Shown: positions 1-64,000 of the stretch, one piece after another
Layout of the letters: the number at the start of each line of letters is the position of its first letter
Numbering within the stretch: the stretch's first letter is position 1
Assembly (NCBI GenBank): GCA_030390025.1
Contig: CM059431.1
Location: 116,686,001 to 116,750,000 of the forward strand
Origin: Squalus acanthias
Lineage: Eukaryota
DNA length: 64,000 nucleotides
Direction of reading: 5' to 3'
The notes under the pieces: model-generated
Databases searched by the model: none
Seen by the model: the letters and a program-made list of their open reading frames with translations, nothing else
What the model was told of the DNA's origin: nothing
Position numbers and translations under genes: made by a program

Positions 1-3000
1 TTAAAAACCAGAGTGTGTCAGGAAGGGGCAGAAGGTATGGAGTAAAAGGTAAAGTAATAAAAAGGGCAAAAGCAGGAACTAAGTGTCACAAAACATATTT
101 GAAATTTCTCTATCTGAATGCATGTAGCATTCGTAACAAAATAGACGAGTTAATGGCAGAAATAACTACATATGGGTATGATCTTGTGGCCATTACAGAA
201 ACATGGCTGCAGGGTGACAATGCCTGGGAATGAAACATACCAGGTTATTTAATGATCAGGAAGGACAGGCAGGAAGGAAGGGGAGGTGGGGTGGCTATGT
301 TAATAAAGGAAGGAATCACTGTAATACAGAGAAATGATATTGGGTCAAAAGATCAGGATAATGAAACAGTTTGGGTGGAGATAAGGAATAATAAGGGGAA
401 AAAAACACTAGTGGGCGTAGTCTATAGGCCTCCGAACAGTTGCAACTCTGTTGGACGGAGTAGCAATCAGGAAATAGTTGAGGCTTGTAATAAGGGAACA
501 TTTATAATTATGGGGGATTTTAACTATCATATTAATTGGACAAATCAAATTGGGCAGGGCTGCCTTGAGGATGAGTTCATTGAATGTATTAGGGATGGGT
601 TTCTTGAGCAGTATGTAACTGAACCGACCGGGGGCAAGCAACCTTAGATCTGGTCCTGTGTAACGAGACAGGATTAATTAAAAATGTCCTAGTAAAGGAT
701 CCCCTTGGAATGAGTGACCATAACATGGTTGAATTCCATATTCAATTAGAGGGTGAGAAGGTTGGATCTCAAACAAGCGTGCTAAGCTTGAATAAAGGAG
801 ACTATGAAGGTATGTGAGCGGAATTGAGTAGAGTGGATTGGGAAAATAGATTAAAGGGAAAGATGATACATGATCAGTGGTGTACATTTAAGGAGTTATT
901 TTACAACTTCCAAAAAAATATATATTCCACTGAGAAGAAAAGGGTGTAAAAGAAAAGACAGTCATCCGTGGCTAAGTAAAGAAATTAAGGATAGTATTTG
1001 ACTAAAAACAAGGGGCTCTAAGGTAGCCAAATCTAGTGGGAGGATAGAGGATTGGGAAAACTTTAAAAGACAGCAAAAAATAACAAAAAGATTGATTAAG
1101 AAAGGGAAGATAGATTATGAAAGTAAATTAGCAAAAAATATAAAAACAGATAGTAAGAGTTTTTATAGTTATATAAAAAGAAAAAGGGTGGCTAAAGTAA
1201 ATGTTGGTCCCTTAGAGGATGAGACCGGGAAATTAATGGTGGGAAATATGGAGATGGCAAAAACACTGAATGAATATTTTGTATCAGTCTTTACAGTAGA
1301 GGAAACTAAGAATATCCCAACACTGGACAAACAGGGGGCTATAGGGGGAGAGGAGCTAAACACGATCAAAATCACTAAGGAAGTGGTACTCGGTAAAATA
1401 ATGGGACTCAAGGCGGATAAATCACCTGGACCTGATGGCTTACATCCTAGAGTCTTGAAGGAAGTGGCGGTAGGGATTGTAGATGCATTGGTAATAATTT
1501 TTCAAAACTCCCTGGATTCCGCTAAGGTCCCGGCAGACTGGAAAACTGCTAATGTAACACCCTTATTTAAAAAGGGCAGTAGACAGAAGGCTGGTAACTA
1601 TAGACTGGTTAGCCTAACATCTGTGGTAGGTAATATTTTGGAGTCCATTATTAAGGAAACAGTAACAGGACATTTGGATAATCATAATTTAATAGGACAA
1701 AGTCAGCATGGTTTTACGAAGGGGAAGTCATGTTTGACAAATTTGCTGGAGTTCTTTGAGGAAGTAACATATAGAGTGGATAAAGGGGAACCAGTGGACG
1801 TAGTGTATTTAGACTTCCAAAAGGCATTTGACAAGGTGCCACACAAAAGATTATTGCTTAAGGTAAAAAATCACGGGATTGGGGGTAATATTCTGGCATG
1901 GATAGAGGATTGGCTATCTAACAGAAAGCAAAGAGTTGGGATAAATGGTTCATTCTCAGACTGGCAATCAGTAACTAGTGGTGTTCCACAGGGGTCAGTG
2001 CTGGGTCCCCAACTCTTCACAATCTATATTAACGATTTGGAGGAAGGGACCAAGTGTAACATATCAAAATTTGCAGATGATACAAAGATGGGAGGGAAAG
2101 TAGTGAGTGAGGAGGACATAAAAAACCTGCAAGGGGACATAGACAGGCTAAGTAAGTGGGCAGAGATTTGGCAGATGGAATACAACACTGGAAAGTGTGA
2201 GGTGATGCACTTTGGCAGGAAAAATCCTAGAGCAATTTATTATCTTAATGGCAAGAAACTGGAGAGTACTGAAGTGCAAAGGGATCTGGGGGTCCTGGTG
2301 CACGAAACTCAAAAGGTTAGTATGCAGGTGCAGCAAGTGATTAAGAAGGCAAATGGAATGTTGGCTTTCATTGCTAGGGGGATAGAATATAAAAATAGGG
2401 AGGTATTGCTTCAGTTGTACAAGGTATTGGTGAGACCGCACCTGGAATACTGCATACAGTTTTGGTGTCCTTACTTAAGGAAAGATATCCTTGCTCTCGA
2501 GGCAGTGCAAAAAAGGTTCACTCGGTTAATCCCGGGGATGAGGGGGTGGTCATATGAGGAGAGGTTGGGTAGATTGGGACTCTACTCATTGGAGTTCAGA
2601 AGAATGAGAGGCGATCTTATTGAAACATATAAGATTGTGAAGGGGTTGGATCGGGTGGATGCGGGGAGGATGTTCCCGATGACGGGTGAGACGAGAACTA
2701 GGGGACATAGTCTTAGAATAAGGGGCTGCTCTTTCAAAACTGAGATGAGGAGGAACTACTTCACTCAGAGGGTGGTAGGTCCATGGAATATGCTGCCACA
2801 AAAAGCTGTAGAAGCTACAACATTAATTAAATTTAAAACAGAAATAGACAGTTTCCTGGAAGTAAAGGGCATTAAGGGTTACGGGGAGCGGGCAGGAATT
2901 TGGACATGAGTCTAGGTTCGGATCGGTCATGGCCCTGTGGGTAGTGGAGCGGGCCCAGGGACTGTGTAGCCTGATTCTGCTCCTATTTCGTGTGTGCAAT

Positions 3001-3147
3001 TCTGTTAGATGCAGGAGATGGTTCTGTGATAGATAGTAGATTGGCGGTTAGGATCAGATCAGCCATGATCTTATTGAATGGCGGAGCAGGCTCGAGGGGC
3101 CGATTGGCCTACTCCTGCTCCTATTTCTTATGTTCTTATGTTCTTAA
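1..3147 (+). mobile_element. CR1 LINE copy A (runs off the window start); ORF2 APE+RT, APE part disrupted
   Basis: APE motifs (LYLNACSIRNK, VAITETWL, GVVYRPP, MGDFN) and RT motifs (YLDFQKAFDKVPH, GVPQGSVLGP, KFADDTK). CR1 3' UTR ends in (TTCTTATG)n. Confidence 0.95.
1092..2909 (+). pseudogene. Open RT/C-terminal part of CR1 ORF2 (605 aa); upstream APE part broken by stops and frameshifts
   Basis: ORF track; canonical CR1 RT domain and C-terminus ...GYGERAGIWT. Confidence 0.9.
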
Positions 3148-5957
3148 AAGTATGAACAAGGATTTCAGTGGCAGTGGGGGTGAGGTAGGGGCCCAGGCAA
3201 GCAATATTCCAGAGATGGAAGTCACAGGGCTGGATTTTGATACTGGGGCGGGTTGGGGTCGTGTTATCCACCCGACTGCAATTGGATGTGGGAGATTGAT
3301 GCAATTATCACCTAATTGGGCAATTGAATTCCAGCATGTGGGAACCCATGAAGATTAAACTAACTAGTGGGGGGGAGGTTCCTAGAGAGCAAATAATAAA
3401 AATGACAACAGAGAAGGTCATAGTCTTAGGTAGCAGTGGGGAAATTAAAAACCAGAGTGTGTCAGGAAGGGGCAGAAGGTATGGAGTAAAAGGTAAAGTA
3501 ATAAAAAGGGCAAAAGCAGGAACTAAGTGTCACAAAACATATTTGAAATTTCTCTATCTGAATGCATGTAGCATTCGTAACAAAATAGACGAGTTAATGG
3601 CAGAAATAACTACATATGGGTATGATCTTGTGGCCATTACAGAAACATGGCTGCAGGGTGACAATGCCTGGGAATGAAACATACCAGGTTATTTAATGAT
3701 CAGGAAGGACAGGCAGGAAGGAAGGGGAGGTGGGGTGGCTATGTTAATAAAGGAAGGAATCACTGTAATACAGAGAAATGATATTGGGTCAAAAGATCAG
3801 GATAATGAAACAGTTTGGGTGGAGATAAGGAATAATAAGGGGAAAAAAACACTAGTGGGCGTAGTCTATAGGCCTCCGAACAGTTGCAACTCTGTTGGAC
3901 GGAGTAGCAATCAGGAAATAGTTGAGGCTTGTAATAAGGGAACGTTTATAATTATGGGGGATTTTAACTATCATATTAATTGGACAAATCAAATTGGGCA
4001 GGGCTGCCTTGAGGATGAGTTCATTGAATGTATTAGGGATGGGTTTCTTGAGCAGTATGTAACTGAACCGACCGGGGGCAAGCAACCTTAGATCTGGTCC
4101 TGTGTAACGAGACAGGATTAATTAAAAATGTCCTAGTAAAGGATCCCCTTGGAATGAGTGACCATAACATGGTTGAATTCCATATTCAATTAGAGGGTGA
4201 GAAGGTTGGATCTCAAACAAGCGTGCTAAGCTTGAATAAAGGAGACTATGAAGGTATGTGAGTGGAATTGAGTAGAGTGGATTGGGAAAATAGATTAAAG
4301 GGAAAGACGATACATGATCAGTGGTGTACATTTAAGGAGTTATTTTACAACTTCCAAAAAAAATATATTCCACTGAGAAGAAAAGGGTGTAAAAGAAAAG
4401 ACAGTCATCCGTGGCTAAGTAAAGAAATTAAGGATAGTATTTGACTAAAAACAAGGGGCTCTAAGGTAGCCAAATCTAGTGGGAGGATAGAGGATTGGGA
4501 AAACTTTAAAAGACAGCAAAAAATAACAAAAAGATTGATTAAGAAAGGGAAGATAGATTATGAAAGTAAATTAGCAAAAAATATAAAAACAGATAGTAAG
4601 AGTTTTTATAGTTATATAGAAAGAAAAAGGGTGGCTAAAGTAAATGTTGGTCCCTTAGAGGATGAGACCGGGAAATTAATGGTTGGAAATATGGAGATGG
4701 CAAATACACTGAATGAATATTTTGTATCAGTCTTTACAGTAGAGGACACTAAGAATATCCCAACACTGGACAAACAGGGGGCTATAGGGGGGGAGAGGAG
4801 CTAAACACGATCAAAATCACTAAGGAAGTGGTACTTGGTAAAATAATGGGACTCAAGGCGGATAAATCACCTGGACCTGATGGCTTACATCCTAGGGTCT
4901 TGAGGGAAGTGGCGGTAGGGATTGTGGATGCATTGGTAATAATTTTCCAAAACTCCCTGGACTCAGCAAAGATCCCGGCAGACTGGAAAACTGCTAATGT
5001 AACACCCTTATTTAAAAAGGGCAGTAGACAGAAGGCTGGAAACTATAGACTGGTTAGCCTAACATCTGTGGTAGGTAAAATTTTGGGAGTCCATTATTAA
5101 GGAGACAGTAACGGGACATTTGGATAATCATAATTTAATAGGACAAAGTCAGCATGGTTTTATGAAGGGGAAGTCATGTTTGACAAATTTGCTGGAGTTC
5201 TTTGAGGAAGTAACATATAGGGTGGATAAAGGGGAACCAGTGGATGTGGTGTATTTAGACTTCCAAAAGGCATTTGACAAGGTGCCACACAAAAGATTAT
5301 TGCTTAAGATAAAAAATCACGGGATTGGGGGTAATATTCTGGCATGGATAGAGGATTGGCTATCTAACAGAACGCAGAGAGTTGGGATAAATGGTTCATT
5401 CTCAGACTGGCAATCAGTAACTAGTGGTGTTCCGCAGGGGTCAGTGCTGGGTCCCCAACTCTTTACAATCTATATTAACGATTTGGAGGAGGGGACCGAG
5501 TGTAACATATCAAAGTTTGCAGATGATACTAAGATGGGAGGGAAAGTAGTGAGTGAGGAGGACATAAAAAATCTGCAACAGGACATGGACAGGCTAAGTA
5601 AGTGGGCAGAGATTTTTTCAGATGGAATACAATACTGGAAAGTGTGAGGTTATGCACTTTGGCAGGAAAAATAGTAAAGCAAGTTATTATCTTAATGGCA
5701 AGAAACTGGAAAGTACTGAAGTACAAAGGGATCTGGGGGTCCTGGTGCACAAAACTCAAAAGGTTAGTATGCAGGTGCAGCAAGTGATTAAGAAGGCCAA
5801 TGGAATGTTGGCTTTCATTGCTAGGGGGATAGAATATAAAAATAGGGAGGTATTGCTTCAGTTGTACAAGATGTGGAGATGCCGGCGTTGGACTGGGGTG
5901 GACAAAAATGAGAAGTCGCACAACACCAGGTTATAGTCCAACAGATTTATTTTAAAT

Positions 5958-5993
5958 TACAAGCTTTCGGAGCTGTCGCTCCTTCTTCAGGTA
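5958..5993 (-). ncRNA. Minimal type-I hammerhead ribozyme motif in PLE1 inverted pLTR
   Basis: Reverse complement reads tac-CTGAAGA-a-GGAGC gaca GCTCC-GAAA-GC-TT-gta. Confidence 0.8.
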
Positions 5994-7306
5994 GGGTAGC
6001 TGTGAGAGAATCTCCCAGAATTCGCAATATAAACACAGAAAAAATGTATTCAAATCTTTCCCTACATCAAAGACACACTAAGAGCACAGCCAAGACAATG
6101 AGATGTGTCCCAGGGGGTCCAACGTGTCAAAACACCTGCTGGCTGCATATCCTCTCCATTTGTGTTTGGTTCTTGTGTTAGTTTTTTTTTAAAAAACCTG
6201 GAAAGACCGGCCATGATGTCAAGTCACGTTCTGTATCGTGACATGAATCCGATATCGCGATTGAGGCCATCCTCATGAGTGCGAAACTTGGCTATCAGTT
6301 TCTGCTCTATGATTTTGCGCTGTCGTGTATCCCGAAGGCCGCCTTGGAGAACGCTTACCCGCAGATCCGAGGCTGAATGCCCCTGACTGCTGAAGTGTTC
6401 CCCGACTGAGAGGCAACCCGCCTGCCTGGCGATTGTTGCGCGGTGTCCGTTCATACGTTGTCTCAGTGTCTGCATGGTCTCGCCGATGTACCATGCTCTG
6501 GGGCATCCTTTACTGCAACGTATCAGGTAGACAACGTTGGCCGAGTCACATGAGTATGTACCATGTACCTGGTGGGTAGTGTCCTCATGTGTGATGATGG
6601 TATCTGTGTCCATGATCTGGCATGTCTTGCAGAGGTTGCCGTGGCAGGGTTGTGTGGTGTCGTGGTTGCTGTTCTCCTGAAAGATGGGTAATCTGCTGCG
6701 AACGATGGTACTTTTGAGGTTAGGCGGCTGCTTGAAGGCGAGTGGTGGAGGCGTGGGGATGGCCTTAGCAAGGTGTTCGTCGTCATCGATGACATGTTGA
6801 AGGCTGCGAAGAACATCGGCGAGACCATGCAGACACTGAGACAACGTATGAACGGACACCGCGCAACAATCGCCAGGCAGGAGGGTTGCCTCCCAGTCGG
6901 GGAACACTTCAGCAGTCAGGGGCATTCAGCCTCGGATCTGCGGGTAAGCGTTCTCCAAGGCGGCCTTCGGGATACACGACAGCGCAAAATCATAGAGCAG
7001 AAACTGATAGCCAAGTTCCGCACTCATGAGGATGGCCTCAATCGCGATATCGGGTTCATGTCACGATACAGAACGTGACTTGACATCATGGCCGGTCTTT
7101 CCAGGTTTTTAAAAAAAACGAACACAAGAACCAAACACAAATGGAGAGGATATGCAGCCAGCAGATGTTTTGACACGTTGGACCCCCTGGGACACATCTC
7201 ATTGTCTTGGCTGTGCTCTTAGTGTGTCTTTGATGTAGGGAAAGATTTGAATACATTTTTTCTGTGTTTATATTGTGAATTCTGGGAGATTCTCTCACAG
7301 CTACCC

Positions 7307-7342
7307 TACCTGAAGAAGGAGCGACAGCTCCGAAAGCTTGTA
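7307..7342 (+). ncRNA. Minimal type-I hammerhead ribozyme motif in PLE1 forward pLTR
   Basis: tac-CTGAAGA-a-GGAGC gaca GCTCC-GAAA-GC-TT-gta: intact core, stem I tac/gta, stem II 5 bp, palindromic AGCT stem III. Confidence 0.8.
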
Positions 7343-9130
7343 ATTTTAAATAAATCTGTTGGACTATAACCTGGTGTTGTGCGACTTCTCAGTTGTACAA
7401 GGTATTGGTGAGACCGCACCTGGAATACTGCATACAGTTTTGGTGTCCATACTTAAGAAAAGACATACTTGCTCTCGAGTCAGTACAAAGAAGGTTCACT
7501 CAGTTAATCCCGGGGATGAGGGGATGGACATATGAGGAGAGGTTGGGTAGATTGGGACTCTACTCATTGGAGTTCAGAAGAATGAGAGGCGATCTTATTG
7601 AAACATATAAGATTGTGAAGGTGTTGGATTGGGTGGATGCGGGGAGGATGTTCCCGATGATGGGTGAAACTAGAACTAGGGGGCATAGTCTTAGAATAAG
7701 GGGCTGCTCTTTCAAAACTGAGATGAGAAGGAACTACTTCACTCAGAGGGTGGTAGGTCCATGGACTATGCTGCCCCAAAAAGCTGTAGAAGCTACATCA
7801 TTACATAAATTTAAAACAGAAATAGACAGTTTCCTAGAAGTAAAGGGAATTAAGGGTTATGGGGAGCGGGCAGGAATTTGGACATGAGTATAGGTTCGGA
7901 TTGGTCATGGCCCTGTGGGTAGCGCAGCGGGCCCAGGGGCCGTGTAGCCTGATCCTGCTCCTATTTCGTGAGTCCAATTCTGTTAGGTTCAGGAGATGGT
8001 TCTGTGATAGTAGATTGGCGGTTAGGATCAGATCAGCCATGATCTTATTGAATGGCGGAGCAGGCTCGAGGGGCCAATTGGCCTACTCCTGCTCCTATTT
8101 CTTATGTTCTTATGTTCTTATGAACCAATTAGTGTATTCAGTCTGAAAGTCGCCTCTGATGATGTCATCATTGCTGCTGCATTGAAGGTCTTCAGAGACT
8201 GCCTGGCCTTTGCTGTGAGAGGACCTGGATGCAAAATGAGCAGCAGCCCTAAGTCTGCTCCCAGATATTTTTACACCACCACTTCCAGATATGTCTCCTC
8301 CCCATCCATCCATATATGCATCCATCCACATAGCCATCCATATATGCATCTCCATAGCCAGCCAGCCAGCGTGCCAAATGTGCTCCCGCCAGGTTTCACA
8401 TTTGTGGTTCAGAACAGGCGTGCTTCACGTAGAAAAAGGGTGAAAATCACAAAGGCCTTTCAAAATGGCATTATAGAGGCAATTTAGTGCTTGTTAAAGG
8501 CCTTAACAGCCTATCCCGCCTCTAAGAGGCGGGACGGCGTCGGGACCAGCAGACACGATTTAATGAAAATTGCGTGGAGGCGGGATGGAGGCGGGCTCAT
8601 GCCCGCCCGCCAGTTTTCGCAATTTTAACCCCCCACACGCCTCCAAACCCACCTCCACGGGTCAATGAAAATCCAGCCCACATAGTCTGTTTCAACCTGA
8701 GTGGGTAGAAAGGAAAAGGGATGGAATCAGTGTCAAGGGAACAGAGTTTTTATATAACCAAATCTAAAAATTATGGCTTTAGTCTGAGCAGAAATGGCTT
8801 TTACTCCCTTAATATTCAGATGGTAGATAACCACCAGCAAAATAATTATGCAACTTAATGGTCTGTTTTCTGGGGAGTGTTTATAATGTATAAATAAAGT
8901 GAAGATTTTCTCTGTGCACTAGCTATGGCAAAATCAGGAACCTGTTCTTTCTGTTCTTTATAAACATGTTTACAATTTTGCTAAAGTACAAAGGAAATCT
9001 CCTATCTTGAAGGAATCAAGGAGTTCCCTGCTGTTCAAGACAGAATGCAAGATTGACACCTGGGAAATGAGGGCAGCCCACCACAAATGCAACTGCTGAC
9101 AGATGCCTTTCTGCAGAACCCCCAGGCTCA

Positions 9131-10360
9131 AAAGAAATAGGAACAGGACGAGGCCATTCAGCCCCTCGAGCCTGTTCCACCATTCAATTAGGCCATGACT
9201 GACGTGTACCTCAACTCCATTTATCTGCCTTTGATCTATACCCCTTGATAACTTTGCCAAATAAAAATCTGTCAATCTCAATGTTGAAAATTTCAATTGA
9301 CCCAGCATCTACAGCCCTTTGGGGGAGAAAATTCCAGATTTACACTACCATTCGAGTGAAAAAGAGCTTCCTGACTTCACTCCCGAATGGCCTAGCTCTA
9401 ATTTAAAAGTCATGTCCCCTTGTCCTGGATTCTCCACCAGAGGAAACCATTTATCTGTATCTATTCTATTGAATCCTTTTTATCATTTTAAAGACCTCAG
9501 TTAGATCACCCCCTCAACCTTCTAAACTCAAGGTAATATAAGACAAGTTTATGCAACCTGAGCTCATAATTTAACCCTTTAAGCCCTGATATTCTGGAGA
9601 ATCTGCGCTGTACCCCTTCCAAGGCCAATATATCCTTCCTGAGGTATGGTATCCGAAACTGAGCACAGTACTCCAGATGGGGTCTGACCAAGGCTCAGTA
9701 CAACTGAAACATAACTTCCTCCCCTTTGTAATTCAACCCTTCTTGAGACAAAGATAAACATTCTATTTGCCTTTTTGAACACTTCTTGTACCTGTGCACT
9801 AGCTATTATTGATTTGTGTACATGAACATCCAAATCCCTTTGTTCCTCCACAGTTCCTAATCTTTTGCTATTAAGAAAATATTCAGATTTGTCTTCCTTC
9901 GATCCAATAAAAAGAAAGACTTGCATTTATATAGCGCCTTTCACAACCACCGGACGTCTCAAAGTGCCTTGCAGCCAGTGAAGTACTTCTGAAGTGGAGT
10001 CACTGTTGTAATATGGATGACCTCACTCTTCCCCACAATGAACTCCATCTGGCACAGTTCTGTCCACTCACTTAATCTGTCCATGTCCCTTTATAACTTC
10101 TTGCTCCCATCTACCCAACTTACTGTGCCTCCTAATTTGGTGATATCTGAAAACTTTGATATACAACTCTCTATTCCTTAATCCAAGTCATTGATATACA
10201 TGGTACAAAGTTGAGGAGCCAGTGCAGAACCCTGGGGAACGCCACTTGTCACATCCTACCTTTATCTCTACTCACTGTCTCCTACCTGCAACAAATAAAC
10301 AATCAATTCACAAGGTTACTTCCTATTCTGTGCACTCTCATTTTTACTAGTAACAACCTC
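9131..10360 (-). mobile_element. Older 5'-truncated CR1 fragment
   Basis: Minus-strand fragments VRPHLEYCAQF and EEQRDLDVHVH; CR1 3' tail near 9135-9200. Confidence 0.85.
9909..10012 (-). mobile_element. 3' tail fragment of the Deu-domain SINE inserted in the CR1 fragment
   Basis: Matches the reverse complement of about 10978-11080 (…GGCGCTATATAAATGCAAGTCTTTCTTT). Confidence 0.8.
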
Positions 10361-10616
10361 CTGAAATAAGTTAATACTGAGCTAAGTTTGCAAATTCAAC
10401 AAGGCCTGGTCTGGCAGCTTTTGGCACGGTCAGCAAGGCAATGCAGTCGCAATTTTGCTACCATCACCAAATTGGGACTATATGCTCAGTTGCATTGGCT
10501 GGTGTGATTCTTATTAATGAAGAAGACCTTGATACCAACTGGTGACCATTCTGATCTGTCTTTGCTTAGAATCCAGTATTAGCAGTTTCAGTTTGAGGTA
10601 GCAATCCTCAATTGTC

Positions 10617-11086
10617 ACCTGTGGCTCAGTTGGTAGCACACTTGCCTCTGAGTCACAAGGCAATGGGTTCATAGTCCCACGCCAGGGACTTGAGCACATA
10701 AAACTAGGCTGACACTCCAGTACAGTGCTGAGGGAGTGCTGCACTGTCGGAGGTGCCGTCTTTCAGATGAGACGTTAAACCGAGGCCCTGTCTGCTCTCT
10801 CAGGTGGATGTAAAAGATCCCATGGCACTATTTTGAAGAAGAGCAGGGGAGTTACCTCGATGTCCTGGCCAATATTTATCCCTCAACCAACATAACAAAA
10901 ACAGTTTATCTGGTCATTATCACATTGCTGTTTGTGGGAGTTTGCTGTGTGCAAATTGGCTGCCGCGTTTCCCACATTACAACAGTGACTACACTCCAAA
11001 AGTACTTCATTGGCTGTAAAGCGCTTTGATACGTCCGGTGGTCGTGAAAGGCGCTATAGAAATGCAAGTCTATTCTTTTCTTTTTC
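10617..11086 (+). mobile_element. tRNA-derived Deu-domain SINE (SacSINE1-like), full length
   Basis: A box TGGCTCAGTTGG and B-box-like GGTTCATAGTCC; Deu-like core GCCGTCTTTCAGATGAGACGTTAAACCGAGGCCC; further copies at 49682 and 60024/63569. Confidence 0.8.
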
Positions 11087-12464
11087 AATCTCTGTCTACC
11101 AACGAATAGTGGGGAAAGGAAGAAAAACCCATAGCAAGTCTACCCAGTCATCTACTTTATGATGCTTATTTTCTAAGAAAGAGAATTTTTATGGCACATT
11201 GTTGCATCTTTTTAGGCATTTCTCCACTCGGCATCTCAGGAGGTCATTGAATGGATAGCCAAACTAGACATTATAAGCTTTTCCCATCATACGAAAGTAG
11301 TAATACATCTTTTTTAAAGTCTATCCTTACAGGTCCTGTATAATATGGGCTGTTGAAATTATTTTTGAAAGATTGTACAGAGCATAATTGAAAAATATAA
11401 GCTAAAGAAAAGTGTGTCAAGTGACTGACTGATAACCAGCTGCTCAATAGTTTTTTAGATATGGTTCCAATGAGGCATTCTTTTTTATTATTATTCGTCA
11501 TATTGTGTTGTCATGGTGGTGCACTCTGATGATGTTTGTTTTCCATGGCACACTGCAGAGAAGTTCTATCTTGGGCCATAATGGCCAAATAACAAGATAA
11601 ACATCTGAATGCTTTATGACCAGGCGGAAAATTGGTGACAGCAAATCAGCAGCCCGTTTTACAGCTCACCCGATTTTCTTTACCATTGAAGTCGCTGGAA
11701 AAGAAAATTGAGCAAGGTTTAAACTTGGGTTGCCAATTGCCTGTTTTTCGCCCGGCCATGAAAATTGTGACCAAGACAATCGCATTTACTGCATAACTAT
11801 TCTTGTGTGTATTATTTTAATAAGCATTCACATGTGCGTATTATTAACCATGCAAGATCAATCAGACCATAGCTTGTGAGCATATTAAAGTTAAGCATTC
11901 GACCCTTAACTGAAGATTTGGGACAAAGAAAAATCAAAGCCTTTTAGGAAAAATACAAAGCATAAATTGTAAAATTACTGAGATTTTGCATAATAACATC
12001 TTGTGATAATAAATATGAAAGCATGCGCTGAACTAGATGATGCCAAGTGATGGATCTGTTCAAATAATATTTCTTGCTCAATTCTGAAGAAGAATGCAAA
12101 GAGACTCTGTCACAATTTATAGGTTTACCACCCAGCAACACTTTCTTTATTTGAATTTGGAAGACAGATTGTGGCTTTCAAAAAATACTGCTTACTGTCT
12201 GGAGTAAGTAATACCGGGAGATTTATGCTCCTAATTAACAACCGTTTAGGAATTCTTGGATAAGTAATGCAAGGATCCTTGGATTTAGGAAATTAAATTC
12301 ATTATATAAATAAATGATATAAGTTAATGACAAATGCTACATTTGATATTGTATAATGAATCATCAATCTGTTGATGGATTAAAAGTGTATTCCTATCTT
12401 CTAAAGCTTAAAATTCAATCAGTTACAACTAGTACAGGCCCCTGCAAAATGAGCAGAAGACGTC

Positions 12465-13180
12465 AGGGGGGAAAAATTGGGTTGTTTTGCGCCTTCCGTT
12501 AGTGCTCCCGGTGGGGGGGGGGTGCTAACGGGGCGCAAAGCCCTTAGCGCCTGGGCGCGGCACTGCTAACGCCTCCTGCGAAATTCAGCGGGAGGTTGGC
12601 TGCGGCAGTAGCCAGTAGCGTCCTGCGGCGCCGCACCTCCGTCGATGACGTCATCGCCGTGCGCTGTGCCCCGCTCGCAAACATGGCTTGCGCCCCCTGA
12701 CCTACCGCCGGACGCTATGTCCGACAGGGTCCAGGGTGGTGTTTTTGCAGCCGCGGCGGCGCAAGTTAAAGGGCAGGTGCCGGGAGGCCATTTTTTTTTG
12801 GCCGCCTGCCAGCACCTACTGCCTTCCGCTTTTTCATGCGGGGTGCCAGCTGTGATCCTCTGAGTGCCAGGCTGTATTCCCGCATCCCGCTCCCCGGTGG
12901 TCCAGCAGGGCCCCCGGTGCATGCTGCACTAGGCCCTTCCCCTTTAATCAGGGGAGGGAGGCTTGTAATACTGCGGCGCTACGTGCCGACGCACGTGGTG
13001 CTGTTACACGTAGTGCCGCGACATTGAATGGCAGTGCCCCAGGAGGGAGGGTGAGCGCTTCCAGTACTGCCCCGCCTCCTGCTTGGGGCACCACCACTCA
13101 ATTTATGGCACAGAGGAGCTAACTTTTTCAGGCCGCTAAAGGTAGCGCCCCGGCGAAGTTAGCGCCCCAAAGGGGGCTAT
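12465..13180. mobile_element. GC/CpG-rich probable non-autonomous DNA transposon
   Basis: Abrupt GC/CpG-rich block in AT-rich flanks, G-rich start, recurring TAGCGCC(CC) motifs near both ends. TIR not cleanly resolved. Confidence 0.45.
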
Positions 13181-13884
13181 TCAAAACATTCAGTGACAAT
13201 ATTTTTTTTTTAAATTGGTTGACATTATTGCAAGGCTATAAGAAACATGAAAATATATAGTGAAGGCCTTATCAGTTTAACACTAGCATTTTCTGATGTA
13301 TTTAAATATCCAGACCTTTAACGTATTTTTATCCTTTATAGACTTTTACTGAGTGGTGACTAATCATTTTGTTTACAATTAGTCTTCAGTCCGACTAGCG
13401 TTGTTCAATGCTGTTTTGCTGGTGTCATATAAAAAAAAACTTGACAACAATTGAGCCTCAACAGAACCTATTCCCTAGATATATCAAAACTTACAACATG
13501 GTGATGTTTTGGATTTAGCTAACATCGTCAATCAAAGTGAATCACTATTGCTTTCTGTGACAAACCTTTAGTCACGTCGCTTCGGTGGTGTTAATGCACA
13601 GATCCTTCTGTCAAAATGTGATTGTGAAGTCAGCTTCTTCTGACATTCATCTCAATAGCTTTGTAAACTCCTCATCTTTGACACTGGACAGTTACTTTGA
13701 GGATGTGTATGTGACTCTGGAAACTTTGAATTAATACGGATTTGACTGTTTTCTACTATTAAACATTCTTTTAGGGCCCATTAAACTCCTATTCGCTTGT
13801 CATGTAATGATAGCTGTGTTGGATTATGACAGTTCCTCTTGCGTATTTAGTTTTCCTTTAGCTCCACATTCTTTTTGATTTATT

Positions 13885-14619
13885 GGGCTGGATTTTGAAG
13901 TTGGAGTCGGGTTGGGGTCGGGAATCACACATTCTGGCTTGTGAACCCGCCTCCATCGAGATGTGGCCAACCCACTGTATTTTCCCTTGATTGACCTTGT
14001 TGAGCCCGCCCAGTGGGCTCAGCAGGCCAATTAAGGGCCACCCGGCAACAGGTGATGTCACAGACTGACATTTCATCTGTCAAGAGCTTTTGACAGATGA
14101 AATATCAACGTTTGACAGCTCTGTGAAGCTGTTAAACACTCACAATATGATTTCTAACTTCAGTCCTTCCTTTCAGGCTGAGTTAGAAATCATTCCAGCA
14201 CAGAAAACAGAAGGCTGCAGGTTTTGACAGAACCACGGCTTTCCTGCTTTCTGTGCCGGTGAGATTTCTAACTCCCGAGAACTGAAGGGCTGACACCTGC
14301 AGGAGGAAGTTAAGGTAAGTAAAACTTTTTTCAACACTTAGCACTTACCTTACACACTTACCTCTGCACACATGCACCCATCACTCACCTGCCCACCGGA
14401 TATATCGACCCCTCCAACCCCTGCAGACCCACAGCCCGCCCCGATAACTTGGAGTGGTTGCCACCTGTCGGGAAGCCCACAGTTTTCTTTTTAAAATAGG
14501 GATTATGCAAAAAACTGCCTGTTAACTGGAGTCGGGATGGGGTCAGGACCCCCGAATATGCAACTTTACCCCCCCTCCGACTCCAAACCTGACTCCACGG
14601 GTCATTGAAAATCCAGCCC
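13885..14619 (+). mobile_element. Harbinger-like MITE, family A
   Basis: 12-bp perfect TIR GGGCTGGATTTT/AAAATCCAGCCC. The internal TTGATTGACCTTGTTGAGCCCGCC is shared in reverse orientation with the copies at 19.5-20.3 kb and 45.5-46.1 kb. Confidence 0.75.
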
Positions 14620-14670
14620 TTAGAATCTGCTTATGTTTTGGCTTCCTACGGATGTTATAACATTTTGCAC

Positions 14671-15806
14671 TGTGACGGTCACATATGACCTTGTTTCCAG
14701 GCTAGCTGTCTGCTGTTTGTGTGCTAGGAAGGTTGTTTTATGTATCTTTAATTTGACCAATCAAGGCCCAATGCCTATGTTTCTTATGGCATGTCTGACT
14801 CCAAACTAGGGAGGATAGGGACAAGGGAGATAAGAGAAATTCTGATGGGTAGGCCTTCGAAACGTATAAACAATAAAGCATGTGTAATGATTGTGAAGAC
14901 CCCTCCTGGAGGGAGGATCTTCATCTCGAGGTTGAGAAAAAGAACTCAATGTGCCATAGTGCACCTTGGTTTAGGAAGAGCCCTTACAGGTTAAATGGTC
15001 CTGTCTATATTTTACATCAGGCCAACCCCTAAAAAAGGGTATAAGAGAAAGACCTGAAAAGCCCTTAGCACAAACGGTGGAGGGGAGAGCCATACAAGAG
15101 TGGGGCTGGTCTAACACTCTTCTGGGAGCAGACTCAACCCATTCTTGGAGGCTCTAGACTTGAGGGAGAAAGACCATAAGCCGGAGAACTGTTCGCGCAC
15201 TCCAGCTGTCTGTCCGATCGGGACCGGTACCAGCTGCTTGTCACGGTCGTATGTTTTTGTTGTATAACTAGCATGTTATATTCCATCTTAAACTCTGATT
15301 AAACAACACGGTGGCATAGTGGTTAGCACTGGTGCCTCACAGCGCCAGGGACCCGGGTTCGAATCTGACCTCGGGTGACTGTCTGTGTGGAGTTTGCACA
15401 TTCTCCCCGTGTCTGCGTGGGTTTCCTCCGGGTGCTCCGGTTTCCTCCCACAGTCCAAAAATGTGCGGGTTAGGTTGATTTGGCTATGATAAATTGACCC
15501 TTAGTGTTAGGGGGGGATTAAATATGTGGGGTTATGGGGATAGGATGGGATATGTTAGGGGAAATTAAATACGTGGGGTTACGGGGGTAGGGTGGGATAT
15601 GTGTACTGTGGGGATTAAAGCAGGGACAGGGTACTGGATTTGGATGATCAGCCATGATCGTATTGAATGGTGGAGCAGGCTCGACGGGCCGAATGGCCTA
15701 CTCCTGCTCCTAGATTCTATGTTTATGTTTTATGTAAACACAATATACCCACCATATTGGTTTGCAGTCGATCCTGATTATTTGAACGAGATTGGTATTC
15801 TCTACA
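14671..15806 (+). mobile_element. Possible solo LTR interrupted by an HE1-like SINE
   Basis: Starts TGT, ends ACA, TATA-like GGGTATAAGAG near 15040, ATTAAA near 15298. No convincing TSD. Confidence 0.35.
15307..15734 (+). mobile_element. HE1-like V-SINE (tRNA head, V-domain, CR1-derived tail)
   Basis: A box TGGCATAGTGG, B box GGTTCGAATC, V-domain GTGGAGTTTGCACATTCTCCCCGTGTCTGCGTGGGTTTCCTCCGGGTGCTCCGG. Tail nearly identical to the CR1 3' end at about 44980-45085. TAAACA on both flanks. Confidence 0.88.
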
Positions 15807-15814
15807 AGCTAACG

Positions 15815-16490
15815 CTCCCCATCCTGCTACGGGCGGGAGGTGGTCAGGGAGGGGTGTTCAACACTTAAAAACGTGAAATGTGACCCCAACCCGTCTGCTG
15901 CCATTTTCATGGCGGCGTAGCATGCCGTGCCAGTGTCCCGTCTAGGAGAGGCGGGATACTTCATTAACATATTTAAATCAGGCTCGCACAGTGCAATTGG
16001 GAGCCTGAGTTAAATTTAACTGCTGCCGGCTGGGTTTTCTCAGGGCTCAGGAAACCTGGCAGTGAAAGGGAGACTGGAGCTGCCGGCTGTAGAAAGCAAG
16101 TGGTTTTGTAGCACTCCTTTGCTGGCCAGGCGGAGCAGGAGTGCTTCCCCCGGCCCCTCAAGGAAGCCTTTGGCCTCCTTTCTGCTGATTGCAGCCTCTC
16201 TCTAGCCCCTGCCACAATCGACGATCCCACCCATCAACCCCCGCCAATCCCCAATCTAGCCTGCGATCCGCTCCCGATTGCCCAGGACTGTCCCCAAGGG
16301 TCCCCGGCTGTGGACTACTGCCGTTGGTTTTCCCACCCGGAAGCCAGCCAGCCTGTCAATTTGGCCGGCTGCCGGGTAGGATACAGAAGAAAAAAAATGA
16401 TAATGAGGTCCTGCCGTTAAATTCGGCAGGACCTCGGCATCCCTGGCCTTGTCGGGTTTCCCCCGCACCAACCCCACAAATAACGGCGCC
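15815..16490. mobile_element. Harbinger-derived MITE, family B
   Basis: Shares ATATTTAAAT, GAGCAGGAGTGCTTCCCC and CCCACCCGGAAGCCAGCCAGCCTGTCAAT-type motifs with the copies at 26.1 kb and 46.8 kb. Confidence 0.55.
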
Positions 16491-17479
16491 ATTCTGTCAG
16501 AAAAACCTCCAGATCTACAGCAAGCTATCTCACTGCTCTACCATTATTGTAAATAATTCCTTTTGCTTGTCAATATTACATATAAATGCCACAGTGCATG
16601 CATTATCATACAAATATTCACCTTAATGAATCGCTGGAACATTAATGTGAAGCGTTGGATCAGTGCTGTGTGAGTAGCATAATTCAAGTGTAAAATTACC
16701 CGAATCATACAGGCTGGCAGTGCAAGAGATGCCTTGGACCATTTTGGCTTCACACCAGTTTCAATATAACTAAAACCAGTGTTGTAAGTTTTAAGGGACA
16801 AAATACCTTGCGAGTTCTGCCAGTTTTTCATCAGAATTACAGTGGGAGATTAGTGGTACCATCCAAAAAATGACAGATACTAGGACGCATTGGGTTTCCA
16901 CTGTTTTCAGGACTTTCAACTTGCCTTGTAAGATAGAGAAGCTCTGCCTGTCCCTTACAAGGCAAATGTAATCAGGGAGATGGAACAAGGGAATCGGGAC
17001 TTCCTATGCTCGAGGTTTAAGCTCCAGTGGCCTTGGTCAAGGCCCAACATATCTTTGGAGGCTGGTACACCCAGTGAGGAGAGGTGTACCAGCGTCCAAG
17101 TGGATGGATGTGAGTCCCACCAAGGCTGTCTAGGCCAGAGAAGTGGAAGGGATGATATGGGGACTGGGCAATCCACTGCCCAAATGGCAGGCGGGTTACC
17201 AGAGTTTCTGGCCACATCGGACAGGTGGATGGTGTAGATGTGCCCATATTGCCACATATACCCACCTGCTCCGTCCTAATTAGGTGCCTTCCCATTGACC
17301 TTGCAAACTCTAGCAGTGTCAGTGCTGCAAAACACCGGCTGAGGCAATCCTGGCGTCCTGAGGAATTTTGACATGTAAATGTTGCATGGGACTGTATCGG
17401 ACCAGCCAAGAAATTTCAAACGTTCATGTTTAATCCTTTTAGTGTTAGCAGAGGTGGGCCTGTTGCACATTTTATTTTC

Positions 17480-17875
17480 ACTTGTTAATTTTCCCTTTCC
17501 CTCTTGAAGCTGTTGACTCCTTGCTGGGGTGCAGTTTTACAGGGGCCAATTGCACTCCAGCACTTTGCCCCAAATGGTCGTCATTCATGCAGGAACCTCG
17601 ATGATCGGTTACAGCAAGCTAGTTGACCGTAAAGGAGCATCATAGCCAAGCTCGATCCTGTGATCGCCTGGACTTCCAAGCACTCACTTCCAGTATAATG
17701 GCCCGAGGCAGGAGCTCGAGGACAATTTTCTCTTCCTAATTTAAGGCTGCTGTGCCAATTGTGATGCACCTACTGACTCAGCTCAGCTAACACAGCATAG
17801 CCAGGCATCAAACCTGGGACCTTCCTGCTCTGTACGGCTCAGCTATTCACTGGATCAATTTGCTGAGCTGCCGGA
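17480..17875 (-). mobile_element. Old tRNA-derived SINE-like repeat (related copy near 37320-37620, +)
   Basis: Minus strand ...GTCCCAGGTTTGATGCCTGGCTATGCTGTGTTAGCTGA matches + strand GTCCCAGGTTAGATTCCCGAGCTATGCTGAGTTAGCTGA at about 37373. Confidence 0.45.
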
Positions 17876-18644
17876 GAAGCTAATTTGAAAACCTAAACTG
17901 TGAAGCAGCATTCTGTTTTTCTTGTGCGGCGAGTTATTTCGGGCCGGCAATGTAACTCAAATCTGTCAATCCTTTGTAGCTGCAAATAGGTACTTGTCTC
18001 GCAACCTGTACCAGTGGAGTGACAACACTCCTAGCCTGTTTCACACCCCAGAAATAAGCATTGCACTTTACTTTGCAAAACATATGCTGAATATGCTCTA
18101 GTAGTGTGAAGGTGAGTAAGCTTTTCCCTTGATATTTTCTTTAAATATGTGCATAACCTTTGGATAAACCCACTGTTTTCTGTGTGCCACAATCCAATAA
18201 CAAGACAGTTTAACAACACGCCATTTGGTACAGATCGCACGTCCTAATTTGACCATTAGGTTCTCATGGGAAGTAAATCTGTTCAGAATGTCCAGCACAG
18301 CCCAAAATCTCAGTATCACTTCAAAAATGGGGCAATTTAAACCTATACGAGTTGAGGTAAAAATAAATGAAATTATATTTATATAGTCAGAGATATATTG
18401 CTTTGATGGCACAAGTACAATTTTCAGTAATAGATTGCTGTTCATGGTTAAGATAAGACATTTAACTTGATATTCTACCACTTTGATCATTCGATTCAAA
18501 GGGATGATAAAACGTGCTGGGAAAGTCAACAGGGTTTTGTTTACCTGTGTTTTTCTTTGTGGGAGCAGGAATCAATATTTTTGTTGATGTACAGCAACCA
18601 GGCCATTAAATGAGCTTTTCAAAAGCACTTAATTAATAATGTGG

Positions 18645-19013
18645 TTATGGTAGCATAGTGGTTATGTTACTGGACTAGTAATTCAGAAACGTGGACTAAT
18701 AATCCAGGGACGTGAGTTCAAAACTCACCATGGCAGCTGGGGAATAAAAAGCTACTATCAATAATGGTGACCATGAAACTACTGGATTGTTGTAAAAAAA
18801 CATCTGGTTCACTAATGTCCTTTCGGGGACTAAATCTGCAGTCCTTACCTAGTCTGGCCTATATGTGACTCCAGACCCACAGCAATGTGGTTGACTCTTA
18901 ACTGTTCTCTGAAATGGTGGCTCACCGCCACCTTCTCAAGCGCAATTAGGGATGGGCAATAATTGCATTTAATTGCCAGTGATGCCCACATCCCATGAAC
19001 AAATTTAAAAAAA
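18645..19013 (+). mobile_element. tRNA-headed SINE sharing 5' head and 3' tail with the LINE at 60214-63565
   Basis: A box TAGCATAGTGG and B-box-like AGTTCAAAACTC. Body matches about 60223-60521; tail GCTCACC..CCTTCTCAAG..AATTAGGGATGGGCAATAA..CCCACATCCCATGAA followed by an A-rich end. Confidence 0.85.
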
Positions 19014-19539
19014 TATTCATTTGGCTCCGAGCTATACATTCTCAGTTTTGACCATTGGCATATAAGAACATAAGAACTTAAGAACATGTAGACTAAGTAG
19101 TTATTACAAAAGAAAATTCTTCGTCTATTTTGCTCACACCTTTGTGAAGCACTTTGGGATGATTTTCTACATCATATAAATGCAGGTTGTGGTAAAAGGG
19201 CTGAGCAATTCTAACAGAGCCATTCATTGACCTGTATAAAATTGATATATTTTTTCACGTGTTTAGAATTCAGCTGTGGGTCTAAATTCTAAATGTGACT
19301 TCTAATTGTATTTTTTAAAATTTGTGGATATGTTTTACTTTTGTTCCTACAACATTTACAAATATTAGTTTCCTACTGGGATATACAATCAATTTTTATC
19401 ATTCCTTTCAGTAGTTGAAGTAGAACTTGTTAAAAATGGGTACTCACCCCCAGTCTTGTGTATCCTTTATTACTGTCAACCTGCATGATTTTTCCTTTGA
19501 TGATTTTCTTTTAAAGAAAGGCAAGGGGAGAGCATGCAG

Positions 19540-20308
19540 TAAAAGTCATCAGTGAGGGAGAGCGCCTCCAACCAATCTTCCCGGGAGTCGGGTCCCCGAT
19601 TTACGCAGGGGCCCGACTCCTAGAGGCGGGAAGAGGATTATAGCCACTTAACTGCCTGTTAACAGGTAGTTAACAGGCAGTTAAGAGGCTTTTTTCAATT
19701 TTTCGACTGCTGCTGCGGGCTTCCCGACGTCGGGAACCCCGCCAGGGTAAGTGAGGCGTGCTGTGGGTCTGTTGGTGTTTGGATGACAGCTGCAGAAGTG
19801 GTGTGAGGAATGCAATTGAACACTGGTTAGTATCAGAGGTAAGGACATGTTGTGAAAGTAATTTTTAATGTGGTTAGATGTTTCTGCAGGTGACAAGCTG
19901 TGAAGTGTTTGTGTAGCCTCATCTCATCAGGAGAAGTGACAGATGGCTTCTGCAATCTCAGCTGCAGCTGCCATCTGTTTTATCCTAGGGAGAGAGTAAT
20001 TGGAGAGCCCGGGTACAAGGGCTCACCTTTGGACAGTGATTGTCAGTGTTTGACAGCACCTCAATGCTGTCAAACACTGTCAAGTCATCTGCCAAACAAG
20101 TGTGGTGCATATGCCTTTAAGAAAACCAGCAGATGAAGCGTCATCAACTGACGTCATCTGACACCGGCTTTCCCTTAATTGGCGGGCTTAACAAGGTCAA
20201 TCAGGGCAAAATAGCGTCTGTTCGTCAGACGTCGCTGGGGGCGGGACTAGAACCCGAAAACCAGCAGTCTCGCCTTGAATTCGGCCTGGAAGGTAAGATT
20301 CCGCCCCG
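19540..20308 (-). mobile_element. Harbinger-like MITE, family A relative
   Basis: GGCGGGCTTAACAAGGTCAATCAGGG is the reverse complement of the motif at 13985-14010. Confidence 0.6.
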
Positions 20309-20362
20309 AGTGTTCAATACAGTTCATTCACAATAATCTAGACATTATTCACAGCACTGTTA

Positions 20363-20772
20363 TGGGGTGCAGTAGCATAGTGGTTATGTCACTGGACTAG
20401 TAATCCTGAGGCCTGGGCTGATGATCCAAATGAATGTAGTTCAAATCCCACCACGGTAACTGGGAAATTTAAGTTCAATTAATTAAATAAATCTGGAAAA
20501 AAAGGGCTAGTAGCAATGACCATGAAACTACCAGATTATCAAATCCCTCTGGTTCACTAATGTCCTTTAGGGAAGGAAATCTGCCATCCTTACCCAATCT
20601 GGCCTATATGTGACTCTAGACCCACAGCAATGTGGTTGCTCTGAAATGGCCTAGCAAGCCATTCAGTTCTATAAGGGAGCTCACCAACACCTTCTCAAGG
20701 GAAATTAGGGATGGGCAAAAAATGCTGGCATTGCCAGTGACGCCCACATCCCCTGAATGAATTAAAAAAAAA
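20363..20772 (+). mobile_element. Second copy of the tRNA-headed SINE
   Basis: A box TAGCATAGTGG, B box AGTTCAAATCC, same body and LINE-type tail, poly(A). Confidence 0.85.
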
Positions 20773-22471
20773 ATCACATTAGCATCAAATTCTTTTATCT
20801 AGCTCCACTTAAAGAGTGGATAGAGAAATTTTACATGATTGAGCTAAACATTTGTATGATAACATCACTAACAATAACTTCCAGGCTTCTGTGATTTTTT
20901 AATTCAAGAGGGGAGCATTTAATAAAAATTGCTGTTGTGATTTTTTTTAAAAGGAAAGGGGATTTTCAGTAAATGTCCTCAGTTGTGATAAGCCACAGAT
21001 AATAACAGGCACACCAATTCCATCAAATTCGCGACAACACAAGCTAATTTATAAAAGGAAGTTAGTTAATCAAAAATATTGCAGACTGTTCTCAGCTAAC
21101 TGCTCATCTAAATTTTTTTCACATCCTGTTTCTATCAGTGTGGGTCTCTTTCAATGTATCTCTATTCCTTTGGTTGTTTTTTAAAAAAATTCAAAATCAA
21201 AATGATTTATTTCAACATGGTTTTCCTACATTTCTCATTTTTTTAGATCGCAAGCTTCAGGTTTCAGTCAGAACTAAAGTTCCATAAAGTTCATCATTCA
21301 CACAATTTACTGCAAGTCAAAATTTTGAGCTTGTATTTGCTTTTATCTATCATGAGACTCCAAAATGGCCATAACATGGGAATAAGAGGAATTCAAGAAG
21401 ATAATATAGTTTCAGGGCCATTTGAAGCTCTTTATTTCTTTTAACTTGATTCTAGAAAGAGAAAAGAATAGTTCAGCAATATTTTATTGTCCATCACCAT
21501 TTCATAAGTGAATGTCATTGCCCACAATTTATTTTGAACTGTTGTCTGACTTACACCCTGTTATAAGAGCTTTAAATTTGTTTTAATACAATACAATATG
21601 ATTTAATCAAATTATTATACATTTTTGTATACTACAGTTATGTCGTTATTGAAAGCATCTAGAACAGTTTATAAATTCCAGACAATTATTTAATAGCAGT
21701 TCACCAGGGCTTTAACATAAATGAAGAACTCAGCCCAGTTTTGAGCCATCCCAACACAGAAATTCCTTGAGGGTATGCCATGCTTGCATAAATTATAATA
21801 AATTAAAATAGTCTTTAAAGTGAAGTACATTTATATATTTAATCATGCTTATATACTTTTTTTGGGGTGAGCCCTAAAGATAGCATCTCTGCATGCCAAA
21901 CAACCACACCCAGAAGGGTGGCTTTACTAGCAGTTGATCCTGACAACTCAACCAGCGCTCCTCTGAAAACGATCGGCCCCCATCGTCACTGCTGAGCTGA
22001 CGGTTGGGAATTTAGTAATAGTTGTCGTAAATACTTTTATTATTTTCGGAGAAATTTTCTGTTAGTTTCTGCTCGTCAGGGTGAAGATGTCAATGACGTA
22101 AAATGGTCTGTTTTAATAATTTTTGACATCCACTGTTGGGCCTGAATATATGGGTTACAATTAGATTTGCCTTTTCCAAACTCTCCCATCAATGTCCTTT
22201 AACCTGAACTCAAAGCAGCATTCTTTTTTAGGACATCTGAATTTCCCACATCAGTTTTCTAATGGCCTCTCTGAGCAAGACTGCTAATTTACTGTCATTT
22301 GCACAGAAGCACGGGCAGTTTTGTGCTTCAGTGTTGCACTCAATAGGAACTGAATTAAGATTATTTTAACTCATTTTAATAATGATATTATAGCCACTGC
22401 AGAGGGGAAAACTTTAATCCATCACTCCTGGCTGGATTCTAAATCAGGTCCTGCTGGTGAAAGGACAGTGT

Positions 22472-22557
22472 GGGAGTAAAATTCAACTTCAGTGGAGAAA
22501 GGGAAATCTGCTCCCCCCCCCCCATTTTGTGCCCCACGGAAGTTGAATTTTACGCCC
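22472..22557. repeat. Tiny hairpin/MITE with about 24-bp inverted termini
   Basis: GGGAGTAAAATTCAACTTCAGTGG versus CCACGGAAGTTGAATTTTACGCCC (2 mismatches). Confidence 0.7.
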
Positions 22558-23804
22558 GTCTTAATCCATTGTCTAAATTTATGAATGTCCTTTTTATGTA
22601 TCAACCAAATTTGCTATTGAGACTTTGCTTTTTCTTTCTTTCTTACCATCCATCCATGTTCCCACATTACATGATGGCAAAAATGAACCCACTCCAATTA
22701 TTGTGGAAATATTTTCTTTTTAATCTGTTTTCCCTTTTGAAAAGTTAGCAGAGGACTATCGTTTTACGGAACTGAAATGCATAATATCGCAACAAGAAAG
22801 AGGCTGTGCTTTTTGTAACAAAACTGGGCAGGTGCAAGCGTTAGGTCACAATTCATGCTCAAGACTGTAAAAAAGGTTCCTGTATGATGTGATTGAGGTG
22901 ATTCTTTAGAAACTAAAACATCTCTGTTTGCTGTAGTTGCCATTTAATTATACCACCATAATTTATTTTTATTATTATGCTCATTATGATGTCCCATGTT
23001 GCACTTACTGACATTCTTAAGTAATCTAAGCACTCCTGGAAGAATTATGACTTTTGTTTTGTTTTGTTTTGAGTTTGTATCACTAAACTGAAATTTCTAC
23101 ATTCTGCGGAAATGTATCATCCTTTTTCAGTGGGCCAGATTTCAACTTAGTTCTTCAAAGTTAAAAGGACGGGGTTTAGATGAAGTAAGCCCAATCTTAT
23201 CAAAGTCCCTTTGTAATAGTAGATGTTCGCTATGAATAATATGTTTTTGATCATCTTGAAAGAAAGACCACTTGTCATGCTGGAAAGAGAAATAGAAAAA
23301 TCTGGAAACTAATTTGGCTTCACTTCAGAGTCTACATCGCCCATGTCAGATGTGACTTTGGAAATTATAAACTTATTGTTCTTGATCCATTACAAATGTA
23401 TAACGTCAAAAGTGAAAATAAAAATAAGTTACATTTACATCAATGTTAAACAATTTTAAAATATGTAGACATACTAAGCCATCAAAAATGTTTTGTATTG
23501 CACTTAGCAAGTCCTTAGGACATAGATTTTAACTCATGCCAGTTATATGCATACAGGTTAATGTGATTTTGTCAAGAGTGACACCAACATTATGAACAAC
23601 CCAGGTCTCACAAAGTACAGTCAGAACTCAGGCATATTAAAAGTCACTATTATCTTATGTATTAACTGAGCTAAATTGGTAGCTGTCAAAAATGAATCAC
23701 TCCTACAAAGCTATAATTTGTACAGTGCGCAGTAGGTAAGTGCCATGCTTTAGTGTGAAAGGTTTTTCAGGAAGGCCAGGAAGGACTCACAATTACTCTG
23801 CCCT

Positions 23805-24520
23805 ACATAAGAACATAAGAATTAGGAGCAGGAGTAGGCCATATGACCCCTTGAGCCTGCTCCGCCATTCAATAAGATCATGGCTGATCTTCGACCACAA
23901 CTCCACGTTCCTGTCCTATCCCCATATCCTTTGATTCCTCTGGAGGCCAAGAATCTATCTATCTCAGCCTTGAATATACTAAACGACTGAGCATCCACAG
24001 CACTTTGGGGCAGAAAATTCCAAAGATTCACAACTCTCGAGTGAAGAAATTCCTCCTCATTTCAGTATTAAAACGCCGGCCACTTATCCTGAGACTATGC
24101 CCCCTAGTTCTAGACTTTCCAGCCAGGGGAAACAATCTCTCAGCATGTATCCTGTCAATCCCCCTCAGAATCTTATTTGTTTCGATGAGATCACCTCTCA
24201 TTCTTCTAAACTCCAGAGAGTATAGAACCCAATCTACTCAATCTCTCCTCATAGGACAATCCTCTCATCCCAGGAATCAATCCAGTGAACCTTCGCTGCA
24301 TCACCGCTAAGGCAAGTATATCCTTAAATAAGGAGACCAAAACTGTGCACAGTACTCCAGGTGTGGTCTCACCAGAGCCCTGTACAATTGTAGCAAGACT
24401 TCCTTACTCTTGTACTCCAACCCTTTAGCAATAAAGGCCAACATGCCATTTGCCTTCCTAATTGCTTGCTGTACCTGCATACTAACTCTCTGTGTTCCTT
24501 GTACAAGGACACCTACATAT
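23805..24520 (-). mobile_element. 5'-truncated CR1 (RT C-terminus and 3' UTR)
   Basis: QVQQAIRKANGMLAF…RPHLEYC on the minus strand; (CATAAGAA)n tail. Confidence 0.92.
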
Positions 24521-26057
24521 CTATCTGTGTGTCTCAATATATGTAAATGCCTAGAGTGATTGGTATATTAAATGATGAACTGACTTCAAGACGTACCACA
24601 TTACGCATCATAGATTTAAAATACTTTTTCTTTTATTTTGACAAATTTCTCCCCTTGTCCTCTTCTTGACTCCACCTGGGTACAGCTCTTGGATTTGGGT
24701 GCCCTTTGGTACCTTGTCCAAATGGCTGTTCTGAAAATAGAAACAAAACACGTCATAATTATGGCTCCAGGAGACACCATCAAATACAGCTTGCAATGCA
24801 AGATACTTTTGTGATGTTTCATGGATTATGCCTGAGTGAAGAGAGAGACAAGACATTGACAAGATCAGCATAATAACAGCTTTGAGGCCAAGGAGACCTC
24901 CAGCTTTAGCTTACCTTACTCCCTGAATGCTCTTGTAACCAAAAATGTTATGGTGGCCTCCTCAAAGAGAGTTGAGTGTATGACATTGCTGGGCCCTTCT
25001 TCTGTTTGGGCCTTATCATATTTAAGGGTTTCTGACAATTCTCTCCTCGAAGGATTTTGGTCTAATCTATGTTAGAAATGCGACTATTTAAGTTAACTAT
25101 AGTTTGCAAGGGGTTAAATTCGCAGAACCGGAAATGTAGATTAGGATTCAGGTGAAGCATCTGAACCAGACTGCTTTAGACAGTGAAAATTAATTGAGGG
25201 AGATTCCAGTGAACACTTTCATCATCCAAAAAGAACACTCACACCTTTTATTATCGATAGCAATGGAGCAAATAAAGGAGCAAGATATCCACCTGGGGAA
25301 GGAACTGAGCAAAGTGAAGATGAAGATCCAGAAGAGACACGTATAAAGCCACTTTTGCAGGCAGCTAGAGCCATACATTGATCTCTGCACAAACAACTAT
25401 CACAGATCCTATCCTTCCATTTGCTAAAATCTTGTATGACACCATCTCAAGAAAACTCTCTGGAACATCTGCAAAAAATTTCAACCAAATTAATTCCCTT
25501 CCAAGTACTCCGTGCATGTGTGCTTACCATATTTTACCCTGGTGTTTCCCCTTGGTAGTAGTGCATGTTCCAGTTCCTAATTTCAAGCTCCTTTTAAAAG
25601 CTTCCCCATGGCTGGAGTGAGTGAGGTGGCCAGCTGCTATGGCTCAATGGGAGCCTCTTGGGATTGAAATGGTCCTTTTCCTCCATGTGCTATGTCATGG
25701 GATATCCCTGTAACTAATTCTGCTATGTCCACTACTGTAGAAGATGCTTGGTCCTACCTGCTTACTGCCACCTCCTCTGGCATTTGTAAGGAGGGGGATG
25801 GACCAGATGGACTACACATGGAATCATCATGAAAGACAACACCCTCATCTGTGCCCTCTTCAACTATGACCTTGTTGCTGGGCACCACCTCAGCATATGC
25901 ACTGATCTGCGTGGAAACAGACCTGAGAGTAGCAATGAGGTCTACAAATTCCCGTCACAACATTCTCTCCAGCTAATACTCAAGCATGCTGAAACCAGAC
26001 AAGAAAGCCTCCATGTCAGCATTCGCAAGAGATACTTTAACTGGGCTCAGGAACTTT

Positions 26058-26647
26058 GGCCGGAATTTCCTCCAGCTTCCTCTGAGGTGGGTGGGAAACC
26101 CGGGAGGTCGGGTTTCCCCACAGGCCCTGCCGACTTTAACGGCAGGGCCTGATTTGAATGTGAAGCTTCGGATTCCCGCCCGCAGCCAGCCAGATTGAGA
26201 GGCTGGCTGGCTGCGGGCGGGTAGGCCTGCAGATGCAGAGAGAGAGGGAGGGTTTGGTCCAGGGGGAGGGATCATGGGAGGGGCGGATCGGGAGAGGGGA
26301 GAGAGGATCGGTGGGAGGGTGGTTAGAGGATAGGTAGGGGATCGGGGATTGGGGGGGGTCGGGGATCGGGTGGGGGCGGCCGGGGATCACGAATTGTGTG
26401 AAATCAATCCACATGCAGTTAAAAAGAAAATGGAGGGGAAAAAAGAGGCTTCCAGCCTCATTATAATATTTAAATTAACGTTCCGCCCCCTGGGAGCAGG
26501 TTGGACGCTTGCCCCCCAATCCCACCTCCGGTAAAACCGGAAGTGGGCAGGTTGGAGGCGGGATCAGGTCGGAAATCCTATTTTTAAACAATTTAACTGC
26601 CCCCATGCTCCAAACTCACCCTTTTTTTAAATGGGAAGATTCCGGCC
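26058..26647. mobile_element. Harbinger-derived MITE, family B
   Basis: TIR GGCCGGAATTTCC / GGAAGATTCCGGCC; CAGCCTCATTATAATATTTAAAT shared with about 47270 and, more loosely, 56440. Confidence 0.7.
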
Positions 26648-27390
26648 AAATCTTTCGGAATTCTATAGTTACTATGGTAGACAGCACGGACAGGAAACTG
26701 TAATATATGAATACATAGTTATGGCTAGTAGACTCATCCACATTCATCCCAGACTGTGCAATGTGATTAGCCCATCCTCTAATGATGATAGAAAACGGAT
26801 GCCCTTCTTTTAAATTAAGATCCGTGAAGTTCAGATCCAAAGCTCAGGAGCTCAGCATGGAGGCAAACTGGCCTCCACTGCCACTACTACTTATTCCTCC
26901 ACATTTATGCTCTTATGTATCACCCAGTGCACCCTCCTATAACTCACGATCAGTCCATCCTGTATTAGGACAACTTGCTGTGTGAAGCCTTTTTAAGATG
27001 CCAATATGACCAGAGTATCAGTGGTAAGTTGAAGCTTGAATTTGTGCCATGCTGTCGATTTTGTGGCATGGTAACCCAGGGGCAGCTACTTGGCATAGGA
27101 AACATTTGGGCATTCTGACCTTAGTAGCTATCCTGAAGTTGGCCGTCTTCCTCCTTGGCAATCATGTCCTCTGGGCATTGTAAGCTATCTCCTACCTGGC
27201 ATTTTTTCTGGGGAGGCTGTTCTTGAGTACCAAACAAGGCAGCCTTCTTTTGTTTCATGTAATACAGTATCGACACAAGTTAGCAAGGCTATAAAAAAAG
27301 CATGATGTGGAGATGCCGGTGTTGGACTGGGGTGGACAAATGTGAGAAGTCGCACAACACCAGGTTATAGTCCAACAGCTTTATTTGAAA

Positions 27391-27427
27391 TCACAAGCTT
27401 TCGGAGCGCTGCTCCTTCGTCAGGTGA
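27391..27427 (-). ncRNA. Hammerhead ribozyme motif, PLE2 inverted pLTR (intact core)
   Basis: Reverse complement reads tcac-CTGACGA-a-GGAGC agc GCTCC-GAAA-GC-TT-gtga. Confidence 0.82.
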
Positions 27428-28237
27428 AGTGAAGAGATGCATATAGGCACAGCATATATAGTCAGAGAACACTGCCAGATGATTACAGTTAATCTTTCTA
27501 ACTGCCCTTTATCACACCTCGGCAGAGAGATAATCACAGCAATCCAAGGTGTGGATGGTGTCGAAACAGGTCAGTCAGGAAAACATTACATCAAAGACAA
27601 TGAGGTGGGGTCACAAGGGGTCAATTGTGGCAGATGCTGGGGTCTGTGTGGAAAACAAAAAACAGTTTTTGCTGGAAATCACAGCAGGTCCGGCCGCATC
27701 TGTGTAGAGAGAACAAGCCAACGACGACTCGAGTCTGGATGACTCTACGTCAGGTGGGGTTACATGTAGCGTGACATGAACCCAAGATCCCGGTTGAGGC
27801 CGTCCTCATGGGTGCGGAACTTGGCTATCAGTTTCTGCTCGATGAATTTGCGTTGTCGTGTGTCTTGAAGGCCGCCTTGGAGAACGCTTACCCGAAGATC
27901 GGAGGCTGAATGTCCTTGACTGCTGAAGTGTTCCCCGACTGGGAGGGAACACTCCTGCCTGGCGATTGTTGTGCGGTGTCCGTTCATACGTTGTCGCAGT
28001 GTCTGCATGGTCTCGCCGATGTACCATGCTCCGGGGCATCCTTTCCTGCAACCTATCAGGTAGACAACGTTGGCCGAGTCACATGAGTATGTACCATGTA
28101 CCTGGTGGGTGGTGTCCTCACATGTGATGATGGTATCTGTGTTGATGATCTGGCATGTCTTGCAGAGGTTGCCGTGGCAGGGTTGTGTGGTGTCGTGGTC
28201 GCTGTTCTCCTGAAAGCTGGGTAATTTGCTGCGAACT

Positions 28238-28274
28238 TCACCTGACGAAGGAGCAGCGCTCCGAAAGCTTGTGA
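28238..28274 (+). ncRNA. Hammerhead ribozyme motif at the 5' end of forward PLE2 (intact core)
   Basis: tcac-CTGACGA-a-GGAGC agc GCTCC-GAAA-GC-TT-gtga. Confidence 0.82.
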
Positions 28275-28361
28275 TTTCAAATAAAGCTGTTGGACTATAA
28301 CCTGGTGTTGTGTGACTTCTCACATTTGTCCATCCCAGTCCAACACCGGCATCTCCACATC

Positions 28362-31037
28362 ATGGCTACTATCGACACCACAAACTGCCGGCTCAAAGTG
28401 GAGAGGATCTCCAAGAAGATTGCGCATATCGACACAGACATCAAGTTTCTACAGAGATGCAAGAAAGCAGACAAGATCCCGAAAGGGCTACAGATCACGA
28501 ACCCACTCAAGTCGACATACAACACAGACTACGCTGAGAGACTCTGCCGTCGTACCTCTCGCACACTCCTCAACCATCTCGTACACCAGCTCTACAGCAG
28601 ACGCCGCAACCTCGAAACCAAGATAGAGTCCATGTTCTCAGCCTGTGCTCAGGACACAGCAGACCAGCTATGAGACACCACCAAACAGACGAGGCAACGG
28701 AACTATGCTACCTGCATGCACACCAAGAACAGGAAGCTTGAGAAATTCGGCATCACCACCAGCAGCAACCAAGCCTCTCCCGGTACCATGGTTGCAACCA
28801 CAGGGAAGTCCATCATCAACTTGTCCGACCACACCCTTCAACTAAACAAAATCGAAGTTCTCAGCTGAGGGCTCAATTTCTGTCCCACCACCAAAATGGA
28901 CCCCGTCGGTCTCGCGGCAGACACAGAGGAATTCATCTGGAGAATGAGGCTCCGGGAATTTTTCCACGAATCCCAAGATGTCAGCAGCGAACCCAATGAG
29001 ACAATCAATGATCCGGAACAGCAGACAGAGGGACCCGCAGTGCAGCAACCGAAGAAGAAAGAGTCAAATTGGACCCCTCCGGAGGGTTACTGGCCTGAGC
29101 TTGACATGTATGCTCAAGCTGTCAGGAGATGCATCAACGCCAGATTCATCAGCCGCACTCACAAGACTGTCCAGAATGTCACCCGAGCACAACGCAACGC
29201 CATCCACGCTCTCAAGACCAACCGCAACATCGTCATCAAACCAGCGGACAAAGGAGGAGCCATCATCATACAGAACAGAATGGACTATTGCAAAGAAGCA
29301 TACCGACAACTGGACAACCAGGAACACTACAGACAGTTACCCACAGATCCGACCATAGAACACACCCGCCAACTGAATAGACTGATCAAGACCTTCGATC
29401 CAGTCCTTCAAAGCATCCTACGTGCTCTCATCCCACGTACTCACCGCGTGGGAGACTTCTACTGCCTCCCAAAGATACACAAAGCCAACACACCCAGACG
29501 TCCTATTGTATCAGGCAACGGAACCCTGTGTGAGAACCTCTCTGGATACGTCAAGGGCATCCTGAAACCCATCGTACAGGGAACCCCCAGCTTCTGTCGC
29601 GACACTACAGACTTCTTACAGAAACTCAGCACCCACGGACCAGTTGAACCAGGAACACTCCTCGCCACGATGGACGTCTCGGCACTGTACACCAGTATCC
29701 CCCACAATGACAGCATCGCTGCGACAGCCTCAGTACTCAACACCAACAACAGCCAAACTCCAGATGCCATCCTACGACTCATCTGCTTCATCCTTGACCA
29801 CAATGTCTTCACCTTCAACAACCAGTTTTTTACCCAAACACACGGAACAGCCATGGGGACCAAATTCGCACCCCAATACACCAACATCTTCATGCACAAG
29901 TTCGAGCAAGACTTCTTCGCTGCACAGGACCTCCAACCAACGCTATACACCAGATACATTGACGACATTTTCTTCCTATGGACCCACGGTGAAGAATCAC
30001 TGAAAAGACTACACGATAACATCAACAAGTTCCATCCCATAATCAAACTCACCATGGACTACTCCTCAGAATCAGTTTCATTCTTGGACACACGAATCTC
30101 CATCAAAGATGGACACCTCAGCACTTCACTCTACCGCAAGCCCACGGACAACCTCACGATGCTCCACTTCTCCAGCTTCCACCCTAACCATGTTAAAGAA
30201 GCCATCCCCTATGGACAAGCCCTGTGAATACACAGGATCTGCTCAGACGAGGAGGAACGCGATAGACACCTACAGACGCTGAAAGATGCCCTCGTAAGAA
30301 CGGGATATGACGCTCGACTCGTCGATCGACAATTCCGACGGGCCACAGCGAAAAATCGCATAGACCTCCTCAGAAGACAAACACGGGACACAACCAACAG
30401 AGTACCCTACGTCGTCCAGTACTTCCCCGGAGCGGAGAAACTACGCAATGTTCTTTGCAGCCTTCAGCATGTCATCGATGACGACGAACACCTCGCTAAG
30501 GCCATCCCCACGCCTGCACTACTCGCCTTCAAACAGCCGCCTAACCTCAAACAGACCATCGTTCGCAGCAAATTACCCAGCTTTCAGGAGAACAGCGACC
30601 ACGACACCACACAACCCTGCCGCGGCAACCTCTGCAAGACATGCCAGATCATCAACACAGATACCATCATCACACGTGAGGACACCACCCACCAGGTACA
30701 TGGTACATACTCATGTGACTCGGCCAACGTTGTCTACCTCATACGTTGCAGGAAAGGATGCCCCGGAGCATGGTACATCGGCGAGACCATGCAGACACTG
30801 TGACAACGTATGAACGGACACCACGCAACAATCGCCAGGCAGGATTGTTACCTCCCAGTCGGGGAACACTTCAGCAGTCAAGGACATTCAGCCTCGGATC
30901 CGCGGGTTAGCGTTCTCCAAGGCGGCCTCCGAGACACACGACAACGCAAAATCGTCGAGCAGAAACTGATAGCCAAGTTCCGCACCCATGAGGACGGCCT
31001 CAACCGGGATCTTGGGTTCATGTCACGCTACATGTAA
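28362..31037 (+). pseudogene. PLE reverse transcriptase + GIY-YIG endonuclease (891 codons before the stop, one frame, 4 premature TGA)
   Basis: MATIDTT… start; INLS…GLNFCP; PADKGG; LATMDVSALYTSIPH; GTAMG; YTRYIDD; PCRGNLCKTC linker; VVYLIRC…WYIGET. Stops at 28671, 28866, 30225 and 30801. Confidence 0.93.
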
Positions 31038-31369
31038 CCCCACCTGACGTAGAGTCATCCAGACTCGAGTCGTCGTTGGCTTGTTCTCTCTACACAGATG
31101 TGGCCGGACCTGCTGTGATTTCCAGCAAAAACTGTTTTTTTGTTTTCCACACAGACCCCAGCATCTGCCACAATTGACCCCTTGTGACCCCACCTCATTG
31201 TCTTTGATGTAATGTTTTCCTGACTGACTTGTTTGGACACCATCCACACCTTGGATTGCCGTGATTATCTCTCTGCCGAGGTGTGATAAAGGGCAGTTAG
31301 AAAGATTAACTGTAATCACTGGCAGTGTTCTCTGACTATATATGCTGTGCCTATATCCATCTCTTCACT

Positions 31370-31406
31370 TCACCTGACGAAGGAGCAGCGCTCCGAAAGC
31401 CTGTGA
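31370..31406 (+). ncRNA. Hammerhead motif in PLE2 3' pLTR, U16.1 mutated (GAAAGCCTGTGA)
   Basis: Same as 28238-28274 apart from one T>C in the cleavage triplet. Confidence 0.7.
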
Positions 31407-33887
31407 CTTCAAATAAAGCTGTTGGACTATAACCTGGTGTTGTGCGACTTCTCACATAAAAAAAGCGAACCAAGAACTAGGGTTTATTTCTAGAGGATAG
31501 AACCTAAAAGTAGGGAGGTTATGCTAAACCTGTATCGAACCTTGGATAGACCACACTTAGAGTACTGCGTACAGTTCTGGTCACTGGAGAGGGTGCAGAG
31601 AAGATTTACAAGGATGATACCAGAAATGCAAGGGTATACATATCAGGAAAGGATGAATAAGCTGGGTCTCTTTTCTCTTGAAAAAAGAATGCTGTGGGGT
31701 GAACTAATAGAGGTCTTTAAAATTATGAAAGGTTTTGATAGAGTGGATACAGAGAGAATGTTTCCACTTGTGGGGAAGAGCATAATTGGAGGCCATCAAT
31801 ATAAGATAGTCACCAAGAAATCCAATAGGGAATTCAGAAGAAACTTCTTTACCCAGAGAGTGGTGAGAATGTGGAACTCGTGGTTGAAGCGAATAGTATA
31901 GAAGCATTTAAGGGGAGGCTAGTCAAGCATATGAGGGAGAAGGGAATAGAGGGTTATGCTGATAGATTTAGATGAGTAAAGACGGGAGGAGGCTCGTGTG
32001 GAGCATAAACGCCGGCATGGACTGGTTGGGCCGAATGGCCTGTTTTCGTGCCGTATATCCTATGTAATCCCATGTAGCATCTCCTAAAGAGCAGCATCCA
32101 TAGCTTCCGTTGCATGGTGATTGAAACCCTCCATTTTACTGCAGTTGTTTACCTTCAATTCTTGCTGGTCAGCTGAAACTGCAGCCTTTACATTGGTCAT
32201 TGCAGCTCTAAGTAGCTGTCAGCAAAGCAAGCACTACCATAGGCAGCCCATTGTGCTCAATATAAATAGGAAAAAAAAGTGCAAATGGTGGATTTTTAGG
32301 TGAGAATGGCTGTGTGAGCAAAGTTATTGAGATGCTTTCACATCGTGCCTCAATGGCAATTTATGAGATGGTCTAAATCGTGACAAATAACAATTGCAAG
32401 ACAACTGTCTGTTGTTCTGTAAAATAGTATTTTAAAAGCTTGCAATATTCTTGGAGGATTTCTCCAGTAATTTAAATATTGTAAATGACACTGTTTTCAA
32501 TGGTAGCCATACATCAGTGCCTCTGGTACCTTCCAACATAGGACTACTTTCTGAAAAATAAGGTTTGACAGCCCCCCGGTTGTTTGGACAGGAAGAAGGG
32601 CCAAATGATTCCCGCGTTATTTTCACCATAATGTTGTATGGGAATAATGACATGATATAATCAGCGTATAATCATCTTGTTGCATATTTGCAAAAGAACT
32701 CAAACTATATTTTGACAAATGCTTATGCTGAACTGGTCGCTTACATTAAAACTTTGTGACCTGTAATATCGGCCAAGGGCTTTCTGACAAAACCAAGAAA
32801 CGCAGACTCCAGAGACCCAACATCCTAATTTAATTTAAAATGACTAATGCAGCCTCTACACGGGAGAAAAACGGCTGAGGTAAAGGTTGACAGGAACAAT
32901 GTCCCCAGGTCTTCTTCCTGTAATGATAAGACTGCTGAGAAAACTCCAAGGAAAGGATAGTAGAATGCTCTAGTTCGAACTGCTCAAGGTCATCTGCTGA
33001 CACAGCACCTACTGCAGCTAGTAAACACTTGACTTAAAAATAATTAACACTTTGAGGAAAGCACTGTTCTGTGTTGGCTTTTAATGCATGTGGAAGGACT
33101 AGAGGTGCCTGCCCAAGTGCAGCTTCATGTGTTAGCTTCTGATGCAATAATATTTACCTAAATTGATGTTGTCCTTATATGTAATGTACAGCCCTGAAAA
33201 TGAAAGTGAATTACAAATGACCAGCCCTTGGGAGATGTGGGACATGAGTCTATCAAGGTAGTTCGAAGGTAACATACTCCATTCTTTTGGAAGGGGGTTG
33301 GCAGATCCCACTGCTTGTCTCATGACTAAAGAGATTAGCTCGTAATACTTACTGACACTTCAAAAAAATAAATAAGGAAGCACAGTGAAGGATAAGACCA
33401 ACAAAGATACTCATGGAATGGTCCTGGAGAGGACCCTTTCGCTGATGCCATCCTGGAATATTGCTATGTAGTGGCGATTAATATAAAGAATTGCTGGCTA
33501 CATAAAGAAGTCCAGTAAGTGAAGATAATTGAAAAAGAAGCCTGCAAAGTAAGGACAAGATACAGAGAGGCCAATTCCTGCCCACAGCACATTACAACTC
33601 AATTGAATTTGATTGACCATGGGGAGGGGGAATTGTGTTGCCATTATCTGAAAACAGAATTTATTTTGAAGGAAATGGTGTAATTGTTCCCTGTTGAATA
33701 TCTCCCCCCATAATATTCCTTAATAGTTAGCATTGTACAACTAAACTTCGATCTGGTTATGTTTTAACATTCAATTAAAGGGGCCATTTGAACCCCGCCT
33801 GCCCAGCGGAAACCAGGCGGGCAGACATTTAAAATTGCCGTGGGATTTATTCGCCAATCACCCACTCTTTTCCTTTAAGTTGCATAG

Positions 33888-34108
33888 AATCATAGAATAG
33901 TACAGCACAGAAGGAGGCCATTCGGTCCATCGAGTCTGTGCCGGCTCTTTAAAAGAGCAATCCAGTTAGTCCCACTCCCCCGCTCTTTCCCCATATCCCT
34001 GCAATTTTTCCTCCTTCAAGTATTTATCCAATTCCCTTTTGAAGGCTACTATTGAATCTGTATCCACCACCCTATCAGGCAGTGCATTCCAAATCCTAAC
34101 CACTCGTT
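33888..34108 (-). mobile_element. Short CR1 3' end inserted in a MITE-like element (about 33740-34470)
   Basis: CATAGAATCATAGAAT tail, GGAGGCCATTCGG.CCATCGAG, CR1 C-terminal coding remnant. Confidence 0.75.
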
Positions 34109-35379
34109 AATCCAATCTTCTGCTCAAGCAGGAAGGACAATGGCGGGTTTCTTCTTTAAATATGCAGATCGGATTCCAATGATGTAACCGGGCCCGACTG
34201 CTAATTTAACCATGGGCTTGTTCAAGGAAGCAGTTTTAGGTTTCTCACCAGGTCAGCCTAACAGTAAGAGGAGATGGAGCCAGAAGAGGCCCAAAGAAAT
34301 GAGTCATCAAAATAAAACTTTCCTTGTGGGGTCAGGAGGAGCAGGAGTACTCCTTCAGGCCCTACAAGGAAAGTTTATGCCTCCCCTGCCCTGGGCTCCC
34401 TCCCCTCCTCCCACGATCACGAGTCCCTCCCGAAACCCCCAACCCGTCTCCTAGCCGGGTTTAGTGTGCAGCCTACTGCTTGGGAAATCTTCTCCCTTGA
34501 GACACCCTTGACTACTTCATCCTAATAAAAAGTTAATTAGCGGGAGTCCACATAACAATACATACCTTCTACATACCAAGTGAGGACTCCCTCGTACTCC
34601 CAACAGCAAAATTCATCACACTTGCCTCATAATTGGAAGACATTGTGATCATTGATGGAGACTTAAACTGCACCTCTCCCCGTGGGAACATTTTGTAACG
34701 GACACAGAATGCTTAGGGAAAGCATTCAGAACAAGCCAAGGGCAAATCAACAGGTGGATGTATAGTGGATCTTATGGAAAATAGTAGAAATTGTGGCAAA
34801 AGCAAATATGTTTGTCTGTGATGTATCATATTATTGGCATTTTTCTTTCTGTCACAATACACCTAGAGTAGAAATTCTGGTTCATTTAGAAAAGGGCTCA
34901 ACTTTTTTTGATGCACAATATCTGCACAATTGGCATCATAGGCTGAATTCTCCTCGACAGCTGCATCACCATCTGACCTGGACCATCAGCCCGTGTTACC
35001 ACCGCTTCCCAGGGTCACCATGTGGAAGGTAGGCCCCCCGTAAATGATAGTAATGGCCCTGAGATCCACCAGTGTTTGGGAGAGTACCTTGTAGTGACAT
35101 CCTTGACCTGCAATCTGGCCCCCAGTAACTTAACTGGGTAGACGTTCGTCTTCAGAGTCCTTCTGCCCCTCTAAATGACCAGCCACCACTTCTGGTAGGC
35201 GGACTGAAACCACTTTAGTGAGATCAAGCCAGAGGTGAATCATTCAGCTGTGTTATGTCCCAGACAGAAAGTGAAGGTACAGGGTGATGTTTATAATCAA
35301 AACTCAATTACTTCACTTCATTTCAAACCCTTCTTCGTGAATAAGAAAAGTAACAAACCACACTACACTATCCCACATT

Positions 35380-35582
35380 ACAACAACAACAACCTACATT
35401 ATATAGTGTCTTTAACGTAGTAAAACATCCCAAGGCACTTCACAAGAGTGCTATCAAACAAAATGTGACACCGAGCCACATAAGGCGATATTTGGACAGG
35501 TGACCAAAAGCTTGATCAAAGAGGTAGGTTTTAAGGAGCATCTTGAAGGAGGAGAGGGAGGGAGAGAGGCAGAGAGGTTTAG
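35380..35582 (-). mobile_element. L2-like LINE 3' fragment
   Basis: (CAA)n tail followed by CATTATATAGTGTCTTT and AGGTAGGTTTTAAGGAGCATCTTGAAGGAGGAGAG, a pattern recalled for L2 3' ends. Confidence 0.55.
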
Positions 35583-36097
35583 TGGGTTACCTTAACTATT
35601 CCTGGTCTTCCTTTTCATTCTGATCAAGTGAGAGTTTAAGATGAACAAGTTTTCCCTTGCTAGGCCCAGCTCCCTTCCCAGACCTAACTGGATTAATTGA
35701 CACATGACCCTTTTTCCTTTTACTTCCTGTGTTCACAACAATGGGGAGGGACGTTCCCCTGACCTCTTCCCCATTTAGGGATTTGTAGGGATAACTTTTT
35801 TCTGTTTCCCCTCTCAAAACCTTTCCAGAATTTTGAACACTTGTTAAATCCCCCTTAACTTTTTCAACTCCAATAAATAAAGCACTGGTTTCACAAGTCG
35901 CTAATCATGACTATATCCTTCAATTATTGGTAGCGTCCGAGTGAATCAACATGACACCTTTTCCATGGATCCAACACTGCACTCAGCACTGTGACCTAAC
36001 AAACATCAATTCCTTGCTTTGTTATTCAATGGCCATGTGTAAGAAGCACACAATCTTTTGCACTTTTTCCACTGCAATCAAGCAGGGTTATTCTTAT

Positions 36098-36480
36098 ACA
36101 ATAGCAAAATACTGCGGATGCTGGAAATCCAAAATAACAACAGAAAATGCTGGAAAAACTCAACAGAGAGAGAAACAGAATGTAGAGCCATCCTTTGTTC
36201 CTTAACCTGTCCCATTACCACCTCCTCTTGCCTTTAATATCTCTTAATGTCTCTCAATGTCTCTTAATCTCTCCTGCTTTCTATCCTATCACTGGCCTTC
36301 CCTTTTGTTCTTTCATCCCCTCCCCCTTTTCCCAGCCCCTGAACTTGCTTTAAAATCTATTCCATTTCCTGCTTTTTTCCAGTTCTGACGAAAGTTCTTC
36401 GACCTGAAATGTTAACTCTGTTTCTCTCTCCACGGATGCTGCCTGGCCTGCTGAGTTTTACAGCGTTTTCTGTTGCTATT
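36098..36480 (+). mobile_element. Short PLE of a second family: inverted pLTR tip + forward pLTR, with hammerhead motif at about 36381-36416
   Basis: 15-bp TSD CAGGGTTATTCTTAT (36083 and 36481); ACAGAAAATGCTGGAAAAACTCA near the left end is inverted relative to TGAGTTTTACAGCGTTTTCTGT at the right end; agtt-CTGACGA…GAAA-TG-TT-aact. Confidence 0.8.
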
Positions 36481-39470
36481 CAGGGTTATTCTTATTCCTG
36501 ACAGCTATGTAATGACCCCTGCTTTCTATGTATCGGAACTCCTGGAGCTCTCTGTTTTTCTACTCCATTGAGAAGGTTACTATTTGGAGTATAGAAAGCT
36601 TAGATAGAAGAAATGAACTTTTGAGGTATACTCAGAAAAGCACAAGATTGTTGTTACAAGGCCTATATTGACGAACAGTATAATACTCGTGTAAAGTCTA
36701 AGAAATAATTCTGCTTACGTGGCTGGGGGCAGTCAAATCCTCAATAACATTTATGGATTCTACTTACTTTTGTTACAACATTTCATAACAAAAACCTCAG
36801 TAACATCATGCAGGCAGTGCATTTGATTAAATATGCTATTCAGCAAGCACTTGTTCAATAGATGATGAATATGTATGATGTTTATAAGAGGTAACTGTAA
36901 ATCAATAGCTTATTGATCTAATTGGTTCAGCATTGTGGCACAACTTTCATTTGTCGGCGTAATGTTGAAAACGTACATTACCAGGGTCAATAAGTCAGTG
37001 CTGGGTATATGTCCTGTAATGTGGTATTGCTATGATGCTGCAAAATCTATTTAAATGGTATTGGCAACTAAGCCTAAAAACAGGGATAAGCAGAAATCCA
37101 AGATAATCCCAATTTGATCAGGTCGATATGGCTGAGTTAATACTGGGCTTTGTTTGAACAAGGCTCAATAACAATTTTAGATTCTCCATCTGTTTGTCCG
37201 AAATTTGCTTTCATGCTGCTTTCTCACAAAATGGCCGAAGGCCAAAGCTTGCAAAAAGACTTCCTGAAAATGAGTCTTGTTTTAGCGTTTAACTTTGCAT
37301 TGAAATGTAGTGAGTCCGTTAGGAGTTCAGTCAATGGTGAGATGTTGTTTAAGGGCCGTGCTGCCTTAGAATGTCCCAGGTTAGATTCCCGAGCTATGCT
37401 GAGTTAGCTGATCTCATCTGCGGTGGCATTTGGAGCACAATCATTAGCTTTGTGACCCCTGGGCAATGAAACACAACACATAAAAAAAAAATCAGCCAGG
37501 GTTCCTACTCTTGATTGCTATTGTGTGTGTTTGTGACTTCAATGAAGAACTGCAATGCACTCTACAGTCAACTAGCATACTGGCACTCACAGTGTAGGAT
37601 CACACTTAAGGCTAGAAAGCACTGTTGTCGATAATAAAGACAATACTTAACATGTTTGTATGGCATTTCTCGTTCTCCTCTTTTAACAGGGGTCTTAAAC
37701 CACTTGGGTTAATGGCTGCATTAAAACAGCCATAGAAATATCATACGAATCAGGTAAGCATTGGTTATTATTGACAAGTCATTTCTGGTTTATAGTACCA
37801 GGAGCTTTGTACCTCTGCTTTATAGAGCTTTCTCAACATCTTCAAAACAGTATTTTATAGAACTTTGCTTTTCTTCATTTGAAATGTTCTCTGAATCAAA
37901 ATACCATCATTATTGCTTTGAAACAAAAATAGTGCAGTCATTGATAGGCAATTTCACCATTCATTTTCAAATATATATATATCTATTAAAAAAAACTGAA
38001 GCAGGTTCTCCTCCCATTATTTTTCAGCGGAATGTTGAGGTGATAATTCTGCAATGAGCTCCAATACATTTTAAATGAGGCACATCCAAGGACAGCCACT
38101 TGAGTGCATTAAGGGAAGGTTGCTCCAAGACTAACTGGGTGGACCAAGCACAAAAGCCCAAATGTGTGCGTTTGTTGATCACCTTCTCACCAACAGCTAA
38201 AGGCATGGAGGTGAAACTGCCTGTTTGCATTGGGCAGGGGGAAGGCTTTGCAAACCCACCGTCTGCCCAGTGGAATTGGTGCGGGGCCTGACCAACGTTC
38301 ATGGTTGAGCCTCATTTGTATTATTTGGAGGAGCTGTTAGCACTGAACAGGTGCTGACAGGCAGCTTGCTTAAAGGAGTGGGGTGGTGGTGGGGTTGGGA
38401 ATTCTGGCGACTCCCCCACAGAGCCGAGCCGGAAGCAAGTAGTTAAAGGTGGTGGTGGGGTGGGGCGGGGGGGGGGGAGCGGGGGGTGGTGCTGGAGAGA
38501 CTGGCAGTGGGTGGGAAGATTTCTGTGGGACTCAAGTTAACATTCATTCTGCTCCTGGTCCCACAAAAATCAATGACGATGTCTTTATTTTAGGTGTTTC
38601 TGCACTGTCTGCAGCAGTCCCCTTTAAGGACTGCTGGTTCGATCACTCAAGGCTCAGTTCTATAAGGCAGAGCACATGCTCTAATGGTATACCAAAATTG
38701 CATCAGGGTCCTACAGATGGTGTAGGCCCCTGACTTGTATAATTAAGCAAGCTCCTGCTTGTTCCACACAGGAGCGCTGCTCGCCTATTTCCCGGTCCGT
38801 TATAAAATCAAGGCGGGATGGAGGTTGGCAGGAACCAGAGAATGAGGATGACAATCAGCCCTAGGATTTCCTTTTCAGTCTCTCTACATTCTCCAAACAA
38901 CTGCTCTAGCTATGAGCTCAGTTCATAAAAGTAACAGAAGAAGCTGACAGCCAAAAATGGCATTTCATGAAAGCTGGGAAAATGAAAAGGCCATTTGGCT
39001 CCTCAGACCCACTCCTTCCTGAGCCAGTCATGGACTTTCACACCCAAGATCTCGGTACTCGTTACTCTCAAGTCCCTTTCTCAACAGCTTGTGCTTTCTG
39101 CTCGTGTATTCCACATATACCAAAAAAGTTCTGATTTCTTATCTTACTCAAAACTTGTGAATTTTATAATAGTGTCTGTGATTTTTAACTTCGCTTTCCA
39201 AGCTATTTAAGCTGCTTACCTCAAACCTATCTACAGCTTGCATTGTTCTAAGAGTTGGTGTCTCCTTTTAGTCTTTTCTCCAGAGAAAATAAGTTACATT
39301 ACCTGAATCTTGGAGGATGAGCATACAACTTATCAACAAGCCGAAATATGGTAACATAGTACTGTCCCTAAAAGGTTTAAAAGTGAGATACATGAAGGTG
39401 GCTATTATTACACTATCAAAACATCCTGATAAATTTTCAATTAGTGGAACTGAATACTCACTTTCATAAT

Positions 39471-40212
39471 GGGCCAAAAATTCATCCCGCTGCGCGAGAG
39501 TACGCACTGCGTACTCTCGCGTATTCTCTCTCCAATTGCCGGTTTTCTGCATGCCCTGCGCATGCGCTGAAAACCGGCACTTGGTCTTTTGAAAAGGGGG
39601 CGGTTCCTCGGTGCATCGCGTGCGCGCTACAGGCTGCGCGCACGCTGTGCACTTCGTGCTTTGGACGCGCAGGTAAGGACGGAAGATTTTAGAAATGGAA
39701 AAAGGAGGAGTAAGACCCACTTTTAACAAGGTAAGTAGTGAATTAAGTATTTTTTTGAATTTTTTTTAACAGGTATATCTTTTTTAGAGACTTTAAAGAC
39801 AGGTAAGTTTATTTTTATAACTTTTTAAAAGATTTTAAAATATTCAAAAATTTAATTTTTTATTTAAAATGGTTAATTTATTTAACTATACTTATTTTAT
39901 TAATGTGATGGTTTTTTTTTAAATTTAATTGAGGTTTAGCTGTTATTTTGGGGGGGTGTAAGATTCATAGATTTCACAGCACGTATGTGAAACTTATGAA
40001 TGGAAGATGGTGTGCTGCCATTGGCTCTAACTGAGTCACGTGATCCCACAGCTCGCACGAATTCACTACGCCGGTGGGATACGCAAGCACTGCCCAGCTG
40101 ATGTCTGGAACATCAAGTTCGTGCGAGCTGGATCTGAAAAAGCCAACGCGGAGTGAGAGATCGCGGGGAAGCCTTACCCCCGCGGGAACAGAGCGAGATC
40201 AATTTCTGGGCC
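39471..40212. mobile_element. CpG-rich MITE with 3-bp TSD (Harbinger-like)
   Basis: Imperfect TIR GGGCCAAAAATTCATC / GATCAATTTCTGGGCC, flanked by AAT on both sides. Confidence 0.65.
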
Positions 40213-42241
40213 AATAGGTTTGTTGAGCACAACAAGTGTTCAGTTCTTTTTGTTTTGAACAGCCCACCCTGAGTCAGAAGACGGTTGTAATTATTTAGCT
40301 CTTGTCATAGTTCCATTGTTTACACCCGTGAAGGACAGTATAGCAATGGTTCCAATCACTCCAATATGATGCTGTTCTTCATGGGCGGTACTGCCAGAAT
40401 TCCAATGCGAACACAGTGAATCAAGAGCTTTATGACATTTTTCACACTCACTAAATGTTGTGATGTGTATTCTTCGCAAACATCCATTGGAAATTTCTTT
40501 ACAATGTAACTGGAGAATCTGCCTGCATTTATATCACTGTTAGAGCCATCAAAGAACACAAGAACATAAGAACATAAGAAATAGGAGCAGGAGTAGACTA
40601 TTTGGCCCTTCGAGCCTTCAATAAGATCATGGCTGATCTTCAACCTCATCTCCACTTTCCTGAACTATCCCCATATCCCTTGATTCCCTTAATATTCAAA
40701 AATCTATCGATCTCTGCCTTGAATATACTCAACGATTGAGCCTCCACAGCCCTCTGGGGTAGAGAATTCCAAAAATTCACCAACCTCTGAGTGAAGAAAT
40801 TTCTCCTCATCTCAGTCCTAAATGGCCGACCCTTTATTCTGAGACTGTGACCCCTGGTTCTAGACTCCCCAGCCAGGGGAAATATCCTCCCTGCATCTAC
40901 CCTGTCAAGCCCTGTAAGAATGTTTCAATGAGATCCCCTCTCATTCTTCTAAACTCTAGAGAATATAGGTCGAGTCTACTCAATCTGTCCTCATAGGACA
41001 ATCCCCCTATCCCAGGAACCAGTCTGGTGAACCTTCGTTGCACTCCCTTTATGGCAAGTATATCCTTCCTTAGGTAAGGAGACCAAAACTGTACACAATA
41101 CGCCAGGCGTGGTCTCACCAGGGCCCAATATAATTGCAGCAAGATGCCTTTACTCTTATACTCCAATCCGCTTGTAATAAAGGCCAACATACCATTTGCT
41201 TTCCTAATTGCTTGCTGTACCTGCATGTTAACTTTCAGTGATTCGTGTACAATGACACCAAGATCCCGCTGAACACCAACATTTCCCAATCTCTCACCAT
41301 TTAAAAAATACTCTGCTTTTCTATTTTTCCTACCAAAGTGGATAACTTCACATTTCTCCACATTATATTCCATTTGCCATGTTCTTGCCCACTCACTTAG
41401 CCTGTCTATATCCCCTTGAAGCCTCCTTGCATCCTCTTCACAAATTACATTCCCATCCAGCTTTGTATCATCAGCAAACTTGGATATATTACATTTGGTC
41501 CCCTCATTCAACTCATTGATGTTGAATGTGAATAGCTGAGGCCCAAGCACTGATCCTTGCGGTACTCCACTAGTTACAGCCATGTAACCCGATAATGACC
41601 CGTTTACTCTCTGTTTTCTGTCCATTAACCAATCCTCAATCCATGCTGGTATATTACCCCCAATCCCATGAGCCCTAATTTTGTTTAATAACCTCTTGTG
41701 TGGCACCTTATCGAATGCCTTCTGAAAATCCAAATACACCACACCCACTGGTTCCCCCTTATCAATTCTGCTAGTTACAACCTCAAAAAACACTGACAGA
41801 TTTGTCAAACACAATTTCCCTTTCATAAATCCATGTTGACTCTGGCCAATCCTATTATTACTTTCTAAGTGCCCTGTTACCACGTCCTTAATAATAGATT
41901 CTAGCATTTTCCCTACTACTGATGTCAGGCTAACTGGTCTGTAGTTCCCCATTTTCTCTCTCCCTCCTTTCTTAAATAGTGGGATTACATTTGCTACCTT
42001 TCAATCCGTTGCAACCATTCTAGAATCTATGGAATTTTGGAAAATGACAACAAATGCATCCACTATCTTTATAGCCAACTCTTTCAAAACCCTAGGATGT
42101 AGGCCATCAGTCCCATTAATTTCTCTAGTACTACTTTTTTACTAATACTAATATCTTTCAGTTCCTCATTCTTGTTAGACCCCTGGTTGTCCACTATTTC
42201 CGGAAAGTTTTTGCGTCTTCTTCCATGAAGACAGACACAAA

Positions 42242-45200
42242 GGCTCCGATTTTAACTCCAGGTGGATTCCCTGCTCAAGACTTAGTTAAAATTACAGTCA
42301 GGTCTCAATAATGTTATTGGGCCACAATATGCATCTATAAAGATTCAATATTCAGGAAGGACAGACAAAAAGGAAAAGGAGGGGGGTAGCATTGCTGGTT
42401 AAAGAGGAGATTAACACAATAGTAAGGAAGGATATTAGCTCTGATGATGTGGAATCTGTATGGGTAGAGCTGAGAAATACCAAGGGGCAGAAAACGTTAG
42501 TAGGAGTTGTATACAGACCCCCAAACAGTAATGCTGAGGTTGCGGATGGCATTAAATGGGAAATTAGAGAGGCGTGTAATAAGGGCACAGCAGTTATCAT
42601 GGGTGACTTTAATCTACATATAGATTGGGCTAACCAAATTAGTAACAATACTAAGGAGGAGGAATTCCTAGAGTGTATATGGGATGGTTTCCTGGACCAA
42701 TATGTCGAGGAACCAACTAAAGATCAGGCCATCTTAGACTGGGTATTATGTAATGAGAAAGGATTAATTAGCAATCTTGTTGTGCGAGGCCCCTTGGGGA
42801 GGAGCAATCATAATATGATAGAATTCTTCATTAAGATGGAGAGTGAAGTAGTTGACTCAGAGACTAGGGTCCTGAATTTAAATAAAGGAAACTATGATGG
42901 TATGAGGCGCGAGTTGGCTAGGGTGGATTGGGGAGCATTACTTAAAGGGTTGACGGTGGATAGGCAATGGCAAACTTTTAAAGATCGCATGGATGAACTA
43001 CAGAATTTGTTCATCGCTGTTTGGCATAAAAATAAAACAAAAAAAGTAACTCAACCGTGGCTAACAAGGGAAATTAGGGATAGCATAAGATCTAAGGAGA
43101 GGACATATAAATTGGCCAGAAAAAGCAGCAAACCTGAGGATTGGGAACAGTTTAGGATTCAGCAAAGGAGGACAAAGGGATTAATTAAGAGGGGGAAAAT
43201 AGAATATGAGAGTAAGCTTGCAGGAAACATAAAAACTGACTGTAAAAGCTTCTATAGATATGTGAAGAGAAAAAGATTGGTGAAGTCAAACATAGGTCCC
43301 TTGCAGTCAGAATCAGGGGAATTTATAATGGGGAACAAAGAAATGGCTGACAAATTAAATACATACTTTGGTTCTGTCTTCACAAAGGAGGACACAAATA
43401 AACTCCCAGAGATGTCGGGGAACATAGGGTCTAATGAGAGGGAGGAATTGAATGAAATCACTATTTGTAGGGAAATGCTGTTAGGGAAATTGACGGGATT
43501 GAAGGCTGATAAATCCCCAGGGCCTGATAATCTATATCCTAGGGTACTTAAGGAAATGGCCCTAGAAATAGTAGATGCATTGCTGGTCACCTTTCAAAAT
43601 TCTATAGACTCTGGAACAGTTCCCATGGATTGGAGGGTAGCTAATGTAACCCCACTATTTAAAAAAGGTGGTAGAGAAAAAACAGGGAATTATAGACCAG
43701 TAAGCCTGACACCGGTAGTGGGAAAAATACTAGAGTCCATTATAAAAGATGTAATAGCAGAGCACTTGGAAAACAGTGACAGGATCGGACAAAGTCAACA
43801 TGGATTTACAAAAGGGAAATCATGCCTGACTAATCTACTGGAATTTTTTGAGGATGTAACTGGTAGAATAGATAAGGGAGAAACAGTGGATGTGGTGTAT
43901 TTGGACTTTCAGAAGGCTTTCGATAAGGTCCCGCATAAGAGATTAGCGTGCAAAGTTAAAGCACATGGGATTGGGGGTGAGGTACTGATTTGGATAGAGA
44001 ACTGGTTGGCAGACAGGAAGCAAAGAGTTGGAATAAACAGGTCTTTTTCCGAGTGGCAGGCAGTGACTAGTGGGGTACCACAGGGATTGGTGCGAGGACC
44101 CCAGCTATTCACAATATATATAAATGATCTAGACGAGGGAACTAGATGTAATATCTCGAAGTTTGCAGACGACACAAAGCTGGGTGGGCGTGTGTGCTGT
44201 GAGGAGGATGCAGAGAAACTCCAGTATGATTTGGACAGGTTGAGTGATTTGGCAGATGCATGGCAGATGTAGTATAATGTGAATAAATGCGAGGTTATCC
44301 ACTTTGGTGGCAAAAACAGGAAGACAGATTATTATCTGAACGGCAATAGACTGGGAAAAGGGGAAGTGCAACGAGATCTGGGAGTCCTTGTGCACCAGTC
44401 GCTGAAGGTAAGCATGCAGGTGCAGCAGGCGGTTAAGAAGGCAAATGGTATGTTGGCCTTCATAGCGAGAGGATTCGAGTACAGGAGCAAGGATGTCTTG
44501 CTGCAGTTGTACAAGGCCTTGGTGAGACCACACCTTGAGTATTGTGTGCAGTTTTGATCGCCTTATCTTAGGAAGGATGTTCTTGCCATGGAGGGAGTGC
44601 AGCAAAGATTTACCAGACTGATACCTGGGATGGCAGGAATGACCTATGAAGAGAGATTGGGTAGATTAAGCTTATATTGGCTAGAGTTTCGAAGAATGAG
44701 AGGGGATCTCATTGAAACTTATAAAATTCTAACAAGACTAGACAGACTAGATGCAGGAAGGATGTTACCGATGGCGGGGGAGTCCAGAACCAGAGGTCAC
44801 AGTCTAAGGATAAGGGGTAAGCCATTTAGGACTGAGATGAGGAGGAATTTCTTCACCCAGAGAGTGGTGAACCTGTGGAATTCTCTACCACAGTAGGTAG
44901 TTGAGGCCAATTCATTAAATATATTCAAAAAGGAGATAAATATATTTCTTAAGGCTAAAGGGATCAAGGGATATGGGGAGAAAGCAGGGACAGGGTACTG
45001 AATTTGGATGATCAGCCATGATCTCATTAAATGGCGGAGCAGGCTCGAGGGGCCGAATGGCCTACTCCTGCTCCTATCTTCTATGCTTCAATGACCCTGT
45101 TGGCTCCGGGCACATGGCCTTGCTGCCTGCTCAGGCGAGCAGGTTAAAATTGCAAGTGTTGCGATCATGGCAGCTTTCGGACAGGTAAGAGCCTGGGCGA

Positions 45201-45252
45201 TTTTAGTTGCCCACCCACCAGGTTTCTGCTGAGCGAGTAGGATTAAAATCAT
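42242..45252. mobile_element. MITE split by CR1 (arms 42242-42349 and 45087-45252)
   Basis: GATTTTAA near the left end and TTAAAATC near the right end; TTCAAT duplicated around the inner CR1. Confidence 0.55.
42350..45086 (+). mobile_element. CR1 LINE, 5'-truncated within the APE domain; ORF2 nearly intact (626-aa open stretch, then 3 stops)
   Basis: ORFs 42392-44272, 44279-44557 and 44588-44896 are in the same frame; CR1 tail; TSD TTCAAT (42344 and 45087). Confidence 0.95.
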
Positions 45253-45454
45253 CTTGTATTTGTTTAATTTCTCTTGCCATTTCCTTATTCCCCATTATAA
45301 TTTCTCCTATCTCAGCCTGTAAGGGACCCACATTTACTTTTGCTAATATTTTCATGTTTCCTACCAAAAAACAACGATTTGTCAACAAACAATATCCAGT
45401 ATTTGTGAGCCACTACACTGAATGCCAATTGAAAACTCAATGTGGCTGCACAGG

Positions 45455-46087
45455 TAGTTAACAGGTAGAAAATAGGATTATCCCCATTTTTCGTTCCGAA
45501 GTGCGGGCTTCCCGACCTCGGGGAACCCCGTCAGGGTGTAGGAGGTCTGCGAGGGTCGGAAGGGTCTGAAAGTGCGATGTTGAGGTGAGTGATGGGTGCA
45601 AGTGTGGAGTGGTAAGTATGTGAGGTGAGTGTAAAGTGTTAGAAAATGTTCACTTACCTTTGTTTCTGCCTACAGCCTTCAGCTGCTGTGGAGCCGGAGT
45701 CCCGACATCTCCATTGTAGATTTCACAGACTGGCTGCTGGATCCTCCGATCCAACAGTCATCTGATTTCTACAAAGTAGAAAGGTTTGATGAGTCCTGAA
45801 CACAAGGACTCATCAAACTACACAGAATGTCAGTGTTTGACAGCTTCACAGAGCTGTCAAATGATGACATTTCTTCTTTCAAAAATTCTTGACAGATGAC
45901 ACGTCATACGTTGACATGCTCTGTCACTAACTTCCACCTAATTGGCCTGCTAAGCCCGCCGGTTAGGCTTAACAAGGTCAATCAGGGGAAGATGCCACTG
46001 GTTGGCCAGAGGCTGATGGAGGCGGGACTGAAACCAGGCAAGCAGCAGTCCCGCCTCCAACACATCTCCATTGAGAAAATCTAGCCC
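45455..46087 (-). mobile_element. Harbinger-like MITE, family A
   Basis: Ends GAAAATCTAGCCC; 45830-46000 aligns with the reverse complement of 13970-14140. Confidence 0.7.
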
Positions 46088-46754
46088 AATGTGTGGGTCG
46101 GAGATAGGACTATAGCGCTATGCAAGTAATGTTATAAAGTAGAGCTCCCCCACTGAATACACGTATCAGGAATTTAGGCACACACTCCCAATGACTTTTG
46201 TTTCTTAAAATGAATAGAAAGAAAATCATGGAGAGTGTGTGCCTGAATTCCCAATTCGCACCCTGGACAGGCAAAGTTCTGTGATGGGAATGCTAATTTA
46301 TAAAATTGACTCTTAAAGCCTCGATTCTGAAATCTGCACTCCCATATTGGTGCAGCCTCACTGAATTTACCCTTGAGTTTTTGATGCTAGATCAAGTGGT
46401 CATACTGACATCATGATTAATGTCAGGAATTTCCGCGGGGATTTTTCATGATTGGCTGCTGTAACGTTGGCGGAAGATCGGTGGAAACCTCAGACAAACC
46501 ACGTAAAAGGGGTTTCCATTTACAATGAACTTACAATCACCAATCGGCAGAACTCCAAAGGAAATTTCCTTCGTTAGTCTTTAAGTGAAGCCTAGTCAAG
46601 GACAGGACATACCAAGATATATGGAACAGGCATTACTAAATGGGAAATCAATGGGAACCCTGATACAATCCCTCCAAATCACTTTGTTCTCCCAACATCC
46701 AACAGAGATAAACTCATGAGACATTTGTGCTTGAAACAAATGGCACCGATCTTG

Positions 46755-47452
46755 ACTGGGGTGGGATTTCTGAGCAGGTGGGGGGACGAGTTATGTCCGG
46801 GTTTCCACGCACGCTGTGGAGTTTTGACTTTTTTTCCCCCAGCAGGTTCCCCACCTGGAAGCCAGCCTGACTGACAGGATTGGCTCCCTGTCAGGCAAGG
46901 AATGCTCCGGAGGAGGCCGCAGCCCAGGAGCAGGCAGGGAGTCTTCTACTGAGATAGGGATAGCCTGGGAGGGGAGGGTCTGAATCTTGGGGGTGGGGGG
47001 GGTGGGGGAGGTCAGCGAGGCTGAGTGGGGAGGTCGGCAGTCCTGGGGGGGCGGGGGGTGTCCACGATACTGAGGAGGGGTAGCAGATTTGCTTGGTGGG
47101 CCGGGGGGAAGCACTCCTGCTCCTCCTGGCCCACAAGCAGTACTGGAAAAGCACTCACCTCTTCCACGCAGCAGTCCTCGAATTCTTTTAGCTGCCGGGT
47201 TTCCCGAGATCCACGAAACCCATCAGGCCAGGGTTAAATCGGGAAGGCAGATAAAATCTGAGACACGCAGCCTCATTATAATATTTAAATGACCAACCTG
47301 CCTCCTGGGAGTGGGTTGGTCATCCGCCCCCCGACCCGCCTCCAGAAACCAAAAGTGGGAGATTTCGAGGTGGGTTGGGTTCGGGTTTGAGATTTTAAAA
47401 ATTTCCACAGACCGACCCAAACCCACCCATTTTTAAAGGTTAAAATTCCCCT
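46755..47452. mobile_element. Harbinger-derived MITE, family B
   Basis: 47160-47452 aligns with the Harbinger terminus at 56315-56545; both end in GGTTAAAATTCCC. Confidence 0.7.
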
Positions 47453-48158
47453 CAATGTCTCTGGCTGCACTCTATTGTTATTCTACTGCATCTTTATATC
47501 TATATCTATAATATAGTAAAAATCCGATGTATGCACGCGCTTCCTGTCTATAAAACCTCACTTCCTGTCATCACGTTTGATCACACTTTTGTGTCAACTT
47601 TTTCTGCACCCACATGTTTAATGCAAATTGCCTATGGAAACTTGTCCCGTGTATTTCTACCCTTCTGCCGGTCGTGAAACTGCAGTTTTGCATCTCTCAG
47701 CTCCCAGCAGAGAAACTCTGGTGCTCTAACCAACTCTAACTTCTCTGCTTCCCAAATTCTCATATGTTTTGCTAGTTAACCAAAAATAGTAATATAAAAT
47801 TAAAGCATTATATAAAATAATGATAGAAAGTATAACTTTATAACGGGGATGAACTACATCTGTGTTCTGATCCAATGATCACCCACCCTCTAACCCTGCT
47901 TCATCTTTACACCCTCATATGCACACACACTTCTACAAGAGGTAGACACCCCGTAACATAAATCAGGGTCAACATGATCTCCTGGACTAGTTTCGATGAC
48001 CTAAGCGGGGTTAGAGAGCAATTTCCAGATTTTTTTCCCTAATTGGTCTGGATTTTTAGATGTTTATTCACCTCTTCCAGGAAATAACATGTCTCCAGAG
48101 AGTGTCTGTATCATGATGCATAAGGCATCACAACTATCTGGGATGGTCTACATGGACC

Positions 48159-48264
48159 AGTTCTGATGAAAGGTCATCAACCTGAAATGTTAACTCTGTT
48201 CCTCTCTCCACAGATGCTGTCTGACCTGCTGAGTGGTTTCCAGCATTTTCTGTTTTTATTTTAG
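48159..48264 (+). mobile_element. About 100-bp PLE pLTR insertion (second family) starting at its hammerhead motif
   Basis: agtt-CTGATGA-a-AGGT catca ACCT-GAAA-TG-TT-aact; direct repeat ATGGACCAGTT at 48152 and 48265; homologous to 36380-36480. Confidence 0.8.
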
Positions 48265-49681
48265 ATGGACCAGTTGCTCTGTTCCTCTCTGTCATTTTTG
48301 TATGTTATAGGGTTGGATTTTCCTCCAGTATCCTGTCCAAAATTGCTGGGATAGCAACGCAAAAGATGGGTAAAATGGGTGATGAGGCGATTGACGCATT
48401 CGTGGACTTCCTTCCACCTACTCTGATTGGGACAGGCGCTGACCACCCTGTCTCACCTGCCACATGTGACTGCCGATGGTGAAGCAGGGCCCAGTTGGCC
48501 TCCGCATTTCCCGATTACCCCGGTGTTCCTTCTGTTATGACTTCTGTTCTATGTTCCCTTTACAGTTCATCCTCGTTCACCCTCCAGGTGCTCACTGGTG
48601 AATCTTCTACACGGAGAGTGGTTCCAAGCCCCAGAAACAGGAACTGCAGCAGAATTCATCCAATCACTTTTTCTCCCATACTCCCCCCAACCTAACCAAT
48701 CATATTGATGATACATACATGCCCAGGCACAAGCGGTGCTTGGGCCCCTCTTATCTCTGTCTTCAGTCTCATCACAAGCTTGTATTGTCTCTTGGTTAAT
48801 GGCCCATCCTGCAGACCTGGAAACGAACGGCTTTCAAGTCTGAAAAACATTGTTCTCTTTACTAATTTAATTAGAGGAATGAATGTAACCGAGGCCTATC
48901 AAAGCTAAGAAATTAAATGTAGTCTACCAGGACCCAATATTATAAACTAATGAAAGAGGTTGTAAATTGGACAAAGGAATAAACAGAATACTCGTTTGTC
49001 TGGAAAGGCCTATTATCAATTGTAGCAGTTTAAGACTCCAGTTTAAGGCTGCAATTTTTAATTCTTTCGGACTAGTTTCCCCAAATACCTTCTAAACCCC
49101 TATTTCTTTATGTATAGTAGTGTTGATAAGCATATGAATTCATGCAATGAGGAAGAAGGGTCAGTAGCAGCCCCCTTTCCCGCAATAGAAACTCCAAAAA
49201 ACCTACATTTTAGGCCTCTGTCTTGACCATGACCCAAATTAAAAAGTTCACCTTTCTTCTTTGATGCTTTTTCATTCCTTGAAGTCCTCTCCTCCTCTTC
49301 AGATGCTGCACTTGTGGTATTTTTGCAGCACCGCCCAAATTTTCCTGCACATGAGGAACAGCAGGCTTCCCCTTGGTGGCGGGATTCCACTGGAAGCTTA
49401 TCCTGCCTGCCAAACGAGCCCTGACCCAATGAAATGAGTCGGGGTTACAGCAGGCTCAAGACAGCAGATGGAAGACCCTCCCTATTACTACTGCACCAGG
49501 AAGAAGTGAATCCAGACCCTGCTGTCTGTCTGAACTAAAAACTCATTCTGCATCACGTTATAAAGTAATTTGGTAAAACTCAGAAAGAAGCCTAAAAATC
49601 CTTTTGTAGTAAAAGAAGGTATGTCCGTTTCAGTTGATTCGACAGCCTGCCACTTGTTCTGACAGAATACTACTGATGCAT

Positions 49682-50158
49682 AAAGAAAGAAAGACTTGCA
49701 TTTATATAGCGCCTTTCATGACCACCGGACGTCCCAAAGCGCTTTACAGCCAATGAAGTACTTTTTTGAAGTATAGTCACTGTTGTAATGTAGGAAACAT
49801 GGCAGCCAATTTGCACACAGCAAACTCCCACAAACAGCAATGTGATAATGGCCAGATAATCTGGTTTTTTTTTAGTGATGTTGGTTGAGGGATAAATATT
49901 GGCCAGGACACTAGGGATAACTCCCCTGCTCTTCTTCAAATTAGTGCCATGGATTCTTTTACACCCACCTGAGAGAGCAGACGGGGGCCTCGGTTTAAGG
50001 TCTCATCTGAAAGACGGCACCTCCGACAGTGCAGCACTCCCTCAGCACTGCACTGGAGTGTTAGCCTAGATTTTTGTGCTCAAGTCCCTGGGGTGGGACT
50101 TGAACCCACAACCTTCTGACTCAGAGGCGAGGGTGCTACCAACTGAGCCACGGCTGAC
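49682..50158 (-). mobile_element. Deu-domain SINE (SacSINE1-like), full length
   Basis: Reverse complement of 10617-11086; A box TGGCTCAGTTGG and B box GGTTCAAGTCC on the minus strand. Confidence 0.85.
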
Positions 50159-51199
50159 ATACAATGAGAAATTTTGCACATGCTCACACTGCACTCTTCT
50201 TGAAGTTAACTGATTGGCTGCATTTGCTTTGGTTGGTTTTTGTGACCCTGTATTGTACAGATGAGTCTGGATAGCTGAAGATGTATGATTTGTTACTTTT
50301 TAAAATTTAAGTCTATCAAAAATTGCGATGCTAGAACCATCAGCTATCCAATTGTTTTGATAGACGATAGATCAATTTCCCAATGTTTGCATAAGAGAGC
50401 TATAAAATAACATACCAAAAAAAACCTGAAATCTTGGAAAGCTCTTGCTGCAATGGAACTTGAGGTGACAGCTCCTGAATTAATGTTACAGATCAGGAAT
50501 AATAGCAATAAACTTTTTTAAATACGAACAGAAAGATCATGAAGAAGCAATGAACCTCTTGTCAATTCTCAGTGTAGCGGAAATACAAATACTTACATTT
50601 TCATGACAGATAGTTACCATTTCAATAAAACATTATAGTGTAGAGTGCATTGAAATTCATTGCCTTATAAAATTTTATTGGACCAGTTTGAATTATTCTA
50701 ATGTTACCATTTTCATATATACACAGCCACATAACTGGAATTCCAACTGGAACTAAGATTTATTCAATAGACACAATGACACAGCATAAGTTCAACATTA
50801 TAATTGGCACTATGCTATCGGTGTCCATCAAAAAATGCTATAAATTCCTTTAACATATTAATTTGTTTTGTGGTGACTTTCCTGTGCATACCAAGGTTAA
50901 ATGAGAAAAAAATAGCTATTCAACCTTGTTGAGCTATTTTTCTCTATTTGAAAATCTTAGTCTAGAATAGGCTTGAGTGCAATGCGAAGAATATCTCTTA
51001 TACTCACATCTATTTTTATACTAAAATTTGCAAGTGGAAAATATACTTAATTATGTGCAACCTTCAAATGTAGCACATCAAAAGGGGTCAGACAAGAATA
51101 GTAAGGATAATTCAGGACATATTTCTCGAAGAGACTTGTTGAACTGAACTTGACTTCATTGAAGAAAGAAGATTATGGAGTAATTTCATTAAAATGCTG

Positions 51200-51455
51200 A
51201 GGTATAAGAACAGGAGTAGACTATTCAGCCCCTCGGGCCTGTTCCGCCATTCAATCAGATAATGGCTGATGTGTACCTCAACTTCATTTACACCATATCC
51301 CTTCCATAATAAAAAAATATCCATCTCAGTCTTGAAAATTTCAACTGGCCCAGCATCCACAGCCTTTTGGGGAGAGTTCCAGATTTCCACTACCCTTGGT
51401 GTGAAAAAATGCTTCCTGATTTCACTCCTAACCAGCCTAGCTCTAATTTTAAGAA
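51200..51455 (-). mobile_element. CR1 3' fragment
   Basis: WNSPQKAVDAG remnant plus CR1 tail. Confidence 0.75.
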
Positions 51456-51796
51456 ATTGTATATAGCCACGAAATGGGCAATGTTAAGGCAAAACAATGT
51501 TAAGCTGTGCCACCTGAAAATGGTCTAGATAGCACACAAAATTCATGCTCACTCTTCATTAACATGATTATAGTCATGATTTCAGCGCTAAAACTACTAC
51601 TCATTGGCTTAACACTCAACAGGTGGACCCATATCGGGGCTAGTCTTATTCACAGTCATGTTTGCCACAGGCTTTTTCCACTACTTAAAGGGGAGGTGCA
51701 TTGATGCTCCAGCACCTCATTGTCAAGACAGTTGGCTTTGTAGCTGCCCCAGCAACCAAAAGAAGAAGCTCAAGGACAAGCAAGAGTTGTGTACAC

Positions 51797-53500
51797 ATGG
51801 CAGATCGTCGCACCAGGGAGAGCCCGGAGGTTCTCCGATGAAGCTCTGGAGGCACTCGTAGTTGCCATGGAGAAGAGGCGGGCTGTCCTCTACCCGCAAA
51901 GTGGCAGGAAGCCCTCGCCCTATACATCCCATATCATCTGGCAGGAGATTGTGGACCATGTGACAGCCAGCACTGTGGTCCCCAGGTCCACCATCTGGTG
52001 CAGGAAGAAGTTTAATGACCTCACATGGGTGGTCAAGGTGAGTGAAGGCTTAAGCAAATGCCACATACCACCATCTGCACCACAAGCCTCACACACTGCT
52101 CAATGCACCACACCCCCAGCGCTCGCCTACCAACAATCTCTACCTTTCACCACTCACCCTCACAACTTTACCACTGCTGCAACACTCACACCCACATCTC
52201 ACACCTTGCACACACTGACGGTTATTCAACTATGGCAGCCACATCACCCAAACACATTGCACCACACTCACTCATACATTTCTCTTTCTCTTGCAGGCCA
52301 AGCTGGCACATGATCACCGGGAGCAGCAGCAGACAGGCGGGGGCCAGGCGGACATGCAACACTTCAGCCAGCTGGAGGAGCAAGTACTCCAGATAATTGG
52401 GCGACACGTGGTAGAGGCCGTGGCAACCAGCGAGGTTCAATCCCTTGGGGACAACAACGGTATGTTAATTCCTAATCCTTCTTCTCACACCCCGCTTCCC
52501 CCTCAGTCCACAATCTTTACTCACTTTCAAGCTACTCCTGCTGTATGCATTCATTTCTGGATCTTCCCCCACCCCTCCCCCCATCCTCTCCCCTCATCAT
52601 AGCACGACTCTTGTGCCTTTCTGCTTTCAGATAATCAACAAGCACCCAAGCAGCCTGTCCCCGATTTCATTGCAGAGAGCGAAGGGGGGAGAAGAAGAGG
52701 AGGAACAAGACACCGCATCACCGCATCTCTCCCTCGCAGACACCAGCTCAGAAACTGGCACTATACGAACTTTAGAGACTAGTGTAGAAGCGGGATCTGC
52801 ACAGGGTGAGGCACTGGGCATGAGTGGGCTGCAGCAAGGCCAGGGGGAAAGGGTATCTCGGGGGCCAGCTCCCCGGAGGGCGAGTTCGCGCGTGAGTTCT
52901 GATGCACAGGACTCAGCTAAGGACCTCGATGGGGAGGAAGAAGGGTGATGGGCATGCACACCGAATTGATGGGTGCAATGGCAAGCCTGCCAGAGAGCAT
53001 CTGGGCAATGTCAAGGAGCGTGGAGGAATCCGCTTCCAACATTGCACAGGGCTCTGCGCAGAGCATGGAGCCCACGATTTTCAGCCTGGAAATGATGGTA
53101 CACTCCCAAAGAGACCGTGGCGACCCAGAAGTGATGGTGCACATGATGGGCAATGTTGCAGCTTCCATTGCAGGACAGGCAGAAGCGACCCAACGTCTTA
53201 GTGCTGCAACGGAAGCGCAGACCGCTCTCTGCTTCGTGCCATCGAAACTCAGGCTGCTCTCGTGCAGTCTCAGCGTGATGCCACCCAAGCTCAGACCTCT
53301 GTCATGTAGTTTCAGCTTGAGGCCACCCAAGCTCTGACTACTGCCATCGTGGCTGGGTTTACCACTGTCGACCGGGGCTTTTAGGGTTTAGCAGCAGGCC
53401 AGCAATCTGTGCTCCAACAGATTGCTAGGAATCCTGAGGCCCTGCCTTGGAGGAGTGGCAGTGGGTCAGTGAAACAGGCCCCCGCTGTCCTCTCTTAAGG
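51797..53500 (+). pseudogene. Harbinger Myb/SANT-like DNA-binding protein; exons 51797-52037, 52297-52459, 52631-~53500
   Basis: RFSDEALEALV…WQEIVDHV…RSTIWCRKKFNDL, then KLAHD.REQQQTGGG. GT-AG introns (AAG|gtgagt, ttgcag|, G|gtatgt, tttcag|). Frameshifts present. Confidence 0.85.
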
Positions 53501-53501
53501 T

Positions 53502-54445
53502 CATGATGCGGAGATGCCGGTGTTGGACTGGGGTGGACAAAAATGAGAAGTCGCACAACACCAGGTTATAGTCCAACAGTTTTATTTGAAATCACAAGCT
53601 TTCGGAGCTGTTGCTCCTTCATCGGGTGAAGTAAAGAGATACAGAATCGCCAAAGCATATATAGATAGAGAACAATGCATGTGTACCTTACAATGGTAGA
53701 CGACTAAATTTAATCATCCTGACTCTTTATCTGCCGAGGTGTGACAAAAGGCAATCAGGTCAGCCAGGAAGGACCCACATCAAAGACATAGCAAGATACA
53801 ACTGAGACAATGAGGTGGAGTTACAGGGGGTCTAACGTGTCAAAAGCTGCAGTCAGTATGTAAAACGATAAACTTTAAAATTTTTACTTTTTTACTGGGA
53901 ATCACATCTGTGAACAAGCCAACGACGACTCGAGTCTGGATCACGTCATGTATTGTGACATAAACCCAAGATCGCGGTTGAGACCGTCCTCATGAGTGCG
54001 GAACTTGGCTATCAGTTTCTGCTCGATGATTTTGCGTTGTCGTGTGTTTCTAAGGCCGCCTTGGAGAACGCTTACCCGCAGATCCGAGGCTGAATGTCCT
54101 TGACTGCTGAAGTGTTCCCCGACTGGGAGGGAACACTCCTGCCTGGTGATTGTTGCGCGGTGTCCGTTCATACGTTTTCTCAGTGTCTGCATGGTCTCGC
54201 CGATGTACCATGCCGCGGTGCATTCTTTCCTGCAACGTATGAGGTAGACAACGTTGGCCGAGTCACATGAGTATGTACCATGTACCTGGTGGGTAGTGTC
54301 CTCACGTGTGATGATGGTATCTGTGTTGATGATCTGGCATGTCTTGCAGAGGTTGCCGTGGCAGGGTTGTGTGGTGTCGTGGTCGCTGTTATCCTCAAAG
54401 CTGGGTAATTTGCTGCGAACAATGGTACTTCTGAGGTTAGGCGGC
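53502..54445 (-). mobile_element. PLE3: 5'-truncated Penelope-like copy (GIY-YIG + pLTR) inserted in the Harbinger element
   Basis: GIY-YIG ORF 53941-54445. Same terminal CATGATG.GGAGATGCCGGTGTTGGACTGGGG as PLE2. Hammerhead at 53592-53629 with the core mutated to CCGATGA. Confidence 0.92.
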
Positions 54446-54791
54446 CACAGATGCTCGAGGTCTTCCTGCAAGGCCATCTGAAGTCTCCCACATGGAAACT
54501 CAGCAGCCTTCCACCAGCTATGCTGCAGCCACTGGGGGAGCACTTCGTAGGTGCACTAGATTAGGAAAAGCCACATGAAAGACAGGTATTAAGGGATTGC
54601 ACAAGGATGATTAGTTAATATTTTTCAAGTAAATATGTGTGAATTGATTTAAGGTAAATTTATTCATTTTGTTTGTAATCTTTTGTGGTGTTTCTCATTT
54701 CAGCTTTTTGCCCAGGAGGACGCTGTGATATTCCGTGAGACAGGGGTGGTATGATGGGGATGTGGTGAGCAATGGGGATCTGGGGTTGCAC

Positions 54792-55938
54792 TCATTGGAA
54801 TCGGAGTCTGATGAGCCATTCACGAGGAGCCCGTGCAGAAGGACGATTGGCTGCCTGCCTCCTCCCTTCCCCCACTTCCTCCTCCTCATCCTCGTCCTCC
54901 TCCTGAGGTGGTACCACAATCCCTGGTGGCAAGGACGGTGCCCTCATGATGGCTAACTTGTGAAGCATGCAGCAGACCACCATGAAATGGAACACCCACT
55001 CCACCCGAGTATTGGAGGGCTCCTCCCGAGCGGTGATGGCAGCAGAACCGTTGCATTAGTAGCCTGATGGTCTGCTCAATGATGTTCCTGGTGGCAGCAT
55101 GGGTCTCATTATATGACTGCTGGGCACGAGTGTTGGGGTTGCGGAGGGGAGTCATGAGCCAGGTGGATAGCAGATAGCCCTTGTCTCCGAGCAGCCTCCC
55201 TTGAGTTTTCTGTGGTGGATGGAAGATTGCTGGCATGCCGGACTGATGCAGGATGAAGGCATCATGGCTGATGCCAGGATAGCGGGCATTGACATTGTGG
55301 AAGCGCTGTGCGTGGTCGCACACAACCTACTCATTAAGCGAGTGGTAGCCATTGCGGTTATGAAAGATCTCAGGATTGTTATGCGGCGCCCGCGAAGCCA
55401 CGTGGGTGCAGTCGATGGTGCCCTGCACCATGGGGAAGTCTGTTATCATGGCAAAGCCATATGCTTGCTTGTCCTGCTTCTCTCTGCTGAGAGAGAAGAC
55501 AACGTAATTCCTTCTCCTGGTATAGAGAGCCTCTGTGACCTCCTGGATGCAGCAATGGATGGCAAACTGAGAGATGTTCGCTATGTCTCTTGCTGCACAC
55601 TGGAAAGATCCGCTGGTGAAGAAATTGAGAGCCACGGTGACCTTGTCTGCCACTGGGAGAGCCGTGTTTGCCCTGCTCTCAGGCTGCAGGTCTGTTTGCA
55701 GGAGGTGGCAGAGTTCTGTGACCACCTTCTTGGTGAAGCGTAGCCTCCTAATACACTGCTCCTCGCTTAAGTGGAGGTAGGAGAAGTGCTCTCGGAATTC
55801 CCTAGGTGGAAAAAACCTCCTGTCAAGAGGCCTCGTGGTCCTCCTTCCTCTGAGTGCATGTTCATGTCTTCCTCGCTGCCTCTGCTCCCTCTGCTGAAGA
55901 CCCTGAAGCGCGAGGTCGACTGCCAGTACAGTCCCCAT
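54792..55938 (-). pseudogene. Harbinger DDE transposase (HARBI1-like)
   Basis: FPMVQGTIDCTHV, NRNGYHSLN, PGISHDAFIL, LLGDKGY, RNIIEQTI, acidic tail. One stop near 55327 and a frameshift near 55000. Confidence 0.92.
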
Positions 55939-57039
55939 GAGTGTGAGCAAGTGTTGTGAGCAAAAGCCTTAAAAAAAATAATGGTGACCTCCACTTGCAA
56001 CAACATGCCCTGTTACCTTAGAAACTTGAAAGAATTTACTAAAGCTGTTAGATTTGCAGAAAGTAGCACAGACCCAGTCAAAGTGCAGAAACATGTCAGG
56101 TGCACCTGGTTGCTGATGATCCCTTTGAATACCGCTGCTGGAGCCTCCTTCCTGATGATCGGGTGGCCAGACTCGAGCATTGGGGGTGGGCCGGAGGAGC
56201 ATAGATGGGGGGGGGGGGGGAGGCAGGCCAGGAAGGCGATCGGAGACCTCATGGGTGTCTCCAATCACGGGGTTGGGTTAGGCAGGGACGCTGGATCCAG
56301 GAGGTAAGTGTAAAGGCACTTACGTCCTGGATCCAGCAGTCCTCACTTTCTAGTAGCTGTCGGGTTTCCCGAGGCCTGCAGAAACCGACCAGCCACTGTT
56401 AAATTTAAAATGCAGGTTAAATCTGAGGCACGCCAGGCTTATGATAATATTTAAACAGTCGACCCGCCTCCTGAATTGGGTGGGTTGGGGTCGGGATTCA
56501 AATTTTTAACACTTTAACTTCCCACCTGACCCCAACCCTCCTGTTTTTTGGGGTTAAAATTCCCTCCTTTAGATCCAGATACAGGAATCTTTAAAAGTGG
56601 GTCTGGTGCTTCATAAAGTTATAAAAAAAAACACATATGGGGAGCGGTCACAAGATGAACAGACCCGCTGACTGGTTGTCCGCCTGTTCTGATTTACAGG
56701 CAGACCTCAATTTAGGCAGCTGGAGCATCCGACAGAAACAGGCCGGGGCCTCGTGAATATTTGGAAATCGGAGTCAAATGATACCATTTTTGCCTTTGCC
56801 AATTCCTCAACCCAACCACAAAGCAAAGGCGGTACAAGTGGGGAGGCGGCCATTTCTACCGGAATTTAAAGAGATTCTCAGCTGCTTTCAGGCAAAATGC
56901 TGGATAGTTTTAGGAGACATTTTGCTTGTTGTACATTGTGGGCTTTGGTCACGTAGACCATTTTAAAGTGCTTGTAGTGGCTGTAAAATGTTCTGAATTC
57001 TTAAGGGGCTTCCACCAACACACTTTTTTTCTTCACGGG

Positions 57040-57480
57040 AATCCTTCTGGCAATTCCACTCTGGCTGGAGGAGGAGGAGGAGCAGCATCAGGAAGAAGGT
57101 GCAAACAGAGCAACAGCTGCAGGGATAGCAGATAGAAGGAGGAGTGTTTGTAGAAATCCTTAGCCTCCCAACAGAGTTTATCGGCCCAGGGCAGCACACC
57201 TGTAGTTCTTTTTACAGAAGTGTGTAAGCAGGCTTTTCTGCACCAGGGAAGCTGTCAGAGTTCTGCCACCTCCTCCAAAACGATCTACAGCCAATTGCCA
57301 CAGGTAGCACAGGAGAGCCTGTTGCTGTCATGGTCACGGCAGTTTAAAGTTCTTTGTGTCTGTCTCCCTCCAGGCTGCCACAGGGGATATCAGTAACATC
57401 AGTCACTGCACTTCATGCTTATATCAAACAGGTCAGTGATGCCATGTCTGTTAGAGCAAATGTTTTTGCAGAAGTTTGTG
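57040..57480 (+). pseudogene. Degraded N-terminal part of a second Harbinger transposase
   Basis: EFCHLLQNDLQPIATGSTGEPVAVMVT…KFFVSVSLQAATGDISNIS…IKQVSDAM aligns with ELCHLLQTDLQP…LPVADKVTVALNFFTSGSFQCAARDIANIS…IQEVTEAL. Confidence 0.75.
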
Positions 57481-57564
57481 ATCCAACTGAAGGCCTTAAC
57501 CATTAGGTCTCCATTAGGAGAATATGGTAGAAGCCAGAGCCTGCATAGCTCTAGCATGAGCAGC

Positions 57565-58680
57565 CCTGAGAGATCAATGGGAATCGGGGGGAAACTCTCC
57601 ACTGGCTGTAGTCATACCTAGCACAAAGGAAGATGGTTGTGGTGATTGATGGTCAATTGTCACAGCCCCAGGACATCGCTGCAGGAGTTCCTCAGGGCAG
57701 TGTCCTAGGCCCAACCATCTTCAGTTGCTTCATCAATGACCTTCCCTTCAACATAAGGTCAGAAATGGGGATGTTCGCTGATGACTGCACAGTATTCAGT
57801 GCCATTCACAACTCCTCAGATAATGAAGCAGTCCATGCCCGCCTGCAACAAGACCTGGACGACGTTAAGGCTTGGGCTGATAAGTGGCAGGTAACATTTG
57901 CGCCTCACAAATGCCAGGCAATGACTATCTCCAACAAGCGAGAGTCTAACCACTGCCCCTTGAAATTCAATGGCATTACCATCGCCGAATCCCCCATCAA
58001 CAACATCTTGGGTGTCACCATTGATGCAGAAACTTAACTGGACCAGCCACATAAATACTGTGGCAACAAGAGCAGGTCACAGGCTAGGTATTCTGCGGCG
58101 AGTGTCTCACCTCCTGACTCCCCAAAGCCTTTCTACCAACTACAAGGCAGAAGTCAGGAGTGTGATGGAATACTCTCCACTCGCCTGGATGAGTGCAGCT
58201 CCAACAACACTCAAGAAGCTCGACACCATCCAGGACAAAGCAGCCCGTTTGATTGGCATCCCATCCACCACTTTAAACATTCACTCCCTCCACCACTGGC
58301 ATACCGTGGCTGCAGTGTGTACCATCTATAAGCTGCACTGCAGCAACTCGCCAAGGCTTCTTTGGCAGCACCTCCCGAACCTGCGACCTCTTCCACCTAA
58401 AAGGACAAGCGCAGCAGGCGCATGGGAACACCACCACCAGGTTCCCCTCCAAGTCACACACCATCCTGACTTAGAAGTATATCGCTGATCCTTCATCGTC
58501 GCTGGGTCAAAATCCTGGAACTCCCTCCCTAACAGCACTGTGGGAGTACCTTTACCAGACGGACTGCAGTGGTTCAAGAAGGCGGCTCACCACCACCTTC
58601 TGAAGGGCAATTAGGGATGGGCAATAAATGCTGGCCTTGCCAGCGACGTCCACATCCCATAAATGATTTTTTTTTTAAAT
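57565..58680 (+). mobile_element. 5'-truncated LINE of the same family as 60214-63565 (CR1-group, distinct from the other CR1s here)
   Basis: GVPQGSVLGPTIF, MFADD, LGVTID.KLNWTSH; tail GCTCACCACCACCTTCT.AAGGGCAATTAGGGATGGGCAATAAATG. Confidence 0.9.
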
Positions 58681-60023
58681 GCTATTACTGGTTCCAAAGA
58701 CTCCTGCATAGAGGGCTTAGCTGCAGTGTTCATTGAGGTCAATGCCAATTCCTCACACAAGTTGGTAGTGGACTCATCCACAATCTATGACATAGTTGGA
58801 TTTTTTTTACAACAGTCCAACAGCTTTGATGGTCATTTTTTTCTGAAGCCAGTCCACAGATTACCAGATTTATGGAGCGCAAGTTCACTACTTGCCACGG
58901 TGGAATGTGTGTGCTAGTCAAGTACCAATACTCAACACGGAGGTTCCTACAGTGATCGAACTAAAACTGAAGAGGGCACCCAGTGAATAATTACTACCTC
59001 ATGATATTAAAAATCTGATTGTCATCACTGAAATCCCTATTATACTGCTGTTACTATGGCCTGGAATTTTTTGGCAAAACTACAGAGTAAGAGTGGCATT
59101 ATACCATTCCCACACCCACTCCCCCAACGAGGAAATTTGCGCAAAAATGATTTACCTTGGATTTATGCCGAAACATCGGTACACACAAATTTCTTCGAAC
59201 GTTTGTATCGCTTCAGAGATACATCTGCTGAAACGCGCTGCCGCATATTTACATAGCCCCGCCCCCATGCAGTAGACTACCTCACGCCAGTTTTCTGCAT
59301 TTGCACCAAAAGATTTACGCCCAAAACTTCAGGCACAGCTGGGCTCAAAGTCACCTGATATCGGCGTCACTGAGATTTCCGGATCATGATACTGATTTTC
59401 TTTAAATTTTTCTCACCCAGACCTGCACTATACTTAACCAAAGTGCTTTCAGTCATAGTGCACTGGCAATCTTTAGACCCTCGCCCCTCCTCCCTGCATG
59501 TTCAGAAGGGCTGAACAGCTGGACTGAACCGAATCGAATGCTTTCACTTCAATCAAATCTCCTCAAGGTCTACATTTTTCTACAGTAAAAAGCTCCAGCT
59601 CTCTAATCCTGCCATGGTAATGAGGCACCTTTAAATTAGGTTTCAATGTAATAGCCCACCAGTAATATTCTATAGTATCACTTTTCCATCCCTCCACCTC
59701 TTCCCATTCCTTAATAAGATATTTCCTTGGATTATAAGGAATATAATTAGGGTGGTTAGCATTATACTCATTATGATCCATGTAACTAGTCTATTACAGA
59801 CTGGGGAGATGGGAAATTGATACTATAAAATCATATTGAAAATTCACTAGATTACTCATTTCAGTAAGATGTGGAGTGGCGAAAGGAAGGATGGGAAGAA
59901 ACAATGCACCATCTTGCCATGGCCCTGAGGATGATATGGTGCAGAAAATATGTAAATGCCATTGAAGATAACCTTACAGTGGTTATTAACCTGCAAACTG
60001 AGTATTATTTTATTATACCGTTA

Positions 60024-63000
60024 TACCTCGCCTCTGAGTCAGAAGGTTGTGGGTTCAAGTCCCACTCCAGAGGCTTGAGCGCAAAAATCTAGATTGACAC
60101 TCCAGTGTAGTACTGAGGGAGTGCTGCGCTGTCGGAGGTGCCGTCTTTCGGATGAGACGTTAAACAGAAGCCCTGTCTGCTCTCTCAGGTGGACATTAAA
60201 GATCCCATGGCACGGTATGGGAATGGTAGCATAGATGTTTTGTTACTGGACTAGTAATCCAGAAGCCTGGACTAATGATCCAGAGACGTGAGTTCAAATC
60301 CCACCACGGCAGCTGGGGAATTTAAATTCAGTTAATTAAATCAATCTGGAATAAAAAGCTAGTATCAGTAATGGTGACCATGAAACTATCGGATTGTCGT
60401 AAAAACCCATCTGGTTCACTAATGTCCTTTAGGGAAGAAAACCTGCCGTCTTTACCTGGTCTGGCCTATATGTGACTCCAGACCCACAGCAATGTGGTTG
60501 AGTCTTAACTGCCCTCTGAAATAAGAAGAATAAAACCGGACGGACCATCCGGCATTGACCTCGGGACCGGCTACAGACACGACAAAGGCACACCCAGCCC
60601 AGTCGACCCTGCAAAGTCCTCCTCATGAACATCTGGGGACTTGTGCCAAAATTGGGAGAGCTGTCCCACAGACTAGTCAAGCAACAGCCTGACATAGTCA
60701 TACTCACAGAGTCATACCTTTCAGCCAATGTCCCAAACTCCTCCATCACCATCCCTGGGGTATGTCCTGTCCCACCGGCCGGACAGACCCACCAGAGGTG
60801 GTGGCACAGTGGTATACAGTCGGGAAGGAGTAGCCCTGGGAGTCCTCAACATTGACTCCAGGCCCCATGAAGTCTCATGGCTTCAGGTCAAGCATGGGCA
60901 AGGAAACATCCTGCTGATCACTACCTACCGCCCTCCCTTAGCTGATGAATCAGTACTCCTCCATGTTAAACACCACTTGGAAGAAGAGTAGCAAGGGCAT
61001 AGAATGTACTCTGGGTGGGGAATTTCAATGTCCATCACCAAGAGTGGCTCGGTAGCACCACTACTGACCGAGCTGGCCGAGTCCTGAAGGACATAGCTGC
61101 TAGAATGGGCCTGCGACAGGTGGTGAGAGAACCAACACGAGGGAAAAACCTACTTGACCTCGTCCTCACAAATCTAACTATCACAGATGCATCTGTCCAT
61201 GGCAGCATTGGTCGCAGTGACCACCGTACAGTCCTTGTGGAGACGAAGTCCCATCTTCACACTGAGAACACCCTCCAGCGTGTTGTGTGGCACTACCACC
61301 ATGCTAAATGGGATAGATTCAGAACAGATCCAGCAGCTCAAAACTGGGCATCCATGAGGCGCTGTGGGCCATCAGCAGCAGCAGAATTGTATTCCAGCAC
61401 AATCTGTAACCTCATGGCCTGGCATTTCCCTCACTCTACCATTACAATCAAGCCAGGGGACAACCCTGGTTCAATAAGGAGTGTATAAGAGCATACCAGG
61501 AGCAGCATCAGGCGTACTTAAACATAAGGTGCCAACCTGAGGAAGCTGCAACACAGGACTACATGCATGCTAAACAGTGGAAGCAGCATGCTATAGACAG
61601 GGCTAAGCAATCCCACAATCAACGGATCAGATCAAAGCTCTGCAGTCCTGCCACATCCAGTTGTGAATGATGGTGGACAATTAAACAACTAACGGGAGGA
61701 GGAGGCTCCCTGAATAACCCCATCCTCAATGAAGGCAGAGCCCAGCATGTGGGTGCAAAAGACAAGGCTGAAGTGTTTGCAACCATCTTCAGCCAGAAGT
61801 GCCGAGTGGATGATCCATATCAGCCTCCACCTGAGGTCTCCACCATCACAGAAGCCAGTTTTCAGCCAATTCGATTCACTGCACATGATATCAAGAAACG
61901 GCTGAGCGCACTGGATACAGCAAAGGCTATGGGCCCCGACAATATCCAGGCTCTCGTGCTGAAGACCTGTGCTCCAGAACTAGCTGCGCCTCTAGCCAAG
62001 CTGTTCCAGTGCAGCTACAACACTGACATCTATTCGACAATGTGGAAAACTGCCCAGGTATGTCCTGTCCACAAAAAGCAGGACAAATCCAATCCGCCCA
62101 ATTACCGTCCCTTCAGTCTACTCTCAATCATCAACAAAGTGATAGAAGGTGTCGTCGACAGTGCTATCAAGCGGCACTTACTTACCAATAACCTGCTCAC
62201 CGATGCTCAGTTTGGGTTCCGCCAGGGCCACTCAGCTCCAGCCTTGGTCCAAACATAAACAAAAGAGCTGAATTCCAGAGGTGAGGTGAGAGTGACTGCC
62301 CTTTTTTTTTTTTATTCGTTCATGGGATGTGGGTGATGCTAGCAAGGTCAGCATTTATTGCCCATCCCTAGTTGCCCTTGAGATGGTGGTGATGAGCCAC
62401 CTTCTTGAACCGCTGCAGTCTGTGTGGTGAATGCACTCCCACAGTGCTGTTAGGGAGGGAGTTCCAGGATTTTGACCCAGCGACGATGAAGGATCGGCGA
62501 TATCCTTCCATGTCAGGATGGTGTGTGACTTGGAGGGGAACTTGGAGGTGGTGGTGGTGTTCCCATGCGCCCGCTGCCCTTGTCCTTCTTGGTGGTAGAG
62601 GTCGCGGGTTTGGGAGGTGCTGCCGAAGAAGCCTTTGCGAGTTGCTGCTGTGCATCTTGTAGATGGTACACATTGCATCCATGGTACGCCGGTGGTGGAG
62701 GGAGTGAATGTTTAAGATGGTCGATGGGGTGACAATCAAGCGGGCTGCTTTGTCCTGGATGGTGTCGAGCTCCTTGAGTGTTGGAGCTGTGCTTATCCAG
62801 GCAATTGGAGAGTATTCCAAAACATTCCTTACTTGTGCCTTGTAGATGGTGGTAAGGCTTTGGAGAGTCAGGAGGTGAGATACTTGCCGCAGAATACCTA
62901 GCCTCTGACTTGCTCTTGTTGTCACAGTATTTATGTGGCTGGTCCAGTTAAGCTTCTGGTCAATGGTGACCCCCAGGATGTTGATGGTGGGGGATTTGGC

Positions 63001-63822
63001 AATGGTAATGCCATTGAATGTCAAGGGGGTGGTGGTTAGATTCTCGCTTGTTGGAGATATTCATTGCCTGGCACTTGTATGGCATGAATGTTATCTGCCA
63101 GTTATCAGCCCAAGCCTGAATGTTGTCCAGGTCTAATTACATGTGTGCATAGACTACTTCATTATCTGAGGAGTTCTGAATAACACTGAACACTGTGCAG
63201 TCATCAGCGAACATCCCCATTTCTGACCTTATGTTGGAGGGAAGGTCATTGATGAAGCAGCTGGAGATGGTTGGGCCTAGGACACTGCTCTGAGGAACTC
63301 CTGCAGCAATGTCCTGGGGCTGTGATGATTGAGCTCCAACCACCACAATCATCTTCCTTTGTGCTAGGTATGACTCCAGCCAGTGAAGCGTTTTCCCCCC
63401 AATTCCCATTGACTTCAGTTTTACTAGGGCTCCTTGATGCCACATTCGGTCAAATGCTGCCTTGATGTCAAGGGCAGTCACCCTCACCTCACCACCTTCT
63501 CAAGGGCAATAAAAGTGCTGGCCTTACCAGCGACGCCCACATCCCATGAACAAATACAAAAAAACTATCTATTTTGAAGAAGATCAGGAGAGTTACCCCC
63601 GATGTCCTGGCCAATATTTGTCCCTCAACCACCATCACTAAAACAGATTATCTGGTCATTTTCACATTGCTCTTTGTGGGAGCTTGCTGTGTGCAAATTG
63701 GCTGCCATGTCTCCTACATTACAACAGTGATTACAGTTTCAAAAAATGTACTTCATTGGCTGTAAAGCTTTGGGACATCCAGTGGTCATGAAAGGCGCTA
63801 TATAAGTGCATATCTTTCTTTT
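60024..63822 (+). mobile_element. Deu-domain SINE split into 60024-60213 and about 63569-63822 by the LINE insertion
   Basis: The intact copy reads GATCCCATGGCACTATTTTGAAGAAG. Here GATCCCATGGCAC ends at 60213 and CTATTTTGAAGAAG resumes at about 63569. Confidence 0.85.
60214..63565 (+). mobile_element. tRNA-headed APE-RT LINE: head and APE/RT-N on + (60214-62301), RT-C and tail inverted (62302-~63492), extra tail on + (~63487-63565)
   Basis: KVLLMNIWGL, VILTESYL, TTYRPP, GNFNVHH, SDH, KAMGPD, NYRP and QFGFR on +; LDIKAAFDR, GVPQ.SVLGP and MFADD on -. Confidence 0.9.
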
Positions 63823-64000
63823 AGTGGTTAAATATACATTTTGCAATGATTGTATTCCTATCCTTTAAAATAAAGTCTAAATTCAAAACAATTTCTTCAT
63901 ACCTTTTGGCACTGTAGGATAAATTTTAAATTTTCACCCCTGGCATACTCCCATGAATGGAAAATACTCTGAGGTCCCCTTACCTCCATACTCGAATTAC

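Follow-up and report, generated by a model that had tools for sequence, protein, structure and literature searches.

Which RNA is copied when a Penelope-like element (PLE) with a ribozyme motif in its terminal repeats (pLTRs) inserts into a genome: a cut RNA, a circle, or the uncut transcript? We address this question from one stretch of Squalus acanthias DNA (the window: 64,000 nucleotides, contig CM059431.1 of assembly GCA_030390025.1, positions 116,686,001 to 116,750,000). Its positions 28238-28274 hold a hammerhead motif of the minimal type-I kind, which belongs to the terminal repeat of a PLE of Neptune/Nematis type. The motif itself is ordinary for PLEs, and its function is called unclear in PMC8557442. 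The approximately 100,000 insertion ends in this genome can be read as a record of which RNA got copied, and they favor capped, uncut RNA. Window coordinates are collected in Table 1; element positions are counted with C3 as 0, which places the predicted cut between +28 and +29.

The motif and the element that carries it

Exact matches to the family-1 core number 43,771 in the 3.7-Gb genome, with none for the reversed-pattern control. A chance match was rejected as a reading of the motif. Anchors placed 3' of the predicted cut and in family 2 have 97,899 and 19,898 genome matches, respectively, and again none in the controls. Within the window, the motif pattern gives 28 overlapping matches versus 6.4 ± 3.6 in 100 shuffles (0/100 reach 28), a count inflated by overlapping rows, and the genome-wide count is the better test. 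The monomer folding by itself is not significant (z = −1.2, with 23 of 200 shuffles equally good), and an Rfam scan of the window gave no hammerhead family among its 16 matches up to E 10, as expected for a motif without helix III.

The class to which the motif belongs is known, since the extra A and the palindrome are already standard features of the min-HHRs described by Cervera and De la Pena in 2014 (PMC4209133), which have an extra, unpaired nucleotide after A9 (between 9 and 10.1) and a palindromic 15.2-16.2, no activity as monomers and low activity as dimers. The extra A, which had been considered unusual, is thus nothing out of the ordinary. Such motifs are reported there from the fish elements Xena, Poseidon, and Neptune, coelacanth (about 4,000), Xenopus (about 9,000), and reptiles, and the dogfish motif shares with them type I, the lack of helix III, a short helix I, presence in both pLTRs, and a mostly dispersed distribution. 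It differs in its higher copy number (43,771 in one family), its 5-bp stem II, and the lack of G10.1-C11.1 in family 2. The available text of PMC4209133 names no cartilaginous fish and maps no copy starts. In the literature searched, we found no account of the motifs in sharks and no mapping of copy starts relative to the cut; the variants of Lunse et al. 2016 and the supplements of PMC4209133 may include cartilaginous-fish sequences or NUU triplets. Non-LTR retrozymes (PMC7229834; bioRxiv 10.64898/2026.07.22.740005) also carry a type I hammerhead related to those of PLE pLTRs, and the hammerhead-repeat screen in the latter source included one chondrichthyan genome. We rejected a non-LTR retrozyme as the source of the motif, since head-to-tail tandem units, each with a hammerhead, are required, and the window and the examined loci show head-to-head stubs or ORF-linked repeats.

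With respect to the host element, we observe a single ORF with a reverse transcriptase (RT) domain (RVT_1, E = 9e-10) and, at the C terminus, a GIY-YIG domain (E = 4e-4, just under the curated cut-off, from the sister copy 6224-6922), together with pLTRs, an inverted truncated partner, an optional 30-40-bp tail, and a target duplication, as in EN+ PLEs. The linker fits the CX2-5CxxC pattern of the Neptune and Nematis clades, here taken jointly on the basis of the linker. This is in line with PMC8557442, where the C-terminal GIY-YIG, the CX2-5CxxC linker, the inverted 5'-truncated partner, and the 30-40-bp end tail are all found in Neptune/Nematis EN+ PLEs. The head-to-head unit 27302-31455 is one insertion because it is flanked by an 11-bp target duplication; the second family-1 insertion, 5867-7391, is likewise head to head, with an 11-13-bp duplication. 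In the full copy of the first unit, the two hammerheads lie 3,132 nt apart, and the ATG sits 91 nt after the predicted cut. A second PLE has family 2 as its pLTR: upstream of 6 of 61 copies lies DNA that resembles the endonuclease region at 31-45% identity.

Several smaller observations concern the same insertions. A dead hammerhead relic lies in the family-1 3' UTR. Its triplet is GUC, it has an inverted twin near 27757 (−), and its size would agree with capture of an old family-2 stub by the UTR; shorter remnants of it in other subfamilies form an erosion series. Insertions, both in the window and at many other loci, are often found within the ORF sequence of LINEs and have target duplications of 11-13 bp; several insertion flanks recur between loci, a hint of favored target repeats. 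A contig of run X11 terminates at 31432 with 18 A, 15 nt past the AATAAA; this end did not recur among the loose ends listed for the other 7 runs and was given no weight as evidence.

Table 1. Features of the hammerhead motifs and their host elements in the window
Feature	Position	Strand	Remark
Hammerhead motif, whole	28238..28274	+	Numbered by the established hammerhead convention
Stem I, 4 bp	28238-41/28271-74	+	
Catalytic core C3-A9	28242-28248	+	
Extra A following A9	28249	+	
Stem II, 5 bp with 3-nt loop	28250-54/28258-62	+	
GAAA	28263-66	+	
Palindrome, 4 nt	28266-69	+	
H17 (U28270) and predicted cut	28270/28271	+	From hammerhead numbering
First base of full-length copy, −7 from C3	28235	+	A of initiator-like TCACTTC; likely transcription start
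PLE ORF, 891 codons, 4 internal stops	28362..31037	+	RT domain, C-terminal GIY-YIG
CX4CX2C linker	30618-30644	+	Ahead of endonuclease
Dead hammerhead relic and family-2-like tail	31040..31125	+	In family-1 3' UTR; A9 and GAAA changed, 5-bp stem II kept
TATA box	31337..31343	+	30 nt 5' of the −7 A (31367); putative promoter
3' pLTR hammerhead, damaged	31370..31406	+	Same element as 28238 copy; U16.1 to C at 31401
AATAAA, +38 from C3	31412..31417	+	Candidate poly(A) signal
Inverted 5'-truncated partner	27302..28234	−	Endonuclease end, pLTR, intact hammerhead, long tail end
Intact hammerhead inside inverted partner	27391-27427	−	
Target-site duplication, 11 bp	27291..27301 (left); 31456-31466 (right)	+	
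Intact hammerhead, family 1	5958..5993	−	In second family-1 insertion, 5867-7391
Intact hammerhead, family 1	7307..7342	+	Other half of insertion 5867-7391
Hammerhead, family 1	53592..53629	−	Core U4 to C
Hammerhead, family 2, decayed	36381..36417	+	pLTR stub; inverted partner near 36120
Hammerhead, family 2, decayed	48159..48195	+	Stub of ~105 bp; 11-bp duplication overlapping stem I

Conservation of the motif among copies

The original prediction placed the motif at eight positions in the window, each with a CUGANGA core. All eight positions carry it, intact or decayed, and only four copies (5958, 7307, 27391, and 28238) are fully intact: the core at 53592(−) reads CCGAUGA, and the change in the 31370(+) copy costs it both the palindrome and the NUH triplet. 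Stem II of family 2, given as a 4-bp AGGT/ACCT, actually has 5 bp (A/G-GGUC with GACCU, 3-nt loop), and the lesion that made it degenerate at 36381 exists, with 48159 carrying one as well. The AUGU of family 2 was correctly taken for a decayed ACGU, the palindrome being CpG-decayed at 36381 and 48159 and reading ACGU in 29 of the 34 family-2 haplotypes listed. As for the covariation seen across the eight copies, one two-sided family-1 change holds (stem I pair 2.3-1.3), and the copies do not amount to eight independent tests, since they represent about four subfamilies of two families. Hammerhead numbering puts the predicted cut after U28270, which is right as a prediction. The U4-to-C core recurs as the trait of a subfamily, in 9 of the 251 parsed copies (53592-53629(−), L103, and L072 among the loci), often with a two-sided stem II change alongside.

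In the examined loci, 251 of 367 family-1 copies could be parsed, yielding 113 haplotypes from a pool that includes loci found by searches selecting truncated copies, as do the pools used below for ends, AATAAA, and head-to-head pairs. We observe that the 33 recurrent haplotypes (seen at least twice) have no broken stem II pairs (0/165), no broken inner stem I pairs (0/99), and no broken cores (0/33, with U4C allowed), while among singleton haplotypes 12/400 stem II pairs and 14/80 cores are broken (Fisher, P = 0.02 and P = 0.009, respectively). Pairing is found in 96.6% of cells of the recurrent haplotypes, versus 17 to 48% for controls with slid partners; 10 of the 33 lack pairing at the outer position of stem I. 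Two helix pairs are altered on both sides, with G-U intermediates present, and four further pairs on one side, the two-sided count being reached in 66 of 500 shuffles. These pairs were counted on family 1 only (33/37 rows), as the joint alignment set family 2 out of register.

The catalytic positions are fixed, N7 is any of the four bases, and loop II ranges from 3 to 9 nt. In family 1, the palindrome 15.1-16.1 is intact, without helix III, in 247/251 copies, the extra nucleotide between 9 and 10.1 is A in 249/251, and the 10.1-11.1 pair is G-C in 32/33 recurrent haplotypes and G-U in 1/33; family 2 deviates, with A-U or G-U at this pair. A U is tolerated at position 17 of hammerheads. The triplet is GUU in family 2 and CUU (205) or CUC (41) in most of the 251 family-1 copies, so that U at 17 is in the majority without being fixed, and the view of the NUU triplet as unusual finds no support. 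The proposal that a minimal type-I hammerhead is kept by selection in the pLTRs of PLE families fared better: selection on the motif between subfamilies is supported, and in two families. The support for selection and pair-keeping is modest and tree-dependent, the changes being few when counted as events along a tree.

Start and end points of the copies

Across the genome, raw counts of copy starts are 1,186 at −7, 233 at −3, 183 at +29, and 72 at +33, with 1,051 for +24 to +37 together. These counts come from filters that demand mismatched flanks; after a nominal correction that assumes random flanks, we obtain ~6,325 starts at −7 and ~868 at +29, with controls of ~736 at −3 and ~228 at +33. 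Starts at the cut site are thus ~7-fold below the −7 peak, and +29 is ~3.7-fold higher than the corrected mean over +24 to +37 (237 a position). The excess at +29 is partly explained by the GTGA common to copy and partner, and the 100 rows listed for +24 to +37 are nearly flat by eye (+28, 11; +29, 10; +31, 11; +24, 12); some cut RNA may be used as template. The downstream anchor was used to select 111 copies, of which 9 start exactly at −7 and 0 at +29, with 22 of the 111 extending past the 400 nt scored and some nominal starts (e.g., −25, −95, −176, and two at −3) reflecting subfamily divergence rather than truncation. The full-length copy in the window spans from −7 across both motifs.

Position −7 is the likely start of transcription, its promoter-set nature being read from the shift of the boundary with the TATA box. 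In the subfamilies that start at −7, the TATA lies at −37 to −40 (30 to 33 nt before the start); in others it lies at −43 to −45, and there, among 100 starts listed and read by eye, with a filter that reaches −15 at most, ~34 fall at −13 to −15, 33 at the palindromic site −10, and 13 at −7/−8. A promoter and start within the pLTR are also known from the Adineta vaga Penelope (PMC3846280), whose pLTR has TATATATA and an initiator-like TCACT, and from the Drosophila virilis Penelope (PMC2377424), whose promoter, unlike the dogfish one, is TATA-less and internal, with an intron. A pLTR TATA with initiator is thus already in print (PMC3846280), as is the use of uncut template in vitro (PMC11167929).

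A G precedes −7 in 86 of the 100 rows listed (by eye), whereas the −3 control has G in 54, A in 31, and C in 15 (P = 0.0005); given this G-rich control, a composition-only null for the G bias (38 to 42%) is too lenient. In 30 loci at −7, the G is absent from both partner and target in at least 4, is readable as the partner's base in ~20, and is replaced by A in 4. An extra G is described as a mark of capped full-length L1 insertions (PMC11702581), and the starts at −7 with their preceding G point to a capped, uncut template RNA. Among the junctions, the most frequent one is palindromic about −7 with a single base at its center, as would be expected if two cap-copying cDNAs annealed by their last three bases. 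Family-2 starts form a broader cluster (−2 to −6 in 29/30 loci) without clear G bias. Inner junctions with short repeats of the first 5 to 20 bases (L004, L006, L129, L275, and L284) suggest that template jumping occurs repeatedly at the 5' end of the RNA.

The outer ends of copies fall at +80/81 in 115 and at +119 to +123 in 110 of the 348 scored. Among close head-to-head pairs, the two halves are unlike in loop II in 16/48, ~3 of these 16 by CpG decay alone, which argues for two templates rather than the fold-back of one strand. Two unlike halves per pair fit priming from both target strands, as in PAc, the Poseidon element of Anolis carolinensis (PMC11167929). That element shares with the dogfish one a hammerhead near the ORF start, two RT start sites about one tail apart, extension of both target strands, and an uncut RNA template (in vitro there, from the genomic record here), and its hammerhead cuts only with protein. 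It differs in belonging to the Poseidon clade and in an ORF that begins within stem II, as opposed to an ATG beyond the cut and a CX2-5CxxC linker in the dogfish element. The dogfish ends lend in vivo support to this in vitro result on the lizard element, speak against a main template of cut or circular RNA, and supply exact positions for the likely start (−7), the predicted cut (+28/+29), and the ends (+80 and +121).

Template choice and a proposed role for the cut

We consider it probable that the motif is a conserved hammerhead of two PLE families, which likely sits within 40 bases of the 5' end of a capped transcript and is likely copied uncut. RNA polymerase II would start at −7, directed by the TATA box and initiator; the element protein would use both nicked target strands to prime reverse transcription at two outer sites (+80 and +121); each cDNA would run back through the uncut motif as far as the cap; and the two cDNA ends would be joined head to head. 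By analogy with known systems, the ribozyme would be weak and, unless dimeric or accompanied by the element protein, would not cut after U17. We prefer to see in the cut a slow off-switch, through which the 36-nt capped leader would be lost. A cut at the 3' repeat would part the ORF from the priming sites, and the RNA would be limited or rerouted by it, not prepared as the usual template.

The AATAAA at +38, present in 247 of the 252 family-1 copies scored, raises an LTR-like variant of this scheme, which we regard as unlikely: a retrovirus-like U3-R-U5 logic, with the hammerhead in R acting as a decapping switch and not as a maturation step. The TATA box would belong to U3, R would run from the cap (−7) through the hammerhead and AATAAA to about +58, and the priming sites at +80 and +121 would lie beyond. 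All cDNAs would then begin near the RNA 5' end and yield an 87-130-nt strong-stop product with a cap-copied C as its last base, which would either integrate, giving the very abundant head-to-head stubs, or, after a jump to the 3' R, copy promoter and ORF.

PLE hammerhead variants reportedly cleave as dimers (work attributed to Lunse et al., 2016). In the classical model, proposed in PMC4209133 and PMC6765202, the two hammerheads of one transcript cut as a dimer and the circularised monomer RNA is the main template. The selected core and palindrome (the latter intact in 247/251) and the small excess of starts at the cut site are what this model would lead one to expect, and copies derived from circular RNA would resemble random truncations. 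A circle has no fixed stop at −7, however, and a cut linear RNA stops at +29, while the peak is at −7 and the full-length window copy runs from there over both motifs. Furthermore, anole ribozyme mutants insert in vitro all the same (PMC11167929), and the active dimer fold (−20.7 kcal/mol) is 2.5 kcal/mol poorer than two monomers (−23.2 kcal/mol), so that we hold circular RNA to be an improbable main template.

We give an equally low probability to the loss of cutting, with the motif kept as a 5' leader for binding by, or folding with, the element protein. Such a leader would agree with a template that appears uncut, with the weak helices, the U4-to-C subfamily, and the A-U or G-U of family 2 at 10.1-11.1, and with the statement in PMC11167929 that no RNA-seq reads were found at the cut in anole. 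Against it, invariance is seen at the positions of the catalytic core, with N7 free, as catalysis predicts, and the anole motif cuts with protein and is sensitive to C3 and G8 changes (PMC11167929).

That −7 marks an RT stall or a fold-back (self-priming on the antisense strand) and no transcript start is very improbable: the commonest junction is indeed palindromic about −7, and PMC3846280 suggests self-priming for the rotifer PLE head-to-head palindromes, but the unlike halves call for two templates, solo copies with target duplications begin at −7 too, and the boundary follows the TATA box. Head-to-head palindromic junctions are common to A. vaga and dogfish, with antisense self-priming favored in the former (PMC3846280) and two sense-templated, cap-reaching cDNAs favored here by the mixed halves and the G bias.

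The window also contains repeats other than the PLE insertions. A LINE RT region is directly duplicated over 2.4 kb with 97.8% identity (1-2423 and 3445-5870). A long imperfect hairpin at 46165-46255, with sub-threshold scores to microRNA families, is probably a small inverted-repeat element, and sub-threshold tRNA matches in a repeated element at 18644-18735 and 60236-60312 are consistent with tRNA-derived SINEs. A 1.1-kb inverted repeat with 88% identity (57574-58666 and 62316-63412) flanks a LINE-like region.

Follow-up and report, generated by a model that had tools for sequence, protein, structure and literature searches.

Closest described elements

In the textbook division, LINEs are Pol II-transcribed and coding, whereas SINEs are non-coding, Pol III-transcribed parasites that share only the tail with their LINE. 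Zenon LINEs lack ORF1, carry poly(A) tails, and make up 4.4% of the spiny dogfish genome, and annotation of their elasmobranch members in a repeat repository is described as still lacking (Stuart et al. 2026, PMC13343379; here and below, for the accessible part of the paper). HE1 of sharks and rays belongs to the V-SINEs (PMC4824008). It is tRNA-derived and has its 3′ tail in common with a CR1-like LINE, HER1 (PMC3747384, PMC4824008). The Persaeus SIDEs of a lepidopteran Zenon are short, combine the two ends of the LINE (5′ and 3′), have arisen several times, and have neither tRNA homology nor a Pol III promoter (PMC6740152). Bipartite LINE-derived SINEs (Bov-tA, AfroSINE, and the RTE/Ingi/Vingi/R2 derivatives) have a 5′ part and a tail in common with a LINE (Kojima 2018, PMC5786205), but the tRNA head is found on the non-autonomous derivative only, and their LINE is without it (PMC5786205, PMC7245038). 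U6/L1, tRNA/L1, and Alu/L1 chimeras have a small Pol III RNA 5′ of LINE sequence, but they are one-off products at 21 loci, the tRNA halves are mostly antisense, and the U6 chimeras are not self-propagating (Law and Burns, 10.1101/2025.02.02.635956). These descriptions follow the accessible portions of the cited texts.

The element described here lies in a 64,000-nt stretch of spiny dogfish (Squalus acanthias) DNA, hereafter the window. It belongs to a shark and ray family that joins a SINE front end to LINE enzymes, against the textbook split. Unlike the small-RNA/L1 chimeras, as far as these are described in the accessible text, the elasmobranch Zenon has a head that is sense, full, and family-defining. 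In the literature searched, which lay outside Repbase, Dfam, and the original HE1 papers, no description was found of a tRNA head on an autonomous LINE family. The accessible main text of PMC13343379 contains neither "tRNA" nor "promoter" and has "SINE" once, in a reference; the accessible preprint likewise contains neither of the first two words and one unrelated "SINE". The tRNA/SINE head is already present in the published Zenon consensuses, though apparently unremarked.

A rearranged Zenon copy inside a SINE

BLAST self-comparison within the window indicates that positions 60214–63568 are one LINE insertion inside another SINE, with the 3′ half inverted locally. The flanks, 60027–60213 and 63569–63822 (both forward strand), are the halves of a SINE that is contiguous in the intact copies at 10641–11079 and 49686–50132; therefore, 60214–63568 is a single insertion. 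We take the host SINE, split at 60213/63569, to be Deu-type and SacSINE1-like. A preliminary description of this DNA had ended the element at 62301. It runs instead to 63568, through its own inverted 3′ half and tail (62304–63493) and a second short tail.

The forward-strand part begins with five bases (60214–60218) that precede the consensus: by eye, the dogfish Zenon consensus starts at the base matching 60219. The tRNA-like head (60219–60312) has an A box at 60227–60237, decayed in this copy, and a B box at 60291–60301, the core of which starts at 60292. The head is followed by a SINE-type body (60313–60522), which is common to the LINE copy and the window SINEs and is predicted to hold the V domain of HE1. 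A spacer with a basic, Arg-rich lead-in (60523–60612), with about 45 nt deleted at 60522/60523, connects the body to the APE and the first half of the RT (60613–62303), where the reading frame is broken by frameshifts and one stop. The second half of the RT, the C-terminus, the 3′ tail, and the poly(A) (62304–63493) lie on the reverse strand, inverted in place. The second short 3′ tail (63483–63568, forward strand) has an internal deletion of 11–12 nt and an A-rich end. A-runs close both the inverted half (62304–62313) and the short tail, as expected of a Zenon poly(A).

Pfam Exo_endo_phos_2 (PF14529) matches the APE part with an E-value of 1e-8. RVT_1 (PF00078) matches the inverted half with 4.7e-16 and the first half with 4.4e-5, the latter below the cut-off. 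In total, three of the seven frame pieces have APE or RT matches and the other four have none. The parts are colinear with a 983-aa single-ORF relative: 60577–62321 (forward) corresponds to residues 15–615 and 63490–62404 (reverse) to residues 603–970. The copy is thus a single APE–RT frame without ORF1, and there is no room for ORF1 because the APE begins 90 nt (135 nt in the family) past the common body. The preliminary description was right in calling the element a single-ORF LINE, but the absence of ORF1 is nothing special and can be set aside as a novelty, being ordinary for all Zenons in the accessible text of PMC13343379. Another piece of Zenon LINE APE is included in an unnamed zinc-finger gene model (P0004; 66% identity over 87 residues), probably as a gene-prediction artefact.

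The sequences overlap by 24 nt at the inversion break (62280–62303/63470–63493). In contigs of other organisms, the family runs colinearly past 62303, two runs having loose ends there in at least 176 and at least 281 records, respectively. The host SINE runs on past 60213 into its own right half (at least 710, at least 634, and at least 54 contig records of three runs). Therefore, the inversion and the insertion are both local. The same contigs and the 983-aa relative identify 62304–63493 as the colinear 3′ half of the element and rule out a second, independent LINE. The inversion might, at a guess, have arisen by a template switch at a CTCACC-like microhomology near 63483–63493; simple twin priming is rejected, as its orientation would not fit. 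A search for target-site duplications gave no clean one for the 60214–63568 element or for the two SINEs of the window.

A 5′-truncated copy of the same LINE, with the common tail, lies at 57574–58666 (forward strand). In a BLAST match it is 88% identical to the inverted half. Of 200 shuffled versions of its tail, 199 fold less well than the tail itself (z −2.79). This copy closes in a T-run rather than A behind the tail (58660–58680).

The window copy is assigned to Zenon by identity to the published consensuses over their first 400 nt, the single ORF, and the poly(A). It resembles the elasmobranch consensuses (Stuart et al. 2026, PMC13343379, accessible part) in the 5′ end, the APE–RT, the poly(A), and a length of about 3.3 kb, and differs from them in being decayed and partly inverted. 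The element at 60214–63568 is a full-length copy of an elasmobranch Zenon LINE, since decayed and rearranged locally.

The head is found throughout elasmobranch Zenon consensuses

The first 400 nt of the consensuses in Supplementary Table 2 of Stuart et al. 2026 (PMC13343379) were compared by eye and by motif search. Seven are elasmobranch Zenons, 2886–3314 nt long: Zenon-1 of CarCar, HypSab, RhiTyp, and ScyCan (white shark, Atlantic stingray, whale shark, and small-spotted catshark) and Zenon-1, -2, and -3 of SquAca (spiny dogfish). Within the first 400 nt, all seven open with the tRNA-like head, continue with the same body, and go on into the APE lead-in, whereas the head is missing from all three other vertebrate Zenon consensuses (two hagfish, one coelacanth). 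The accessible material thus gives the family as head, body, spacer of about 135 nt, single APE–RT frame, common tail, and poly(A), with a total length of 2.9–3.3 kb.

By eye, the window copy has about 15 mismatches to SquAca_Zenon-1 in the 304 nt of 60219–60522 (about 95% identity) and comes back into register after a deletion of about 45 nt between two AAAT repeats. In the copy, the last base of CTCTGAAAT is 60522 and the first base of the KVLL motif is 60613. The spacer of about 90 nt reported earlier is accordingly true of this copy and not of the family, which has about 135 nt in the visible consensus ends. Likewise, the KVLLMNIWGL motif is present in the copy, but its M is copy-specific, the two consensuses that reach the motif having Thr.

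The preliminary description had offered a one-off SINE–LINE chimera as the alternative to an autonomous headed LINE. We consider it very improbable that the head–APE join is such a chimera at 60522, or an artefact of consensus extension. The window copy is indeed rearranged (inversion, extra tail, and 45-nt deletion), and the published consensuses were extended automatically, according to the accessible text of PMC13343379. However, the join is present in all seven of the consensuses, which were built separately and represent five species, sharks and one ray; it is not unique to this locus, and the family members represented by the consensuses do not have another 5′ end. The lengths of the pieces at the locus add up to about 3.3 kb. 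Against an artefact as well as a chimera, a raw genomic copy has about 95% identity over the head when set against the dogfish consensus, and it regains register after the deletion. In addition, in the accessible part of the table, the longest three genomic insertions have mean lengths of 3220–3322 nt in five families, 2870 nt in one, and 4347 nt in the stingray, in agreement with the consensus lengths. As these lengths match or exceed the consensus lengths, the head appears to be spanned within single genomic copies. The intact-ORF ratio is calculated on between 59 and 2313 elements in each family, with one corrupt cell; judging by the methods of the paper, as far as accessible, the elements counted are probably copies exceeding 80% length. 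The tRNA-headed family, on these figures, has hundreds to thousands of near-full-length copies. The head–body–spacer–APE–RT structure is therefore almost certainly real, family-wide, and old, being found in sharks and a ray.

The contigs neither show nor refute the join. Five organisms share 60–70% of the sampled words of 60214–61200, and the contigs of 4 runs (four organisms, of 24 runs listed) cover 30 of 30 bins of the element, their depth not being taken as copy number. Among the contig records listed for these 4 runs, none bridges 60522. Protein searches with the junction frames gave no match, and DNA pattern scans gave none in viral contigs and none in prokaryote genomes. A single metagenome pattern match was a chance 22-nt match in a bacterial contig and was discarded. 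In the contigs of one run, a head joint goes back from 60285 to 60246, with loose ends that resemble a tandem duplication in the tRNA-like arm.

Two SINEs in the window share both ends with the LINE

SINEs with the same head and body lie at 18645–19013 and 20365–20773 (both forward strand). BLAST aligns the head and body of the LINE copy (60219–60522) with 18647–18915 (E 3e-81; 89.2% identity over ungapped columns) and with 20372–20652 (E 9e-76; 88.1% identity over ungapped columns), so that the alignment reported in the preliminary description is real. The A box of the copy has two differences from the TAGCATAGTGG of the SINEs, the B box is retained, and the decay is specific to this copy. 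ARAGORN calls the SINE head at 18643–18737 as tRNA-Thr(AGT), the sole tRNA that it finds in the window. The Rfam tRNA match of the LINE copy (60236–60312) is weak, at 23.4 bits (gathering score 29; E 0.027). The heads fold no better than shuffles and give no structure signal.

The junctions of the SINEs were read by eye against the consensus and the tail at 58570–58660. In the first SINE, the tail is joined right after the body at a GGC microhomology. The second retains about 21 nt of LINE spacer, which are lost from the LINE copy at 60214 and absent from the first SINE, and its tail is joined at a GTT microhomology. A body leading directly into the tail, as initially described for both SINEs, is therefore found in one of them only. 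In both SINEs the two ends are colinear with the LINE and the junction lies within LINE sequence, at two different places. A third head-to-tail join, from 60520 to 62378, is present in at least 25, at least 19, at least 14, and at least 1 contigs of four organisms. A join from 60522 to 63490 is present in at least 6, at least 10, at least 2, and at least 1 contigs of four runs.

Several head-to-tail breakpoints at microhomologies are the expected leftovers of repeated internal deletion of a LINE. The window SINEs look like internal-deletion derivatives, as had been proposed, with two breakpoints in the window and the third in contigs of four organisms, and the junction sequences make it likely that they derive from the headed LINE in this way. 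Their tRNA heads, in which both the A box and the B box are present, set them apart from SIDEs as defined for Persaeus, which are without a small-RNA head; they work like SIDEs yet formally are SINEs. With or without Pol III, deletion of a headed LINE is a direct route of SINE birth. The origin and function of conserved SINE bodies become testable in a coding element, and shark repeat annotation will count LINE 5′ ends as SINEs.

These SINEs are likely HE1, and the LINE is likely HER1. In the work of Ogiwara et al. (1999, 2002), only the tail was reportedly common to HE1 and HER1. The window SINEs and the LINE differ from HE1/HER1, as characterized in the accessible literature, in sharing head and body too, not the tail alone.

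The SINE could be an independent lineage with its own masters, the common head being due to repeated SINE-to-LINE template switches or gene conversion. In favor of this account, V-SINEs with tRNA heads range from cnidarians to fishes (PMC4824008, accessible part), and bivalve V-SINEs use Zenon tails (PMC11481361). By eye, the heads of the window SINEs are of the dogfish type, not of the white-shark, catshark, or whale-shark type. SINE and LINE heads therefore track each other by lineage, which they would do under either direction of exchange. Independence of the SINE is nevertheless unlikely, in view of the LINE spacer of about 21 nt in one SINE and not in the other, the at least three breakpoints at short microhomologies, and the lepidopteran Zenon, which, in the accessible text, yields deletion products several times independently (PMC6740152).

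The head itself probably first entered the LINE from a SINE, and not the reverse, although the direction of exchange is judged from few copies. This direction is suggested because the non-elasmobranch Zenons are without the head, and because V-SINEs range from cnidarians to fishes and those of bivalves use Zenon tails; head and body are therefore likely older than the elasmobranch LINE.

The head as a candidate Pol III promoter

The A and B boxes are positioned at tRNA spacing at the 5′ end of the element. In the visible consensus ends, the B box is perfect in three species, while the sequence between the boxes has diverged. Six canonical spellings of the B box were found in only 3 of 1,003 CR1-group consensus 5′ ends, and all three are shark Zenons. 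We favor, with a probability of roughly 0.55, the reading that the tRNA-like head is a predicted Pol III promoter of the LINE and that the SINEs would be its deletion products.

T4 runs, which act as Pol III terminators, were counted on the sense strand. The three Zenon pieces of the window have 3 in 4355 nt, versus 20 in 7085 nt for three CR1 copies, which have 4–8 each and one T4 site in common. All three Zenon runs look copy-specific. The sites at 61860 and 62820 have other bases in about 96–99.6% of contig depth in all four runs. By eye, the T4 run of the head is missing from all seven elasmobranch consensuses, the visible 400 nt of which are without any T4; in the first 400 nt, T4 occurs in all three other Zenons and in 6 of 13 dogfish CR1 rows, which are not independent.

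For the 3 Zenon T4 runs observed, dinucleotide shuffles predict 3.4 and base shuffles 6.4 (P 0.15); the shortfall is significant under neither. Under a codon-level null, the two Zenon coding sequences have 8 runs of T3 or longer versus 20.0 and 12 versus 23.6 (0.4–0.5 of the null, P ≤ 0.002), and 2 runs of T4 or longer versus 4.4 (P 0.15) and 1 versus 5.7 (P 0.012). The CR1 controls have 34 versus 40.0 and 29 versus 38.2 for T3 or longer (0.76–0.85 of expectation), and 8 versus 11.4 and 4 versus 10.6 for T4 or longer (the latter in CR1_b, P 0.002). The depletion test is weakened because the CR1 control, too, falls under the codon null. Zenon Phe codons are biased to TTC (4:16, p 0.10; 4:17, p 0.04), and avoidance of TTT is marginal without double counting. 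As a sequence signal, the T-run depletion is suggestive only.

Alternatively, the head may be the true 5′ end of the family while Pol II transcribes the LINE, starting at a cryptic promoter within the head or body or reading through from the host. TFIIIC binding, a role in RNA structure, or exchange with the pool of SINEs would then account for the retained boxes. SINE sequences can serve as Pol II promoters, Pol II would more readily explain translation and polyadenylation, and the weakening of the T-run test by the CR1 control also speaks for this account. In the accessible texts, Pol II is the polymerase assigned to the 5′ ends of other LINEs and to the deletion products of these LINEs (PMC5786205, PMC6740152). 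Transcription by Pol II is still somewhat unlikely, given the two boxes at tRNA spacing at the exact 5′ end, with the perfect B box in three species despite the diverged interval, and given that the T4 runs observed in Zenon are copy-specific, whereas the CR1 copies have 4–8 each and share a site.

Translation start and proposed history

By eye, the visible consensus 5′ ends have no uninterrupted in-frame AUG ahead of the APE. A conserved ATG-GCC-TAG mini-frame at the end of the body reaches its stop at the third codon; its ATG is in frame with the APE in three of the six comparable consensuses and out of frame in the other three. A second conserved ATG, in the family spacer, is out of the APE frame. 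In the window copy, the stretch 60236–60624 is free of ATG codons in the APE frame, and the ATG at 60625 is copy-specific and is ruled out as a start codon. With no uninterrupted in-frame AUG before the APE, initiation would be non-canonical, or the protein would derive from Pol II read-through of some copies. AUG-independent translation of LINEs has precedents in R2 and in L1 ORF2; to our knowledge, there is little precedent for a protein of about 960 aa from an uncapped Pol III RNA.

Under the Pol III reading, the 5′ end of a Zenon LINE would have been captured, as head and body, from a SINE in the shark and ray ancestor. Both boxes would have been retained while the interval between them diverged by lineage, and head-to-tail deletion products would have been repeatedly released, travelling as SINEs on the RT of the LINE. 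TFIIIC would bind the boxes in every new full-length copy, Pol III would read about 3.3 kb, apparently without T4 terminators, and the RT would recognize the 3′ stem-loop tail and carry out target-primed reverse transcription. Protein from such an RNA would come from non-canonical initiation, or else from Pol II read-through of some copies. If Pol III drives Zenon, its RNA would be a naturally occurring Pol III transcript that is both long and protein-coding, on which cap-independent translation could be tested. The strongest form of this reading, namely an autonomous coding retrotransposon transcribed wholly by Pol III, capless and AUG-less, active since the shark and ray ancestor and continually deleting into SINEs, is one that we hold tentatively and regard as rather doubtful. 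Were it true, Zenon would combine SINE and LINE in a single element and serve as a living model of how conserved SINE bodies, such as the V domain, originate.

Other repeats in the window

A CR1 copy is tandemly duplicated at 1–2427 and 3445–5870 (2.4 kb, 97.8% identity). Two further CR1 copies, 40577–42114 and 42343–45082, lie back to back in opposite orientation and are 76% alike. An inverted pair of about 900 nt (27340–28236 and 30561–31457; 97% identity) surrounds about 2.3 kb, possibly as terminal repeats belonging to an element of DIRS-like or DNA type; related copies lie at 5867–7394 and 53502–54445.
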